64,000 bases of DNA from Promethearchaeia archaeon (GCA_029856155.1 JAHQWL010000075.1:1-64000); one strand, 5' to 3'; shown: positions 1-64,000, counted from the first letter of the stretch. Program-made: numbers and translations. Notes: generated by a model not told the origin, from the sequence alone.

Positions 1-545
<545 letters not shown>

Positions 546-881
546 AATTCTTAAGAAGTTTCTTGCAAAAACTTTAATTATTTATTGGAATTGAAATATC
601 GCTATTCTTAGGGGTTCTTAATTTAACTTTCTTCAGTTATATTTGTCAAATATATAACTACATTTTTTATACCGCATCTATGATTGAACTCTTCATATAA
701 CGGAGGTTTACCGCAATCCAAGCTTACACCGGTTAAGATGCGATTTGCTAATATATTATAAAGGTACAATATATTTTAAATTTTTTTGTTTTTCTATGAA
801 GGGGTAAGCTTTCTTAATAAATTTTCGTAGTTTAAAAATCTCTATTAAAACTAAAGAATATCATTTCAAAAAGAGAAATTA

Positions 882-1892
882 TTGTTTAAAATGCATCTAA
901 AAGATAAAATTGGAATCCACTTAGATCAAATAAAACAACTCAAAGGGGTAGAAAATGCAGTATTAACTCAGCGAGATGGGAATCCCATTCAATCAACGGG
1001 AGTATGGTTTTCTAAAGATGAAATTTTTAACGTAAGTTCAGCAACTAGTGCAATCTTCAATGTTGGGATCCATCTGCATCCAGAGGATTTAAAATATATC
1101 TTAATAGAAGGGAAAAAAGCCAAAATTTTAATTGCTCCATTGAACAGTCCATTACATATCTCACTAAATAAAATATTAGAAACACAGGGTATTTTAGATA
1201 GTAATCACGAATTTTTTATTGCAATAACAGCACAACCAAACATAAATTTGGGTGGTATCTTCTTACAAACCAATGAATGTTTAAAAAAAATTAAAACAAC
1301 ACTAATAACATCAGGAGAATCTTTTAAACCACCATTAATTCAGTTTAATAATCAGAAGATTCAGAGTATTATCGAAGGGTTCAATCTTAAAGATACTGAA
1401 GATTTAGATTTAACATTATCTTCTTTTTCCTTAAGCTTTTCAGAAGCTATATCCTTAGAATTAAGAAAAGTCCTGAAGAATATTTCTGTAACTATTCCAG
1501 ATCTAAATTATGCTTTTATTACAATTGAAGGAGGTTTTATTGCTTCTAAAATCTTGAAGAAAATTGATTTAGATACTGAAAAGCTAGACAAGATCTCAGC
1601 AATGAGCTATTCACTATTCCAAACAGCTAATAGATGTGCTTGGTTATTAAAAAAAATGCAAGCAGAGAGAATTCTACTTGACTGTCAAAATTCGTTTCAA
1701 TTCATTGATGGATTAGGTAAAGCAATTTTTAGCACGGAAATAGGAAAACAGAGACAAAAATTAGGTTTAATACGATTAATACTCCCTCAATTTTCAAAGA
1801 AAATCGATAACCTTGTTAAAAAAGCCTCAGAAATTCAAGATCATCGAACATTTGATATTAAGAGAATGCTGGGGGAATTAGTAATAAAATGA
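882..1892 (+). CDS. Tandem roadblock/LC7 (MglB-like) domain protein; probable start ATG 891
   Basis: Two roadblock-like units: GVENAVLTQRDGNPI...YILIEGKKAKILI...NLGGIFL and PDLNYAFITIEGGFIAS...ISAMSYSLF...KLGLIRL. Lies in an operon with an MglA-like GTPase. Confidence 0.8.
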   Translation: MFKMHLKDKIGIHLDQIKQLKGVENAVLTQRDGNPIQSTGVWFSKDEIFNVSSATSAIFNVGIHLHPEDLKYILIEGKKAKILIAPLNSPLHISLNKILETQGILDSNHEFFIAITAQPNINLGGIFLQTNECLKKIKTTLITSGESFKPPLIQFNNQKIQSIIEGFNLKDTEDLDLTLSSFSLSFSEAISLELRKVLKNISVTIPDLNYAFITIEGGFIASKILKKIDLDTEKLDKISAMSYSLFQTANRCAWLLKKMQAERILLDCQNSFQFIDGLGKAIFSTEIGKQRQKLGLIRLILPQFSKKIDNLVKKASEIQDHRTFDIKRMLGELVIK

Positions 1893-1904
1893 TATGGTGA
1901 GCTA

Positions 1905-2801
1905 ATGAATTTTTTTACCTTTTTAGATAAATTAAAACGGAACTATAATTCTATAATTTTATATTGTTTATTAGATAGAATTCCGATAATAGTTTTAGGG
2001 GAAGACTCAGATAAGATTGATAACTTTTTGATTGAACTTTCGGAACTTGTCCATTTTCGAAAAGACTATGTATTTTATACCGATTTTATCTCAATAAATG
2101 ATTATGAAAATCTTATATCAAATGAAAATATTGATTATAATTATCAACGTGCCCATATTAGATGTCCCTGTAGTGTTTCAATTAAAGCTATAAATCAATT
2201 TGATGATTTAAATTCATGGCTTATTGGATTAATAATTCCCGAAAAAAGAGATGAAGTAGTTTATATCAAAAACTTAATTAAAGAAAAAGCAAAAGATTTA
2301 CTATTTATTACAATTTCTTCTGATACCATTTCAATAAAGGTTGAAGGAATTAATTTAAAATTAATAGATTTAACACTTGAACAAAATACATTTAAAAAAA
2401 TATCTCAAGATACTGAAAAGTCCATAGCAAAGATGAAGAGAGTACTTTCAGATAAAATAACAACAAATCAACTTGATAAAGATTTATTAAAAACGTTATT
2501 AGACTTTGAAGAAGAAAAAAATGAGTTAAAAAAAAATATATTTAAAAGAGAAGTCCAAAATTTTTATTCGGGTTCAAAGAGAGCTTTCTTTATCTTATCT
2601 AGATTGAATCTACTTAATGATATCGGAATTCAAACTCGAATTGGCAGTAAAACTCTTTTAGAAACGATCGATTACGAAGAAGCACCAATCGAAAGAATTC
2701 TTTCCTTTATTAATAAAGAATGGAGAGAAAATTATTCGTCCTTAATCGAGGATGGTAAGAAAGCTTTTATGGGTGATAAAATAGTTTCACTTTGGGGTTA
2801 G
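1905..2801 (+). CDS. Hypothetical protein with a DENN-core-like N-terminal region
   Basis: IILYCLLDRIPIIVLGEDSDKIDNFLIELSELVHF...WLIGL resembles the cDENN pattern (LL-x-E-x-x-IIF-x-S...L-x-x-L-x-PF...FIIG). Sits between roadblock and GTPase genes. Confidence 0.5.
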   Translation: MNFFTFLDKLKRNYNSIILYCLLDRIPIIVLGEDSDKIDNFLIELSELVHFRKDYVFYTDFISINDYENLISNENIDYNYQRAHIRCPCSVSIKAINQFDDLNSWLIGLIIPEKRDEVVYIKNLIKEKAKDLLFITISSDTISIKVEGINLKLIDLTLEQNTFKKISQDTEKSIAKMKRVLSDKITTNQLDKDLLKTLLDFEEEKNELKKNIFKREVQNFYSGSKRAFFILSRLNLLNDIGIQTRIGSKTLLETIDYEEAPIERILSFINKEWRENYSSLIEDGKKAFMGDKIVSLWG

Positions 2802-2809
2802 ATAATATT

Positions 2810-3403
2810 ATGATTTTTAATTATGATAATAAAACCTTACAAGTTAAAATTGTGTATTATGGACCTGCAATGTCAGGTAAAACAACTTCAATAAAATCAC
2901 TTTTCTCTTATTTTAATAAGGAGCATACAGTCAAATCAATTGATAGTTCGGTAGGACGTACATTATTTTTTGATTTTGGGGTATTGCATTTTGAAGGCGC
3001 TGAATGGAGTTTAAAATTTTTAATTTATTCTGCAACAGGTCAAGATTTTTATGCAAGTACTAGACCTGCTACGTTAAATGGTGTAGATGGATTAATTTTT
3101 GTAGTTGATTCTCAAATCGAATGTTTAGAACATAATAGAAGGTCTTGGAATGAATTGAAAACGTTATTTGGATCCAATTTTTATAATATTCCCATTGTAA
3201 TTTCATTGAATAAATGTGATATTTTTGAGAAACAAAATTTAGAGAAAGATGACTTTTTATCTTACATAGATTATCATAGGTTTAGACATATTTCTTTGAA
3301 AAAAACAATAGCATTAAATGGAAAGGGGGTATTAGATTCCTTTAATAAATTGATTAGATTTATGTTTCCACAGTTAAACATTAATCTTAGTATTAATAAC
3401 TAA
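2810..3403 (+). CDS. MglA-family small GTPase (start moved to ATG 2810)
   Basis: KIVYYGPAMSGKTT (G1), RTLFFDF (MglA switch I with the catalytic Arg), SATGQ (G3), GVDGLIFVVDSQ, NKCD (G4). Confidence 0.9.
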   Translation: MIFNYDNKTLQVKIVYYGPAMSGKTTSIKSLFSYFNKEHTVKSIDSSVGRTLFFDFGVLHFEGAEWSLKFLIYSATGQDFYASTRPATLNGVDGLIFVVDSQIECLEHNRRSWNELKTLFGSNFYNIPIVISLNKCDIFEKQNLEKDDFLSYIDYHRFRHISLKKTIALNGKGVLDSFNKLIRFMFPQLNINLSINN

Positions 3404-3606
3404 TTCTTATTTTTATTCTCGCTTTCAGTCTTTAGGTACATATTTTTAGATATTCTTTTTATATAACCTTGTAGATAGAATTGTTTTAATAAATTTCTCA
3501 CTTTACGTACTTCTACAGCGTCAATTCCTAAAAGACTCATTATTTGAAAAATTGAAAATTGTTTTGGTAAATTTTCCTTAATATTATTATATAATCCCGT
3601 TTTTAA
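3400..3606 (-). CDS. Uncalled small winged-helix protein (~68 aa); start codon uncertain
   Basis: Open frame LKTGLYNNIKENLPKQFSIFQIMSLLGIDAVEVRKVRNLLKQFYLQGYIKRISKNMYLK...* has a wHTH helix/wing pattern. The first in-frame codon after a TGA is TTA and the first ATG is internal. Confidence 0.55.
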   Translation of the reverse strand, partial: LKTGLYNNIKENLPKQFSIFQIMSLLGIDAVEVRKVRNLLKQFYLQGYIKRISKNMYLKTESENKNKN

Positions 3607-3901
3607 TCACATTAATTTTTAAAACTACAAGAATTAAATGAAGAAAGCTTTTTATACTTTATTTAAATTACAGAAAATAATTTAATAGGTGTTTAGGTTT
3701 TTATAATCCTCAAAGTAACTATAATTTATCATTCCTACTTATCGTAGATCATTTTTGTTTAGTTCTTTTCATCGAATTTTTACAACCTTAGTTATCTCCT
3801 AATAATCTTTTAGATCATTATTAATTTTTTTTGTTAATAAATCAAGAAAAATGGAAAATCGATATATTTTTCATATGTTAATTCTAATAAGTCTTAAAAG
3901 T

Positions 3902-4588
3902 TTAAATATCACGGAATTCTTTAAAATTATCTCCGATTGGAGCCTCTCCATCACCATATATCTGGTATAACCCTGTTCTTCTAGCACATTCAATAAAACT
4001 ACGATAAACATTTTTTCTTTGTTCATACAAAGCACAAGAGTTATAAATTATAGGATTCCAAATATACAATTTATGATCGGGTTCATACCATAGTTTTTCA
4101 TCTTTTAACACTTGTTTAAAATCTTCTTCACCAATTACTTCTGTGAGATCTTGTTTATTGAGCATAACTATAAGAGGAATTTCTGTAATTAATTTCCCTC
4201 TTGTAACATTTTTCAGTTCTTTTAACGATTCTATATTATCTTCAAAAAAATGGGTTTGTGAGTCGACGGTAAAGATAACTCCATCGGTTCCCTTAAATAT
4301 TTTTTTTCTTAAAGGTGAGAATCTTCTCTGGCCAGCGACAGTGTATACATGATAAAAAACTTTTCCTCGACTCTTTTGCTTTGTTGATTGAAAAATGCCT
4401 CTATCAAAATATAATGTTGATCCACTTGCCATTGAGATTTTTGTTAAATTTCCAGTAGGTTCAATATCTATTTCATTTTCTTTAGTGTATCTATAAAGCG
4501 TATCTACTATTGTTGTTTTTCCTGATCCTGCCATCCCCCAATATAAAAGCTTTATATATACTTTATGATCTGCTGTAAATCTAACCAT
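3902..4588 (-). CDS. Second MglA-family small GTPase
   Basis: KLLYWGMAGSGKTT, STLYFD, YTVAGQ, GTDGVIFTVDSQ, NKQD. Confidence 0.9.
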   Translation of the reverse strand: MVRFTADHKVYIKLLYWGMAGSGKTTIVDTLYRYTKENEIDIEPTGNLTKISMASGSTLYFDRGIFQSTKQKSRGKVFYHVYTVAGQRRFSPLRKKIFKGTDGVIFTVDSQTHFFEDNIESLKELKNVTRGKLITEIPLIVMLNKQDLTEVIGEEDFKQVLKDEKLWYEPDHKLYIWNPIIYNSCALYEQRKNVYRSFIECARRTGLYQIYGDGEAPIGDNFKEFRDI

Positions 4589-4814
4589 TGAAAATCATAC
4601 CTTATTTAATAAATTTTTACGTAAAATATAGCTCCTTCCTATATATTTCATAAAAAGAGCTTGTTGTTGATGAACTATTCTAGTAATTTTTATTTAAATA
4701 TATTAATACGTATTATTATAATTTAGTATTTATAATTGCTTTGTGATATTTTAAATTTTATTTTTAACAAGATATTTAAAATTAGAGCTCAACTTTACTA
4801 AAAAACGTGAGCAT

Positions 4815-5054
4815 TCATTCAAATTCTACAAATATTTTTCCTAGTCTAATTTTATAATTGCACCATAAAATTAATAGGTTATAATTTTTTCCTATATAAC
4901 CTTCTCTAATAATTAGATTTATAATATCTGAGTACATTATCTCTCTCTTCCCTTTAATTATTTGCTTAAGCTTACTGATTATATTATTCAATAGTTCACA
5001 ATTATTAGTTGTAATTTTCTTGATTTTTCCTAGGTTATTAGCTTTTTGATACAT
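4815..5054 (-). CDS. Small hypothetical protein
   Basis: 79-aa ATG ORF occupying otherwise non-coding space; no recognisable motif. Confidence 0.5.
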   Translation of the reverse strand: MYQKANNLGKIKKITTNNCELLNNIISKLKQIIKGKREIMYSDIINLIIREGYIGKNYNLLILWCNYKIRLGKIFVEFE

Positions 5055-5288
5055 TTTAATTCAAGTCATTTTATTAACTAATTTTATCATCCCTAGTTCA
5101 GATTCTTGATCAATTATATTCTAAATAGAACATTTTAAATTCCTACTTTTTTACTTTTAATCTTCTCTCTCTTTCCCTATAGAATTTTATTTCATTTCAT
5201 AGGAACATCAATACCATTAATGATATCGTTGTTCTACAAAATATAATTAATATTAAGCTTAACCTTTAAACTTAAAATATAAATTAAC

Positions 5289-6323
5289 GTGATCAAGATT
5301 AACCATATTAAAAATTGTAGTGAAGTTACTGAAAATTGCCCAGAATGTGGAGGTAATATAATCATAAATAGTTATGAAAAAATCTGTAAAGAATGTGGAT
5401 TAGTAATTAATAAATTCTTTCGAGAATCGGCTTTTATTTTTAATGATTTAAAAACCAAAATTAATCTAAGCAAACAATATGTAGCATTAGGAGAACGAAC
5501 TGATTTCATAGGTGGATTAGGTTCGTTTATTGATTATGAAAAATCTAAATATTTAAAAGATAAAAGCGGAAAACTTCTACCTCCAAGTGAGCAGAAATTA
5601 TTTCGAAGATTAAAAAAAAATTATGCTCAATTTCTAAGAATCAAAAATCATGAAACTGAATATAGAGTTTTTAATATTTTAAACAAGATTTCGCTATATC
5701 TCAACCTAAGCAAAAATATCCGAAATAATGCTGCTTATTATTATAAAAAAATTATTAAAACTGAAGAAAAAGTAATTAATAACATCTCACTTATAGCATT
5801 TTGTATTTTTTTTGCAGCACGGAAAGAATATCATAATGCTCCTATAACGATCAATGAAATCTCTAAGGCATTTCAAAATTTTGGTCATCGTGTAAATCCT
5901 AAATTAATTTTAAGAGATGGTGTAAGATATAAGCATCTTTTGAATAATGAATCATCACCTCATAAAAGTGAAGATTATCTCATTAGACTTGTAGATGAAG
6001 TTATAAAGCTTAAAGACTTAAAACCGAGATTAGTAAAAAAAGGAGTTATATGGTCTCTTGTTGAATTTCAAAATAGATTAGTAGGTAAGTGTCGTGAAAT
6101 TTTAAAAGAATTATCGTTGTGGAATAGAGGTGGGAGAAATCCCTTTATTTTGACAGGAGCGATTATATATCTCGCAGATAAATTATTGGGTAAAGAATAT
6201 AATCAAAAAGCAATATTAACTCAAAAAATCATATCTCAAGCCACAAACATTGCTGAGTATTCTATTAGAGATCATTATGTAAATCTTTTAAAACCATTGT
6301 TTATAAATAATCACTCAATTTGA
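5289..6323 (+). CDS. Divergent transcription factor B (TFIIB/TFB) paralogue
   Basis: N-terminal Zn ribbon CPECGG...CKECGLV, two cyclin-like repeats, GRNP motif and C-terminal IAEYSIRDHY (TFB helix-turn-helix-like). Confidence 0.8.
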   Translation: MIKINHIKNCSEVTENCPECGGNIIINSYEKICKECGLVINKFFRESAFIFNDLKTKINLSKQYVALGERTDFIGGLGSFIDYEKSKYLKDKSGKLLPPSEQKLFRRLKKNYAQFLRIKNHETEYRVFNILNKISLYLNLSKNIRNNAAYYYKKIIKTEEKVINNISLIAFCIFFAARKEYHNAPITINEISKAFQNFGHRVNPKLILRDGVRYKHLLNNESSPHKSEDYLIRLVDEVIKLKDLKPRLVKKGVIWSLVEFQNRLVGKCREILKELSLWNRGGRNPFILTGAIIYLADKLLGKEYNQKAILTQKIISQATNIAEYSIRDHYVNLLKPLFINNHSI

Positions 6324-6487
6324 AAAATGTAATTAAAAACAATTAATGTGTAAAGAATCCTTTATTAGTGTATATTTAATAGTTAATTAAGGTGGATTAG
6401 GCTGAATTTAGGTCATATTAAATTTTTTAAATTATCTAAATTTATTAATTATAGCATTTTTGAATACATAAAAAATACAAAATTTCC

Positions 6488-6599
6488 GCTTCTGTAGTGT
6501 AGTTCGGTCAATCTAACTTAGTTATCAGTAAACTAGGATTAGGATTAAGCATACGAGGCTCTCACCCTCGGGACCCGGGTTCGAATCCCGGCAGAAGCA
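6488..6599 (+). tRNA. tRNA-Glu(CTC) with a 37-nt D-loop intron (~6512-6548)
   Basis: Acceptor GCTTCTG/CAGAAGC, anticodon arm CGAGG-CTCTCAC-CCTCG, T arm CCGGG-TTCGAAT-CCCGG. Removing 37 nt restores the D arm GTGTAGTTCGGTCAAGCAT. Confidence 0.92.
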
Positions 6600-6680
6600 C
6601 AAATCTATATATCTTTTTCTTTGTTCATATTTTAAAGGATAAGTTATCTAATTTTTAAATTTTTTGAATAACTCATTTGC

Positions 6681-7079
6681 CTAAAGTTTGTCTCTCTTAA
6701 CAGATATTTTATTTAGAAGATCGAGCAAATTTAATAACATCTTAGTGTATGTTTCTATCAATTGTAAATGAGTCTCATTTTTTAATTTATCAGTTATCAT
6801 TTCTAATTTTTCAAACAATACATCTTGTAATAAAGATAATATCTCAATTTGTTTGTTTTGGTTATTAGTTCCTGGCTCTTTATTATGTAATATCTCCGTT
6901 CTTTCATTGCTATGATTTTGACTGGTTGCTATTAAAACTTTTCTATTGCATGTTGGACAAAAAATAATTCCATTTTTATTTCGAAAGGTTGGGTTATTAC
7001 AAATAGGACAAGCCATGTTTAGCATAGTACTTCCAGATCTAAGAAGATCCGCCATTTTTTTGATATTTTCATTAACCAT
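6681..7079 (-). CDS. UPF0148 / Sjogren syndrome-scleroderma autoantigen 1 family Zn-ribbon protein
   Basis: MADLLRSGSTMLNMACPIC...FCPTC signature. Confidence 0.85.
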   Translation of the reverse strand: MVNENIKKMADLLRSGSTMLNMACPICNNPTFRNKNGIIFCPTCNRKVLIATSQNHSNERTEILHNKEPGTNNQNKQIEILSLLQDVLFEKLEMITDKLKNETHLQLIETYTKMLLNLLDLLNKISVKRDKL

Positions 7080-7145
7080 TATCTGTAATCTCTTTAAAAT
7101 TAGTTAAATTTTAATCATAAGAGAGACAAATTTGACTTGGAAAAT

Positions 7146-7340
7146 TTATTCTTTTTCCCTTATTTTTAATAAATTTACAATATATCCTGAGATTCTATTT
7201 CTTAAATGTTTTGAATCTACTTCAAGATATTTATCCAATAATTTTTTATTTTTTTCAAAATCGGTGGTAAACACATTCGGGTATTTGTTTATTAATTCTT
7301 TTGAAACATTTTTTATTAAAATTGTTCTTACTTTTCCCAT
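7146..7340 (-). CDS. rps17e: 30S ribosomal protein eS17
   Basis: MGKVRT...FTTDFEKNKK...SKHLRNRISGY. Confidence 0.96.
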   Translation of the reverse strand: MGKVRTILIKNVSKELINKYPNVFTTDFEKNKKLLDKYLEVDSKHLRNRISGYIVNLLKIREKE

Positions 7341-7402
7341 TTCGATTACATTTATTTATCATTTCTTATTTTGACATTAAATATTTGGCAAAATAAATTT
7401 TT

Positions 7403-8671
7403 TTGGAATTATTTGGGTTTTTATACTTTAAATTAGAAAAAAATAGTGTGAAAAAAAAATATATAATGATACTTCCAATTCTATTAATAATAGAATTTAT
7501 AACTTTAATCAATCCTGTTAATGCTTTTAATTGTAATTTAATTACTTTGGATACAAGTCAAACTGAATATTATATAAATGAAGATATTAATATATATGCA
7601 TCTTGGGAATTATATTTTAATCCTGCAAACGAAATCGCATATACTCAAATCCATATATTAGATAATTCAGATCAAATTATATGGAATTCTTCAAAAAATA
7701 ACCAGATTGGAACTCATGAACAGAATTGGACGGTTAATATTGAAGAATTCATTTTGGATCCTAGAAATGACTCATATATACTCTTTATAAAGTTTTTTAT
7801 CTTTTATTTTCAAATTGATACAACAAATACTATGTATACTTACTTAGAAACAATAGTAATTAGAGCTATAAAAAGAAATGTCGCATGTGAATTAATTGGA
7901 TATAAAGATCATATAAAAATAGGTGAAAACGTATCTCTTATCGCAAAATTTTATACTGAATCATCAGAAAGTGTTTTTAATTTAACTAATGAAATAATAC
8001 AATTTATGACATCTTTTAATAATATAACAATATATTATTCTAATTACACGACAGATATAGGTGGGACTATTAGCTTCCAAATATCCTCCCTCACGCATTT
8101 AAAACTTGGGCAAAATTTTTTAATATTTTTAATAACAAATAACAGAGTCTTTAATGATTCAAAATTCCTTTATGAAATAATTGTTGAGAAAAATCCCGTA
8201 CTTATTGATATTATAAAATTTAATGATTTTCTTAAAAAAAATGAAGAGTTGGAAATTAATTTGCGATTCTACTATAGTTTCAACCAATCCGAAGAACCTC
8301 TTGCTAATTATAATATTACATTGAAGATTATCGATAATAAAACCCCAGTATTTATCAATGAATATGAAACAGATGAGTTTGGAAATTTAAAAATAAACAT
8401 CTCCCAAGAATTTTTTAATTTTAACCAAAAAAGCCAAGAATTCATAATTAATATTTATTTTAATGGAAATTATTTTTTTGATAATAAAACTTTATCTTTA
8501 GAATTAAAATTAAATCAGGATGTATATTCTGAAATAAACAATTCCTTTCAAATTAACTTCTTTTCTTTTATTTCCATTTTAGTAATAATATTAATACTAT
8601 TTTCTTACATGTTAAGTAATAAAAGAAGTAATAGTGAAAAGTTGCTAACAGATTTAATTATTAGATATTAA
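7403..8671 (+). CDS. Secreted, C-terminally membrane-anchored protein with beta-rich (Ig-like) repeats; true start probably downstream (~7448-7466)
   Basis: Signal-peptide-like ILPILLIIEFITLINPVNA, repeated YTTDIGG / YETDEFG units, C-terminal TM helix followed by a basic tail. Confidence 0.65.
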   Translation: MELFGFLYFKLEKNSVKKKYIMILPILLIIEFITLINPVNAFNCNLITLDTSQTEYYINEDINIYASWELYFNPANEIAYTQIHILDNSDQIIWNSSKNNQIGTHEQNWTVNIEEFILDPRNDSYILFIKFFIFYFQIDTTNTMYTYLETIVIRAIKRNVACELIGYKDHIKIGENVSLIAKFYTESSESVFNLTNEIIQFMTSFNNITIYYSNYTTDIGGTISFQISSLTHLKLGQNFLIFLITNNRVFNDSKFLYEIIVEKNPVLIDIIKFNDFLKKNEELEINLRFYYSFNQSEEPLANYNITLKIIDNKTPVFINEYETDEFGNLKINISQEFFNFNQKSQEFIINIYFNGNYFFDNKTLSLELKLNQDVYSEINNSFQINFFSFISILVIILILFSYMLSNKRSNSEKLLTDLIIRY

Positions 8672-8949
8672 ATTAAAAAGATATGGTTTTTAAACAATTT
8701 AAAGTATTATAAAATTATATCAATGAAAGGTTAACTTTCCATAGTCGACATAAATCTGAGAACCCCCTCTTATTGAGTTACAGCTAAATAATTTTCCGAA
8801 AGCTTTTAGAGTGATTTTTAGGAAGAAAAGGACATAAATTCAAGATAAAGATTTAAAATTCTGTGTTAAAAAATTAATACTCCGTCCTTTATTATAAACG
8901 ATTATTTTCTTAAATCACCATATAGTCTCATTTAATAAATCATTTGATT

Positions 8950-10149
8950 ATGGAGTACTTAGAAGAATTACTAAGAAGGCCGTCAGTATTTAAGGATGAA
9001 AGTAAACTTGATATTAATTTCATTCCAAATAAATTGCCACACAGAGATAAAGAAATTTCCCTATTATCTCAACTTTTTCTTGGATTAATTACTAATCCAA
9101 ATTCATTATCAAGAAAGATCTTAATAACTGGAAAAACTGGAATTGGAAAAACTGCTACTGTAAAATTATTTGGAACCTTATTAGAAAAAGCCTCAAAAAA
9201 ACGAGATATAAATGTAAAATATGTTCATGTTAATTGTAGGAAAGAAAGGACAAGTTATAAAGTGTTAATCAAGCTAATCCAATTAATAGACAATAAATTT
9301 CCGAAACGGGGATATTCTTCACAAGATCTATTAGATATTCTGATTGAATTTCTATATCGCCATGATTTACATTTATTAATTGGTTTAGATGAATTAAGTT
9401 ATCTTATAAATAAACACGAAGATTTAATCTATTCATTAACCCGGATTAACGATGACACCTTAAAAGGGGATCAACGATTATCACTTATTGGAATTGTAAG
9501 AGAAATCTCATGTTTAAATAATTTAGATAACAGTACGATGAGTACATTGCAAAGAAATATAATTAATTTTAAGCCCTATTCGCAAGATCAAATTTATGAT
9601 ATTCTGAAATATAGAGCAGATATAAGTCTTAAAAACAATGTTATATCTAATAAAATGCTTGAAACCATATCTGAGATTACTTTTAGTTCTGGGGATGTTA
9701 GAACTGGATTAAATATTATGTGGAGATCCTGCAAAATTGCTGAAAGTAAGAATCTGAAATATGTAAATGCTGAATGTATTAGGTTGGGAAACCAAGATTT
9801 ACTTCCCTTTTCAACATTGGATATTCTAGAATATATGAATTCGCAGAAAAGAATATTCTTGCTCGCGATTATCAAAGCTTTAAATAATAGTGAGCAAATT
9901 GAAATTTCGTTTAATGAGGCTTTAAAAAGTTATAATATGGTATGTGAAAATTTAGGTTTAAGACCTAGATCTCATTCACAAGTATGGAATTATCTTCAAG
10001 AATTTAAAAGAGACAACATTGTAGTGGCTGATGTTATAAGCGAAAAAATAAAGGGTAGACGTGCTATTATCAAAATTACTGATTTAAGTTTACCTAATTT
10101 AGAAAAAAATACAATAGAAATACTAAACTCTAAAGGATTTAAAATTTGA
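8950..10149 (+). CDS. cdc6: Orc1/Cdc6 replication initiator
   Basis: FIPNKLPHRD, Walker A GKTGIGKT, VHVNC, Walker B LDE, GDVR sensor and a C-terminal wHTH. Confidence 0.93.
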   Translation: MEYLEELLRRPSVFKDESKLDINFIPNKLPHRDKEISLLSQLFLGLITNPNSLSRKILITGKTGIGKTATVKLFGTLLEKASKKRDINVKYVHVNCRKERTSYKVLIKLIQLIDNKFPKRGYSSQDLLDILIEFLYRHDLHLLIGLDELSYLINKHEDLIYSLTRINDDTLKGDQRLSLIGIVREISCLNNLDNSTMSTLQRNIINFKPYSQDQIYDILKYRADISLKNNVISNKMLETISEITFSSGDVRTGLNIMWRSCKIAESKNLKYVNAECIRLGNQDLLPFSTLDILEYMNSQKRIFLLAIIKALNNSEQIEISFNEALKSYNMVCENLGLRPRSHSQVWNYLQEFKRDNIVVADVISEKIKGRRAIIKITDLSLPNLEKNTIEILNSKGFKI

Positions 10150-10439
10150 TCATCAATAAATTGGAAAAAAAAAACTTAATAGAAGATTTATTAGGATCAC
10201 GAGCTAGAGTTAAAATTCTAAAAACATTAGCAATAAATGAGGAATTGACTATCTCTTTAATTATTAGTAAAACAAGATTAAATTATTCCTGTGTTTTGGG
10301 GCATTTGAATTATCTAAAGATGGTTAATTTAATCCAAGAAAAGAGTTTTGGAAGAATAAAAATCTTTAGATATAAAGTAGAAAATATGAAAGCAAGGAGT
10401 CTAAGAAATTTTATAGAAATTTGGGAAGGAGATTTTTAA
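10146..10439 (+). CDS. Small ArsR-like winged-helix protein coupled to cdc6
   Basis: LGSRARVKILKTL...HLNYLKMVNLIQEKSFGRIKIFRY; overlaps the cdc6 stop by 4 nt. Confidence 0.8.
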   Translation: MIINKLEKKNLIEDLLGSRARVKILKTLAINEELTISLIISKTRLNYSCVLGHLNYLKMVNLIQEKSFGRIKIFRYKVENMKARSLRNFIEIWEGDF

Positions 10440-10443
10440 TAAT

Positions 10444-11111
10444 ATGATCTCTATAGTTATTCTTATAACTGTATTTTTTTTCACTATTACTTTTTCAATT
10501 GTATCATATTTAGATTTAAAATTTCGTAAAATTCCAAATAATCTTTTTAAGTTTGCGTTTACTTTTAGTCTAATTCTTAATATAGGTGAAAGTATTTTAT
10601 ATTTCGACAATTATGTGTTATTTATATTTGGTAAAATTATTTTTTTTTTTTAGCTTTTCTTCCTTCACTTCTATTATTTAATCTAAAAGTAATAGGTGGA
10701 GGTGATGGAAAATTAATAATTTTGATATTTATCACTCATCCCCTAAAATATTTAAATCTAAATTTTGTTACTTCTTACTTTTTATTACTTTCGTTCTTTT
10801 TTATGGCAAAATTTATATTAAATTTTTTTTTAAATAATATACTTAAAGTAAATTCTTCATTTATCACTCTGTTTAATTTAAATTTAAAATATTCAATTTT
10901 TGAGAGATTTTACATTAAGAGTTTTTATAGATTCTTACAATTTTCAAAGTTAAGTGATTATCAGGAAGAGAAAATTAGAGTTAAATCTCTTTTTCTAGTT
11001 TTTAATAATAAAAAAAGATCAATCGAAATATTAGTTCAACTCCGTTCACCATTTATCATAGTAATTATTTTGACTTATTTATCTGTTTGTATAATAAAAA
11101 TAACGTTTTAA
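10444..11111 (+). pseudogene. A24 prepilin peptidase split by a frameshift in a T12 tract (10640-10651); pseudogene, phase-variable gene or assembly error
   Basis: The first frame has SYLDLKFRKIPN (first catalytic Asp). The -1 frame after the T run reads LAFLPSLLLFNLKVIGGGDGKL (GxGD motif) and continues into ORF 10722-11111. Confidence 0.85.
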
Positions 11112-11196
11112 ATAATAAAGATCGGATTAATTTTATATTAAATAATTTTTATTAAATTAATGAATTTTAATAATTTTTTAATGTGAAATATAAAAA

Positions 11197-11592
11197 ATGG
11201 AGATTGAAAAAACAAGAGAAACTTCGTGGAAAATTCAATTAAAAAAAAAAAATGAAATTATTGAAATAACTTCTGTTGAGATTAGTGGTGAAGTCCAAAT
11301 AATCAAACTAGCTCTTATTAATAATGATAATACAGTAAGAGTCGAGATGAACAAAGAAGAATTTTTTAACTTCCTTTCTTTAATTTCCGCTTTTAAGGAC
11401 GTTGTTATCGGAGAAGAGACGCTCATTATTGATGAAGAACTGAAATTGATTGAAAATGAACAACAAGAGATCCAAGAAGAAGTCCCTAAATTAAATGGTA
11501 ATTTATTTCAAATACAGCCTGATACTACAGAAAAAAATATTGAAGACAATGATAATGAAGAATTGAATCCGGAAGAATGGGACCCTTGGTGA
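11197..11592 (+). CDS. Hypothetical protein with an acidic tail ending EEWDPW
   Basis: Clean 131-aa ORF: beta-rich N-terminus and a low-complexity acidic C-terminus. Confidence 0.7.
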   Translation: MEIEKTRETSWKIQLKKKNEIIEITSVEISGEVQIIKLALINNDNTVRVEMNKEEFFNFLSLISAFKDVVIGEETLIIDEELKLIENEQQEIQEEVPKLNGNLFQIQPDTTEKNIEDNDNEELNPEEWDPW

Positions 11593-11601
11593 TGTTTTTA
11601 T

Positions 11602-12090
11602 TTATTTTATTCTTTCTATTTTGTATTCACAGTAATCTAATTTTAATTCTTCTAAACAACATTGAGTTTCAGACACATTTACTCTATAAAGTGCAAATTC
11701 TCCAATACCAGTCAATAATCCCGTCACAAAATAACAGAAATATTTAGATTTGTTTTCCAATTCTGAGGAGATGTTATGAAAAAGATCTATGATTATTAAA
11801 TCCTCAGTAATTTTTTTTGGTTCGAAACGCCCCCATCCATGATTACTCAAAATATTACAGCATTGATTCACTAAATCTTCTAATGTTTTTGATTTTAAAT
11901 ATTCATCCCAATTCTGGATTAATGTCCAACCTGCCTTCTTACCAAGCCAAACTAATAAAGATTTTACCCCCTCTCCATAAATAGATGATAATATATCAAG
12001 TACTTGAGGGGGAAAAAATACAAATCGATCATTATATAGGTGATATTTCCCCTTGTTATACTTAAGCCCCTTCAATTTTAAATTTCTCAT
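11602..12090 (-). CDS. V4R-domain protein (Bet3/TRAPP-related superfamily)
   Basis: LGKKAG...GWGRF...CYFVTGLLTG...ETQC...CEYKI. Confidence 0.8.
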   Translation of the reverse strand: MRNLKLKGLKYNKGKYHLYNDRFVFFPPQVLDILSSIYGEGVKSLLVWLGKKAGWTLIQNWDEYLKSKTLEDLVNQCCNILSNHGWGRFEPKKITEDLIIIDLFHNISSELENKSKYFCYFVTGLLTGIGEFALYRVNVSETQCCLEELKLDYCEYKIERIK

Positions 12091-12261
12091 AATATTAATC
12101 AGCGTTTTTTATTATATAATCTTTTGTAACAATTATAATGTTAATAAAAACCTAGTTTTGCCAAAGATAATAATGTTGTTTAATAACAATATTGTTAAAA
12201 ATTTAATTTGAAATCAGATTATGAGCCCTTTAAATAATTTAAGAATCATATAGTGTAAGAG

Positions 12262-12561
12262 ATGTTAGAGCTCAGCATTTTTTTATTTGAATTTTTATTG
12301 TTTTTTAGTATACTTATATTTATCTTTATATATTCTGCACTTTCTAGTGATATGTTAACAACCTTGATTTCTTTATTAATTTTCCTAATTATATTAGCTC
12401 CTTTTTATTTAATATTAAATAAATTTGAAATTTTTGTATATATTAATAATTTAGAAAACGTTACCTTTTTCAAATTCCTTTTTTTCTATTCTAAACTTAT
12501 AAATGTTTTTATTGGGATATATTTAGTTATAGAACTTTTCTATCTTTTCATTATTTCTTAA
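12262..12561 (+). CDS. Small integral membrane protein
   Basis: About three hydrophobic segments; 99 aa. Confidence 0.6.
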   Translation: MLELSIFLFEFLLFFSILIFIFIYSALSSDMLTTLISLLIFLIILAPFYLILNKFEIFVYINNLENVTFFKFLFFYSKLINVFIGIYLVIELFYLFIIS

Positions 12562-12578
12562 TAAAGCATTATATTACT

Positions 12579-14105
12579 TTAAATGATATTTATTGTATTT
12601 ATAAATGACGAGAGAAACGTTAAAAGGAAAATTAAGTTACAGATTACGATAATTAAAGATTTATTCTGGTATTGAATAATATTCAAGAAATTATTAGAAG
12701 TAATTGATATACTTGAAACAAATACGAAAGAAAGCATAATTATATAGTAATAATTTATTAAATTATTAAAACCAATTGAAATTGTAGGAGTTATTGAATT
12801 TATATTTCTTGTCATTAACACAAAAAAAGGGAACATTCCTGAAATTGCCCCAATTAAGATCGGTAGAAGAAAAATGAAGAAGAAAATTTTAAATTTCTCT
12901 CCTTTTATAATTATATTTAGTTTTTTTTCCAGTTTTTGATGTTTATATACAAGATTTATAATATCAATTATCTTTTCAGAAGATAATTTTGCATTTTCAT
13001 CTACAAATTTCTCGATTGCGTCTAAGATTAAATTATAACGTACAGATTTTAGTTCTAACTTAAAAAATTGGATCATATCACGAAATGAACAATTAAAATT
13101 CAAAAGACGAGTCAATTGATTTTTTAAGGTTTGTTTAAGAATCACGTATTCATTTTTATTCTGGATATATGATTTTAAAAAAGATTTTTCTGGTGAAATA
13201 TTGTTTTTTAAATTCATTGCAAAACTTTCTAAAAACAATAAAAATTCATTAAATTTTTTTTTTTCAACATTTGAGTTATTATTTATAAAACCAATCAAAT
13301 AAGTATTTTTATGTACAAATTTGGAACTTAAAAAATTTAAGAAGTATAAATAGAAAGGAATTAGTAAGATTAGGATTATTAAGTTAATTAATTGAAATAA
13401 AATCAAAAAACATAACCCTATTGGAAAAAATGTTCCAATAAAAAAGATAATACTGATTTTTGATTGAACTTCTCTTAAAAATATTTTATAGTTTTTTTGT
13501 AGCGTATTTTCTTTAAACTCATTAAATTCAGCCCTGAAATCAAAATGATTAACTATCAGATTTTTTAAATAACGATTAAAATCCTTAGAAGGCGTTATTG
13601 TCTTTAATAACTCGTCTTCTGGTGTACTACCTTCATGGATTCTTTTTAATATGTTGTTAAAATCATTTGAAATTGGAATCTTATAGTTTTTAATTAATTT
13701 AATAAAACTGATACAATAATCAGAATTCTTTTTTAACGTGTTATATATTAATGAAAAATCTAACTTGATTAAATATAGTAGAGCATTAATTTCTGATTCT
13801 CTTTTGTTAATTTCATGATAGAGAATGGTATTAAATTTATACGAGAGAGCTAAGGATAAAATAACTGAGTATAAAATTACTACTAAAGGGTTTAATTCTA
13901 CTAAAATTAATGAAAGTAATGCAATTAAGCTAAATGATGATAAAAAGATTATAAAACTTGCCCTATAAATGTTATCTTGATTGATATTATAAAAATTTCT
14001 GTAGAAATAATTATACCTTTCATTTAATGACTTAAATTTCAATTTAGTTAAATTATAGTTCTTGAATTTATTGCAAAATGCGATATATTTTCCAAGATTT
14101 TTCAT
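12579..14105 (-). CDS. Type IV/Tad pilus membrane platform protein (fused TadB/TadC, T2SSF-like)
   Basis: Two repeats of TM pair + helical cytoplasmic domain (EINALLYLI...RIHEGSTPEDEL; FLESFAMNLKNNISPEKSF) + TM. Lies downstream of a secretion ATPase. Confidence 0.7.
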   Translation of the reverse strand: MKNLGKYIAFCNKFKNYNLTKLKFKSLNERYNYFYRNFYNINQDNIYRASFIIFLSSFSLIALLSLILVELNPLVVILYSVILSLALSYKFNTILYHEINKRESEINALLYLIKLDFSLIYNTLKKNSDYCISFIKLIKNYKIPISNDFNNILKRIHEGSTPEDELLKTITPSKDFNRYLKNLIVNHFDFRAEFNEFKENTLQKNYKIFLREVQSKISIIFFIGTFFPIGLCFLILFQLINLIILILLIPFYLYFLNFLSSKFVHKNTYLIGFINNNSNVEKKKFNEFLLFLESFAMNLKNNISPEKSFLKSYIQNKNEYVILKQTLKNQLTRLLNFNCSFRDMIQFFKLELKSVRYNLILDAIEKFVDENAKLSSEKIIDIINLVYKHQKLEKKLNIIIKGEKFKIFFFIFLLPILIGAISGMFPFFVLMTRNINSITPTISIGFNNLINYYYIIMLSFVFVSSISITSNNFLNIIQYQNKSLIIVICNLIFLLTFLSSFINTINII

Positions 14106-14118
14106 TTAATTAACATTT

Positions 14119-14541
14119 TTAGTATAAATTAATAATATTAACTTTTATCAAAATAGACCATCGAGAAATATTTAAAAGATATTCTTTGGGTAGAATTTGG
14201 TGAAATTTACAATTTACAAATGTCTCATTGTATTCTAAAATTTTATTATAAATTTTTTCTTCAATAATAAAATCGTATTTGATAATCTGGTTATAGAAGG
14301 TGATGTTTAAATTATCCGGATATTGTATTTTTTTAAGATACATTTCATCTGTGTTTTGAACAACGTAGTCAATACCCTGGTTAATTTCCTCAAAAACATT
14401 CATGTAGGATTCTAAATTATTCTTTTCAATATAATTAAATTCTGTTAGCCTTCCAAAAAAGGGAATTAATATTGAAGAAAAAATTGTTAGAGTAAAAATC
14501 CCAAACCCAATTAGTAAAGTTTTTTCTATTAGGTTTGTCAT
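14119..14541 (-). CDS. Pilin-like protein without a class III leader peptide
   Basis: N-terminus M-TNLIEKTLLIGFGIF parallels the predicted mature Flp N-terminus GNLIEYALLVGFALF. Lies between the ATPase and platform genes. Confidence 0.6.
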   Translation of the reverse strand: MTNLIEKTLLIGFGIFTLTIFSSILIPFFGRLTEFNYIEKNNLESYMNVFEEINQGIDYVVQNTDEMYLKKIQYPDNLNITFYNQIIKYDFIIEEKIYNKILEYNETFVNCKFHQILPKEYLLNISRWSILIKVNIINLY

Positions 14542-14557
14542 GTAAATGAATATTAAT

Positions 14558-16738
14558 TTAAGGATTTAAACTTCTATTCTTTTTCCATGTATTCCAAAAA
14601 TGTTCTAATTGATCTATAGTTGTTAAGGAATAATATGAAATTTTATGAAAGAAATCAACTAACTCAATATTATTTAATTTTTTATTATGTAATAAAAATT
14701 CGAATATCTGATTGAATATTTTAATGAATGATAAGAACCACTCTCTAGTCAAAGCTATGTATTTAGTTAAATCAACAATCACATTTGTTTCATAAAGGGG
14801 TTTAGTCAACAACCATTCTTCAGTTTCTGGATTATATTTAAAAATCGAATTATAAATTAAATTTCTTGTATCATAGGATTTATTAATTTCAAATACCCCT
14901 ACAACCTTTCTCTTATTAAAATCTTTTTTCATTAAAATAATTAGATCCAGATCATTTAGACATAATCTATTTATATTGAAGTGATAAATAAAACGATTTA
15001 TAAGAGAATCAATATCTTTTGAGTGGATTGTTTGAAACCCCCTTAATCCCGCAGCAAGACAATGAAACATAGCCTCTGCTTCGTCCTTTGTTAGAATCTC
15101 TCCTAAGTAGATAGTATCTGGTGTTCTATGTAAAAGAGTTTTAATTTGATTACTTTTTGAATAATTACTTGATATTGATCCTTCTAAGGAATCTACCTTA
15201 TATTTTAATTGATGTTTACAATAGTCAAATTCATTTAAGGATTCTGTAATGTTTTCAACATATATCTTTCGAAACTCTTTTGGTGTCAATAAATCTAAAG
15301 CATTAATTAGCGTTGTTTTTCCAGTATCAGTTTCCCCTGTAACTGTAATATTTTTTCTACGGATAACATTGAAATACAGAAATGCTGCTATTAATGGATC
15401 TATAGTTCTATTTTTTAGTAAATCTTGTATTGTTAGAATATTTTTGTTTAACTTTCTTATATCTAAAGCAAAATTATTAATTTGAATCGGCTCTACATCG
15501 ATAGAAAATCTACAATAAAAATATTTATTCTTAATAACAAACTTTATACTGGGATTCATAAAATCGAGCCTCTGACCACTATACAATCTAATTAATGTTT
15601 TAATTCTTTCGATCTCTTTAGAATTAAATCGTATTTGTGTTCGACATCGGCCATAGGTTTGATGATTTATGTAAATTTCATCTTTAGGTGAATCTAGGAA
15701 TATTTCTTCAATAAAATCATCAATTAATAAGGGAAATAATTTTTCTAAGTTTAATTTTTTTAAGACTGTAATAAAACCTATCTTTTTATTTACAGATTTT
15801 GGTAACTTAAATTTTGAATTTAAAAATTTTCGCGCTTCTCTATTATACATCTTTATTAAACTTTCTAAAGAAATTAGTTGATCGAATTCAGCTATTTCTA
15901 TATTTTGATGAAGAGATTGACTTATTTTTTCGAAGTAATCCTCTTGTTGTTCTCCTTTATAGAAGAAATCGACTTTGTAATTTTTTTCAATTTCATACGA
16001 GTTTTCATAAATTTTTACCTTAAAAACACCATATTTTCCAGTATTATACGACTTTAATACTTTTTTTTCATTGAATAAGCTTCCAATTTGGTGTTTTTCA
16101 ATGGAATTAGATACAAATCTTTTTCCCAAAAAGAAATATTGATAAAAATTGTTAATAGTTTTAGAATTTCCGCTTTCTTTTTGAAAATCTTTAAATTTTT
16201 GTATTATATTCAAATTATTTAGAAGTCTTAGGACATAATTTTCTGATGTTTTAATAGAATTAATACAATTTTGACAAATTGAATCATAATTACCATTTTT
16301 CTTCAAATAAGAAACTCTATTTTTAAAGTTGATATAAATTAAAATCGGATTATATAATTCGTATTCCTTTATTTTATGGAGAGAAAAAAAATTCGGTAGA
16401 CTCTTACACTTAAATTCTTTATATTTACATTTTTCATCTCTAATCTTTTTGATTTTGTAATTTACTCTCTTAATTTTTTTTAAAATCTTGAAATAATCTA
16501 AAAATAAATTGAATTGATCAGCATTAACTAAAATCTCATTACATAATATTAAGAGAAAGTCAAATTTTCTATCTCGATATTTATATAAAACGTTTAAAAA
16601 ACAATATATGCATTTTTCGGATTTAAAGAAATCATTTTCGTTATGAGGGCAATTATAACAATCTAAAACCAAAAATAGATCTTTTTTACCTTCCAAACTA
16701 TCTTTTTCTGAAAAATAAGTTAGATCTTTCAAAGCCAT
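14558..16738 (-). CDS. Type II/IV secretion (TadA/CpaF/VirB11/FlaI-like) ATPase with a Cys-rich N-terminal extension
   Basis: PLLIDDFIEEIFLDS, LDIRK, Walker A GETDTGKTT, Asp box IYVEN, RTPDTIYLGEI, His box GFQTIH. Confidence 0.9.
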   Translation of the reverse strand: MALKDLTYFSEKDSLEGKKDLFLVLDCYNCPHNENDFFKSEKCIYCFLNVLYKYRDRKFDFLLILCNEILVNADQFNLFLDYFKILKKIKRVNYKIKKIRDEKCKYKEFKCKSLPNFFSLHKIKEYELYNPILIYINFKNRVSYLKKNGNYDSICQNCINSIKTSENYVLRLLNNLNIIQKFKDFQKESGNSKTINNFYQYFFLGKRFVSNSIEKHQIGSLFNEKKVLKSYNTGKYGVFKVKIYENSYEIEKNYKVDFFYKGEQQEDYFEKISQSLHQNIEIAEFDQLISLESLIKMYNREARKFLNSKFKLPKSVNKKIGFITVLKKLNLEKLFPLLIDDFIEEIFLDSPKDEIYINHQTYGRCRTQIRFNSKEIERIKTLIRLYSGQRLDFMNPSIKFVIKNKYFYCRFSIDVEPIQINNFALDIRKLNKNILTIQDLLKNRTIDPLIAAFLYFNVIRRKNITVTGETDTGKTTLINALDLLTPKEFRKIYVENITESLNEFDYCKHQLKYKVDSLEGSISSNYSKSNQIKTLLHRTPDTIYLGEILTKDEAEAMFHCLAAGLRGFQTIHSKDIDSLINRFIYHFNINRLCLNDLDLIILMKKDFNKRKVVGVFEINKSYDTRNLIYNSIFKYNPETEEWLLTKPLYETNVIVDLTKYIALTREWFLSFIKIFNQIFEFLLHNKKLNNIELVDFFHKISYYSLTTIDQLEHFWNTWKKNRSLNP

Positions 16739-16870
16739 TTAAACATTTTTTATAAAGAAGAATTTAAATAACCCACTTTTATCTCTAAGGAAATATTAGT
16801 AAATAAAAATCTAAATGAAAAAATTTATTTATTTTAAAAAATTTATTTCCAAAAGTTAATGTGATAAAGG

Positions 16871-17890
16871 ATGGGTCATCGTAAGAAACACGCCCCAAGA
16901 CATGGGTCACTAGCATTTCTTCCTAGAAAGAGAGCAACGCAAATAAAAGGTCGAGTAAGACATTGGTTAGATAGCTCAGATGAGATTAATTTTCTTGGTT
17001 TTGCTGGATTTAAAGCGGGAATGACTCATATAACCTATATTGAAGATCAAAGAAATAGTCCCTATTATGGAAAAGAATTGATGAAGCCAGTAACAGTTAT
17101 TGAAGTCCCTCCATTAATCCTGATAGGGATAAGAGTCTATAATGAAGATGATTATGGTAAATATATTGTTGGAGAACTATATACTCTTGAATTTAATAAT
17201 TATTTATCTAGGAAAATAAATCCTCCAAATTTAGATAATTATGACCCTAAAGTGTCTAAAAATGAAATTCTAAAAGTTTTGAATACGAAAAGTGAAGTTC
17301 GAGGTATTTTTCAAACACAACCGTATCATACATCATTACCTAGAAAAAAACCAGATATTATTGAAGTAAAAATTAATTCAATAAACAAACCTAAGGACGA
17401 ATTTAATTTCGCTTATAAAAATTTGGGTAAAGAAATAAGAGCACGAGATGTTTTAACTGAGGGTGAGTTAGTAGATGTGGTTAGTATTACCAAAGGAAAA
17501 GGTTTCCAAGGTCCTGTTAAAAGATTTGGAATTAAAATTCTAACTCGCAAAAATAGTAAAATAAAGAGAGCTGTTGCATGTATTGGTCCGTGGCATCCCG
17601 CTAGAGTTCTTTACACAGTCCCACGTGCTGGACAATTAGGATTTCACCAAAGAACAGAATATCATAAAAGAATTATGGTAATTGGGGAAAATGAAGAAGA
17701 GATTAACCCAAAAGGGGGTTTTATAAGATATGGGAAAATCCGAGGAGATTACATATTGATTTTAGGGTCTATTCCTGGATCTAAAAAAAGATTAATTAGA
17801 TTAAGAAAAACTATCAGACCATTAAGATCTTTTGTTGTCAATACTCCTGAAATTACATTTATTAGCCGAGAGAGTCAACAAAGAAGGTAA
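16871..17890 (+). CDS. rpl3: 50S ribosomal protein uL3
   Basis: HAPRHGSLAFLPRKRA, GFKAGMTH, TKGKGFQGPVKRFG, GQLGFHQRTEY. Confidence 0.98.
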   Translation: MGHRKKHAPRHGSLAFLPRKRATQIKGRVRHWLDSSDEINFLGFAGFKAGMTHITYIEDQRNSPYYGKELMKPVTVIEVPPLILIGIRVYNEDDYGKYIVGELYTLEFNNYLSRKINPPNLDNYDPKVSKNEILKVLNTKSEVRGIFQTQPYHTSLPRKKPDIIEVKINSINKPKDEFNFAYKNLGKEIRARDVLTEGELVDVVSITKGKGFQGPVKRFGIKILTRKNSKIKRAVACIGPWHPARVLYTVPRAGQLGFHQRTEYHKRIMVIGENEEEINPKGGFIRYGKIRGDYILILGSIPGSKKRLIRLRKTIRPLRSFVVNTPEITFISRESQQRR

Positions 17891-17912
17891 TTTTATACAA
17901 TTTGGTGATATA

Positions 17913-18701
17913 GTGGATAAAGTCAATGTTTATAATTTGGATGGCAAGAAAAAAGGACTTATTGATAAACCGAAAATTTTTGATGTAAAACCAAGAATGG
18001 ATCTTATTCAGATGGCAAGTGCATCCGCTCAAAGTAAAAATAAGCAGGTTCAAGGAAGAGATAAGAGAGCAGGGTTAAGAAATACTGCCGAGGGTTGGGG
18101 AACCGGACACGGGATGTCTAGAGCCCCCAGAATAAAAGGTAGTGGATTTATTACGGCAAGACAGGTAGGACGAGTTCCTTTTGCTAAGGGGGGTCGAAGA
18201 ACACACCCAATAAAAACAGAAAAAAAGATTAAAAAAAAAATTAACAAGCGGATCAATAAACAATCAATAGTTTCTGCTATTTCTGCATCTGGTGATAAAT
18301 CTTGGGTTCAAAAGGGCGGATTTATTATTGAAAATGTACCTGAAATCCCTTTAGTTGTCGATGATAAAATCCAAACAATTAAAAAAACCACAAAAATTTA
18401 TTCAATATTATGCAATTTGGGATTAAAAAAGGATTTAATTAAAATTAAGAAAAGTAGAAAGATCAGATCAGGAAAAGGAAAATCAAGAGGTCGAAAGTAT
18501 AAAAAAAAAAAGGGAATCTTAATCGTAATTAAAGATGATTACGGAATTATTAAGTCCTCAAGAAATATTCCGGGAACAAGTGTTGTTAGAGTTGAGAATT
18601 TATCAATTAAAACATTAACACCCGGTGGTACATCTGGTAGATTGATTCTTTGGACTCAATCTGCTTTCAATGAATTAAATAATTATGAGGTGTTAATCTA
18701 A
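17913..18701 (+). CDS. rpl4: 50S ribosomal protein uL4 (start moved to GTG 17913, after GGTGA)
   Basis: WGTGHGMSRAPR, GGRRTHP, RSGKGKSRGRKY, PGG...GRLILWT. Confidence 0.96.
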   Translation: MDKVNVYNLDGKKKGLIDKPKIFDVKPRMDLIQMASASAQSKNKQVQGRDKRAGLRNTAEGWGTGHGMSRAPRIKGSGFITARQVGRVPFAKGGRRTHPIKTEKKIKKKINKRINKQSIVSAISASGDKSWVQKGGFIIENVPEIPLVVDDKIQTIKKTTKIYSILCNLGLKKDLIKIKKSRKIRSGKGKSRGRKYKKKKGILIVIKDDYGIIKSSRNIPGTSVVRVENLSIKTLTPGGTSGRLILWTQSAFNELNNYEVLI

Positions 18702-18965
18702 ATGGAAATATTCTATAAATTTATTAAAAAACCGTTAATTACTGAAAAAACTTTTGATTTAATCGAAAAGGAGAATAAACTAGTGTTTATAGTAAATAGA
18801 CAAGCAAATAAAAATCAAATCAAAAGAGCTATTGAAAAATTACATAATGTAAAAATAATAAAAGTTAATACTATGATTACTCCAAAAGGAGAGAAAAAAG
18901 CTTTTGTAAAGCTACACCCCGAATATTCCGCTCAAGATATTGCCATTGATTTAGGTATTTTTTAG
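18702..18965 (+). CDS. rpl23: 50S ribosomal protein uL23
   Basis: PLITEK...ENKLVFIV...[18 protein letters not shown]. Confidence 0.97.
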
Positions 18966-20084
18966 CTAATGGTTTCTTTTAAATTCTTGACAATTAAATT
19001 TTTGTATGTCTTTTGGATGTACTATTTTAATATTTTCCATTACTTTTATTGATTCAGCTTCTAATAGTTTCTTATGTCCCAATTCATTTAATATTAGAAT
19101 ATAAATAATATATTTTGGATAATATTTTTTTAGGATTCTTAGAATATATTTCGAATCTAAATCTTCTAATATAATAAATAAATAACTGTTTTCAATAAAC
19201 ATTAGGTTATCAGCTAGTCTTACATATTCAATTTCATTATTTAATAGGTTTTGTTCAAATTTCTTATTGATTTCTGATAAATTTAATGACGTAGAATAAT
19301 TTTTAGGAAAAAAAAGATCTAAAAAATTGTTTAAAAAATAAAAACTGTCGTTTATTTCTAATCTCCAAAGATAATTAAAAATTGTCCTAATTTTAATATC
19401 TTGTTTCTTAATTAAATCACTTTGAAAAAAGTCATTAATATTATCCTCAAGATCAATGGCGGTCTCAACATTTTCACATTCTTCGACAAAGTAAGATGAT
19501 ATTTTTATATTATCATTATGATCTGTTTTAAAATTAATTATTAAAAATCCTTTACTCCCAAGATTGTTTATTAGCTTTAAGAAGTCTAATATGAATGATT
19601 CCTTTTTTTTAATAAAATCGAAATTAATAAGAAAAAAATTAAAAACCTTTGAATTATTGTCATTTGAAATTTTTATAGATTCAGATAATTTGGTGATAAA
19701 TGAATTAGAATTTATTTCTTGAGAGAGATTAGATAAAAATTGAGCCTCCAAATCTTTTTCTTTTAAAAATTTAGCAGAATTATGAATTTCAAATATCGTT
19801 TGTTGGATAAAATTAAAGGATTTGATTATTCGTTCTTTTTTAGAATCTTCAAAGTTTAAAAATAATAATTTTTCACAGTTTTCATTAGTGTTTATTTGGA
19901 TAGCGTAATATTGAATTATTCTTTTTCTTAGAAATTCATTTAAAACAGATAAAAATGATTTAGAATTTTTATAAACAAGTATGGCGAACGCAATGATTTT
20001 ATCATTTTTTGTTATACTTTTATAGTAAATAAGGTGATTTTCAATCAAATAGTTAAATAGTTTAAACTTTCCCTTTTTAACCAT
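18966..20084 (-). CDS. Hypothetical protein
   Basis: 372-aa ORF whose stop abuts the rpl23 stop; no recognisable motif. Confidence 0.65.
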   Translation of the reverse strand: MVKKGKFKLFNYLIENHLIYYKSITKNDKIIAFAILVYKNSKSFLSVLNEFLRKRIIQYYAIQINTNENCEKLLFLNFEDSKKERIIKSFNFIQQTIFEIHNSAKFLKEKDLEAQFLSNLSQEINSNSFITKLSESIKISNDNNSKVFNFFLINFDFIKKKESFILDFLKLINNLGSKGFLIINFKTDHNDNIKISSYFVEECENVETAIDLEDNINDFFQSDLIKKQDIKIRTIFNYLWRLEINDSFYFLNNFLDLFFPKNYSTSLNLSEINKKFEQNLLNNEIEYVRLADNLMFIENSYLFIILEDLDSKYILRILKKYYPKYIIYILILNELGHKKLLEAESIKVMENIKIVHPKDIQKFNCQEFKRNH

Positions 20085-20315
20085 ATTATTAATAATTTTA
20101 ACAAGAATTATAAAAACTGAAATTTTTTATTAATTATTCCAATTATTATAAATTCATTAACTTCAACCTATTGTAATAATTTTTTTGAAATAAAAATATA
20201 TTAAAACAACTAAATAAGCAGTCTTAACTTTAATCTGATTGTAATCATTCTATACGTTAATGTTAAAACAAAACTTAAAAATCACTTCTATGTTATAATA
20301 AATTAATTTTTAATT

Positions 20316-21590
20316 ATGGTGGTAGAAGTTTTAAATTCTATTAAGGAGCGATTGTTATCTTTAAATCCAGATATTTTGATTCAAGCACCATCAAGAATAA
20401 ATTTGATAAATCCTTTAGATGCTGTTGAAGGAGATTTCTGGATGCCATCAGTAGCGATCAATGGGGTAAAGAACCCACTTTCAGCATTTTTTTATATTAA
20501 AAGTAATGTCCATGAGAGTAAACTAAAAATATTTAATCTAAAAATTGATGGCAAAAAATGTTCTTTTGAACTAAGCAGAGATGAAAAACTTTTAAAGAGT
20601 AAAGAGGAAATCAAACGAAGATTTGAAGGAGAAGATAAGTTAATTTATGCCAGTATTGCTAGATTCTCTAAAATGAATTCTTATTTTGAAGAAATGTTTA
20701 AAAAAACTAATTTCGAAATAGGTTTAATCTCAACAATTCCTTTACAAAGTGGTTTGGGTGGAAGCGCGGCTATTATAATTGCTATTCTTTATGGATTTGC
20801 AAATTATTTCAATATTTTTAATAACTTAAAATATGTGAAGAACAATGAATTCCCAATTAATAAAGATATAATAGCAGAGCTGGCAACTAAGATTGAGGAT
20901 GAAGATTTAGGAATTACATCGGGTTATGGAGACCGATATGTAATAAGCAGGGGAGGATTGAGCTTTTGTTCATATTATGGAAAGCTTTCCCATAAAGAAA
21001 TTTCAAAAGAACCTTTAGCAATCTATGATAGACTCGATAAAGTATACAATTTAAATGATATCCCAATAATCGTTTGCTATTCCGGAGTACTTCATGAAAG
21101 TGGTGATATCCATAGAAAGTTAAGGAAAATCTATTTAGAAAACAATCCTGAGATTATAAAAAGTTATATAAAACTAGCAAAAATAGCTTGGAAGTCTAGA
21201 TTTTCTATAATGTGTCGTAACTGGAAGGAACTAGGAAATTATTTTAAACAAAATACAATAATTATGAATAAGGTAATGAAAGATGCAGGTTTTGAATATG
21301 GGATTGGATTAGCAAATAATATTTTAATTGAAATAATAGAAGCCCATCCCGAGGTATATGCCGCTAAATTAACTGGTGCTGGAGGTGGAGGTTCTGTTTT
21401 TGCGTTGGTTAACCCAGAAAATATAGACAGCATTTTGAATTATTGGAAAGACCGATTAAATGAGATTATTATAAATAAAGATAAATTCTCTTCAAAATTT
21501 CCTTCATATCCTTTAGAAGTAACAAATGAATTGAAAAATGCTCAATTTTTCCGAATTAAAATTGATAAAGAGGGAGTGAAAAAGTTATAA
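20316..21590 (+). CDS. GHMP-family sugar kinase (HddA/glucuronokinase-like)
   Basis: APSRINL, IPLQSGLGGSAA, KLTGAGGGG. Confidence 0.85.
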   Translation: MVVEVLNSIKERLLSLNPDILIQAPSRINLINPLDAVEGDFWMPSVAINGVKNPLSAFFYIKSNVHESKLKIFNLKIDGKKCSFELSRDEKLLKSKEEIKRRFEGEDKLIYASIARFSKMNSYFEEMFKKTNFEIGLISTIPLQSGLGGSAAIIIAILYGFANYFNIFNNLKYVKNNEFPINKDIIAELATKIEDEDLGITSGYGDRYVISRGGLSFCSYYGKLSHKEISKEPLAIYDRLDKVYNLNDIPIIVCYSGVLHESGDIHRKLRKIYLENNPEIIKSYIKLAKIAWKSRFSIMCRNWKELGNYFKQNTIIMNKVMKDAGFEYGIGLANNILIEIIEAHPEVYAAKLTGAGGGGSVFALVNPENIDSILNYWKDRLNEIIINKDKFSSKFPSYPLEVTNELKNAQFFRIKIDKEGVKKL

Positions 21591-21632
21591 TCCATTAGTA
21601 ATTATATTAATAAAAGAAATTGAGGATTTAAA

Positions 21633-21809
21633 TTGAGCAAATTCGAGAGATATAAAAAAAAAACTGAAACTTATATTGACCCTCATAAACATTGTAAAAA
21701 GTGCGGAGAAATGATAGGTGAGGCGTTTTCTTATTGCCAAGAATGCTATAAAACCTTAAAAGAAAAGAAAAAAAGGAAATTCTTCAAGAGGAAAAATAAA
21801 GATTCATAA
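21633..21809 (+). CDS. Uncalled small Zn-ribbon protein, DUF2116-like (58 aa, TTG start)
   Basis: MSKFERYKKKTETYIDPHKHCKKCGEMIGEAFSYCQECYKTLKEKKKRK...; GAGG lies upstream. Confidence 0.75.
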   Translation: MSKFERYKKKTETYIDPHKHCKKCGEMIGEAFSYCQECYKTLKEKKKRKFFKRKNKDS

Positions 21810-21847
21810 TTAATATTCTACTTCTTCAAACTACAGAATTTCAGACA

Positions 21848-23554
21848 TTAAATATTTAGTCTCTCTGTAAGCCAATCTTTATCTATTAAGGATAAAAAAG
21901 GACCTAATCGTGGACCATTTTTTTTACCTAAAATAATTTGATAGACTGCTTCAAATAATTTTCTTGGGGGGTAATTTAATTCATTTTTAGCTATAGTAAA
22001 AATCCAATTTTGAATAGAATCAGCATCTAAAGCTTCAGTTTTTTTTAAATATTCTTTTAATAATTGTATTCCTTTAATTTGGTTTTCTTCCATTTTTTTT
22101 ATTATATTTTTATTAATTTCATTGGGTATAGTGAAAATCTCTATTTTTTTCTCAATTTCTTTCTTTGTTTTAGGATTTTTTTCGGTTTCCAGTATATTTT
22201 TTACTTCTTCAATCCAATTTTTTGTACGGGAAAGAAGCGCCCTGAATTCCTGTTTCGTAATTACTTTTTCAAAATTTTGTTTTTCCATATAGGATTTTGC
22301 TTTTTCATAGAGTCTATCTATACTTAAAATATTCTGAATTTGAGTGAAAAATGTCAAGAGTTTCAAGGGGATGTTTTTTGTTTTCGTGTGTGGAACATCG
22401 GATACTTGAGTTAAGGGAAAAAGGTAATTGAAAAACTTCCTCTCTTCGGGATCTTCTATTGTTTCTAAACCATAATAAACATTTTCCATTTTTTCATAGT
22501 AATCATAATATTGGGGTAGTTCTTCAATCCTAAATGTAATATGTTTTGATGGAATAGTTTTTAAAATAATTGTTCTATAAATCCTTGGATCTGCCATCTC
22601 TAGGTATTTGGTTGGAGTAAAAACATGTCCTTTAGAAGTTCCCATATCTTGATCTCCTAATCTTAACCATTCATAAGGAACTTTAACCGGCCCTTCATAA
22701 GAATATAATTCTTGACATAGTTCAATGCCCGTATCATAAGCACCTCCTTTAACACTATGATCTTTGCCCGCAGGCTCACAAGTAGTTGTATATATAGCCC
22801 ATTTTGCAGGCCAATCTACACGCCAATTTAATTTCAGTCTACCACTCCAAATAGATAGAATTCCCTCATGTCCACACGCCTCACATGCATAAGAGACTGT
22901 TTCTTTCTCTTTAAAAAATTCTTTTACTCTATTTGGATTAATAGATCCTTCACTATCTCTGTGTTGAATTCTGTTACAATTTTCGCATATCACCATTACT
23001 GGCATCCACTTTTTCTGCATTTCAATAAAATATTTTCTATCTTCTTCTTTTAGGGTGGGAAGTATATATTTTTTTAATATTTCTTTAATTTTTCCTGTAT
23101 TCTCTAAGGCAATTTTAATTTTTTCTTGCATTTTTTTTGTTTTGTATAACTCATGGGACCATACAATTTTAGTCTTAATTCCGAAATTAGGAAATACGTT
23201 AATTAATTCATTACTAAAGTGATGAGCATAACTTTCACAGTTGCAATCATTGTATGGACAGGGAATCATAGAAAATGGTTTTCCAATGTGTTTATTTTGA
23301 AAATTCTTTGAAATATATGCTGGAAATCGTTTAGCCGCATCCAAACTGTCGAAAAATAATAAATTATTAACTATTTTACCATCATTTTCAAAAATTCTTC
23401 TTAAAGTATCGCAAATTATTATTTCTCGTAATATTCCTAAATGGATATGACCAGATGGTGTTTTACCAGTAGAGAGAGTTATTTCTTTAGGTTTACGTGA
23501 GTAAATTTCTTCAACAATCTCTTCTACCCAATGAACAGGAAAATTTTCATTCAA
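21848..23554 (-). CDS. lysS: Class I lysyl-tRNA synthetase
   Basis: HWVE, PSGHIHLG (HIGH), KLNWRVDWPAKW, GKDH, MGTSKG (KMSKS variant), GPRLG. Confidence 0.96.
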   Translation of the reverse strand: MNENFPVHWVEEIVEEIYSRKPKEITLSTGKTPSGHIHLGILREIIICDTLRRIFENDGKIVNNLLFFDSLDAAKRFPAYISKNFQNKHIGKPFSMIPCPYNDCNCESYAHHFSNELINVFPNFGIKTKIVWSHELYKTKKMQEKIKIALENTGKIKEILKKYILPTLKEEDRKYFIEMQKKWMPVMVICENCNRIQHRDSEGSINPNRVKEFFKEKETVSYACEACGHEGILSIWSGRLKLNWRVDWPAKWAIYTTTCEPAGKDHSVKGGAYDTGIELCQELYSYEGPVKVPYEWLRLGDQDMGTSKGHVFTPTKYLEMADPRIYRTIILKTIPSKHITFRIEELPQYYDYYEKMENVYYGLETIEDPEERKFFNYLFPLTQVSDVPHTKTKNIPLKLLTFFTQIQNILSIDRLYEKAKSYMEKQNFEKVITKQEFRALLSRTKNWIEEVKNILETEKNPKTKKEIEKKIEIFTIPNEINKNIIKKMEENQIKGIQLLKEYLKKTEALDADSIQNWIFTIAKNELNYPPRKLFEAVYQIILGKKNGPRLGPFLSLIDKDWLTERLNI

Positions 23555-23693
23555 TTTTTATTCACTTTAGAGCTTTTGCTTAAATGAGGTAATATTTTGT
23601 ATTACAAAAATTTTTCTATTATGTTTAATTGTATATTTAACGTAAGCAAATTATATTTGTCATTTTTGCTTTTAAATGATAGTGAGTTAACTA

Positions 23694-25526
23694 ATGAGGA
23701 TTGCTGTTTTAAATAAGGATTTTTGTAAACCAGATAAATGCAGTCCTTTTGGGGAAAAACCTTGTATTAAATATTGCCCTAGAGTAAGGACTGGAGATAA
23801 AACAATAGTTTTAAGTCCTGATGGAAAAAATGTTATAATAACAGAAAGTTTATGTTCTGGAGAAGGGATTTGCATCAAAAAATGTCCTTTTAATGCAATA
23901 CATATTGTAAATTTGCCCGATCCTCTGGAAAATCAAATTTCATATCGATATGGACAAGATCAATTTTCCTTATTTCGAATGGCAATCCCTAAAAAAGGAA
24001 AAGTGCTTGGACTCATAGGACAAAATGGAATTGGTAAAAGTACATTATTAAAATTACTTTCGAATGAATTGAGTATTAATTTTGGTCGGTTTGGAGAAAA
24101 AGCTCCCGAATGGAAGGAAATAATTGAACATTTTAAAGGTTCTGAACTACATCAATATTTCATTGAACTAAAAGAAGAAAAAACTAAGATTGTCCATAAA
24201 CCTCAAAATATTACAGTGATCCCTAAATTTGTATCAGGAAAAGTTTTTGATCTTTTGAATAAAAATGATAGGGGAGAGCAACTAGATCAAATTTCTAAGG
24301 AATTAAATCTTATAGAAATCTTAGACAGAGAAATTTCGGTACTATCGGGGGGAGAATTACAAAGAGTAGCCATTGCAGCAGCTTATCTCAAAGATGGAGA
24401 TATATATTTATTTGATGAACCGAGTTCATATTTAGATGTTAGTGAAAGAATTAATATGGCTAAATTAATCCGAACATTATCAGATAAAAATAAGACTATA
24501 ATTGTTGTCGAACATGATTTAGCTATTTTGGATTACTTAAGTGATTACGTCTCAATTTTGTACGGCCTCCCTGGTGTTTATGGGATAGTATCACATCCTC
24601 AAGGTGTTCGAGTGGGTATAAATATTTATTTGAATGGATATATCAAAGATGAAAATATGAGGTTCAGAGAGGAAGCTATCTTATTTCATGAACGACCACC
24701 TCAAGAATCTTTATTTGATTCTGGAGATGTCGTTTTTTCTTATGATGATATTGAAACTTCATTAGGAAACTTTCATCTAACCGCTTCTGGGAGTGAAATT
24801 CATGCTGGTGAAATTATTGGAATATTAGGACCAAATGGTATTGGTAAAACTACCTTTATAAATTCAATCGCAAATACTATTACTATTGAAATCAAAGATA
24901 TGGATGAGAAAATGGAGGAAAGCAATAAAGAAAATAGTCAAAAATTGAAGGTTACAATAAAACCACAATATATTAAAATTGAAGAAGAAGGATCAGTATC
25001 AGATCTTATAGCGCAAATTAAATTAGCTCCTCATTTGAGTCAATCCTATAAAAAGAGATTAATAAATAATTTAAATTTGGAGAATATCAGGGAGCGAAGT
25101 TTTTCTGAATTAAGTGGAGGAGAATTACAGCGAGCAGCAATAGCTAGATGTCTTTCTACAGAAGCGGATATTTATTTATTAGATGAACCTTCGGCATTTT
25201 TAGACGTTGAAATGAGATTACAGGTAGCTCAATTACTTCGAAAATCTATTGAAGAGTTGAAAAAATCTGGTTTTGTTGTAGAGCATGATATAATAACCCA
25301 AGATTTCATTGCTGATTCCATATTAGTATTTGAAGGGACTCCCGGTTTAGAAGGTAAAGCTTTACCTCCTCAAAATTTGAGGGATGGATTTAATACATTT
25401 TTAAAAATGATGGGAATAACATTTAGGAGAGATAACACTACGAAAAGACCTCGTGTAAATAAATTAGGAAGTAATAAAGACTTATATCAAAAACGGATAA
25501 ACGAATTTTATTACATCCCTAAATAA
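23694..25526 (+). CDS. rli1: Ribosome recycling ATPase ABCE1/Rli1
   Basis: N-terminal FeS domain (CKPDKC...CIKYCP...KKCP), two ABC cassettes with LSGGELQR, C-terminal ITFRRD...RPRVNK. Confidence 0.97.
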   Translation: MRIAVLNKDFCKPDKCSPFGEKPCIKYCPRVRTGDKTIVLSPDGKNVIITESLCSGEGICIKKCPFNAIHIVNLPDPLENQISYRYGQDQFSLFRMAIPKKGKVLGLIGQNGIGKSTLLKLLSNELSINFGRFGEKAPEWKEIIEHFKGSELHQYFIELKEEKTKIVHKPQNITVIPKFVSGKVFDLLNKNDRGEQLDQISKELNLIEILDREISVLSGGELQRVAIAAAYLKDGDIYLFDEPSSYLDVSERINMAKLIRTLSDKNKTIIVVEHDLAILDYLSDYVSILYGLPGVYGIVSHPQGVRVGINIYLNGYIKDENMRFREEAILFHERPPQESLFDSGDVVFSYDDIETSLGNFHLTASGSEIHAGEIIGILGPNGIGKTTFINSIANTITIEIKDMDEKMEESNKENSQKLKVTIKPQYIKIEEEGSVSDLIAQIKLAPHLSQSYKKRLINNLNLENIRERSFSELSGGELQRAAIARCLSTEADIYLLDEPSAFLDVEMRLQVAQLLRKSIEELKKSGFVVEHDIITQDFIADSILVFEGTPGLEGKALPPQNLRDGFNTFLKMMGITFRRDNTTKRPRVNKLGSNKDLYQKRINEFYYIPK

Positions 25527-25834
25527 AATCACCTTTGATTAGGAAAAAGGGTATTTATTTTATTAAATATATTTTTATACTCCTTAATTTCGATTGGAAA
25601 AAAAATAAACTAAAACAGATAATCTAGTTTATTTCTTTTTTAATAATATTATTTATATATTTTTCACGAATTATAAGCTGGGTTCTATACTTAAATTTTA
25701 AAGTATTTTTTAATTTCTCCTATACTAAAATGAATCTGCAGTGGAAATTTTGGTGACTATATTGAAATTAATATGAGATTAATAAAATGGATTGAACGAG
25801 AAATAAAATGTAAAAATAAAGAAAAAGAATTTAA

Positions 25835-26089
25835 TTAATCTCTAAATTTCCAAAAAACACGGGGGCGTCCTCTATTTCCGTCATTGCGAGAGAATTTTTC
25901 AATTAATTTCTTTTTTTGAAGTTTTACAAGATTGTCATATATAGTAGTTCTAGGAGTTTCTAGTTGCTTTACTAAATCTCGCCTTGTTAATGGCCCCACA
26001 TCTTTTAAAGTTTTTATTAAATTAAACTGAATGGGTGATAGAAATCCTCTATGTTCAGGATAATTTTCTAATGATGTTTTATTTGCCAT
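25835..26089 (-). CDS. TrmB-like helix-turn-helix regulator
   Basis: GPLTRRDLVKQLETPRTTIYDNLVKLQKKKLIEK...GRP. Confidence 0.8.
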   Translation of the reverse strand: MANKTSLENYPEHRGFLSPIQFNLIKTLKDVGPLTRRDLVKQLETPRTTIYDNLVKLQKKKLIEKFSRNDGNRGRPRVFWKFRD

Positions 26090-26303
26090 GATTTATTCCT
26101 CCACTTATTTAAAATTGAAAGAAATACGACAATTTTACGACTTTTTAAATTTTAAAGTGAAAAAATTTATTCTTATGATCTAGTTAGTTCCAAATGATAT
26201 ATAAATGATGCTTATTTATGTATTATTATCATCAATTAGCATAAGATTAAAAAATTAAAATTTTTTCTTTCATATTGTAAAACTATTTATTTCTCATTAA
26301 AAA

Positions 26304-26675
26304 ATGACTGAAACTGCAAGAACAACTGTTACTATTAATAAAAGTTATATGAAATTAATTGAAGAATTAGTAGATGTTTTTGGAGCAACAAAAGCACAAG
26401 TGATCAGTAATATTGTAGAATATTTTTTTAATGATAGCAAAAATGATCCTCTTTTAAGGAAGTTAAGAGCAAGAAAAAGAAAAGATAAACCTCCTGAGAA
26501 GCCTGATCTTGATAAAAGAATACAGAGATATTTAAGAAGGTCAGATAAAATACCTTTCGAAATATTTATTGATCACTTAAAATTAGATTCTGAGTTTGTA
26601 ATAGAACATTTAGATGACTGGGGTGAAAAGTATAATTTTATGTTGATTGATAATAAGATCGTCAAGACCAAATAA
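26304..26675 (+). CDS. Ribbon-helix-helix-like DNA-binding protein
   Basis: RTTVTIN...LIEELVDVFGATKAQVISNIVEYF fits an RHH pattern; divergent from the HTH gene. Confidence 0.6.
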   Translation: MTETARTTVTINKSYMKLIEELVDVFGATKAQVISNIVEYFFNDSKNDPLLRKLRARKRKDKPPEKPDLDKRIQRYLRRSDKIPFEIFIDHLKLDSEFVIEHLDDWGEKYNFMLIDNKIVKTK

Positions 26676-26710
26676 ATTTAATGGCTTTTTTTAAACGATA
26701 ATAAAAAACA

Positions 26711-26911
26711 TCATCGAAATAAATCAAAAAAATCATTTGATAGCCCTACAGTCCAATCTAACATTGAAGTAACAACACCAATGATAATAAAAAAAATGAA
26801 TAATGCAAACCCAACTAATAACGCATATTCAATAAGATTCCCTCCGTATTCATCAGAAAAGAACTCTTTAGTTTTAGCCCTAAATTTTTTGAAAAAATAT
26901 TTAAGTTTCAT
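26711..26911 (-). CDS. Flp/Fap family (Tad-type) prepilin
   Basis: Basic leader, then FFSDEYG^GNLIEYALL (G/xxxxEY Flp motif) and a hydrophobic helix; 66 aa. Confidence 0.85.
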   Translation of the reverse strand: MKLKYFFKKFRAKTKEFFSDEYGGNLIEYALLVGFALFIFFIIIGVVTSMLDWTVGLSNDFFDLFR

Positions 26912-26983
26912 TATTACGTTTATTTTTAATTACTCTTTTAAACTAAACTAATTCTAGATGAGTTTTTATTTGAAAATAAATTT

Positions 26984-27397
26984 TTAAGATTTTAAAATTT
27001 TGTAGACTTCATTAAGCTCCTCTTCGGACGCTTGAGTTCTAGGTATTTTAATTCGAAATTTTTCATCATCATAATTTCTTGGAATTATGTGAATGTGAAA
27101 ATGTTCAATAACTTGCCCCGCAGCAGCAAAATTATTTTGAAGTATATTATATCCATCTATTTTTAAATTTTCATGAATCTTTTTTGCTAAATTCTTTACT
27201 TCCTTATAGACTTCAGTAAGCTCATAATTTGGTATGTCTTCTAAATTTGAGTAATGATTTTTCGGGATTACAATAGTGTGTCCCTTAGAAATGGGAGAAA
27301 TATCCAAAAAGGCTAAAATTATTTCATTTTCAAATAATATTTTTGAAGGAATTTCTTTATCAGTTATTTTACAAAATAAACAATCATTTTCTTTCAT
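26984..27397 (-). CDS. HIT family protein
   Basis: DCLFCKI, AFLDISP...GHTIVIPK, AGQVIEHFHIHIIPR. Confidence 0.95.
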   Translation of the reverse strand: MKENDCLFCKITDKEIPSKILFENEIILAFLDISPISKGHTIVIPKNHYSNLEDIPNYELTEVYKEVKNLAKKIHENLKIDGYNILQNNFAAAGQVIEHFHIHIIPRNYDDEKFRIKIPRTQASEEELNEVYKILKS

Positions 27398-27528
27398 ATC
27401 TATTTGACTCTTTTTAGTTTGAAGATATTTTCGATTTAATATTAATATTTTAATTTAAAATTAAAAAACCTTTACTCAGTTTTATCATATTAAAATATCC
27501 AAATTTTTCATATTAATACTTTTAAAGA

Positions 27529-28353
27529 GTGATTCAAATATCGCTTCAAGAAATAAAGGAGATTTTAACACATAAATTTTCACCTAAAGCATTTAGATTC
27601 AATTCAGAGATATATGGCTTGCATTATGATAAGAGTTTAAACAATAAAATGATAAAGAAGGTACTGCTAACAATTGATCTAAGTTTAGAAGCGATACATT
27701 GTGCATTAAAAAATAAAGTTAACTTAATAATATCTAATCACAGTTTAATAAACAAACCAGTACTAACATTTAGGCAAAACCTAATAAATAAATTAGTATT
27801 ACTTTCTAAGTTCCCCGTTTCAATATTTGTATTAAATTCCTCATTTGTCGCAGCAGAAGGAGGTGTTTCAGATACACTCGTAAACGCTCTTTATTTAAAA
27901 CTGGAAAACACATTTGAAATTAAGAATAAAAAAGGAATAAAAATCCCTATTGGAAGGATCTGTTCACCATTACATTATTTAAATAACAAAGACACATTTA
28001 CTTTAGAAGATTTAGTACAACGGATAAAAACAAATTTGAATTTAAAATGTGTTTCATTTGTCGGAAATCTCAAAAAATCAATCAATAAGATTTGTATTGT
28101 TGGTAGCCATGTATCGGATGCGAACTGCATAAAGAAAGCTATAAATTTAGGATGTGATTGCTATATATCGGGAAAAATTAACTATTTTGACGCAGTTTTT
28201 GCAAGAGATATGGGACTCAATTTAATAGAAACATCGCATTATAAGAATGAAATATTAGCAACTAAAAAATTATGTAATATCTTGAGTTTAGAGTTTCCTC
28301 AAGTTGAATTTATATTATTTGAATCTAAGAGCCCATTTAATACTTATATGTGA
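27529..28353 (+). CDS. Nif3-like (DUF34) protein with a degenerate metal site
   Basis: KKVLLTIDLS, LIISNHSL, EGGVSDTL, GRI, GCDCYISGK, SHYKNE. Confidence 0.8.
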   Translation: MIQISLQEIKEILTHKFSPKAFRFNSEIYGLHYDKSLNNKMIKKVLLTIDLSLEAIHCALKNKVNLIISNHSLINKPVLTFRQNLINKLVLLSKFPVSIFVLNSSFVAAEGGVSDTLVNALYLKLENTFEIKNKKGIKIPIGRICSPLHYLNNKDTFTLEDLVQRIKTNLNLKCVSFVGNLKKSINKICIVGSHVSDANCIKKAINLGCDCYISGKINYFDAVFARDMGLNLIETSHYKNEILATKKLCNILSLEFPQVEFILFESKSPFNTYM

Positions 28354-28449
28354 GATGGTTGATAAAAGTTTAAATTATTTAAGAGATAAGTTGAATTTAA
28401 AAAGTAATAATTTTATTTACTTATCATAAACATTTTAAGTGAGAATCAT

Positions 28450-29031
28450 ATGCCTATAATGGAGTATAATGGTAAGAAACCCGATATAAGCCCAAATAGT
28501 TACGTTTCACCCATGGCGACTTTAATTGGAGATGTTCGTGTCAATGATAATGTAATAATTTGGCCGGGATCAATTATTCGCGCTGAAAATTCACCAATTA
28601 ATATAGGTGAATATACAACAATTTTTGATGGAGTTATCTTGTTTACACGCTCCCAAAAGAGCTCAATAAATATCGGTAGATATTGTATTATAGAAACAGC
28701 AGTTACGCTATTAGGATGTTTTCTAGAAGATTATGTTCAAATAAAAGAGGGTACATTAATTTATGAAGAAGCATCAATAGGTGAAGGAGTAATAATTTTA
28801 AACCAAAGTCAGGTTCCACCAGGATTAACCATACCCGCTCGAGCGGTCATGAGGGGAATTCCCGTAGAGCCTGTAAGAGAACAAACACGTAATGATGTAC
28901 TTAAACAGAAAGAAAAAGCTGAAAATTATTCTCAACTATTCATTAAAATCAAAAATCAATTACCAAACGCTCAAGGTTATTTATTAACCCTGCCAGATTT
29001 TATCAAAATAATGTTAAAAAAAGATGAATAA
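28450..29031 (+). CDS. Gamma-carbonic-anhydrase-like left-handed beta-helix protein lacking the Zn ligands
   Basis: YVSPMATLIGDVRV...IWPGSIIRAE...GIPVEPVRE; the His positions carry F, T and L. Confidence 0.8.
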   Translation: MPIMEYNGKKPDISPNSYVSPMATLIGDVRVNDNVIIWPGSIIRAENSPINIGEYTTIFDGVILFTRSQKSSINIGRYCIIETAVTLLGCFLEDYVQIKEGTLIYEEASIGEGVIILNQSQVPPGLTIPARAVMRGIPVEPVREQTRNDVLKQKEKAENYSQLFIKIKNQLPNAQGYLLTLPDFIKIMLKKDE

Positions 29032-29051
29032 AAAAAAAATTAAAAATTTAG

Positions 29052-29939
29052 TTATACCATAATATTAAGCATTTTTACAAGCTCTTTATATCTTGAACGA
29101 AGTGTAACTTCAGTTACTCCCACTAAATTTGCAATATCTTTCTGCGAAACCTTTTTATCTTTCTTTTTACAAACTAGATATAATGCACCCGCACATAGAC
29201 CTTTTGGATCTTTACCACTTGTAGAATATTTTGAAGTAAAATTTTGTAAAATCTTTATAGTTGCATTTTCTGCATCTACATCTAACTCCAGTTCAGCAAT
29301 AAACCTTGGAATAAGAGAGATCGGATCTGTTGAGGGTGCTTTTAAATTTAATTCTCTAATCAAAGTTCTATAACATCTCCTTACATTTTTTGCACTAATA
29401 GACGTCTCATCTAAAATCTCTTGCAAAGTTCGTGGGATTTTTCTCTCTCTGCAAGCAAAATATAAACACGCTGCGACCATCCCATTAATCGATCTTCCAC
29501 GTAGTAATTTCTTTTTGAATGCCTCTATATATAATCGTATTGCTGCTTTCTTAACATGATTAGGTAAATTAAGATTACTACCTATCCTTTTTAATTCAGT
29601 AGTAGCAATTAACATATTCCTTTTATCCCATGTCATGCGAGAATTCCATTTCGCAGCTCTTTTCAAATCAGGACTTTTAATATTAGCTTTGTCTATAATA
29701 GTGCTTAGACCCATATCTGGTAATAAAATTGAAATTGGAGAACCTGTTCTTTCTCTAGATTCCTTTTCCTGCTTGGTAAATGCTCTTTTTCCACTATGGG
29801 ATATATCAACAATTCGTTCACTTATAACTAAACCGCACTGTCCACATACAGTCTCTCCCTTTTCGTGAAGTAAGATAATCTTCCCTTCACATTCAGGACA
29901 TAAATTTGAAAAATTACTTAAATCTGATTCAACTTCCAT
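29052..29939 (-). CDS. tfb: Transcription initiation factor B
   Basis: CPEC...CGQCGLV, RERTG, RGRS...AACLYFACR, GKDPKGL, GVTEVTLRSRYKEL. Confidence 0.95.
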   Translation of the reverse strand: MEVESDLSNFSNLCPECEGKIILLHEKGETVCGQCGLVISERIVDISHSGKRAFTKQEKESRERTGSPISILLPDMGLSTIIDKANIKSPDLKRAAKWNSRMTWDKRNMLIATTELKRIGSNLNLPNHVKKAAIRLYIEAFKKKLLRGRSINGMVAACLYFACRERKIPRTLQEILDETSISAKNVRRCYRTLIRELNLKAPSTDPISLIPRFIAELELDVDAENATIKILQNFTSKYSTSGKDPKGLCAGALYLVCKKKDKKVSQKDIANLVGVTEVTLRSRYKELVKMLNIMV

Positions 29940-30200
29940 AATAACAACCCAATATAATTTTTAAAATAACTTATATAAATAAAACCTATTATTTGAAGAT
30001 TATTTTATAGATATTAACCCGTGTAGCGAATAAAATTGTATTATAAAAACTGACTATATTGCGTGACTGAAACACTAATATATTCTTTGATGCAGATAAT
30101 ATAAATATAAATATAATATATAAATGTTTCGCTAGTACGTTACTACGTAAGAGCCTATCCAAATTGATTTTAATCAAGGAATTTTTTTTTCACTCTTAGC

Positions 30201-30809
30201 CTAAACTAAATAGGGAAAACTAGTTGAAAAACCCAGAAATATTATCATCACAAGTGATTTAATCAAAAGTTGGACTATTCCATGAGGATTACTTATCACA
30301 CGGTTATTATTGATTAAATAATAAAGACTCAAGAAGAAATATATTATTCCCAAAAATGAAGTAAATGCTATAATAGGATGCATATATATCAAGAACTTAT
30401 CACTTAAAAATAAATAAGATTCAGGAATATAACTAACTACCATCTCTATTAAAAAATAAATTAAACCATTTGGCAGGGGAGACAATATCCACATTAAAAA
30501 GTATATTAAATAATTGAATAATATCCCAAAACCAAAAGATAAATAAAGCGTGCCTAATATCAATCGTACTTTTCCGAGCTGATCCTCTTCCTTCAATACA
30601 CCTTTGCTTCTTTGTTGAAGAAAAATCCCTCTTAATCTTGTCAAGGTTAAGAGTCCGATGAAAATTATTATAAAAACAAACGTATATTTCATGAACGGAA
30701 AGATAGCTTGAAAGAACCCAAAATATAACCTCTCTAAATCAGATAAGAGAATACCCGATAGTAAATCTTCTATGAAATCGTTAATCATAAAATTCAGTAT
30801 ATAATTCAA
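30201..30809 (-). CDS. Membrane protein of unknown function
   Basis: Four to five hydrophobic segments. Confidence 0.6.
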   Translation of the reverse strand: MNYILNFMINDFIEDLLSGILLSDLERLYFGFFQAIFPFMKYTFVFIIIFIGLLTLTRLRGIFLQQRSKGVLKEEDQLGKVRLILGTLYLSFGFGILFNYLIYFLMWILSPLPNGLIYFLIEMVVSYIPESYLFLSDKFLIYMHPIIAFTSFLGIIYFFLSLYYLINNNRVISNPHGIVQLLIKSLVMIIFLGFSTSFPYLV

Positions 30810-30916
30810 CCTATTTTATTATTCTATTTTGAATATTTAAAGTCTACAAATAATCTAATATAAGATGCTTAAAAAAATGAGATAAATAACAGCACTCAAG
30901 ACAAGTAAATTTACAG

Positions 30917-31384
30917 TTAAGTTATCTTTTCACATTCATTATTAATAACTTTCATGGTTGCGTTAAAATCTTGCCACCAATCTTGCCCTTGCTGAGCTAC
31001 TAACATAGGATCGATCTTATGAGAGTCTAAGCACCTGATCTCTTCTTTATGGGATTTAACTTTCCCTTGCCATATTTGAGAAATAATATTTTGTAAATTA
31101 ATTTTTACTTTTCTGATTAATTCCTCGTACGGAACTGAAACATCTTCAATCTTTTGTAATCTTTGAAGTTGGTCAAACTTCACCTTTTCTTTTGCCCGAT
31201 TTAAATCACCACAACTGATTTTAATAGAAAAAGGCTCCTCTTTTCCCCATTTGCAAAATTTTTGAATATCACATAAAGAACAATAACTTTCAAAACTAAT
31301 TGTGTAATCCTCAAGACCAACTATCGAATAATTTAAAATTTTTGGCATTTTTCTTCTAATATTTATTAATAATAACATACACAC
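30917..31384 (-). CDS. Cys-containing hypothetical protein (start may be MPKIL at ~31348)
   Basis: CSLCDIQKFC...CGDL...; clean ORF. Confidence 0.65.
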   Translation of the reverse strand: MCMLLLINIRRKMPKILNYSIVGLEDYTISFESYCSLCDIQKFCKWGKEEPFSIKISCGDLNRAKEKVKFDQLQRLQKIEDVSVPYEELIRKVKINLQNIISQIWQGKVKSHKEEIRCLDSHKIDPMLVAQQGQDWWQDFNATMKVINNECEKIT

Positions 31385-31455
31385 TTTAATCTATTATATT
31401 TTAGGGCGTTCAATTTTTTGGTTTAATTTAAAAACCTAATTATAAAAAAAAATAC

Positions 31456-32286
31456 ATGAGACTTGAAAATAAAAAGAAATTCTATCTAACTGTAATTTCT
31501 ATATCTGTCATTATTGGTGCAATTTCAGTTGTTCTATTGTATATATTTAATTGGAATGCTATAATACAGTCCTATCTTACCCATGAGGGTGCTTTAGGCG
31601 TAGTGTTAATTATATCGAGCAGAATAATTATTTTGTCTGGAATGGTCATATATACCTTTTATAAATGGTTTCAGCAAGAACAACAATATTTCTCAGATTT
31701 GCCCTTTTTATTCGGGATTTTCTTTTTATTTCTTGTATTCGGAAAGGCTTTAGATTTATTTGCTGACTTTATTTATTTTGAATTGAATGAAACCCTCGTT
31801 TTAAATGTACTTAAGACTCGATACTTCATTATGATCTTTGACTTCTTACCTATGATATACCTTAGTACTGAAATGATTCTTTTTTCATTTTCATTGAGAT
31901 CACGCTTCAACAGACTTACCAACGAGGAAATGCGCAATAAGATAAACTATCGGTTGATTTTCAGCATTTTATTGATCGAGTTCATCGCAGGATTCTTAGC
32001 TCCAAGTGTTAGAAGTTTAACCATATACTATCCTATTATCATCATTCCTTCATTACTTACGATCTTCTGGCTCTTTAGATTTGCATATAAAAACAAACGC
32101 CTCTCTCAAGTAAACACCTTAATCTTAACAATAGGATTCGGAGCATATTTAATCTCTCAAATTGTCCGCCCCTTAGCACAGTTTATTATAGGAGAATCTG
32201 ATGTTTTCGTGATTTTTGCAGAATCAATAGACCTAGTAATTTTCCTAGTCATATTTCTCGGGTTTTACCGGGAATCTAAGTATTAA
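31456..32286 (+). CDS. Multi-pass (~7-8 TM) membrane protein
   Basis: Regularly spaced hydrophobic helices and no soluble domain. Confidence 0.65.
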   Translation: MRLENKKKFYLTVISISVIIGAISVVLLYIFNWNAIIQSYLTHEGALGVVLIISSRIIILSGMVIYTFYKWFQQEQQYFSDLPFLFGIFFLFLVFGKALDLFADFIYFELNETLVLNVLKTRYFIMIFDFLPMIYLSTEMILFSFSLRSRFNRLTNEEMRNKINYRLIFSILLIEFIAGFLAPSVRSLTIYYPIIIIPSLLTIFWLFRFAYKNKRLSQVNTLILTIGFGAYLISQIVRPLAQFIIGESDVFVIFAESIDLVIFLVIFLGFYRESKY

Positions 32287-32374
32287 ACTCTTTTTTTTAA
32301 ATTATCATGATAATATATCATATTTCCCAAATTTTACTTCTTTAAATAATTAGAATCAAAAATTAAAATGTATT

Positions 32375-33601
32375 ATGTTTAAATCAAAAAGACATGAATC
32401 AAAATCATATTTGAATTTAAATTATATTACATTTATATTCATCTATTTGGTTTCTTCATCTATTTTTGTTTTTCTTAATAATTATTTCCCTATTCTTTTC
32501 TTTGATGTCTTTAATGTTAATCGATTCTTGCTTGCATTAATGCAGTTTCTTGCTTATTCTATTTTGTTATTACGTCCAGCTTTTGCAGCTATAACAGACA
32601 AATATAAAATCAAGGGGTATCAACGGAAATATTATATTATTTTATCTGGGTATTTTTTAGGTTTAATTTATATCCTGATGGGGCTAAATATTAATAATAT
32701 TTTAATATATGGTGTTTTCTTATTTTTGATTTATATGTTAAGTACAATGTTAGATGTCTCTACCAAATCATTAGTTATTGATATCTCTCCAACTAATGAA
32801 ATTAAGAAAAAATATCTTTTCTTTATATGCGTTGGTGAAGCTCTAGGAAAATTCTTTCCCTTTCTACTATTTTTTCTTCTAATCAATAATATATATTCAA
32901 TAGCTTCTTGGGAAACTTTGATTATCTGTAGTTTTCTTTTGTTAATACCCTTGTTAAGTATATTGCCATTCATTACTGAAAGAAGTCAAACTAATATTCA
33001 AGTCGTTCAAAATCCTGAAGATTTTAGAAATTCTGAAGATTATTGTTTAGATTTACCAAAAAATGCTAAAAAAATATTCGTATTACTCTGTATATTTGTA
33101 TTTTTTGCATTTAGTGATGTTATTTTCATATATCCATTTTACCCTTTTATATTAAATAAATTTGGACTTAAGAATTTTAACCTTTTTAATTTTTTTTTAA
33201 TTTTTTACTTCCTTATAAGCATAACAAGTAGCGCAATCGGAAGTTTTCTTATAAAAAGAACAAAACCTAAAAAAATTATATTATTATTAATCCCAATTAT
33301 AGGTCTTATTTATTTCTTGATAACAATTGTCCCTTTTACTATTTTTGTAATTTTATATTTTTTAGTATGTTCATTAGGAACAATTACTAACTTGAATATT
33401 TCAGTTTATATAATGAAATTTAAAAATGGAAGTAAATCGGTTTACTTTCACATTATAGCATCGTTTAGAAATCTTTCGACATTCATCTTTCTTCCGTTAG
33501 GAACTTTATTATCAGGATTCATCGCTACAGAATATCTAATCATCATTGGGGCTTTTTTACTGAATATATCACTCATCCCTTTAATATTTATAACGCTTTA
33601 A
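32375..33601 (+). CDS. Major facilitator superfamily transporter (BT1/AmpG-like)
   Basis: About 12 TM; RPAFAAITDKYKIKGYQRKYY loop and DVSTKSLVID. Confidence 0.8.
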   Translation: MFKSKRHESKSYLNLNYITFIFIYLVSSSIFVFLNNYFPILFFDVFNVNRFLLALMQFLAYSILLLRPAFAAITDKYKIKGYQRKYYIILSGYFLGLIYILMGLNINNILIYGVFLFLIYMLSTMLDVSTKSLVIDISPTNEIKKKYLFFICVGEALGKFFPFLLFFLLINNIYSIASWETLIICSFLLLIPLLSILPFITERSQTNIQVVQNPEDFRNSEDYCLDLPKNAKKIFVLLCIFVFFAFSDVIFIYPFYPFILNKFGLKNFNLFNFFLIFYFLISITSSAIGSFLIKRTKPKKIILLLIPIIGLIYFLITIVPFTIFVILYFLVCSLGTITNLNISVYIMKFKNGSKSVYFHIIASFRNLSTFIFLPLGTLLSGFIATEYLIIIGAFLLNISLIPLIFITL

Positions 33602-33665
33602 TACCAAAATCAAGTTAAATATCAATGATATCTGTAGAATATCCAATAAAGAAAAGAAAAAATAG

Positions 33666-33686
33666 AAGAATCTTAAAAAGATTCTT
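33666..33686 (-). terminator. Perfect 9-bp hairpin followed by a T-rich run on the minus strand
   Basis: AAGAATCTT-N3-AAGATTCTT begins 3 nt after the micro-ORF stop. It could also terminate the convergent MFS gene. Confidence 0.5.
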
Positions 33687-33688
33687 AT

Positions 33689-33718
33689 CTAGCCTCCTCC
33701 TTCTCCAGTAGATGGCAT
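33689..33718 (-). CDS. Candidate micro-ORF MPSTGEGGG (9 aa), divergent from giant protein 1
   Basis: GC-rich island in an AT-rich spacer; TTTATAAA at 33740-33747 lies 21 nt upstream of the ATG; hairpin downstream; shares G-[E/D]-GGG with ORF 48964-49077. Confidence 0.45.
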   Translation of the reverse strand: MPSTGEGGG

Positions 33719-33835
33719 ACCTTTATTTCTAAATGCAATTTTATAAAGTAAACGAAAAAAAAATAATGCAAATAAAGATTATATAAAATTATAAAATATC
33801 TTAATAATAGTGTAAAAAAAACTGTATTATCTAAT

Positions 33836-36800
33836 ATGCTTGGACTTTTTAATTATAAAACTTTAGAGGAGTTATCCATAGGAAAGGGTTTGAGTCGAAT
33901 ACAAAATGTATTTAACACTTTTATTCATGAATTAGAGGATAATCTTAAGATACAACCCATTTACCCAAATATTTTAATAAAAATTATTGACAAAGAAAGT
34001 TTACCAATAGGAAAAAACATATCTATTCTTGATTTTGGGGTTAATAGAATAATTAAAAATACTAAATTAATTATAGAAGTTCCCAAAAATAAATTTTTAC
34101 CATTCATATTGTTTAGAGAAGCATGTTATTCCTTCCTTCCAAATGGTATAAGTCAACTCGTTAAAATTTGTATAAATCAAATTGTAGAAAACAATCTCAT
34201 CGGAGTATCGACTTCTAAAGAATGGAAAAAGTTTATAAGAGATTCCCTAGTAAACAGGGATTTCATTTACTCTCAATTTGATAAATTAAAAAAGTTTTTT
34301 AAAATTGAAGCAGAAGAGCCGTTTGAGAGTTCTACTCAGTTTTTTTTTAAGGAAATGAGAGAAAACATCGAATTGAGCAAAAATAATAACCTCAATAGGT
34401 TCTATGATATAATTTTTGAAAACTATGCTTATAAAACATCAAGATCTATATTTAACTCAGATATTATTAAAACACTGAGGATCCTAATTCAAATTTTCTA
34501 CGAGACTAAAACATATCTAAATTTAACAGATTATCAAACCAAATTTAAAGAGTTTAAAGAAAAAAAGAATTTAGAATTAGAGATAAGTTTGAGAAAATTT
34601 ACAGAAAATATGCAATGGATTAATAAGTGTTCTTCCATTTCGCCTTCATATGAAATCTCCTTTGATAGTATTGACCTTCATCTAATTATAGGTATCATAA
34701 AATTCAATCCCCTTTTAGAAAGAATAAAAATCAAGACTGTTATGGAACAATGGCTATTTTATCATTCTCCAAAATTATGTGAAAATAGTTTTACAACTGA
34801 ACTCTTTTTATTTTTTATTGTTCCCAGACTATATTTAAAAGATCTGTTAAATTATTTTGATAGCTTAAAAGATTCTGGATTTGTTCTTTACAATAAGTTT
34901 TATCAAGTTTCAAGTAAAACATCGCTAATAAACTTAAACTATTTTATGAACGTCTCTAACGTAATTAAGATAATAGAACCATCAAGTATTAAGTATAGGA
35001 GTAATTATGAAATTGAAACTGTCACTGAATATCCCCCTATCCCCCATCAATCCCCCTTGTCCCTATTTGATTTTACCCTTTTAGATCGTATAAAATATGT
35101 TTCAGTCACGGGTTTAACTTTTGATAAAAGAATAGAAACATTAAATGCAATAAAAGATGATATCAAAAATGAGTTACGAAAACAGAAAACATTTAATAGC
35201 CAGTTTAAGGACAATTTAAGTAAACTTAATAAATATAAACACCAATTTTTGCAGTTATTAGAAGAGAATGAGAAACAAGGATTTTTATACTTTTATTCTC
35301 AACTAAACAATATTCTAAATTACATTGATCTAATTGATGGTGTTTTAAATGAGCATTCAGAGATATTAAATATATATCAGCTCAAGACTTTCATAGATGA
35401 AAAAGCAACCTTTCAAATCATCGATGACCAATTAATTTTACAAAATGAAAATATTAATAAAATAGTATTTCATCATTTTCTTCCTCTTTATTTTCAATCT
35501 AAAAGCTCATTTAGAGAAGAAGTAGAAAAATACCAAAATTACTATGACATCTTAAATACCTGTAAAAATCTTAAAATTTTAGATCTGAGGAAAATAAAGA
35601 AAATTGTTAGTGAATCTAAGTTAGCTGATAAAATTTATGAAACAAGAGAAAAAATATACAAGGAATTATTTAAGACTGTAAGTTCATATAAAATTACAAA
35701 TGAGAAAATTGAATCTACTATCAGAACATTTTTAAATCATGATCCTCCGGTGTTGAATCCACTTCTAATAAATACAATTTTCACAAGTACATTTGCGAAA
35801 TATTATCCTGAATTAATACTAAAATATACACCTGAAGTTTATAATCAACTTCAAAAATTGAAACCATATTTTCCAAGAATTTTTATATATAAAATGATAG
35901 AGCTTAAAACAAACAAAAATTTCATTAATATTTCAATCTATTTTCTGAATATCAAAGAAAAAAAACTATTCTTATCGGTCTTATATTCTTATTTTAATGA
36001 CTATATAATTACAATTAAACGTTTTTTTTGGAGAGGTTTTGTAAGAATCCCTGAACTATTGGCAAGAGATTTTTACGATTTTAAATCTAAGCAATTCTTC
36101 TATTCAGAAGATATTTTCAGCCAACTTCAAAAATTTTCTGAAAAAATTCTTGGTGAAAAATTGGTATATCCTGATTATTCAATGATAAAAAATATAAACG
36201 AATTATTCTGGACCAGAAAGCAAAATATGGATAGTTTGGTAAATGTTGTAAAAGAAAGAATCTCACGTCAAAAAATAGACTTCAACTCAAAAGAATTAAA
36301 GGATTTATCAGATTTTACAAAAAATATCGAAACCTTTATATTAAACAGAACTAAATTTATAGATCTAAAAATCAAACAATTCTTCAATACATATATAAAA
36401 TCAATAAATTTTCTTCCAGCATTTCAAAAATTTGGCTTTTCACAGTACTATTTATATTTTCGGCCATTTTTTTATAAATCTCCGACTTTCGAAATTGATT
36501 TCAGAATTTTATTTGCAAATTCCTTCCAAAAAATTAAATATCCAGCTGTTATTGAACAAAATCCAGCAATCTATGGCAAGTATATATTTCCATTAAGAAC
36601 TCCTAATAAATCTTATTTGAACTGGCTTGTAAAATCAAAAAAGATTGTTTCTGAGTATTGTCTTTTTTATAACAAGAAATTTTATGAGATTGTTCATTTT
36701 AATCGCAATTTAACAAATGAAAATTGGAGTTATTCATCACTTAGGTTTAAAACTTACATGCAAGATGTATTATTCAATCCCTACTACGAACCAAAGATTT

Positions 36801-37462
36801 CAGGTATTAGAGAATTCGATATTTGTGAAATTTCCGAAACCGAGATCTATGGATATTATACAAAGGAATTCGAAGATTTATCTAATATTTATAATACTCA
36901 ATCTATTGATATTAAATCATTCTTAGGAACAAAACAATATTCCAAGATTAACACAATTATTGAACTCATCAAGAAGAAATTAATTTTCCCTTATATATCA
37001 CTAAAAAATTTAGATTTTCAAGATAAAGTATCAATTATTTTGCCTGATACTAAACAAGAGTTTAATGAAAAGATAATGAAGGTATTTAGTTTTTTTAATA
37101 TGTGTCGAATATATGAAATTGAGGGAGAATTTTTTATATATGGTTTTGAGGAGGAAAAAACTTTTGAAAATGGATTATTAATTGAAATCTGGTTTCCAAA
37201 ATGTGAATTAGATGAATTTTTTAATGTATTTGATTTAATATTTCAATATTTCGAAATTAAACATTATTTAATCTTGACAGACTTAATTAATGGGAAGACC
37301 TTATTAAAGTCCATTTATGGAAACTTAAATTTTTTAAAAGATTATAATCCCTTATTGAACCTAAAATGGAATGATAAAGATAAGATATGGATGAATCATA
37401 AGCTTTTTAATGAAAAGTTCGAACCAATTTACCCAGATTTGATTAAAAAGGAAAATGAATAA
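33836..37462 (+). CDS. Giant (1208 aa) protein of unknown function, paralogue 1; putative degenerate zincin-like N-terminus plus repeated Lrp/AsnC-like HTH-ferredoxin modules
   Basis: Collinear similarity to 45023-48688 (FNPLLE, DFYDF, LPAFQxFG, PNxSYLNWL, IYEIEGE, YLILTDL, WMNHKLF). Lrp-like segments SLFDFTLLDRI and KKLIFPYISLKNLDF. Confidence 0.75.
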   Translation: MLGLFNYKTLEELSIGKGLSRIQNVFNTFIHELEDNLKIQPIYPNILIKIIDKESLPIGKNISILDFGVNRIIKNTKLIIEVPKNKFLPFILFREACYSFLPNGISQLVKICINQIVENNLIGVSTSKEWKKFIRDSLVNRDFIYSQFDKLKKFFKIEAEEPFESSTQFFFKEMRENIELSKNNNLNRFYDIIFENYAYKTSRSIFNSDIIKTLRILIQIFYETKTYLNLTDYQTKFKEFKEKKNLELEISLRKFTENMQWINKCSSISPSYEISFDSIDLHLIIGIIKFNPLLERIKIKTVMEQWLFYHSPKLCENSFTTELFLFFIVPRLYLKDLLNYFDSLKDSGFVLYNKFYQVSSKTSLINLNYFMNVSNVIKIIEPSSIKYRSNYEIETVTEYPPIPHQSPLSLFDFTLLDRIKYVSVTGLTFDKRIETLNAIKDDIKNELRKQKTFNSQFKDNLSKLNKYKHQFLQLLEENEKQGFLYFYSQLNNILNYIDLIDGVLNEHSEILNIYQLKTFIDEKATFQIIDDQLILQNENINKIVFHHFLPLYFQSKSSFREEVEKYQNYYDILNTCKNLKILDLRKIKKIVSESKLADKIYETREKIYKELFKTVSSYKITNEKIESTIRTFLNHDPPVLNPLLINTIFTSTFAKYYPELILKYTPEVYNQLQKLKPYFPRIFIYKMIELKTNKNFINISIYFLNIKEKKLFLSVLYSYFNDYIITIKRFFWRGFVRIPELLARDFYDFKSKQFFYSEDIFSQLQKFSEKILGEKLVYPDYSMIKNINELFWTRKQNMDSLVNVVKERISRQKIDFNSKELKDLSDFTKNIETFILNRTKFIDLKIKQFFNTYIKSINFLPAFQKFGFSQYYLYFRPFFYKSPTFEIDFRILFANSFQKIKYPAVIEQNPAIYGKYIFPLRTPNKSYLNWLVKSKKIVSEYCLFYNKKFYEIVHFNRNLTNENWSYSSLRFKTYMQDVLFNPYYEPKISGIREFDICEISETEIYGYYTKEFEDLSNIYNTQSIDIKSFLGTKQYSKINTIIELIKKKLIFPYISLKNLDFQDKVSIILPDTKQEFNEKIMKVFSFFNMCRIYEIEGEFFIYGFEEEKTFENGLLIEIWFPKCELDEFFNVFDLIFQYFEIKHYLILTDLINGKTLLKSIYGNLNFLKDYNPLLNLKWNDKDKIWMNHKLFNEKFEPIYPDLIKKENE

Positions 37463-37592
37463 GCTTAGAACTTTTAGATTAAACTAAAAGCTAATGTTAA
37501 TTCTTAATTAAAAAGTGTTAAATAATTATAATAAAATTTAAACGTTATTTTGGATATTTTAATAAGTATAAGACATTAAATAGGTAGAAAAA

Positions 37593-37667
37593 GGACCTAT
37601 AGCCTAGCCTGGATAGGGCGTCGGACTTCTAATCCGAAAGTCGCAGGTTCGAATCCTGCTAGGTCCG
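37593..37667 (+). tRNA. tRNA-Arg(TCT)
   Basis: Acceptor GGACCTA/TAGGTCC, anticodon arm TCGGA-CTTCTAA-TCCGA, T arm GCAGG-TTCGAAT-CCTGC. Confidence 0.96.
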
Positions 37668-37670
37668 CTC

Positions 37671-38828
37671 TTAATTTGAAGCTTTAATTTTTAAGTCAGC
37701 AACAATCAATTCAGATTTGGGCGAATAATGCTTAACGATTTTAGAATTAATGATAGACTCAATTTCCCAATAATGACGAGTTATTTCTTCCTCAAGGTTC
37801 TTTAAAGATTTATCAATAGGATTTGGTTTTTCAGAGAATTGATAAAAGTGTAAAATCCCACCAGATTCTTTCATTAAATAGCAAGCTACATCAATAAATT
37901 CGATTGAGCTTTCAGGTAAATTCATGATTATCCTATTTGCTTTATTCCTCAGAAGTTGGCCTAAATGGTTTTTAGGCTCAAGAAGTTCTTTAATATCTAT
38001 ATTTTTTGGAAAAATTTCTCCCTTTAGCTTATTTAAATAAATATTTTCTTTCAGATATTCATAAGCATTGGAGTTAATATCAAACGCATAAATTTTGACA
38101 TTTTTATTTTTCGCAATTTGAATAGAGAAAGTTCCAATGCCAGCAAACATATCAACGATTATCTCGTCTTCTTGTATCCTAGTTGAAGCAATCCTTCGTC
38201 GTTCAAAGACTAATCTTGGTGAGAAGTATGTATTCTTAACATCAAGCTTAAAAATACAATCATTTTCCCTATGAATTGTCTCAGATTTTTCTTCACCGTA
38301 CAAAACATCTAATTCTCGTAAACGATATTTTCCTTTGATTTGACTCTTTTTCTCATAAACGGTTTTTACATTTTTATTTACGTTTGATATCCCCTTAGCA
38401 ACCATCTGCTTATAAACGCTGAAATCCTTATCATCAATATTAATAAATTTATCAAACTCGATTATAGCTATACTTCCAACAATATCATATGATTTTGGAA
38501 TTACTTCTGAATACCTATCCGGTATTTTACCTTCTAATGCTTCCTGAAGTGTTCTATATTTAAAATTTTCTTTGGGTATTCCTTCTTTGGAAATTAATTC
38601 AAAATTAATTTTTTTATCTACTGATGAAGTTACTCTATCGATTAGAGTTTGGTCTTTAACTATTGGAAATAGTATATTTTCATTCTCATATAAAATTTTA
38701 AATCTTTGATTAATAAGTTGGGTATTTTTTAACTTATTTTTTAAAAAATTAATGAATGCTTGTCCATCTTTCGCTTTAAATTTAATGTATAAGATCTCAG
38801 TTTGGTTATAATTTCCCATTTTTCTCAT
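37671..38828 (-). CDS. trm5: Trm5-family tRNA m1G37 methyltransferase
   Basis: SYDIVGSIAI, YFSPRL, VDMFAGIGTF, IIMNLP. Confidence 0.9.
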   Translation of the reverse strand: MRKMGNYNQTEILYIKFKAKDGQAFINFLKNKLKNTQLINQRFKILYENENILFPIVKDQTLIDRVTSSVDKKINFELISKEGIPKENFKYRTLQEALEGKIPDRYSEVIPKSYDIVGSIAIIEFDKFINIDDKDFSVYKQMVAKGISNVNKNVKTVYEKKSQIKGKYRLRELDVLYGEEKSETIHRENDCIFKLDVKNTYFSPRLVFERRRIASTRIQEDEIIVDMFAGIGTFSIQIAKNKNVKIYAFDINSNAYEYLKENIYLNKLKGEIFPKNIDIKELLEPKNHLGQLLRNKANRIIMNLPESSIEFIDVACYLMKESGGILHFYQFSEKPNPIDKSLKNLEEEITRHYWEIESIINSKIVKHYSPKSELIVADLKIKASN

Positions 38829-39243
38829 TTATTTCAAATATGATTGAAAATTTTTTTCCAGAAATTTTTAGATTTTCGATTAGTTCACGGTTTATTTCAA
38901 TCGATGATTTAGTACAATTTATTAGAACCGTTCTATCACAAATAAAATCGCTTTTGCGAAAAACCATATCTTTTTTATCCACTAATCTTAATTCTTTATT
39001 TCCAAAACCATAAAAGCAATCTTGAAGATTTTCCAACCTTAAAATGATTTTTATTTTACTTCCATCTTTTATTTCCTTTTTTAAACAGGGATTTAAATCA
39101 CAACAAGCTTTTGAAGCATTTATTCCTATGATACAATTTCCTTTCTTTGTTAAACTCTTTTCTTTTGTAATTTCAATAGTTGTACTATGCGTACAGAGAA
39201 TATTTTCGTGTCCATAGGCAAAAATCTTTTCTAAAATCGCCAT
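38806..39243 (-). CDS. DUF371 family protein
   Basis: GHENILCTHSTTIEITKE...GNCIIGI...VFRKSDFICDRT. Confidence 0.88.
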   Translation of the reverse strand: MAILEKIFAYGHENILCTHSTTIEITKEKSLTKKGNCIIGINASKACCDLNPCLKKEIKDGSKIKIILRLENLQDCFYGFGNKELRLVDKKDMVFRKSDFICDRTVLINCTKSSIEINRELIENLKISGKKFSIIFEINEKNGKL

Positions 39244-39248
39244 ATACT

Positions 39249-40895
39249 TTATTCATCCCTAAAGAATTGTAATAAATCGTTTAAATTAGTAAATTTAGAA
39301 TAGTTTGAATGAAATTTAGAATTTAAAAGAGGTTCTAATCCATGAATTGGATTAACAGGGTTAAATTTTTCAACTTCATTAAATTGATTTAAATAGCTCT
39401 CGGGAATTAATACTCCACATTTATGATACTTATTATAATTTTGATTAATATAAGCGCTTGACTTCTTAACTGAGTTCTTATAAAGTTCATCATCCTCTTC
39501 GGAGACCGTTATAGATTCAAATTGTCCCATCGGATATGTACTTATTAATTCAAGTGGAATTATTCCAAAATAGAAAGAATTAAACACAATATGTATGTCT
39601 TTAACAGCGATTATTGTATTATCATTTATCTCTTTAAGCCAATTTTGGATTGTTGGAGAATTTTCTCCTCTAGCATCTAATTCTGGTAATATTATTAAAA
39701 ACTTTACATCTTCTGGAACCCGATAGTTGATATTAATCCTCTTCTCATATCTGGTAATCAAAGGTCTGTAAATATCTTCAGTAGAAACAAACATTCTCCC
39801 ATGCTTCTTATACACTTTTTCATAGAGTTCAAACACAGGAGATTTTTTCTTTAAGATCCGTACTGCTTTGATTAAATTAGGGTGTGCTCTTACACGTTGA
39901 TCAACAAGTTCCCACAAATTCCCCTCTCTTATTGCTTGTCTAATTGTTTTTAGCTCAGAAAAAGAAAGATACAAGTTATGTTCTGCTAAGAGTTTAATTC
40001 GCAAATTATCTTCGAATTTCCTCAGTTCATTTGGTTTAAATTTTGTACAAATTGGGCAATGGCATGGAAATTCTTCTAAATCCTCAAGATTTTTTGTACC
40101 TGTGGATAAGGTAAAATACCTATTCTCTTTAGCATATAAGATATATGCTGCAGAATCCATTAAATCGCAACCACATGCGACAGCTAAGGAAAAAAACTGT
40201 GGTAGACCTAACCCAAACATGTGTAATGGTTTATTTGAGTTTATATTTTTTTTCACATTCAACAAAATTTGAATAGCTCTATCAAATCTGTAATCAAGAA
40301 AAGATTTTACCAATCCCCCAATCGCATAAACATCAAAATCCAGTTTATTCATTTCATTAATACATTTTGTCAAAAGATCATCATATTTACCTCCATGAAT
40401 CGGCCCAAACCATGCACAATTTTCATTGAATCGTCTTTTAACGTTATCTCTTGCTCTATCGATTGTTGCATCAACTTTTTTTTTTGCTATTTCATATGCA
40501 TCATCAGGTTGTACAGGAAGATCAAGGATCACAGGAAAATCTGATTCAATCTTTTCTTGAAATCCTTCAATTTCTTCAGCTTCAATCTTCATATCAGACT
40601 TGTTATACATATACTGTTGAAATGCTCCGCTATCGGTTGCGATAAGACCATCAAAATCAAGAAATTGGTGAATCTTTTTCTTCATGAGGCTTTCTTTTAT
40701 AGTTTCATTTTGAAAAAGGATATAAGCATTCGTAAAAACAGCTTGAGCACCAAAGCTTTTTAAATCAGAAGGTTGAATAACATTTTTAAAAGGATGTACT
40801 ACAGGAAAAAGATTAGGGGTAATCATCTGCTTATTGTTGACTTCTAATTTTCCTATTCTGCCTAAAGCATCTACATCTAGAATTTCATACTTCAT
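39249..40895 (-). CDS. tgtA: Archaeosine tRNA-guanine(15) transglycosylase (no C-terminal PUA domain evident)
   Basis: GRIGKL, TDSGAFQ, HMFGLG, DLMDSAAY, CHCPIC, HNL, LWELVDQRVRAHP. Confidence 0.93.
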   Translation of the reverse strand: MKYEILDVDALGRIGKLEVNNKQMITPNLFPVVHPFKNVIQPSDLKSFGAQAVFTNAYILFQNETIKESLMKKKIHQFLDFDGLIATDSGAFQQYMYNKSDMKIEAEEIEGFQEKIESDFPVILDLPVQPDDAYEIAKKKVDATIDRARDNVKRRFNENCAWFGPIHGGKYDDLLTKCINEMNKLDFDVYAIGGLVKSFLDYRFDRAIQILLNVKKNINSNKPLHMFGLGLPQFFSLAVACGCDLMDSAAYILYAKENRYFTLSTGTKNLEDLEEFPCHCPICTKFKPNELRKFEDNLRIKLLAEHNLYLSFSELKTIRQAIREGNLWELVDQRVRAHPNLIKAVRILKKKSPVFELYEKVYKKHGRMFVSTEDIYRPLITRYEKRININYRVPEDVKFLIILPELDARGENSPTIQNWLKEINDNTIIAVKDIHIVFNSFYFGIIPLELISTYPMGQFESITVSEEDDELYKNSVKKSSAYINQNYNKYHKCGVLIPESYLNQFNEVEKFNPVNPIHGLEPLLNSKFHSNYSKFTNLNDLLQFFRDE

Positions 40896-40922
40896 TTGGT
40901 TTCCTTTGAGAATTTACGTTTA

Positions 40923-41516
40923 TTAATCAAAAAATTCATTTAAACGATCCTCTTTAAATAACTTTTCAAGCCAATCAACTTTTCCAATCTTAAAATTTTC
41001 TCCGTTATTATTTTCAAATATAATTTCAACGATAATTTGCGCTACAGCTTCAATATTAGTATTTGTCGTGTCGATTTCATATATGGGTGCTTTTATCCGC
41101 TTTTGAATAAAATAATTGGCACAATTACCTAGAATTTCTGCTTGAATGTTTTCATTAATTTTTTCTCTATCGAAATTTTTTATTTCTAATCTTCTGAATA
41201 ATTCATCCGGATCACATCTTAAAATAAATACATAATCAATAAATCTTTCGGGAATAATATCTGAGAAATGGCTTTCTATTATCAGGTATGGTGGATTCTC
41301 TTGTTTAATATCTTCAATCTTATCTAAAATATAAGGTAGAAATATTTCAAAATCTACGATATATGTTTTTCTTTCTTCATCATATTCAAATGAAAATTCA
41401 TCCGAAATTGCTAATTCATTTAAAGACATTATTTTAGCTTTAATTAAATTAGAAATTTCTTTTGCTACCGAAGTTTTTCCGCAGCCAGGTGTTCCGGAGA
41501 TAACGATATTTTTCAT
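40923..41516 (-). CDS. AK6/Fap7-type adenylate kinase
   Basis: ISGTPGCGKT, IIESH, LRCDP...L...KINENIQAEI. Confidence 0.9.
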   Translation of the reverse strand: MKNIVISGTPGCGKTSVAKEISNLIKAKIMSLNELAISDEFSFEYDEERKTYIVDFEIFLPYILDKIEDIKQENPPYLIIESHFSDIIPERFIDYVFILRCDPDELFRRLEIKNFDREKINENIQAEILGNCANYFIQKRIKAPIYEIDTTNTNIEAVAQIIVEIIFENNNGENFKIGKVDWLEKLFKEDRLNEFFD

Positions 41517-41874
41517 TTCTAAGTATATAATAGAGATCGATAATTAAAAAAGTGAATGAACATAATTGAAGTTAATTCATAGTAAGAGTTTTCAGGAAGA
41601 ATTTTTCTTGATAATATCAAAGAATCCTCTAAGATGTAAAAATACATAATAAAAGAGTGATTTAAATTATGATGATAGTATCATTCAATACAATCCATTG
41701 GGTGCTTAATAACATAATTACAATACAAACTTGGTTTCTTATTAAAGAATATTATTACTCATGAGGAGAAAGTACTATTTGATGAATCGATGCGATTACA
41801 GTTAAGTAAGCGCAGAATGGACAAAAATAAAGATCTTGAATTTGAAATTCTAACTTACCTTTTTTTACTATTTA

Positions 41875-42324
41875 CTAATGTTCAAGGAAATCTCTGAAAC
41901 TATGATATACACAGACAATATATTCACATTTGGGGCATTCGTACCAATCTTTATATCTCTCATTTGATTTTATTAGTAATGGGATTTGACAAGAGGGACA
42001 TTTTATAGGTTGTTCTTTATGATTTATTATATGCTTTTTATAATCCTCTTCTAGCTCACATTCAAGATCTTCTTTTAATATATATGAATCTGTTTTTGCT
42101 ATAAAATCTAATATTTCTTGGTTCGGATACCATTCATTATGATGTCTGTATTTTCTAAATCTTTTATGTAAATCATATTCTCCTCTACTATTGCCTTCAA
42201 TAATCTTTAGTATTCTCAATTTGTCTGCATTGAAGCTCTTTAAAATACTACATCTATCTTTTGGATTAGTAGAAAAACCAATCTTTATCAATCCTGTTTT
42301 TTTAGCTTGAATAAAATACAACAT
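41875..42324 (-). CDS. GIY-YIG (T5orf172/MUG113-like) nuclease with a C-terminal Zn ribbon
   Basis: LYFIQ...IKIGFSTNPKDR...E..LHKRF...EWY; CPSC...CPKC. Confidence 0.85.
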   Translation of the reverse strand: MLYFIQAKKTGLIKIGFSTNPKDRCSILKSFNADKLRILKIIEGNSRGEYDLHKRFRKYRHHNEWYPNQEILDFIAKTDSYILKEDLECELEEDYKKHIINHKEQPIKCPSCQIPLLIKSNERYKDWYECPKCEYIVCVYHSFRDFLEH

Positions 42325-42674
42325 TATATAATTCCTCTTAAGTGATAATGCTTTTCTTAATCATCGATTAATATGAGTTAAGAAAGAATTTTTGGTCATT
42401 CACCTTCTCTAATTAATTATAAAATAAAGATTTTCTTTAATTTAAATGAAAGAGTCCCGAAATTTTATGATTAATAAATAAATCGATGCAATAAAAAGCA
42501 ACTACTTCGCCAAATAAATAAAAATCTTTAACGTAGACTAAGCATACTTAAATTTAGCAAGTTATTCCATCCATATTTTTAATCGGAGTGACTAATTTAA
42601 CTCATCTCATTGAAAGATTGAAATTTAGTTTTTAATTAAAATTTATTGTTTAAAATAAGGAAATAATAAAATAA

Positions 42675-42869
42675 TTGAGAAAAAACTGCAAGAACCTCAT
42701 GAATTATATATTATTTAAGAATAAATATCCTATGTTTGATATTGAATATAAAATTAGACAGAGCTATTATAATGCTCTCGAAAATGCAAATCTAAAGGAA
42801 GATGATATGATTTTTATTGGTTGGTTTTGTAAAAGATATATTAAAGCAAATGAACATTACTTGAAATAA
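42675..42869 (+). pseudogene. C-terminal remnant of a Fic-domain protein
   Basis: LMNYILFKNKYPMFDI...RQSYYNALENA. KTAR (the tail of the GNGRTAR motif) is readable in a shifted frame just upstream. The HPFxDGNGR core is absent. Confidence 0.65.
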
Positions 42870-42938
42870 AAGTTTTATACCTTTTTGAGTGCCCGCTGTA
42901 AAAAAAATAATCGGAGTATCACATGCCTAACTAATAAG

Positions 42939-43042
42939 TGGGAAAGGGGGGCTTCGAACCCCCGACCTCACGGTTATCAGCCGTGCGCTATACCAGGCTA
43001 AGCCACTGAAGAGATACTTCTAACACAAGAATCCACTCTCCC
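42939..43042 (-). tRNA. tRNA-Ile(GAT) with an apparent 30-nt intron near position 7/8 (~43006-43035)
   Basis: Anticodon arm CACGG-CTGATAA-CCGTG and T arm GGGGG-TTCGAAG-CCCCC. The 3' acceptor strand CTTTCCC pairs only with GGGAGAG, which sits 30 nt further upstream than expected. Confidence 0.88.
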
Positions 43043-43199
43043 AAGCTGCTTTCCCTTTAAAGATTAATTATAAAAGTTTTAATTCTTTATTATTAAAAGT
43101 TGTAATGGTTATTATCAATGTACAATTTGTTGAATAATTTATATAATATATAGCTAAAAAATTTTTTGACAATTTGAAAAAGATAAATTTCCCTTAAAT

Positions 43200-44648
43200 T
43201 TACAAAAAGTCGTCTAAAGAACCCTTGATTCGATACGATTCACCATCTCCTAAAGGATCAAACCTAACATAGGGATCATATTTCATTTGAACATCATAAA
43301 GGCCAAATACATCTTTAACCTGTTCATTGAATTGTAGAACAATTTCCTGTATTACTCGTTTTTGATTTTTCAATAACATTTTTCGATTAAAACCGTCCTT
43401 TTCTTTCAAGCGTATTAGAATTATCTTTTTTCTATAAGAAACCTCATTTTTAATAGAGTCTCTCGCGTTTATTGAGGCAAAATCCTCCATACTATCGCAA
43501 AAAGGATTTTTTTTAATATTTATCTCATCATGATAAAAACCATCATATTCTCCAGCTATCGCAAATTTATAATTGATTCCGTCATTCCCTATAACATAAA
43601 CATTAGGACAAAAATGATCATATCTTAATTGGCCAACAAAAACAGGAATAGGATATTTAACTCCATTTATTCGTATTGTTCGGATAATGACCTTCTCTCT
43701 ATCAATTCCACAAGCCTGTTCTAACCTTACTTGAACTTTGAATTCTTTTTTAAAAAACTGCTCTAAATAAGTCCTCATCATTCTTTCACAGATCAACTCA
43801 TTACAATATGGGCACCAATTATAATCATATATTATTTTTCTCACTTGAATCGAGAATTCATGTCCTACTCCGCATGATATTTTTATATACCTATCAGTAG
43901 GATATTCAGTCATTAATTCATAAACAGTTCTCGAAGTCAGAATACGTGCTTTTCCATGACTTCGATACTGAATGAAGTCTTTAATATTCTCATATTCAAT
44001 TCTTTTTCGTATAGCACACGTTTTGCCCCATACTTCATCGTAAATCGCGCGTGATTCACCAGGATTATAGCATTTCACTTGAACAAGATATTCTATTACC
44101 CATGGTTTAAATGTATTTTTACTGATTATCCCATGCAAATCACCTTTTAGTAAATTATTCCTTGTTGGAATCAAAGATATGCTCTTAGGATATAATCTAA
44201 TATATTTTTCAATTATTTCATAAAACCTAATTTTTTCTTTTTTTTTAGCTGAATTTTCTGGCCAAAATAATTTTATAACATCTTCTACTGCTTCTTTCCC
44301 ATATAATATTTCTAACCAAGTTGAAATGTAAGCTCTAAGTGTTGGTCTTGAAATTCCTAAGCGATCTGAAATCGTTCGTAATGATCCAAATCTGTCATCA
44401 TATATAATGTCTTTAAAACAATTTATTGGGTCATTTCCTAATAAATCTATTACATAATTTCTAATTTTTTGTTTATCTATTTCACTGAGATTTGAACAAC
44501 TAGGTTTTAAACCTAAATTTATGTTGTTAGTACGAAAAAAATTCGAATTATTCGGGTCGTAATAATTAAAATGGCGACCTTTGGAGTTATTTAATCCACA
44601 ATAATTTTCACCATTAATATGATTCCTTTTGTTATTTTCTTTTTTCAT
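43200..44648 (-). CDS. Putative Vsr/DUF559-like endonuclease with HTH, Zn ribbon and a PIP-box-like C-terminus
   Basis: HTH SLRTISDRLGISRPTLR; CGVGHEF...WCPYC; LRYDHF...AGEYDGFYH...RDSIK...ILIRL; terminal KGSLDDFL. Confidence 0.7.
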   Translation of the reverse strand: MKKENNKRNHINGENYCGLNNSKGRHFNYYDPNNSNFFRTNNINLGLKPSCSNLSEIDKQKIRNYVIDLLGNDPINCFKDIIYDDRFGSLRTISDRLGISRPTLRAYISTWLEILYGKEAVEDVIKLFWPENSAKKKEKIRFYEIIEKYIRLYPKSISLIPTRNNLLKGDLHGIISKNTFKPWVIEYLVQVKCYNPGESRAIYDEVWGKTCAIRKRIEYENIKDFIQYRSHGKARILTSRTVYELMTEYPTDRYIKISCGVGHEFSIQVRKIIYDYNWCPYCNELICERMMRTYLEQFFKKEFKVQVRLEQACGIDREKVIIRTIRINGVKYPIPVFVGQLRYDHFCPNVYVIGNDGINYKFAIAGEYDGFYHDEINIKKNPFCDSMEDFASINARDSIKNEVSYRKKIILIRLKEKDGFNRKMLLKNQKRVIQEIVLQFNEQVKDVFGLYDVQMKYDPYVRFDPLGDGESYRIKGSLDDFL

Positions 44649-45022
44649 TTAATCCCATACATCTTATAATTCTTCTGTTACTCTATTTTCAATAAAAATT
44701 TTATCAAACAATGAAATAAAAATCTATTTTATGTTTTAGAGTTATTATTTTATACATTTTTTATTAGAAATTACCACTTTAAAATCCGTGATATTTATCT
44801 TTTTCTTTCCTCTTTAGATATATAATCATTAGAGTTTATAAATTTATATATTTTCTATTCAAGCGATTTTATCTTTATAAATAAACTAAAAATCTTTAAT
44901 TTAATTTTGCCTTTATAAATCTTTCGTAAAACTAATTTATGTTAGCATACCCATAAATACTATAAAAAAATCAAATTAATGAAACCAAAAAAGTAAATAA
45001 ACTAAGGTATTATGAAAAATAT

Positions 45023-48000
45023 CTAGGATTCTAAAATTCGTTCATTTTCTACTTTTTCTTTGAAAATAAGTTCGGGATACAAAAATTCAAAAGTTTTACT
45101 AAACAATTTATGGTTCATCCACATTTCATTTTTTGTGTTCCATATTAAATTTTTTAAGGGATTATATTTTTCAAGAAAATTTTTATTTCCGTAGACCGAT
45201 TTGATAATAGAGTCACCATTAACCAAATCAGTTAATATCAAATATTTTTCAATCCTTAAGTACTGAAAAATATATTCAAAAATTCTTAAAAATTCAGCAA
45301 TTTCGCAATCTGGAAGATATAATTTGATCATTAGTCCACTATATATCTTTTTCTTCTTACTAAAGCCGTGAATATAATACTCTCCTTCAATTTCGTAAAT
45401 AAAACCTAAATTGAAATACTGAAATATGTATTTTAGTATATCAATTGTATCTTTTTTTAGATTTAGCAAAATAATATGGATAATTTCATTCAATCCCAAA
45501 TTTTTTGGAGTAATAATGGGAAAGATAATTTTCTTCTTGATTAAAGTTTGAATCTCATCGAAGATAGATTGGTTAATAATATTATAATTTTTCTTAATAT
45601 CAACAGAATGCCAATTATATATATGCAATAAAGCTTTAAAATAGGGAGAATTAGGTTTATAATAATCTGAAATTATTAAATCACCAGTATCAAAATGTTT
45701 CACGTCTGAAGTTTGAACTCTATAATTTGGATTGAAAAGAATATTTTGTATATAAGTATTAAAATTATTAGAATCTAAGTACCATCCATTTGAGCTTAAA
45801 TTATAGTTGAAATGGAAAATTTGAGAAACAGATTTAATAGTAAATAGGCAATATTCTCTTATTTTGTTTTTACTTCTCAACCAGTTAAGGTATGAAGTAT
45901 TGGGTTTATTGTAAGGAAATAGATATTTAATAAATATGGAATTAGAACTATCAATTGATGCCATATGCTTAATTTTTTGAAAAGTATTTGTAAATAATAT
46001 TTTGAAATCTACATCTTCTACATCAAAAGGAGTAATATATAAAAAGTATTGTCCTAATCCAAAATTTTGGAAAGCAGGAAGTAGTTTTATTGATTTTATA
46101 TATTGTCTAAAGAAATTTTCTTTTTTTATTATTTGAAATTCTCCTTTGTTCATAAAATGTTTTTCAAGATTTAAGTGAAAATGTATTAATTTTTGAATAT
46201 CTATTGGATTAAAACTGATACATTCAGATCTAATTCTTTTGTTGATTTTCTTAATAAGATTTGCCAGATTTTCTTTTATAGACCAATGTTTAATCGTACT
46301 AACTGATTTTTCTTTAAATTGGTTTAACTCTTCGCCACAAATATTTTTAGTGTAAAGAAAAAATTGCTCAAATAGATCTTTGGTGAAGAAAAACTCTTTC
46401 TTATTGAAATCATAAAAATCTTTTCTTGAAAAAGTATGTAAAAAACCGTCCCATGAATATCGTTTAAAAGATATAATATTTTCTTTAAAAATCTTAGATA
46501 TTACTGAAATTAATGTTATCTTTTCGTTATTATTCAAATATGGAATAAAAAGTTGTAAAAAAATAAATTCTTGGTTACTGAATAAATCTATTGTTTCATA
46601 GAAATAACTTTTAGGAAAATAATTTTTTATTTTATTTATTGTAGCTCTTACTTCAGGGGAATTTTTTAGTATTATTTGAGGAAAATAGCTTGCGACTGAA
46701 TTTGTCCATATAGTAGCAATTAAGTAGGGTTTAATTATCTTAGGATCTTTATTGATAAATTCATCTATCTTGAGATTAATTGTCTTATTTGATACATTAT
46801 AAGTTTTATTTTTTTTTTTTAATTCTCTTAATCGTGCTTTTTTTAATTTAGTAATCTTATTTGATAAGTTTGGATCATTGATTATTTTTTTAATTGATTT
46901 AATACTAAAAATTTTTAAATTAGAACATAACTTTAAAAATTCGTAAAAAATTCGGAGTTTTTCAACATCTTTAGCATATTTGGCTCTAGAATTCAAATAA
47001 TTCAGGAAGAGATTTTTAAAAGTAAAGGAATTTGAATCTATATGGTCAAATATATTACTTTCTTCAATTGATTGTATTATATTCTCTTTTTCAACAAATT
47101 CTTTAAATTGAATAAAATTATTCATTCTGTTTGTATCTTTCGATTCTTTTTCAATTATTTTGAAATAATTTACCCATTTTTTTAATTCATCTTTAATATA
47201 GAAAAATCCGAAATTTTGATTTCTTTCTAAAAAAATTACGAAATCCTTTCGGAGTTCAGGAGAATCAATTAGTATTTTCAAACTATTCTCTAATTCTTCA
47301 ATTAAACTATTTTCACCTATGAAAAAATTAGAATGATCAGATTTTATTATGTTTGAAATTTCCCTTTTTCTTGAAAAGTTTATTCCAACAAAAGAAAAAA
47401 ATCTTATTCTCTCTAAAATTAAAAAATCCAGAAGTGTTAGATTAGGTTTATTAAAGTCTTTATTATAATTTTGTATGAATTCGATTTCAAAGTCTTTTGA
47501 GTAGTTTTTATTATTAAGTTCTATTATCTGCCCATTTTTATAAGATTCTCTAAAATAATTTAAATTCAACGAAAAAACATACTTCTTTGCTAAAGAACAA
47601 TGTTTCTTAATTATGTATCCATATTTCTCCATTTCTTTCAACATATAAATCAAATCTTTAATATAAATTCTTGGAATAACAAAATATGCCGATAATTCTA
47701 CTGCAAAATTAGTTATCGAAAGTTTTGGCATAATTAGAAATGGCATTTGGTTAGTAATCTTGTCAATTTTAGCTTTTTCTAGTAGAGGATTGAATTGCAA
47801 ATGGCATGTAATAATAGCTATATTAATTGCTTTCCAATCAAAATAGTATGATGGGGTTATATAGCTATATTTATTAATCCATCGAAGGTTTTTTCTAAAA
47901 CTCCGTGAACTCAAATCAGTTTGGATGATTCCCTGTTTTTTAAAATTATTAAAGTAATTATAAAATCCTTCCAAAGTATCACAGTTTTTTATTTTGTAGA

Positions 48001-48688
48001 AAATTTTAGTTAAAATTCTAAGAGTTTCTGTAATCTCATTACTCTGTAAATTCTTTGAAGATTTGAACATAAAATCTTCATACATTTTATTAAAGTAAAA
48101 TTGTAGATTCTCATCGAAATCTAGGTTTGAATTTTGCCTGATGTATTCAAAAAAGAATTGTTTTGGACTTTCGGAATCTTTTGTTTCTTTTAATTCAAGG
48201 AATTTGTCAAAACGGAATTTATCTGATTGATTCGATAGAAAATTGTAATTCAAAAATCTTTCTCTTATGAAAAGTCCCCATTCTGTAACCGAGGTGAATT
48301 CTTTTAAATCAATTTCTACAAATTGGTTAATAGCAAAATCAATGAGATTTTTTTCTTTTAGATTATTCGGGATAAAAGTAAGATAAGCACTTTGAAGTAA
48401 TAGAAAGGGGAAGAACTTTCTATAATTTTTAAAAAGTTTAATATGATATATATCATCTCTTATAGATCTATTCACTCCGTAACTATGTAATCTTTTATCT
48501 GAATCTCTGTTCTCATTTATTTCATCAACAACATGTATTTTTACTTTTTTGTTGATTACATCTAAATTTAAATAAGCTTTTAACTCATTCATTAGATAAA
48601 TGAAAATCTGATTTATCTTAATAGGATCATCCATATTAGATAATTTTTTCAACTTATCTAAATTAGGAGAGTTAACCAAATTCATCAA
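45023..48688 (-). CDS. Giant (1221 aa) protein of unknown function, paralogue 2
   Basis: Collinear with 33836-37462 over its whole length, most strongly in the C-terminal third. Confidence 0.75.
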   Translation of the reverse strand: MMNLVNSPNLDKLKKLSNMDDPIKINQIFIYLMNELKAYLNLDVINKKVKIHVVDEINENRDSDKRLHSYGVNRSIRDDIYHIKLFKNYRKFFPFLLLQSAYLTFIPNNLKEKNLIDFAINQFVEIDLKEFTSVTEWGLFIRERFLNYNFLSNQSDKFRFDKFLELKETKDSESPKQFFFEYIRQNSNLDFDENLQFYFNKMYEDFMFKSSKNLQSNEITETLRILTKIFYKIKNCDTLEGFYNYFNNFKKQGIIQTDLSSRSFRKNLRWINKYSYITPSYYFDWKAINIAIITCHLQFNPLLEKAKIDKITNQMPFLIMPKLSITNFAVELSAYFVIPRIYIKDLIYMLKEMEKYGYIIKKHCSLAKKYVFSLNLNYFRESYKNGQIIELNNKNYSKDFEIEFIQNYNKDFNKPNLTLLDFLILERIRFFSFVGINFSRKREISNIIKSDHSNFFIGENSLIEELENSLKILIDSPELRKDFVIFLERNQNFGFFYIKDELKKWVNYFKIIEKESKDTNRMNNFIQFKEFVEKENIIQSIEESNIFDHIDSNSFTFKNLFLNYLNSRAKYAKDVEKLRIFYEFLKLCSNLKIFSIKSIKKIINDPNLSNKITKLKKARLRELKKKNKTYNVSNKTINLKIDEFINKDPKIIKPYLIATIWTNSVASYFPQIILKNSPEVRATINKIKNYFPKSYFYETIDLFSNQEFIFLQLFIPYLNNNEKITLISVISKIFKENIISFKRYSWDGFLHTFSRKDFYDFNKKEFFFTKDLFEQFFLYTKNICGEELNQFKEKSVSTIKHWSIKENLANLIKKINKRIRSECISFNPIDIQKLIHFHLNLEKHFMNKGEFQIIKKENFFRQYIKSIKLLPAFQNFGLGQYFLYITPFDVEDVDFKILFTNTFQKIKHMASIDSSNSIFIKYLFPYNKPNTSYLNWLRSKNKIREYCLFTIKSVSQIFHFNYNLSSNGWYLDSNNFNTYIQNILFNPNYRVQTSDVKHFDTGDLIISDYYKPNSPYFKALLHIYNWHSVDIKKNYNIINQSIFDEIQTLIKKKIIFPIITPKNLGLNEIIHIILLNLKKDTIDILKYIFQYFNLGFIYEIEGEYYIHGFSKKKKIYSGLMIKLYLPDCEIAEFLRIFEYIFQYLRIEKYLILTDLVNGDSIIKSVYGNKNFLEKYNPLKNLIWNTKNEMWMNHKLFSKTFEFLYPELIFKEKVENERILES

Positions 48689-48963
48689 TTTAATATATAA
48701 TTTTTGTCTTGAATCTAATATGCTGCAATTTACTTTTTAAAATTTTTCAAAGGAACTCCTTTTGTATCAAATATAATATTCCTTTATAAAGAAAAAATTG
48801 AAATAAAAATAATTCTACATAAGGATTTTATAAATATTTTTGATTCACTATAAGTGCAATTTAACCTAATTTTTATCGAAAATTAGAAAATTCTTTCTGT
48901 TTAAATAGAAGAATATAGAAGAAATGACATCAATTCATTTCATTTAATAAAAAGGTAATTAAT

Positions 48964-49077
48964 TTGAAATTATTTAAAGTATATAGAGTTCTTTTATTTG
49001 TATTAATCGGCATTGCTTCCTTTTTGCCTATGATTAGCATTGTATTAGGTTGGAAAGGAGATGGTGGAGGACCATAA
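48964..49077 (+). CDS. Uncalled 37-aa signal-peptide-like precursor MKLFKVYRVLLFVLIGIASFLPMISIVLGWKGDGGGP, divergent from giant protein 2
   Basis: TTG start 7 nt after AAAGGT; basic n-region, hydrophobic core and a Gly-rich tail encoded by GC-rich codons. Confidence 0.6.
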   Translation: MKLFKVYRVLLFVLIGIASFLPMISIVLGWKGDGGGP

Positions 49078-49359
49078 TACAAAAAGCCCATTAATCAAAT
49101 AAAGAATATTTCAAATTTTTTTTACATTTATTTCTCTGATACCTGGATTTTTTATATTAAATTTATGAAATTGAAGCAATTTTTATTAAATTCTGGACTA
49201 ATTTAAAATAGATTTAGATATTTAGATTTAGAATTAACACTATTTAATGGTTGTTAGGAATAAATGTAATAAATAGTATTTAAAAAATTTTTTGACCAAA
49301 AAAATAATAAAATATGCTTATTTTTAATTAATATTATACAGTAGATGTGTTGAGATAAA

Positions 49360-49944
49360 TTGAAGTCGGGATATAGTCATGTGAAAGAAACGTTCGAAAA
49401 GCACGAAAAAGGATATCAAACACCACATTGGTATCGCGGAATTGAATATCGAAAAGGTAGATCGATTCAAAGAGTTGAAAAACCTACAAATCTTCATCGA
49501 GCAAGAACGTTAGGGTATAAGGCAAAACAAGGATACGTAATAGTTCGAGCAAGAATTAGGAAAGGAGGTATGCATAAAATTCGCCCAAAACGAGGAAGAA
49601 AACCAAGAGCTATGGGTGTTACTAGATATACAACTGGCAAGAATCTTCAATGGATTGCTGAGGAACGAGTTCAGAGAAAGTATCCAAATATGCAAGTTCT
49701 AAATAGTTACAAAATCTATGCCGATGGGAAACATTGGTATTACGAGACAATTTTAGTAGACCCCAATCATCCTGTAATTAAGTCGGATCCAAAAATCAAT
49801 TGGATAGCTGACCCACAACATACGAAGAGAGTAACTCGTGGTCTTACATCAGCAGGAAAAAGAGCTCGAGGCCTTCATAAGAAAGGTTGGGGATCAGAAA
49901 AAACACGACCAAGTATTAGAGCAAATAAGGGTCGTGGTAAGTAA
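49360..49944 (+). CDS. rpl15e: 50S ribosomal protein eL15
   Basis: [42 protein letters not shown]. Confidence 0.97.
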
Positions 49945-49986
49945 CTTTTGTAGTTTTATTTTCTCTTTTTAAAAATTTAAAAGAAA

Positions 49987-50784
49987 TTATAACTTATTTA
50001 TACTAATTGTCATTCCACCATCAAGGATTATATTTTGTCCCGTAATATAGTCTGATGCGGGGGATGCTAAGAACAACGCTACATCTGCAACTTGTGTAGA
50101 TTCTCCGATTTTATCAATTGGTAGTTTAACATTTCGTAATTTAATCCATTCTCTGATAAAATCTGGATCATTATTGTATATTGGCGTAAGGAAGATTCCT
50201 GGACAAATAGCATTTACTGTTATGTTGCTAGGGCCTAATTCAAGTGCCCAAAGTTTTGTAAAAGCAATAAGGGCAGCTTTACTGACGCTATACATCCCAA
50301 TAAATGGGTTTAAACCACATTCTGTACCTGCACATGACGTAATATTAATGATTTTTCCTGCTATCGGTTCAAATTTCTGTTTACTCATTTTTCTATAAAA
50401 TGCTTTTGTTATATTCCATGCTCCTTTTACATTTACATCCATAACTCTATTGTAGTCCTTAATTTTAGTTTTTAGACTTGAGGAACCTCCTCTTATCCCC
50501 GCATTATTTACTAAGATAAACACATTATCAAATTTATTAAAAACATTCTCACTCATGATGCTTACTTGTTCTTCATCAGAAATATCTGCTTGTTCAAGTA
50601 AAATCTCAACATTATTCGATTTTAGAACAATATCGCGGGTTTCTTTTATACTTTCAAGGTTAATATCATTTAATACTAAATTTGCACCTTTATTTGCAAA
50701 TGCAATCGCCATTTCACGACCAAATCCACTTCCTGCCCCTGTAATAAGGGCTACTTTTCCCTCCAAAAAGTTTTCTTCTGACAT
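49987..50784 (-). CDS. Short-chain dehydrogenase/reductase
   Basis: TGAGSGFG, NNAG, YSVSK, VNAICPG, ITGQNIILDGG. Confidence 0.93.
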   Translation of the reverse strand: MSEENFLEGKVALITGAGSGFGREMAIAFANKGANLVLNDINLESIKETRDIVLKSNNVEILLEQADISDEEQVSIMSENVFNKFDNVFILVNNAGIRGGSSSLKTKIKDYNRVMDVNVKGAWNITKAFYRKMSKQKFEPIAGKIINITSCAGTECGLNPFIGMYSVSKAALIAFTKLWALELGPSNITVNAICPGIFLTPIYNNDPDFIREWIKLRNVKLPIDKIGESTQVADVALFLASPASDYITGQNIILDGGMTISINKL

Positions 50785-50807
50785 ATTACTTCACTTTTAA
50801 TTAACTT

Positions 50808-52541
50808 TTATTTTCCATATAATCCTTTATTCTTCTTATAAAGTCCTAGTAGTTTCATTGCTGAGGGCGTTTCAAAAGCAATATCAACATCAAGTACAGC
50901 TGGTTTCTTTGAGTTAATCGCTCGTTGTAATGCCGGTTTTATATCTTCTGGTTTATCAATTTTTTCTCCGTAACACCCAAAACTCCTAGCAATTTCAGAA
51001 TAATTTATTGGAGGAAAATCTACATCACAGTATCTTTTTCCAAGATTAAGTTTCTGAGCAGATTTAATCATTCCCCAAGAACAATTATTTCCGATTATAA
51101 TAATTATAGGTAGATTTAACCTTACAGCGGTTTCCAATTCTTGGATATTAAACATAAAGCTGCCATCTCCAGTAATACAAACGACTAATTTATCTGGTTT
51201 AGCCATTTGTGCGCCAATTGCATACGGAATACCAGTACCTAAATGACCCATCGAAATAGAGCGAAAAAAACTTCGTGGTGGGCGTGGTTTAAGACTTATT
51301 AAATCCAATGAAAAAAGATAAATATCTCCCCCATCAATGACTAATTGTGTATCATCTGGTATGAAATCTAATACTTCATGCACAAGTCTGTGAGGTTTCA
51401 TAGGTAATTTATTAGATTTTAACATTTTTTCTATTTGCTGTTTATCATTTTTCCTTACATCCTGCAAATATTCATTCCATTGCGACCATTCAGTTACTTT
51501 TTCTTTAGGAAGATTCTTTTCCATTTCTTCTAATAATTGATTAATAACAGCTTTAGCATCTCCAACAATAGCAACAGTTACAGGTCTATTTTTACCAATT
51601 TCAGTTGGGTCTATATCAACTTGGATAATTTTTTGATCTTGATTCCAAATTGGGGATGCTCCATAAAGAATCGTATGATCCCATTTACAACCAAAAGAAA
51701 GGACTACATTTGCTTCAATAGCAGCTCTTCTATATGCCATAGCAGTCAATTTTCCTCCTACAAATGTTTTATCCGTTGTTACCACTCCTATACCACTTAA
51801 AGTTGTTCCAATAGGAAGATTATATGTTTCTGATAACTTATTTAACTCATTGAAAGCTTCAGAAGCATTGATACCGCCCCCAGCTACTATTAAAGGTTTA
51901 TCGGTATTCTTTAAAATATCTACCGCCTTTATTATACCTTCTATATTTCCCGCTGGTCTATATTCTGGGCGGTATTGTTTTGGATCTAAAATTTTTTTTT
52001 GATCAGCCTCTGTAGCATCTCTGACTAATGCTGTTTCCCTTAATTCGAGAAAAACAGGACCTCTTCTTCCAGTCATAGCAGTTCTTATACATCTTTGAAT
52101 AGCATGCGGTATTTCATATGGATTTTCTACAGAAACCTGTAATTTTGTTATAGGTTTCATCAGATTTATTTGGTCTAAATCCCCTTGTAATATTCCAATA
52201 TTGTCAAACATTCTACCAACTTGAGCACCAATTACCAACATTGGTATCGAATCAGCATATGCCGCAGCAACAGCTGGAATCAGATGAGTTACTCCGGGTC
52301 CTGCTGTTCCTAAACAAACACCTATTTCTCCAGTAGCCCTCGCCCAAGCGTCTGCCATGTGTCCTCCAGCTTGTTCATGTCGTACCATTACAGTGTCGAT
52401 CCCCTCTTCGCGACCCCAACGTTCAATAGCATCATAAATCTTTAGTAATTCTCCACCAACAAGACCAAAAATTTTAGTAACGCCTTCTTTAATAAGGCAT
52501 TTAACAACTAAGTCGCCACCATTTAATAATTGATTTGACAT
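50808..52541 (-). CDS. Thiamine-pyrophosphate enzyme (acetolactate synthase-like / 2-hydroxyacyl-CoA lyase-like)
   Basis: VRHEQAGGHMADAWAR, TAGPG, GPVFLE, GDGS...NN TPP motif. Confidence 0.9.
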   Translation of the reverse strand: MSNQLLNGGDLVVKCLIKEGVTKIFGLVGGELLKIYDAIERWGREEGIDTVMVRHEQAGGHMADAWARATGEIGVCLGTAGPGVTHLIPAVAAAYADSIPMLVIGAQVGRMFDNIGILQGDLDQINLMKPITKLQVSVENPYEIPHAIQRCIRTAMTGRRGPVFLELRETALVRDATEADQKKILDPKQYRPEYRPAGNIEGIIKAVDILKNTDKPLIVAGGGINASEAFNELNKLSETYNLPIGTTLSGIGVVTTDKTFVGGKLTAMAYRRAAIEANVVLSFGCKWDHTILYGASPIWNQDQKIIQVDIDPTEIGKNRPVTVAIVGDAKAVINQLLEEMEKNLPKEKVTEWSQWNEYLQDVRKNDKQQIEKMLKSNKLPMKPHRLVHEVLDFIPDDTQLVIDGGDIYLFSLDLISLKPRPPRSFFRSISMGHLGTGIPYAIGAQMAKPDKLVVCITGDGSFMFNIQELETAVRLNLPIIIIIGNNCSWGMIKSAQKLNLGKRYCDVDFPPINYSEIARSFGCYGEKIDKPEDIKPALQRAINSKKPAVLDVDIAFETPSAMKLLGLYKKNKGLYGK

Positions 52542-52607
52542 ACTTAAAGCTATTATAAATAAAAAATAAAGTTTATTATAAAAAGAGATTCAACAAATAT
52601 TTACAAA

Positions 52608-53051
52608 TTAGAGAGCAATCAATTCGAGATAATAGCCTAAAACTTTTTTGGTATCTAAATAGTAAAATTTAACTTTTCCAACTTTTCCCATTTGAATTAC
52701 ATCTATATTGTATTCTTTCTTAAAATAATTAATGAATGTCTCAGCATTCTTAGTATATACGCCTAAGTGATGTAGCCCCACATTTCCTTCTTTTAGAAAT
52801 TCTAAATATAAATGATCCCCTGTTGATTCTAATAGTTCTATAATTTCAAACTGTTTCCCACTAAAGTTTTGCATTATTTTCTTCATTTTAAATTCTACTT
52901 CTTTTCCTTTATAATTTACATTGCTGGTTTGTTCAACAATATTTATCTTTCCTTTAAAATCTAGTAATGCATTGTAAAATTCTGCGGCTTTTTCAATATC
53001 CTTGACAAGGATACCAATTTGATCAAATTTTGATAGCTTTAATTCTGTCAT
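52608..53051 (-). CDS. VOC family protein (methylmalonyl-CoA epimerase/glyoxalase-like)
   Basis: DQIGILVKDIEKA, FEIIE, GLHHLG, YLDT...YYLELI. Confidence 0.85.
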   Translation of the reverse strand: MTELKLSKFDQIGILVKDIEKAAEFYNALLDFKGKINIVEQTSNVNYKGKEVEFKMKKIMQNFSGKQFEIIELLESTGDHLYLEFLKEGNVGLHHLGVYTKNAETFINYFKKEYNIDVIQMGKVGKVKFYYLDTKKVLGYYLELIAL

Positions 53052-53068
53052 TATTAATATGCAAAGTC

Positions 53069-54358
53069 TTATTTTACTATTTTAGCAAAATGTAATTTAC
53101 TAATTGGTTTCTTTAGAGGAAAATCCCCCTTTAAAATCAATGATTTTAATTCTTCTGCTAATTTTATTGCTCCATGTCTATCTGATTGTCTTAAGACAAT
53201 TGGGACGTCATTATCTTCGAAATTAACCTTTTTTAGATCTAATTTAAATGCTTCTGGACATAAATGGGTACAATTACCACAATTAAAGCAGCGAGAGCGA
53301 TCTATTGCAAATATCCTACCTCCCTTTATAATAAATGCATCAGTAGGACATTTATCAATAGCTTTACATTCTTCACAATTTTTACAGGCATCAAGGTTAA
53401 ACTTCATTATAAAATTATTGTCCCAAACATCACCATAAGTCATTTCTCCTACTTTTTCACGCCCAACAAGACTTAAAATCGTTAATTTAACAAATTTATC
53501 AGATTTTACGATATTATTGAATATTCTTTCATTTAATATAGGAATAGGAACAGCTATACTACAGATAGGTTCTAAACCATAAGATGTTTTGAAAGCACCC
53601 ATATACTCGGGTTTCATTCCTTGTAATGAAGCAATAGTCATCATGTTAGGTTTTTCGACATAGTTACGAGTTCCAGGCCCCATTAGATACCCAATTGTCC
53701 CATTTACAAGAACAGGAGATCCAACTCCAAATGATTCGAATTCAGGATCATTTTGAAAAGGATTAAGCGCACCACATCCTGAAAAAGTTATTTCTGATTT
53801 ATTAGGAGAAAAAGGTAAACAGGAGAAAATAGTGTTAACTTGATGAGTTTCACAGTTAATCATTGCATTATAATTTTTAATCGCCTGTCTAGTCCCTGCT
53901 AATTTAGCAAATTGCATATCTTCTAGTTTCATTTGTTTTTCAATAGTTTCACCTTCAGCACTCATAGCTACAATTGTTACTACTTTTCTCTCAACGATAT
54001 CTCTAAAAAGAGAACCACCACAATAATTATCAATCGTTTTACTTTGAGTGGTTCCATAAATAATCAGATCTACAATACCTAAATATTCATTTGGGCATGG
54101 TCCAGGAAAGGCTGGGATTCCATTTATATCAACTTCGGTAAATTTTCTCAATGTTTTAGGCGGTGAAAGGCGAAAAGAGAATATCCCCATAATTCCGCTC
54201 ATAAGTCCTTTGGTTGCAGTTGTAACAACATCTACATCTTCAAAATTAACCTTCTTGCCTTCATTAATCCGATCTAACAATTCTTGAACGGTTAATATGA
54301 CTGCCGAACCATTTTCGATCTTTTTTCTGATTTCTGAAAGTTTTCTTTTTTTAACCAA
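53069..54358 (-). CDS. Methanogenesis-marker-16-like metalloprotein (DUF39/homocysteine-biosynthesis family) with a C-terminal 2x[4Fe-4S] domain
   Basis: VDVVTTATKGLMSG, GPCPNEYLG, SGCGALNP, CKNCEEC...CP and CFNCGNCTHLCP. Confidence 0.8.
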   Translation of the reverse strand: MVKKRKLSEIRKKIENGSAVILTVQELLDRINEGKKVNFEDVDVVTTATKGLMSGIMGIFSFRLSPPKTLRKFTEVDINGIPAFPGPCPNEYLGIVDLIIYGTTQSKTIDNYCGGSLFRDIVERKVVTIVAMSAEGETIEKQMKLEDMQFAKLAGTRQAIKNYNAMINCETHQVNTIFSCLPFSPNKSEITFSGCGALNPFQNDPEFESFGVGSPVLVNGTIGYLMGPGTRNYVEKPNMMTIASLQGMKPEYMGAFKTSYGLEPICSIAVPIPILNERIFNNIVKSDKFVKLTILSLVGREKVGEMTYGDVWDNNFIMKFNLDACKNCEECKAIDKCPTDAFIIKGGRIFAIDRSRCFNCGNCTHLCPEAFKLDLKKVNFEDNDVPIVLRQSDRHGAIKLAEELKSLILKGDFPLKKPISKLHFAKIVK

Positions 54359-54484
54359 TAGAAATCATCACTTAATTTCAAAAACTATCAATTTAAATAT
54401 TTATTTATAATAAAATTTTATTATTTATCCCATTCTTAACATAATTATAAAGAGTCAAGCAGTTTTTTTGAGGTTATAGTATTT

Positions 54485-55210
54485 TTGTCATATTTTGAAT
54501 CAAGATTGCCAGTAGATTTCAATGATTTTAACGATGTACTAAAGAAGTTAAAATTATGTGAAGAATTAGGAATAAAAAATGTAATTATTGAACCTAAAAA
54601 TAAGTTTAGTAAAATATCCTTAGAAATTAAGAAGAGTATAGAAAGAGAAACGAATTTAAATACTTTTTATCGAATTAATTTAAGATTAGATAATCTCGAA
54701 GGCTTTAAAAGAAGAATTCAAGCTTTTAATAATTTTTCTGATATTCTTTCAATTGAATCTTTAAACAAAGAAGTGCAATTACACGCCGCAAGAGATTCAA
54801 GAGTAGATGTAGTCTCGTTTTCAAATCCTGAAATAATTAAGACACTTACTCCTGGAGTTATTTCACTGACAAAACAAAATAAATCATTTTTAGAATTTTC
54901 AATGGCTCCAATTATGGTGAGAAATAAAATAAATCAATCAAAAAATTTCAGAAATTTATATAGAACCATCCAGTTAACACTAAAATTAAAAGGTAATTTT
55001 ATTATAAGCGGAAATTTTAATAATATATATGATTTTAGACATCCAAGAGCTTTAATAAGTATTTGTAATTCTCTTTTAGGAATTCCTTTAGATAGAGCTA
55101 AAAAAATCTTTAATGTTAATCCTATTTTATTATTAGAAAAATCTAAAAAACGAAATTTGAATAATATTGAACCGGAAGTGAGAATAATTAGAGGTGGGGA
55201 TGTACAATAG
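54485..55210 (+). CDS. rnp3: RNase P protein Rpp30
   Basis: AARDSRVDVV, FLEFS, IISGN...DFRHPR; directly upstream of Pop5. Confidence 0.82.
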   Translation: MSYFESRLPVDFNDFNDVLKKLKLCEELGIKNVIIEPKNKFSKISLEIKKSIERETNLNTFYRINLRLDNLEGFKRRIQAFNNFSDILSIESLNKEVQLHAARDSRVDVVSFSNPEIIKTLTPGVISLTKQNKSFLEFSMAPIMVRNKINQSKNFRNLYRTIQLTLKLKGNFIISGNFNNIYDFRHPRALISICNSLLGIPLDRAKKIFNVNPILLLEKSKKRNLNNIEPEVRIIRGGDVQ

Positions 55211-55566
55211 TTAGAAAAGAAAGGCAAAGATATATCTTTTTTAAAATTATTACAGAAAGTAAAACAGATATCACTCAAAATTCTCTAGTAAAATCAATTT
55301 GGCAATCAATCTGGCGATATTTTGGATTGAAAGAAGCTAATAAAATTGGGTTATGGTTAATAGAACTTAACCTAGAAGAAAATTATGGAATTATAAGATG
55401 CACTCACCAAACAAAAGAAATATTAATTTCATCTTTAACTCTTGTACAAGAAATTAATGGAATTAGGGTAATACTGGTCCCTAAAAAAACTTCTGGGACA
55501 ATAAGAACTTTAAAAAAACAGAGCAAATATAGTTTAATAGAAACAAATGAAAAAATCATATCTTAA
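55207..55566 (+). CDS. rnp2: RNase P protein Pop5/Rpp14 (extended upstream of the ORF track; probable ATA start)
   Basis: The frame extends to IVRKERQRYIFFKII...IWQSIWRYFG, then GIIRC...SGTI. In-frame TAG at 55189-55191, GAGGTG SD, and no ATG/GTG/TTG before the RY motif. Confidence 0.85.
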   Translation: MVRKERQRYIFFKIITESKTDITQNSLVKSIWQSIWRYFGLKEANKIGLWLIELNLEENYGIIRCTHQTKEILISSLTLVQEINGIRVILVPKKTSGTIRTLKKQSKYSLIETNEKIIS

Positions 55567-55572
55567 TGAACG

Positions 55573-56013
55573 ATGAGGGAATACAAGTTAACAAAAGCAC
55601 ATATTCAGCAGATTAATGACATTTCTAAAGCTACTCTAAAAATCTCCTTATTAGATATTAAAAATGTAGAGAAATATCCATTTCTTTTAATAGTTCAATC
55701 AACAATAGAAAACTCAATAAAATTATCAATTTATCCACTAAAAAAAGAGAAAATTATAAAGGTAACATTTTCAGGATTCGATTTTTCCAATAAAATTTTT
55801 GACGAAATCTCAAAAAACCTCCAGAATTTTCAAATTATTCATACATCGGGAGCCTTAATAATTAAGAAACAACTATTTTATGAATGTTATTTGAATTTAA
55901 GTTTAGAAGAAATCAAAGTTATGGATTTAAAAGCTTCTTTAGATGAGATTAAAAATATATTTAAAGAAATAAAAATAGAAGAAATTGGACTTAAAAAAAG
56001 CAAAGAAAATTAA
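55573..56013 (+). CDS. Hypothetical protein (possible ACT-like C-terminal fold)
   Basis: Clean ORF continuing the operon; IIHTSG...YECYL. Confidence 0.6.
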   Translation: MREYKLTKAHIQQINDISKATLKISLLDIKNVEKYPFLLIVQSTIENSIKLSIYPLKKEKIIKVTFSGFDFSNKIFDEISKNLQNFQIIHTSGALIIKKQLFYECYLNLSLEEIKVMDLKASLDEIKNIFKEIKIEEIGLKKSKEN

Positions 56014-56015
56014 TT

Positions 56016-56465
56016 ATGGATACTTGGAAAGTTTTTTTAAAATTCTCAGACGGTGAAGATAAAGAAATCGAATTATTTGATGCAAAAGTATATTTTGGCG
56101 GATACCTAAAGATAAAAAGAAGTTATTTTAATGCTCTTTTTAAAACAATCAAGATGACTAAAAGATATTTTACTCAAAAAGCAATAGAAAAAGTAATTGG
56201 ACCTAATAAAGATAACTGGACCCTTAATCCTTGGATGCTAATAATTGTTAAAGATAATGAAAAAAGAAAACCATTTTGGTTTTTTATTAAAAGAGAAAAA
56301 GATCTCTCTGGGGTACTTGTTGCTATAGGACCTAAACCATTTGCAGAATTTAACAATAAAAATTTATCAGAAGCAAAAAGAGAAATTAAGAGTCTGATAA
56401 ATTATATTGTAGCATATTTAAATAAATTTAAATGTGTTATTATACTCCCAAATTACCTTCCTTGA
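56016..56465 (+). CDS. Hypothetical protein
   Basis: 149-aa ORF starting 2 nt after the previous stop. Confidence 0.65.
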   Translation: MDTWKVFLKFSDGEDKEIELFDAKVYFGGYLKIKRSYFNALFKTIKMTKRYFTQKAIEKVIGPNKDNWTLNPWMLIIVKDNEKRKPFWFFIKREKDLSGVLVAIGPKPFAEFNNKNLSEAKREIKSLINYIVAYLNKFKCVIILPNYLP

Positions 56466-56658
56466 AAGATTACTATCTAAATCAGATTAATCTGATAATT
56501 GTTTCTTTATTTTTTAATTTTAATTGCACAATTTGATGTTGAAACTTCAGAAAAATACAAAGAATATGCGAAAAATATTAAATTAAATTTTAATTATCAA
56601 TTTTAATATCGGTTAATACAGAAAATACAACAATTTAAAATTAAATGGCTTATTAATC

Positions 56659-57453
56659 TTGAAGAAACTAAGTTTCAGAGTCATAATCTGCATACTAATA
56701 GTAAATTTGACTATTATTCCATTCCTTTTTGTATTAAAAGGCTATGGAACAACTGAAGAAATAGATTCTAAGTTCGGGGATTCTCCAGAAATTGATGGAT
56801 ATATTGATCTTTTTTCAGGAGAATGGAATAAAGCTACAAAAGTGGAGCTTTTTTTAGATGATTTACCTATTAAATTTTGGGTTATGCAAAATGAAGAAAA
56901 TCTTTATATTTCTGTTCAATTTGATTTAGTATTAGAGTATCATAATGCCACTGAATTTATTGGACTTATTATTTCAAATAGTTCTTCTGAGGATAAAGAA
57001 GAATTTATCGACGCGAAAATCCTTCAATTTTCTAATATTTCAGTAAATATATTTAACTATTTTGACTATTATATTAACAATAGTATTTTTTCTATTGACA
57101 CTGAAAAAAATGGTGATGGAGCAGCAAATTTGGATGGAACCACTTCCACATATGAGTTTTCTATTCCTATAAAGAATACTTTTGAAAATGAGGAGGATGT
57201 CGTATTAGATTATGGAAATACGTATGCTTTTAATATTACTTATGGAGATGTACCAATTTATCCAAATGGAATAAAAAAAAGCACTATAGTTCTCATAAAC
57301 CTAGGCTCATTACCCTCTTCATTACCAACACTTACTAATATAATTTTATTTGCATTTTGTATAGTAATTTTTAGTATTCTGGGAATTCTCTACGTTTTTT
57401 ATATATATAAAATTTTTAGATTGAAAGCAAATATTAAAAGAGTAAAACGGTAA
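56659..57453 (+). CDS. Membrane-anchored CBM9/DOMON-like extracellular protein
   Basis: N-terminal hydrophobic segment, PEIDGYID...EW, NLYISV, YEFSIP and a C-terminal TM helix. Confidence 0.6.
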   Translation: MKKLSFRVIICILIVNLTIIPFLFVLKGYGTTEEIDSKFGDSPEIDGYIDLFSGEWNKATKVELFLDDLPIKFWVMQNEENLYISVQFDLVLEYHNATEFIGLIISNSSSEDKEEFIDAKILQFSNISVNIFNYFDYYINNSIFSIDTEKNGDGAANLDGTTSTYEFSIPIKNTFENEEDVVLDYGNTYAFNITYGDVPIYPNGIKKSTIVLINLGSLPSSLPTLTNIILFAFCIVIFSILGILYVFYIYKIFRLKANIKRVKR

Positions 57454-57454
57454 A

Positions 57455-57871
57455 ATGTCAAAAATTCCTAAACAACAAGAAAAGGACCTAAAATCAAAGG
57501 AAAAATATCGATCTAACGAAAAATTTGCGTATAAATCTGTAATAATCTCAGCTATTTTAGGAGGAATTTTTTATACTATCTCTCTCTTCTTTAATACGGG
57601 ATTTATAACTATTTTTATGAATAAAGATATATTTTGGAATTTTATTGATATCACCATTAAATCAATAGCTATTATGTTGTTTTTTTTGTTTATGATAACG
57701 AGTGTTGGAAATTATAAAGAATTAATTGGTAAACCATTAAATTGGAAAGAATTACTTTTATTATTCTTGCTTTCTATTGGTCAAACTATCTTAAATATTT
57801 GGGTTTTTACTTTTACGCTTTTTGGACTTGCTATCATACTAATCTACCTATATATAGTCCAAGAGTTCTAA
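57455..57871 (+). CDS. Small 4-TM membrane protein
   Basis: Four hydrophobic segments. Confidence 0.6.
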   Translation: MSKIPKQQEKDLKSKEKYRSNEKFAYKSVIISAILGGIFYTISLFFNTGFITIFMNKDIFWNFIDITIKSIAIMLFFLFMITSVGNYKELIGKPLNWKELLLLFLLSIGQTILNIWVFTFTLFGLAIILIYLYIVQEF

Positions 57872-57884
57872 AACAGAACTTCTT

Positions 57885-58640
57885 ATGAATTTAAAAATGA
57901 ATTCGGAAATTTTATATATTGGACATAGAGGAACTAGAACTAATTTTGATGAAAATACTATAGACGCATTTAAAAAAGCTATAGAATTTGGGGCGGAATA
58001 TATTGAATTTGATGTCCGGAAAACTAAAGATAAAAAACTCATTATTCTGCATGATTCATCTTTAAATAGAACCACAAATGGCTCGGGGAAACTAAAAAAC
58101 TTCAATTATAATGAAATTAAAAAATATAGGACTAAAAATCATAAATGTGCTATTCCACTCTTATCAGAAGTCTTAGAAGAGTTAAAAGGACTAGTAAAGT
58201 TTATAATTGAGTTAAAAGATGATGACTTAACAGACGGAATTCTAGAAATAGTTAATAATTACAGCATATTAGAAGAATGTATATTTAGTGGGAGGAATTT
58301 AATAGATTTACAAGAAATTAAAAAGATTTATCCAAAAAGCAGAATATGCTATAATATTACTAAAGGATTGGGACTCAAAATCAAAGATTTTTTGAGATTA
58401 GGGAGATTTAAACAATTAGAATTTAAACTAGATTTAATAAATCTAAGATCGAATCTAATATCTTTAGAATTTATTGAAATTTGCCATAATAATAATATTA
58501 AATCTTTAGCATGGGACTTTATCTCATATAACAATCCAATATTTCAGATTAAATCTCTAATTGATTTAGGTATTGATGGGATTTTATTTGACAATCATAG
58601 AAATATTACAAAAATTAAAAGCTGGGTCAGCTTAACTTAA
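57885..58640 (+). CDS. Glycerophosphodiester phosphodiesterase
   Basis: IGHRG, ENTIDAF, IEFDV, ILHD, IELK, GIDGIL. Confidence 0.92.
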   Translation: MNLKMNSEILYIGHRGTRTNFDENTIDAFKKAIEFGAEYIEFDVRKTKDKKLIILHDSSLNRTTNGSGKLKNFNYNEIKKYRTKNHKCAIPLLSEVLEELKGLVKFIIELKDDDLTDGILEIVNNYSILEECIFSGRNLIDLQEIKKIYPKSRICYNITKGLGLKIKDFLRLGRFKQLEFKLDLINLRSNLISLEFIEICHNNNIKSLAWDFISYNNPIFQIKSLIDLGIDGILFDNHRNITKIKSWVSLT

Positions 58641-60697
58641 TTATCTTTCTTAATCCTTGAAATCCCGTTGGGCAAATATAAAATAATTTCATCTATGGAT
58701 AATAATTTAACCCAAATTCTTGAGTCTTTATCAGCGTTTTTAATAAAATAAGATTTTATCTCTTTAGCTAGTTTTCCTTTGGTGAATCCACTTGATTTTG
58801 AGGGTATAATACTTACTACATTTTTGGTTTGCTTTTTTATTGCCGATTCTGGACCAGAAATGATTTTTGGGTAAAATATTTTACTAGTATCCGTTAAATC
58901 CGCTTCTAAATCAATAATTTTTAATCCTATTGTCAATTCAGTCTTTGCATTTTTGATAAAATTCTTTTTTCCAGAAATAATAAAAGACCCTTTTGGTAAA
59001 AACTCACCTGAAGGAGGACTTTTTGAAATTTGATTTGGTTGTATATAAAATATATCAACAACACCCCAGTTCTCTTTCCATGCCCTTGAATAACTTGCCA
59101 CAAAATCAGCAGTTTCATGAATAGTATTTAATGGAATTTTTTTATCTTCTGTATTTTTAATTACTACTAATGGAGAGCCGGGGAAGTTAGTATGAAATAC
59201 TAGATCTTTTGCTTCGATATAATTTTTAAAAATAGTTTCATTTGAACTAGCATCTCTCCCACCGATAATTAGAAACCCATCAGAAGATATAAACCATCTA
59301 TACTTCTCATACCATTTTTTCTTTGGCTTTTTAATTAGGAAATCAACTTCGGCTTCAATTGACTCTTTTTCAAGTTTTAATTTGTCAATTTTCTTTTTAG
59401 TTTTTTCAATGGCAATTATAGTTCCTTGAATTTTTTTCTCAGCTTTCTTACCCTTGGAGTATATATCATTAGCATTTTGTCCAATACTTTTCTTTAAGTC
59501 AACGTAAACATTATGGTCGTTAACTCTTATTAATAGTTGATTAGTTGAAGGAATCACTTTTTCATAGAATTCTGTTCCATTTAAAGATTCCAATTTTGCT
59601 GTCTGCAGTTTATTATTAATTTCTACCCATTGGTAACCTTTTTTTTTTGCTTCCAATATCACAGAATATAATTTTTCTAACGAATTTAAATTAGTATATA
59701 TTAATTCTCCAATTTCGTAATATTTTTTCTTTTTATTCTTAAGCTCTTCAAGATATTCCTTTTGATTTTGTAAAATTTTTTCTTGAGATTTTATTTGATC
59801 ATCAATTCTTTGATCTTTTGGACTCTTTAAGGCTTCAGAATCTATTTTAGAAAAAAATTCATCAACAGCTTCATTAAATGTAAAAAAATGTTTTTTATCG
59901 TAATCTCTAAGAATTTCGATTTCAAAAGGAAGTACAGATATTTGATTCCCTTGTTGATCAAAAATGATTTGAGCATCAATTTTGCCAAATAATAATTGAT
60001 TTCTTAAATTTTTAAAAGAATCATATAAATTTTGGTATTCTTCATCAGAAAGGTTTTTTCCAAGAAGTTTTTTATCAATCTTTCCTCTATGACATATTTC
60101 TTCACTATATAAACCAGATAGGTGGATATTTCTTGAAAGATCTCTGACAATTTCGACTTCAGAGTTTTTAAATAAATCTTTAAAATCTTCTTTATTTAAT
60201 GTAATAAAATTCTTTCCTTGACTTTTAGGAAAAAAATACTCTTTTTGAGCAAGGAGCGCTCTCTCTCTAAATATTCTATATTTTTTCGCAATTTTAATAA
60301 TATTTTTTTCATCTAAGAGGAGAAAATTTCCCTTATTAAATAATTCTATTACAAATTTCCAAGGTTTGTTTTCCCAATTGCTTAATTCGATTATGATGAT
60401 TCGATCAAATTGATGTTGGGAAATTTTTAGTATCCTACGATTTCTTAAAAGTTTTCTTAAAGAACCAATATATTGACTGGGATAATTTGGAATAGGATAA
60501 TCATAATCTGTTAAATTTATCCGAGAATCTTTTTTAATAATTAAATTTTTCTTTCCAAAATTGGTATTGATTTTAATTATCAATAAATCTTCTATTTCAT
60601 AGATATTTAGTATTGTACCATTGGTCAATATTGAATCTAATTCTTTAACAATAGCAAATACGTCAAAATTAGAAAATTCTTGGGTTATTTTAATCAT
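58637..60697 (-). CDS. rqcH: Ribosome quality-control factor RqcH (NEMF/Rqc2 family)
   Basis: FSNFDV, FDRII, ELFNKGN, KWYEKYRWFISSDGFLIIGGRDA, GEFLPKGSF. Confidence 0.93.
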   Translation of the reverse strand: MIKITQEFSNFDVFAIVKELDSILTNGTILNIYEIEDLLIIKINTNFGKKNLIIKKDSRINLTDYDYPIPNYPSQYIGSLRKLLRNRRILKISQHQFDRIIIIELSNWENKPWKFVIELFNKGNFLLLDEKNIIKIAKKYRIFRERALLAQKEYFFPKSQGKNFITLNKEDFKDLFKNSEVEIVRDLSRNIHLSGLYSEEICHRGKIDKKLLGKNLSDEEYQNLYDSFKNLRNQLLFGKIDAQIIFDQQGNQISVLPFEIEILRDYDKKHFFTFNEAVDEFFSKIDSEALKSPKDQRIDDQIKSQEKILQNQKEYLEELKNKKKKYYEIGELIYTNLNSLEKLYSVILEAKKKGYQWVEINNKLQTAKLESLNGTEFYEKVIPSTNQLLIRVNDHNVYVDLKKSIGQNANDIYSKGKKAEKKIQGTIIAIEKTKKKIDKLKLEKESIEAEVDFLIKKPKKKWYEKYRWFISSDGFLIIGGRDASSNETIFKNYIEAKDLVFHTNFPGSPLVVIKNTEDKKIPLNTIHETADFVASYSRAWKENWGVVDIFYIQPNQISKSPPSGEFLPKGSFIISGKKNFIKNAKTELTIGLKIIDLEADLTDTSKIFYPKIISGPESAIKKQTKNVVSIIPSKSSGFTKGKLAKEIKSYFIKNADKDSRIWVKLLSIDEIILYLPNGISRIKKDN

Positions 60698-60769
60698 ATT
60701 ATGTTTAAATCCTTATTTATCAATAATATATAATGATTTTTATAATAAATAATATTTATACTATTAATT

Positions 60770-61210
60770 ATGGGAAAGCGCAAGAAGGTAGATATTAAAA
60801 AAAGAAGACATAAATTACTAAGAGAGAAGAAGAAAGAACTACAGAAAAAGAAAATTCAAACTGAAAAAAAACCATTAACAATTTTGGATCTCCGATTAGA
60901 AAAGGAAACAAAGTTATATTGGATTCGCGCACTTACTGGCGCGTTAAGTGCAATCATAGGAAGACTTCTATTTGGATTAATAGGATGGTTTATGCTTCTA
61001 TGGATGTTAATTTGGTGGTTTTTATTTCCTTTCGTAGTTAGTTTTATAATTTATAATTATGACTATGATAAAGAAGAGTGGAATTGGAAAAATATAATTC
61101 TTCCAGGCATAGGTATGTTTTTCTTCTTGTTTATGATTTTCGGTGTTCTTATTCATACAATACTTAATTTTATACCGGAATTTTCATCGGTCCTTGAGTT
61201 ATTTCTATAA
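60770..61210 (+). CDS. EMC6/Rab5-interacting-like 3-TM membrane protein
   Basis: Basic N-terminus, then LYWIRALTGALSAII...FGL.GW..., and a last TM GIGMFFFLFMIFGVLIHTI resembling the EMC6 topology. Confidence 0.55.
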   Translation: MGKRKKVDIKKRRHKLLREKKKELQKKKIQTEKKPLTILDLRLEKETKLYWIRALTGALSAIIGRLLFGLIGWFMLLWMLIWWFLFPFVVSFIIYNYDYDKEEWNWKNIILPGIGMFFFLFMIFGVLIHTILNFIPEFSSVLELFL

Positions 61211-61227
61211 GAATAAACCTTTCATCT

Positions 61228-61734
61228 TTATAATTGTATTCTTTGTATAATTTTTTTCTCTTTCTTTTCTTTTGATGTAAAAACAATTGCTTCTAAATTA
61301 TAAATACGTTCACAATAAACACACTGTATTTTCAAGGGTTTCTCGTCTAAAACTAGAAATTCAGTATCAATGGGTTCCTTTTCTGAATTTGAAATGCATG
61401 TCTCATTGACACATAATATTAATTTTTTAATAGTTTTTGGAAGTTCCACTTTTTTCTTTTCAATTACTTTATAATTTTCAATTAAAGAAATTGTAGCATT
61501 AGGAGATAGTATAGATATCTGTTGCATTTGTGTTTCATTTAAAAAAACATTCTCAATTTTTATTATATCTTTTGTTTGATATTTCTTTGATGAAACATTA
61601 ACTCCAATGGTCATTAAATTTCTAGATTCATCAATTCCAGTAAGATTGAGAATTGTCAAAGCATACCCCGCATCTATATGATCAATTACAGTACCTTTAG
61701 ATATTTTATCAATTTTTAATTTTTCTTCTAACAT
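61228..61734 (-). CDS. pyrI: Aspartate carbamoyltransferase regulatory chain
   Basis: GTVIDHI, KDIIKIE, PNATIS, CVNETCIS...CVYCER. Confidence 0.95.
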   Translation of the reverse strand: MLEEKLKIDKISKGTVIDHIDAGYALTILNLTGIDESRNLMTIGVNVSSKKYQTKDIIKIENVFLNETQMQQISILSPNATISLIENYKVIEKKKVELPKTIKKLILCVNETCISNSEKEPIDTEFLVLDEKPLKIQCVYCERIYNLEAIVFTSKEKKEKKIIQRIQL

Positions 61735-61799
61735 TTCCTTAAAAAAAAATTACCTTAATTGAAAAAATTTTTGATAATTGCAAAATAATATTTTTTACT

Positions 61800-62870
61800 T
61801 CATAATAATGGAATTGAAATAAAAAATAAAATGGCAGACAAAGAGAAATTATAAGATAAATTGTCATCAATCTCTAAATCTAAATAATCCAATAATCCAA
61901 TTATTAATGCACCCACTAAGGGAATTAAAAAAAACCCTAACAGGCTAAATCTATAAAAACTTCTTAGCAAATATAATAAAATCAATCCAGATATGAAGGC
62001 AATAATAATACCAGAAATTAATCCTTCATACGTTTTATTTGTTTTTCTAATTCTTCTGTGTCCTATAGTCCTACCAATTAAATTAGATGTTATATCTCCA
62101 AAAATAGACATTACCATTGAAGTACAAATAATTACGGGACCTTTTGGTTGAATTAATCCATAAATAATTATTATCGAAAAACATCCAATACTCATTGAAA
62201 TGTGAGGTCCTAACCTTAAATGTAATTCTTTTTCTCTTAATAATTGATTGACTGGCTTTAAAGGGTAGATATCAGGTGTTAATATTCTAACTATATCAGC
62301 AGTTAATAAACCTAATAAGGATATCCCAACTAAAAAAATTACCAAATTTTGAGTAAAAACCATTATATCCCCTCCAATATGAAATAATTCTGAAATGAAA
62401 TCTGGTATGTATTCTAAAATATATACAAAAAAATTTTGGATTAAAAATCCAAGTGTAAAATAAAAGAAAACAATTCCTAAAACCACTAAATGTGTTAATT
62501 TTCTATATATATCATACTTAAGAGGGAGTTCTGTAAATGATTGTGGTTCACTCTTATTCTCTCTATATTTAATATTTTTAACTCTATGTTTCTCTCGAGA
62601 AATGAAAAGATAGAAGAGAGGAAGGTAAAATCCAATAGAGCCGATTAGTAAAATATTAAATGGAAAAACTAAGAATTCTTTGTTGGAGAGGTTTAAAAAT
62701 TTTATCAGTATGAGATTAGCTGTAATTGACGTTATTAGAACTAACCCGTTTGATAAATTATTGATAAATGCCCCCTTTTCCTTATTTTTTCTTGCTAAAT
62801 ACGTAATATAAAAAATAATAAACCCATAACTATACAGAGTACTAACAATTATTATCGAAAAAATGTTCAA
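61800..62870 (-). CDS. CTP-dependent polyprenol/diacylglycerol kinase family (dolichol/phytol kinase-like)
   Basis: RKLTH, FGD...LIGRTIG, KTYEG, IDDNL; multi-TM. Confidence 0.82.
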   Translation of the reverse strand: MNIFSIIIVSTLYSYGFIIFYITYLARKNKEKGAFINNLSNGLVLITSITANLILIKFLNLSNKEFLVFPFNILLIGSIGFYLPLFYLFISREKHRVKNIKYRENKSEPQSFTELPLKYDIYRKLTHLVVLGIVFFYFTLGFLIQNFFVYILEYIPDFISELFHIGGDIMVFTQNLVIFLVGISLLGLLTADIVRILTPDIYPLKPVNQLLREKELHLRLGPHISMSIGCFSIIIIYGLIQPKGPVIICTSMVMSIFGDITSNLIGRTIGHRRIRKTNKTYEGLISGIIIAFISGLILLYLLRSFYRFSLLGFFLIPLVGALIIGLLDYLDLEIDDNLSYNFSLSAILFFISIPLL

Positions 62871-63090
62871 TAACGACCAAACTCATGAAAGTTTAATATT
62901 TAAAGGTTTTATTTTTTTTAATATTTTCTTGATGAAGAAGGAGTTAAAATATAAAAAAAAATAATTGACATTCGTTAATTAAAGGCAATTCTTCTGAAAT
63001 TAAAGTCTTTTGAAATGTTTGAATATTTAAAATCCTTTAATAAAGTTATAGAAAAAGATGATTAAAATACAATAAAAAGTATAAAGAAAG

Positions 63091-63495
63091 CTAGCGTCCT
63101 TCAAAAATTTTATAGAGATTTTTTGCCGCAATTCTCATTACTTTTACAGTCTTCATTAGTGTATCAATTATAGTTCCAGCACATACAATCACTAATCTTC
63201 CAGCATTAGTAATAACAATATAACCATTTTCTGCTCTTACTATTATCTCACTTAAATCTTCTTGGAATAAAGTTTGGATTGTTGATCTCCCCGTCATTAA
63301 CAATGCACTAGCGAGTCCGCAGAATTGGTCCCCATCAACATGATATTGTGGTAAAGCAGAGAAAGCTATTTGATATCCTTCAAAACTTACAAGTGCGATT
63401 GCTTCAATATCTGCATTGGAGGTTATAAATGTAATTTGAGGACTTATTTTTTCGATATCATCTTGATTGATTCCTAAATCAGACCCAAATTGAAT
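63091..63495 (-). CDS. Roadblock/LC7 protein (extended to a probable ATT start, 134 aa)
   Basis: The frame is open upstream of the ORF track: IQFGSDLG...DIEAIALVSFEGYQIAF...GLASALLMTG...LSEIIVRAENGYIVI. AAAGGTG lies just upstream and an in-frame TAA is at 63508-63510. Confidence 0.82.
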   Translation of the reverse strand: MQFGSDLGINQDDIEKISPQITFITSNADIEAIALVSFEGYQIAFSALPQYHVDGDQFCGLASALLMTGRSTIQTLFQEDLSEIIVRAENGYIVITNAGRLVIVCAGTIIDTLMKTVKVMRIAAKNLYKIFEGR

Positions 63496-64000
63496 AAGTC
63501 TACACCTTTAGTGCTTTTAGGTTTTATAATTATTATTATAAATATAATAATTTTTATCTTATTATATTTTTATTTTTAACATTTGAAGTTTATTTTAGGT
63601 TGAAATTAAAAAAATTAGATCAAAGATTTAATAATACATTCTAACTAGGATATTGATCCCTTCTATGATTATTCTTATAAATCACAATTTGTAAAAACTA
63701 AAAAAATATCAAATTTATCGATTTATCTAAATTATCTCAACCTACTATAATATTTTTATAGAAGTACTTTATTTACTATTCAAAAGTAAATTTTAATATT
63801 TTATAATCTTAAAAATATTTAACACAACCTTTGAGTTTTTTTAAGGGTTTGTGAATGAATTTTTTAGACTAAAAATTAATTGATTAATAATTACGAGATA
63901 TTAATAAAATCAGATTATGATAACCACACGCGAATCTATAAGTTATCAGTACTCATTGATTTTTGGATATTCGTCTCCAAATGATGTTGTTGTTGGAGAT

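Follow-up and report, generated by a model that had tools for sequence, protein, structure and literature searches.

We found that a giant protein of ≈ 1200 aa and a tiny gene of its own, predicted to be transcribed separately, make up a lineage-specific module, of which one subfamily of MFS transporters is the third part. The analysis covered a window of 64,000 nt from a Promethearchaeia archaeon (GCA_029856155.1 JAHQWL010000075.1:1-64000) and the relatives of its genes in other genomes. According to a homologue search, the giants are confined to one family of Loki-type Asgard archaea. The tiny gene beside the giant encodes either a peptide of 8 to 12 residues or a signal-peptide-like precursor of ≈ 37 residues. 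The module is conserved and apparently undescribed: no comparable peptide-plus-giant system was present in the literature searched, and we know of no ribosomally made peptide signalling system of this receptor type in Archaea.

A preliminary description of the window had paired giants with small divergent ORFs on the strength of two loci. The coordinates and features given there for the first giant, the micro-ORF, the hairpin, the paralogue and the 37-aa ORF were all accurate, and the pairing is genuine and has more behind it than two loci could show, being family-wide and co-diversifying. An automated small-ORF pattern was found on the divergent strand in 44 of 81 unique giant loci versus 2 on the same strand, with 37 of the 81 left without a class. 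The type of small gene followed the giant phylogeny in a tree for which typing was done partly by eye, after the data were seen. No small ORF was found in some distant giant clades (29–31% identity).

The giant proteins and their predicted fold

Giant protein 1 (P0001, 1208 aa) is encoded at 33836-37462 on the plus strand and giant protein 2 (P0002, 1221 aa when read from TTG) at 45023-48688 on the minus strand. The two are paralogues, 36% identical and collinear over their full length. The true start of giant 2 is probably the ATG at 48685, which we favour because a 90%-identical orthologue begins there. This orthologue, in G058, and a 74%-identical paralogue on contig C34 are relatives of P0002; altogether the genome has three giants, the third paralogue being located on another contig (G000:C34:26826-30401). 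An AT-rich, TATA-like tract 38–56 nt before the ATG of giant gene 1 (33779-33798, plus strand) is a candidate TATA region, and orthologous giants are preceded by the conserved block AAATTATAAAAA ... AAGATTATT.AAAAAATAG.

The fold of the giants was taken from a full-length model of the homologue P0011 (pLDDT 83.7) and that of the N-terminal domain from the paralogue P0002 (pLDDT 84.7), with P0001 as one row of the alignment. The P0011 model consists of a zincin-like head, a NirDL-like double Lrp/AsnC unit, a coiled coil and further ferredoxin-like domains. In a structure search, residues 206–769 matched the double unit of NirDL (Z 13.7, rmsd 5.1, 299 of 309 aligned), and residues ∼ 204–369 matched ST1022, PH0140, Escherichia coli Lrp and AsnC (Z 6.0–6.6, rmsd ∼ 5, 140–150 aligned). 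The Lrp/AsnC layout, an N-terminal wHTH followed by a RAM domain (beta-alpha-beta-beta-alpha-beta), was seen in the predicted structure only. Pfam and NCBIfam, including the Lrp/AsnC (AsnC_trans_reg, HTH_AsnC-type) and TPR models, gave no match for the giants at E up to 1, and a 432-position profile of the N-terminal part (the zincin-like head plus the first Lrp-like unit) gave none among PDB sequences at E up to 10. Since NirDL, to which the Lrp-like part is closest in structure, is itself an enzyme (siroheme decarboxylase), DNA binding by the giant is not assured.

Nearly all of the top 50 structural matches of the N-terminal domain alone, among 48,161 chains, were zincins or zincin-like domains, including TAF2; the best match had a Z of 8.4 and an rmsd of 4.7, with 172 of 212 aligned. 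The HExxH zinc-binding and catalytic motif was not found in the zincin-like head of the giants. At its position, the 27 aligned members have LLREAY(Y/C) or LLQSAY, and the alignment contained no conserved His anywhere in the giant family. Therefore, the head is presumably a binding module and not catalytic. No signal peptide or transmembrane segment was found in the giant, so an exported peptide would need re-import. As modelled, an inactive peptidase-like head joined to Lrp/AsnC-like units would suit a ligand-sensing regulator.

The fold matches by themselves demand no peptide ligand. The classical Lrp/AsnC regulator has an amino acid as the ligand of its RAM domain and governs a divergent transporter gene next to it, and the giant, tiny and MFS genes each have their own promoter-like box. 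The giant might then be an Lrp-type regulator, or an Lrp-like enzyme, that responds to some common small metabolite. Tiny genes and MFS gene alike would be mere local targets, without feedback, and the peptides or mini-membrane proteins would have a role of their own, for example in modulating a membrane transporter or as secreted effectors. We consider this explanation unlikely, if well worth keeping in mind: it leaves unexplained both how closely small-gene type tracks the giant clades and why a peptidase-like domain should be present with its active site lost, and the weak co-folding result described below leans the other way, albeit only slightly.

Two classes of tiny gene

The nine-codon micro-ORF ATGCCATCTACTGGAGAAGGAGGAGGCTAG (33689-33718, minus strand) reads directly as MPSTGEGGG. 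It belongs to the MP-x-x-G-E family, whose members have 8 to 12 codons and the pattern MP-x1-3-G-[ED]-x-x-[P/G] (consensus MP-x-x-G-E-x-x-P/G). GGAGG-like tracts lie inside several of these micro-ORFs. In the P0001 clade, a micro-ORF was divergent from the P0001-type giant in 15 of 15 tree rows. Screening of homologues for divergent short ORFs, a check proposed in the preliminary description, located the MP-x(1-3)-G-[ED] pattern at 14 giant loci when the divergent strand was read and at 0 when the same strand was read; in an independent set of 35 loci fetched afterwards, the numbers were 5 and 0. Complete ORFs fitting MP-x(1-3)-G-[ED]-x(1-6)-stop occur only four times in the whole 4.1-Mb genome. 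Three of these are out of frame inside genes, leaving MPSTGEGGG as the sole intergenic one.

Each micro-ORF is preceded by its own promoter-like box, starts after a strong Shine–Dalgarno (SD) sequence or with leaderless spacing, and is followed by a hairpin plus T-run; the whole unit is tandemly duplicated in some relatives. In the window, the TATA-like box TTTATAAA (33740-33747, minus strand) lies within the conserved motif TTTTTTCGTTTACTTTATAAA, 21 nt before the ATG, which implies a leaderless mRNA. The same motif recurs in other genomes, there with a longer leader carrying GGGGAGGAGGT; across the family, micro-ORFs alternate between this strong SD, 6–12 nt before the ATG, and leaderless spacing. 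An AAAGGT had been noted ahead of both small ORFs of the window. At the micro-ORF it abuts the ATG and therefore cannot serve as an SD sequence, whereas the 37-aa ORF does have AAGGT 7 nt upstream. The micro-ORF transcription unit ends in a 9-bp hairpin, AAGAATCTT/AAGATTCTT (33666-33686), followed by a T-rich run (33651-33686 in all, minus strand), as read directly from the DNA. Hairpin arms of the form AGAATC(C)/(G)GATTCT recur 3′ of the relatives' micro-ORFs, with loops of 4 to ∼ 45 nt; the genome as a whole has only three sites with a hairpin of this kind plus a T-run.

The second class is represented by the 37-aa ORF MKLFKVYRVLLFVLIGIASFLPMISIVLGWKGDGGGP (48964-49077, plus strand, TTG start), a putative signal-peptide-like or membrane-anchor precursor in which a hydrophobic part is followed by a Gly-rich tail (...VLG/WKGDGGGP). 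Precursors of this class have a basic N-terminus, a hydrophobic helix and a Gly-rich tail of 8–11 residues ending in Pro (GGP/GGGP). Several have AxA-like sites before the tail (SSALA/EFPGHAGGP, AVMA/DWAPAIGQGGP), and two precursor groups that are unrelated in sequence have this architecture in common. Of 88 giant loci, 17 have a precursor of this class (16 of the 81 unique loci); on the control strand there was none. The 37-aa ORF is absent as a called protein from a collection of 15 billion proteins. Its homologues were found with E values of 1e-16 to 1e-24; 16 had E below 1e-6, and most of them are divergent from a P0002-like giant. The TATA-like box TTTAAATA of the gene (48900-48907, plus strand) lies within the conserved block TTCTTTCTGTTTAAATAGAA and was kept in 5 of 5 aligned copies. 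On the 3′ side, an untranslated stretch (49078-49127, plus strand) ending in a T8 run (49116-49123) is about as conserved as the ORF itself.

Sequence comparison supports the view that small ORFs of both classes behave as coding sequence. Among relatives, the micro-ORFs kept their ATG, frame and length via in-frame indels. Variable sites of the 37-aa family were distributed 18/14/28 over the three codon positions, an excess at the third, and 6 of 8 copies had stops in the antisense frames. In this family, the start is TTG in some copies and ATG in others, and the GGGP codons differ at synonymous sites. The preliminary comparison of the codons in both G-[E/D]-GGG tracts was correct, but G-[ED]-GGG did not hold up as a unifying motif: the wider families keep MP..G[ED]..[P/G] in the micro-ORFs or a Gly-rich tail ending in P in the precursors.

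Alternatively, the small units could be non-coding RNAs or DNA-binding sites in which the ORFs are incidental and the G-rich tracts and inverted repeats function at the RNA or DNA level. Among close copies the flanks are indeed about as conserved as the ORF, the hairpin arms AGAATCC/GGATTCT are conserved at the sequence level across clades, and the GGAGG-like tracts of several micro-ORFs would fit as well. We regard this explanation as very improbable, because ATG, frame, length and stop were kept through in-frame indels and very different nucleotide sequences, and a correctly spaced strong SD or leaderless spacing was maintained. The third-position excess, the antisense stops and the common architecture of the two unrelated precursor groups also speak against it. 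Rfam contained no family matching the small units.

The MFS transporter

An MFS_1-type transporter gene (32375-33601, plus strand; Pfam MFS_1, E 7e-8, just under the gathering score) is convergent with the micro-ORF of the window. The association suspected from this one neighbour holds statistically across clades: homologues of the subfamily adjoin 19 of 27 micro-peptide-type giant loci versus 0 of 16 precursor-type loci (Fisher p 3e-6, with relatedness of the loci ignored). Pfam MFS_1 proteins made up 14 of 43 upstream neighbours. The common order among relatives is micro-ORF, hairpin plus T-run and a co-oriented MFS gene (loci L009, L014, L017-L024, L030, L031, L033, L085, L100, L101 and L104), and the MFS gene of the window is inverted relative to this layout.

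This order and the small distance between the micro-ORF stop codon and the hairpin (3–9 nt in relatives) raise the question whether the micro-ORF encodes an arrest peptide or regulatory leader. If a ribosome paused at Pro/Gly-stop, it would mask the 5′ arm of the hairpin and so set termination at the T-run or read-through into the MFS gene, the giant being merely a transcription factor. A C-terminal Pro or Gly before the stop is a slow-termination context known from bacteria and eukaryotes. Bacterial attenuators likewise have a short ORF closely followed by a hairpin and T-run, here often with an MFS gene beyond. However, loci with a co-oriented MFS gene have another conserved TATA-like box (GAGTTTATAAA / AGTTTTTAAA) after the T-run and before the start of the MFS gene, which therefore appears to have its own promoter. 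In close relatives of the window, the MFS gene is inverted or replaced by other genes and the micro-ORF unit still persists, alone or even tandemly duplicated; in the window itself, the MFS gene is on the other strand from the micro-ORF. The 37-aa precursors, with no MFS gene downstream, would be left unexplained by a leader peptide as well. We judge this explanation rather improbable.

A possible peptide-sensing circuit and its relation to known systems

Co-folding had been proposed as a check on whether the giants recognize their peptides, and it gave a weak pass in one job. P0002 residues 1–790 with the 37-aa protein scored 0.55, versus 0.00 for the best control. At the pass mark used, 58 of 80 solved complexes passed, as did 2 of 110 mismatched pairs; however, the range of scores up to 0.60 held 7 of the 58 passing solved complexes and both passing mismatches. 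At least 21% of contacts were common to the runs, and the pLDDT of the partner was at least 34. The pass may stem from the hydrophobic helix of the 37-aa protein alone.

Our tentative reading, to which we give somewhat less than an even chance, sees in the giant a local regulator of the Lrp type that comes with a peptide gene and a transporter, possibly forming a peptide-sensing circuit. Lrp/AsnC regulators typically lie divergent to the genes they control. The targets of the giant, a putative single-chain regulator of this type, would be back-to-back promoters: its own, that of the peptide gene and, at loci with an MFS gene, that of the transporter. More speculatively, the peptide could leave the cell via the MFS transporter, or via Sec when a signal-like helix is present, and feed back by binding to the inactive peptidase head or in a RAM-type pocket. 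The outcome would be an autoinducer-like circuit, analogous but not homologous to Rgg/SHP or other RRNPP systems. The full version of this scheme is archaeal ribosomal peptide signalling by MFS- or Sec-released 8–11-residue Gly/Glu/Pro peptides, with a non-RRNPP receptor made of an inactive zincin head and a single-chain Lrp/AsnC array. We think it doubtful as it stands. If true, it would mean multiple cognate peptide–receptor pairs per genome, there being three giants here.

The module resembles several known systems in part. The 37-aa protein can be likened to the small hydrophobic toxins of type I toxin–antitoxin loci by size and hydrophobicity alone; constant linkage to one giant gene, as seen here, is atypical of such loci. 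The N-terminal ∼ 200 residues of the giant have the fold of zincins (M1 aminopeptidases, thermolysin, selecase and the inactive M1-like domain of TAF2), with L-R-E-A-Y or L-Q-S-A-Y in place of HExxH. The fused pair of Lrp/AsnC-like units in siroheme decarboxylase (NirDL / AhbA-AhbB) is the best structural match of the giant. However, sequence identity is ∼ 10%, the giant has an extra head and an extra C-terminal half, and the neighbours examined included no genes for haem d1 or alternative haem biosynthesis. With Lrp/AsnC (feast/famine) regulators, the giant has in common the HTH plus RAM unit of its predicted fold and divergent neighbouring putative target genes with a transporter among them; an example of a regulator paired with a divergent transporter gene is PMC8707732. 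Unlike these regulators, the giant joins at least two units, separated by a long coiled coil, in a single chain of 1200 aa; it adds ferredoxin-like domains and a peptidase-like head, and no family model matches it.

The preliminary description had looked to RRNPP/Rgg-type receptors. We considered membership in RRNPP (Rap, Rgg, NprR, PlcR, PrgX, AimR) and rejected it: the model of the giant has a zincin-like head, Lrp/AsnC-like units, a coiled coil and ferredoxin-like domains, and no TPR-type superhelical peptide-binding domain; therefore, it is not an RRNPP or Rgg member. The host is an archaeon, without an identified Opp-type importer, and some peptides are encoded directly as 8–12-mers without a propeptide. 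The likeness to RRNPP systems of Bacillota and phages (Rap/Phr, PlcR/PapR, AimR/AimP) is one of arrangement: a cytoplasmic regulator-like protein beside a very short peptide gene, tandem duplication of peptide genes, and one class that resembles a signal peptide with a short tail at its C-terminus. The second class, without a signal peptide and with an adjoining transporter, recalls Rgg/SHP, in which export of SHP requires PptAB (PMC7564271).

Giant loci and their divergent small genes

The window covers 64 kb at the start of contig C75, in a 4.1-Mb assembly with a G+C content of 30%. Giant gene 1 (33836-37462, + strand) encodes a protein of 1208 aa; giant gene 2 (45023-48688, - strand) is listed from a TTG at 48688. 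This TTG is followed directly by ATG (48683-48688), and the 90%-identical orthologue in genome G058 begins MNLVNS at the corresponding ATG, so the start of giant 2 is probably at 48685. All features named in the preliminary description (both giants, the micro-ORF, its hairpin and the 37-aa ORF) were present at their coordinates in the window, and the two giants were indeed collinear paralogues, with 36% identity across their full length.

The micro-ORF beside giant 1 encodes MPSTGEGGG (33718-33689, - strand; nucleotide reading ATGCCATCTACTGGAGAAGGAGGAGGCTAG). The element TTTATAAA lies 21 nt 5' of it, and a 9-bp hairpin (33666-33686) plus a T-rich run lie downstream. The small gene beside giant 2 is a 37-codon ORF with a TTG start (48964-49077, + strand) and the product MKLFKVYRVLLFVLIGIASFLPMISIVLGWKGDGGGP. 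A third giant, 74% identical to giant 2, is located on contig C34 of the same genome; two tandem divergent 37-codon ORFs upstream of it end in LGWKGDGGGP and LGYNGSGGGP.

To ask how general the pairing is, an automated small-ORF pattern was applied to 81 unique giant loci, all from metagenome-derived genomes, with flanks of 0.9-1.5 kb. Small ORFs were found on the divergent strand at 44 loci and on the same strand at 2, and about ten further loci were spotted by eye; part of this classification was post hoc. The enrichment was not universal: distant giant clades (L097, L111, L113 and L115-L117) had no recognisable small ORF. In a maximum-likelihood phylogeny of 43 giants, the type of small gene tracked the giant clades (9 label changes, compared with a mean of 22.9 for shuffled labels; some labels were set by eye). 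We conclude that the giant, a tiny coding gene and, in one class, an MFS transporter form a conserved, co-diversifying module.

The neighbours in the window (a TYW2-like methyltransferase, DUF371, archaeosine TGT, a kinase-like AAA protein, ribosomal L15e and an SDR) are housekeeping genes and provide no pathway context. Between the two giant loci, a 149-aa protein (41875-42324, - strand) with a GIY-YIG-like MUG113/T5orf172 domain and an IBR-type zinc-finger match may be of mobile-element origin. Beside it lies an odd tRNA (42945-43007, - strand), which Rfam recognised in part (model positions 6-65, 44.7 bits) and ARAGORN did not call; it may be split or intron-containing. The window, like the contig, starts within an archaeal 16S rRNA gene (1-544, - strand), of which the 5' 529 model positions are present.

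Two types of small gene

Orthologues of giant 1 (61-65% identical) have a four-part unit on the divergent strand. It consists of a conserved promoter block, TTTTTTCGTT.ACTTTAAAAA; a leader of ~45 nt with GGGGAGGAGGT 6-12 nt before the ATG, or else a leaderless spacing, as in the window; an ORF of 8-12 codons; and a hairpin of the form AGAATCC-loop-GGATTCT with a T-run. The peptides of this group are MPLTGEIGS, MPYSGEIGG, MPAAGEGGTAPL, (GTG)PLSGEPNA, MPHGTGDG, MPVGEAGN and MPYEEGDL. Deeper branches encode MPHAGENGG, MPAQEGDG, MPFQGETQP, MPYQGEGQP, MPHGGEIVP and MPHAGETLP; another clade has M[NYI]F[QG]GET[VI]P, and a further one MPATCDTTP, MPGNSGICP, MAPGCGNIIP and MPANCDTIPK. The micro-ORFs are often duplicated in tandem. 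To our knowledge, conserved genes of just 8-12 codons are almost never annotated, and these would rank among the shortest conserved coding genes known.

A strict pattern, MP-x(1-3)-G-[ED]-x(1-6)-stop, occurred at 14 giant loci on the divergent strand and at none on the same strand; in 35 loci fetched afterwards the counts were 5 and 0. Across the whole genome of origin the pattern matched four ORFs, three of them out of frame within genes. These counts led us to reject a chance origin of MPSTGEGGG. That the 9-codon ORF belongs to a conserved family is the chief new finding of the analysis. Codon-variation counts were also made on 9-codon ORFs selected by regex but were excluded as evidence, being circular at the constrained positions. 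That the 9-codon ORF is a decayed copy of the 37-aa gene was also rejected, since the units do not align and the micro-ORF belongs to a conserved family of its own. Start, frame and stop of the micro-ORF are maintained across one-codon indels, and whether initiation is SD-led or leaderless. Such constancy is hard to square with small units that are non-coding and act as RNA only, a reading that we consider very improbable.

Downstream of the micro-ORFs at four loci (L033, L100, L104 and L031), the inverted repeat has conserved arms, TAGAATCC / GGATTCTA, around a loop that ranges from 4 to about 45 nt; this favours an RNA stem over a protein-binding DNA site of fixed spacing. Upstream of the giant at locus L075 (G130:C67), two divergent micro-ORFs are accompanied by a third copy, MPHGGEVMPEDL, which has a hairpin and T-run too and lies in the orientation of the giant; the units can thus flip.

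A profile of the 37-aa ORFs matched 16 places at E < 1e-6 in about 10 of the 135 genomes of the taxonomic family, most of them 200-550 nt upstream of a P0002-like giant (P0002 being giant 2) and divergent from it. Examples of genes divergent from giants were found on contigs C75 (the window) and C34 (two copies) of the genome of origin, in G058, G025, G116, G139 and G096, and at two loci of G118, one with a tandem pair. A few matches, in G078, G140 and G065, lacked a giant within 1.5 kb. In the proposed frame, the variable sites of eight distinct copies were distributed 18/14/28 over codon positions 1/2/3. Amino-acid replacements were chiefly exchanges among I, V, L, M and F, the GGGP codons varied at synonymous sites, and antisense frames contained stops in six of the eight copies. 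The start is ATG in one copy and TTG in the others. The promoter block and a 3' stretch are conserved too, which makes the gene a complete small transcription unit. Four copies were looked up among 15 billion sequences, and none had been called as a protein there.

A composition rule for precursors (25-60 aa, basic N-terminus, at least 12 of 19 residues hydrophobic, at least 3 Gly in the last 9) was satisfied by divergent-strand ORFs at 17 of 88 loci and by none on the control strand. Several of these ORFs have no detectable sequence similarity to the 37-aa family and yet a common architecture. Some contain AxA-like sites (...SSALA/EFPGHAGGP, ...AVMA/DWAPAIGQGGP, ...SCFA/ETFPGSQGGP and ...SGLA/FGAGEGNP). 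The predicted tails are Gly-rich, 8-11 residues long and end in Pro, and so resemble the directly encoded micro-peptides in size and character. This supports the suggested functional piece common to both gene types, but G-[ED]-GGG is not its defining motif: the tails vary (GDGGGP, GSGGGP, GQGGP, GEGNP, GGAP), and the micro-peptides mostly end in x-x-P or G-G. At locus L037 (G139:C15:28870-31980), an intact 37-aa-type gene with an ATG start adjoins sequence that aligns only to giant residues 1-61, which may be the remnant of a decayed or rearranged giant copy.

The MFS transporter beside micro-peptide loci

Of 43 upstream neighbours of giants, 14 were Pfam MFS_1 proteins, and these form one subfamily. 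Within the fetched flanks, an MFS gene accompanied 19 of the 27 loci of micro-peptide type and none of the 16 of precursor type (Fisher p 3e-6, which overstates the significance because related loci are not independent); the association recurs across several clades and genera. Such a distribution is expected if leaderless peptides need a dedicated exporter and precursor-type peptides use Sec. It would equally be the basis for a micro-ORF that acts as an arrest-peptide attenuator, which we regard as unlikely. The commonest order is the giant, then divergently the micro-ORF, the hairpin with T-run and a co-oriented MFS gene; the MFS gene is inverted in the window (32375-33601, + strand) and in its nearest relatives. 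A conserved TATA-like box separates the T-run from the MFS start, so that the transporter seems to have its own promoter.

One public sediment run contained a contig joining 33077 to 33649 with 39 other letters between, which suggests a strain variant in which the 3' half of the MFS gene, beside the micro-ORF terminator, is missing. Among the matches listed for DNA contigs of four runs there were no variants at the small ORFs, and this comparison was uninformative. In four close relatives without the MFS (L064:1-705, L065:3-761, L067:2-865 and L069:3-1040), a gene for a B12-binding (radical SAM-type) protein lies beyond the micro-ORF units. The precursor-type locus L029:5597-6589 also has a B12-binding neighbour, and L037:145-1155 a radical SAM neighbour. 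These could reflect chance in radical-SAM-rich genomes or hint at peptide modification.

Predicted architecture of the giant and a possible peptide circuit

The giant had no match in Pfam, NCBIfam or PADLOC, and a profile of its N-terminal 432 positions had none in a PDB-sequence search. Database relatives are all "hypothetical" proteins under the names "Promethearchaeota" or "Lokiarchaeota" archaeon. In one family, 72 of the 81 genomes sampled had the giant, compared with none of 19 from the order's other families. Among 1.84 billion representatives, the 432-position profile retrieved only 199 proteins; those listed, 150 in number, are either ~1200 aa long or shorter collinear pieces, consistent with one family.

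An AlphaFold2 model of the homologue P0011 (40-sequence alignment) reached a pLDDT of 83.7 and a pTM of 0.82. The fused double Lrp/AsnC unit of the siroheme decarboxylase NirDL matches residues 206-769 of the model (Z 13.7, rmsd 5.1, 299 aligned), and single Lrp/AsnC regulators gave Z 6.0-6.6 (rmsd about 5, 140-150 aligned). More ferredoxin-like beta-alpha-beta-beta-alpha-beta domains are predicted at about 851-945 and 1042-1140. Foldseek with the whole model returned no match at E <= 0.001, the best being NirDL at 1.1e-3; the many RND-pump matches (probabilities 0.02-0.1) were disregarded. The N-terminal 212 residues of P0002, folded alone (pLDDT 84.7), had nearly exclusively zincin metallopeptidases or zincin-like domains among the top 50 structural matches (M1 aminopeptidases, thermolysin, LasB, selecase and the inactive M1-like TAF2 domain; best match Z 8.4, rmsd 4.7, 172 residues aligned). 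In place of HExxH, the corresponding helix has LLREAY or LLQSAY, and the giant family is without a conserved His. Structure prediction thus bears out an inactive zincin-like head joined to Lrp/AsnC-like units in a new single-chain arrangement.

On this model, the giant would be an Lrp-type local regulator of the back-to-back promoters, although its Lrp-like part may either bind DNA or be an enzyme like NirDL. The peptide might, more speculatively, be its ligand, leaving the cell through the MFS if leaderless and through Sec if made as a precursor. We put forward this full peptide-sensing circuit tentatively, as the most probable of the readings considered. Co-folding of P0002 residues 1-790 with the 37-aa protein scored 0.55 (best control 0.00), graded "weak support" by the tool, for which passes at or below 0.60 are wrong more often than not, except where the guess is already likely; runs agreed in at least 21% of contacts, with a partner pLDDT of 34 or more. 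That the small genes are regulated targets only, whose peptides do not feed back on the giant, is rather doubtful, though somewhat more probable than the attenuator.

In this module, tiny genes are linked with a large protein that is specific to the family and whose architecture was previously unknown. Should the peptides prove to be ligands of the giant, the module would represent peptide-based signalling in archaea, with several orthogonal pairs per genome open to study and parts unrelated to bacterial systems; we know of no description of such signalling. If they are merely regulated products or arrest peptides, the module would still define, in one chain, a new Lrp architecture that includes an inactive peptidase domain. 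The system is approachable by cheap work with synthetic peptides and recombinant proteins, in a lineage without genetics that belongs to the Asgard archaea, the archaeal group closest to eukaryotes. A literature search found no description of the giant/small-gene module. The RRNPP-type reading initially suggested fails as regards membership, since the predicted receptor fold is without TPR, but stands as regards functional layout, in which the module resembles Rgg/SHP and the other RRNPP systems.
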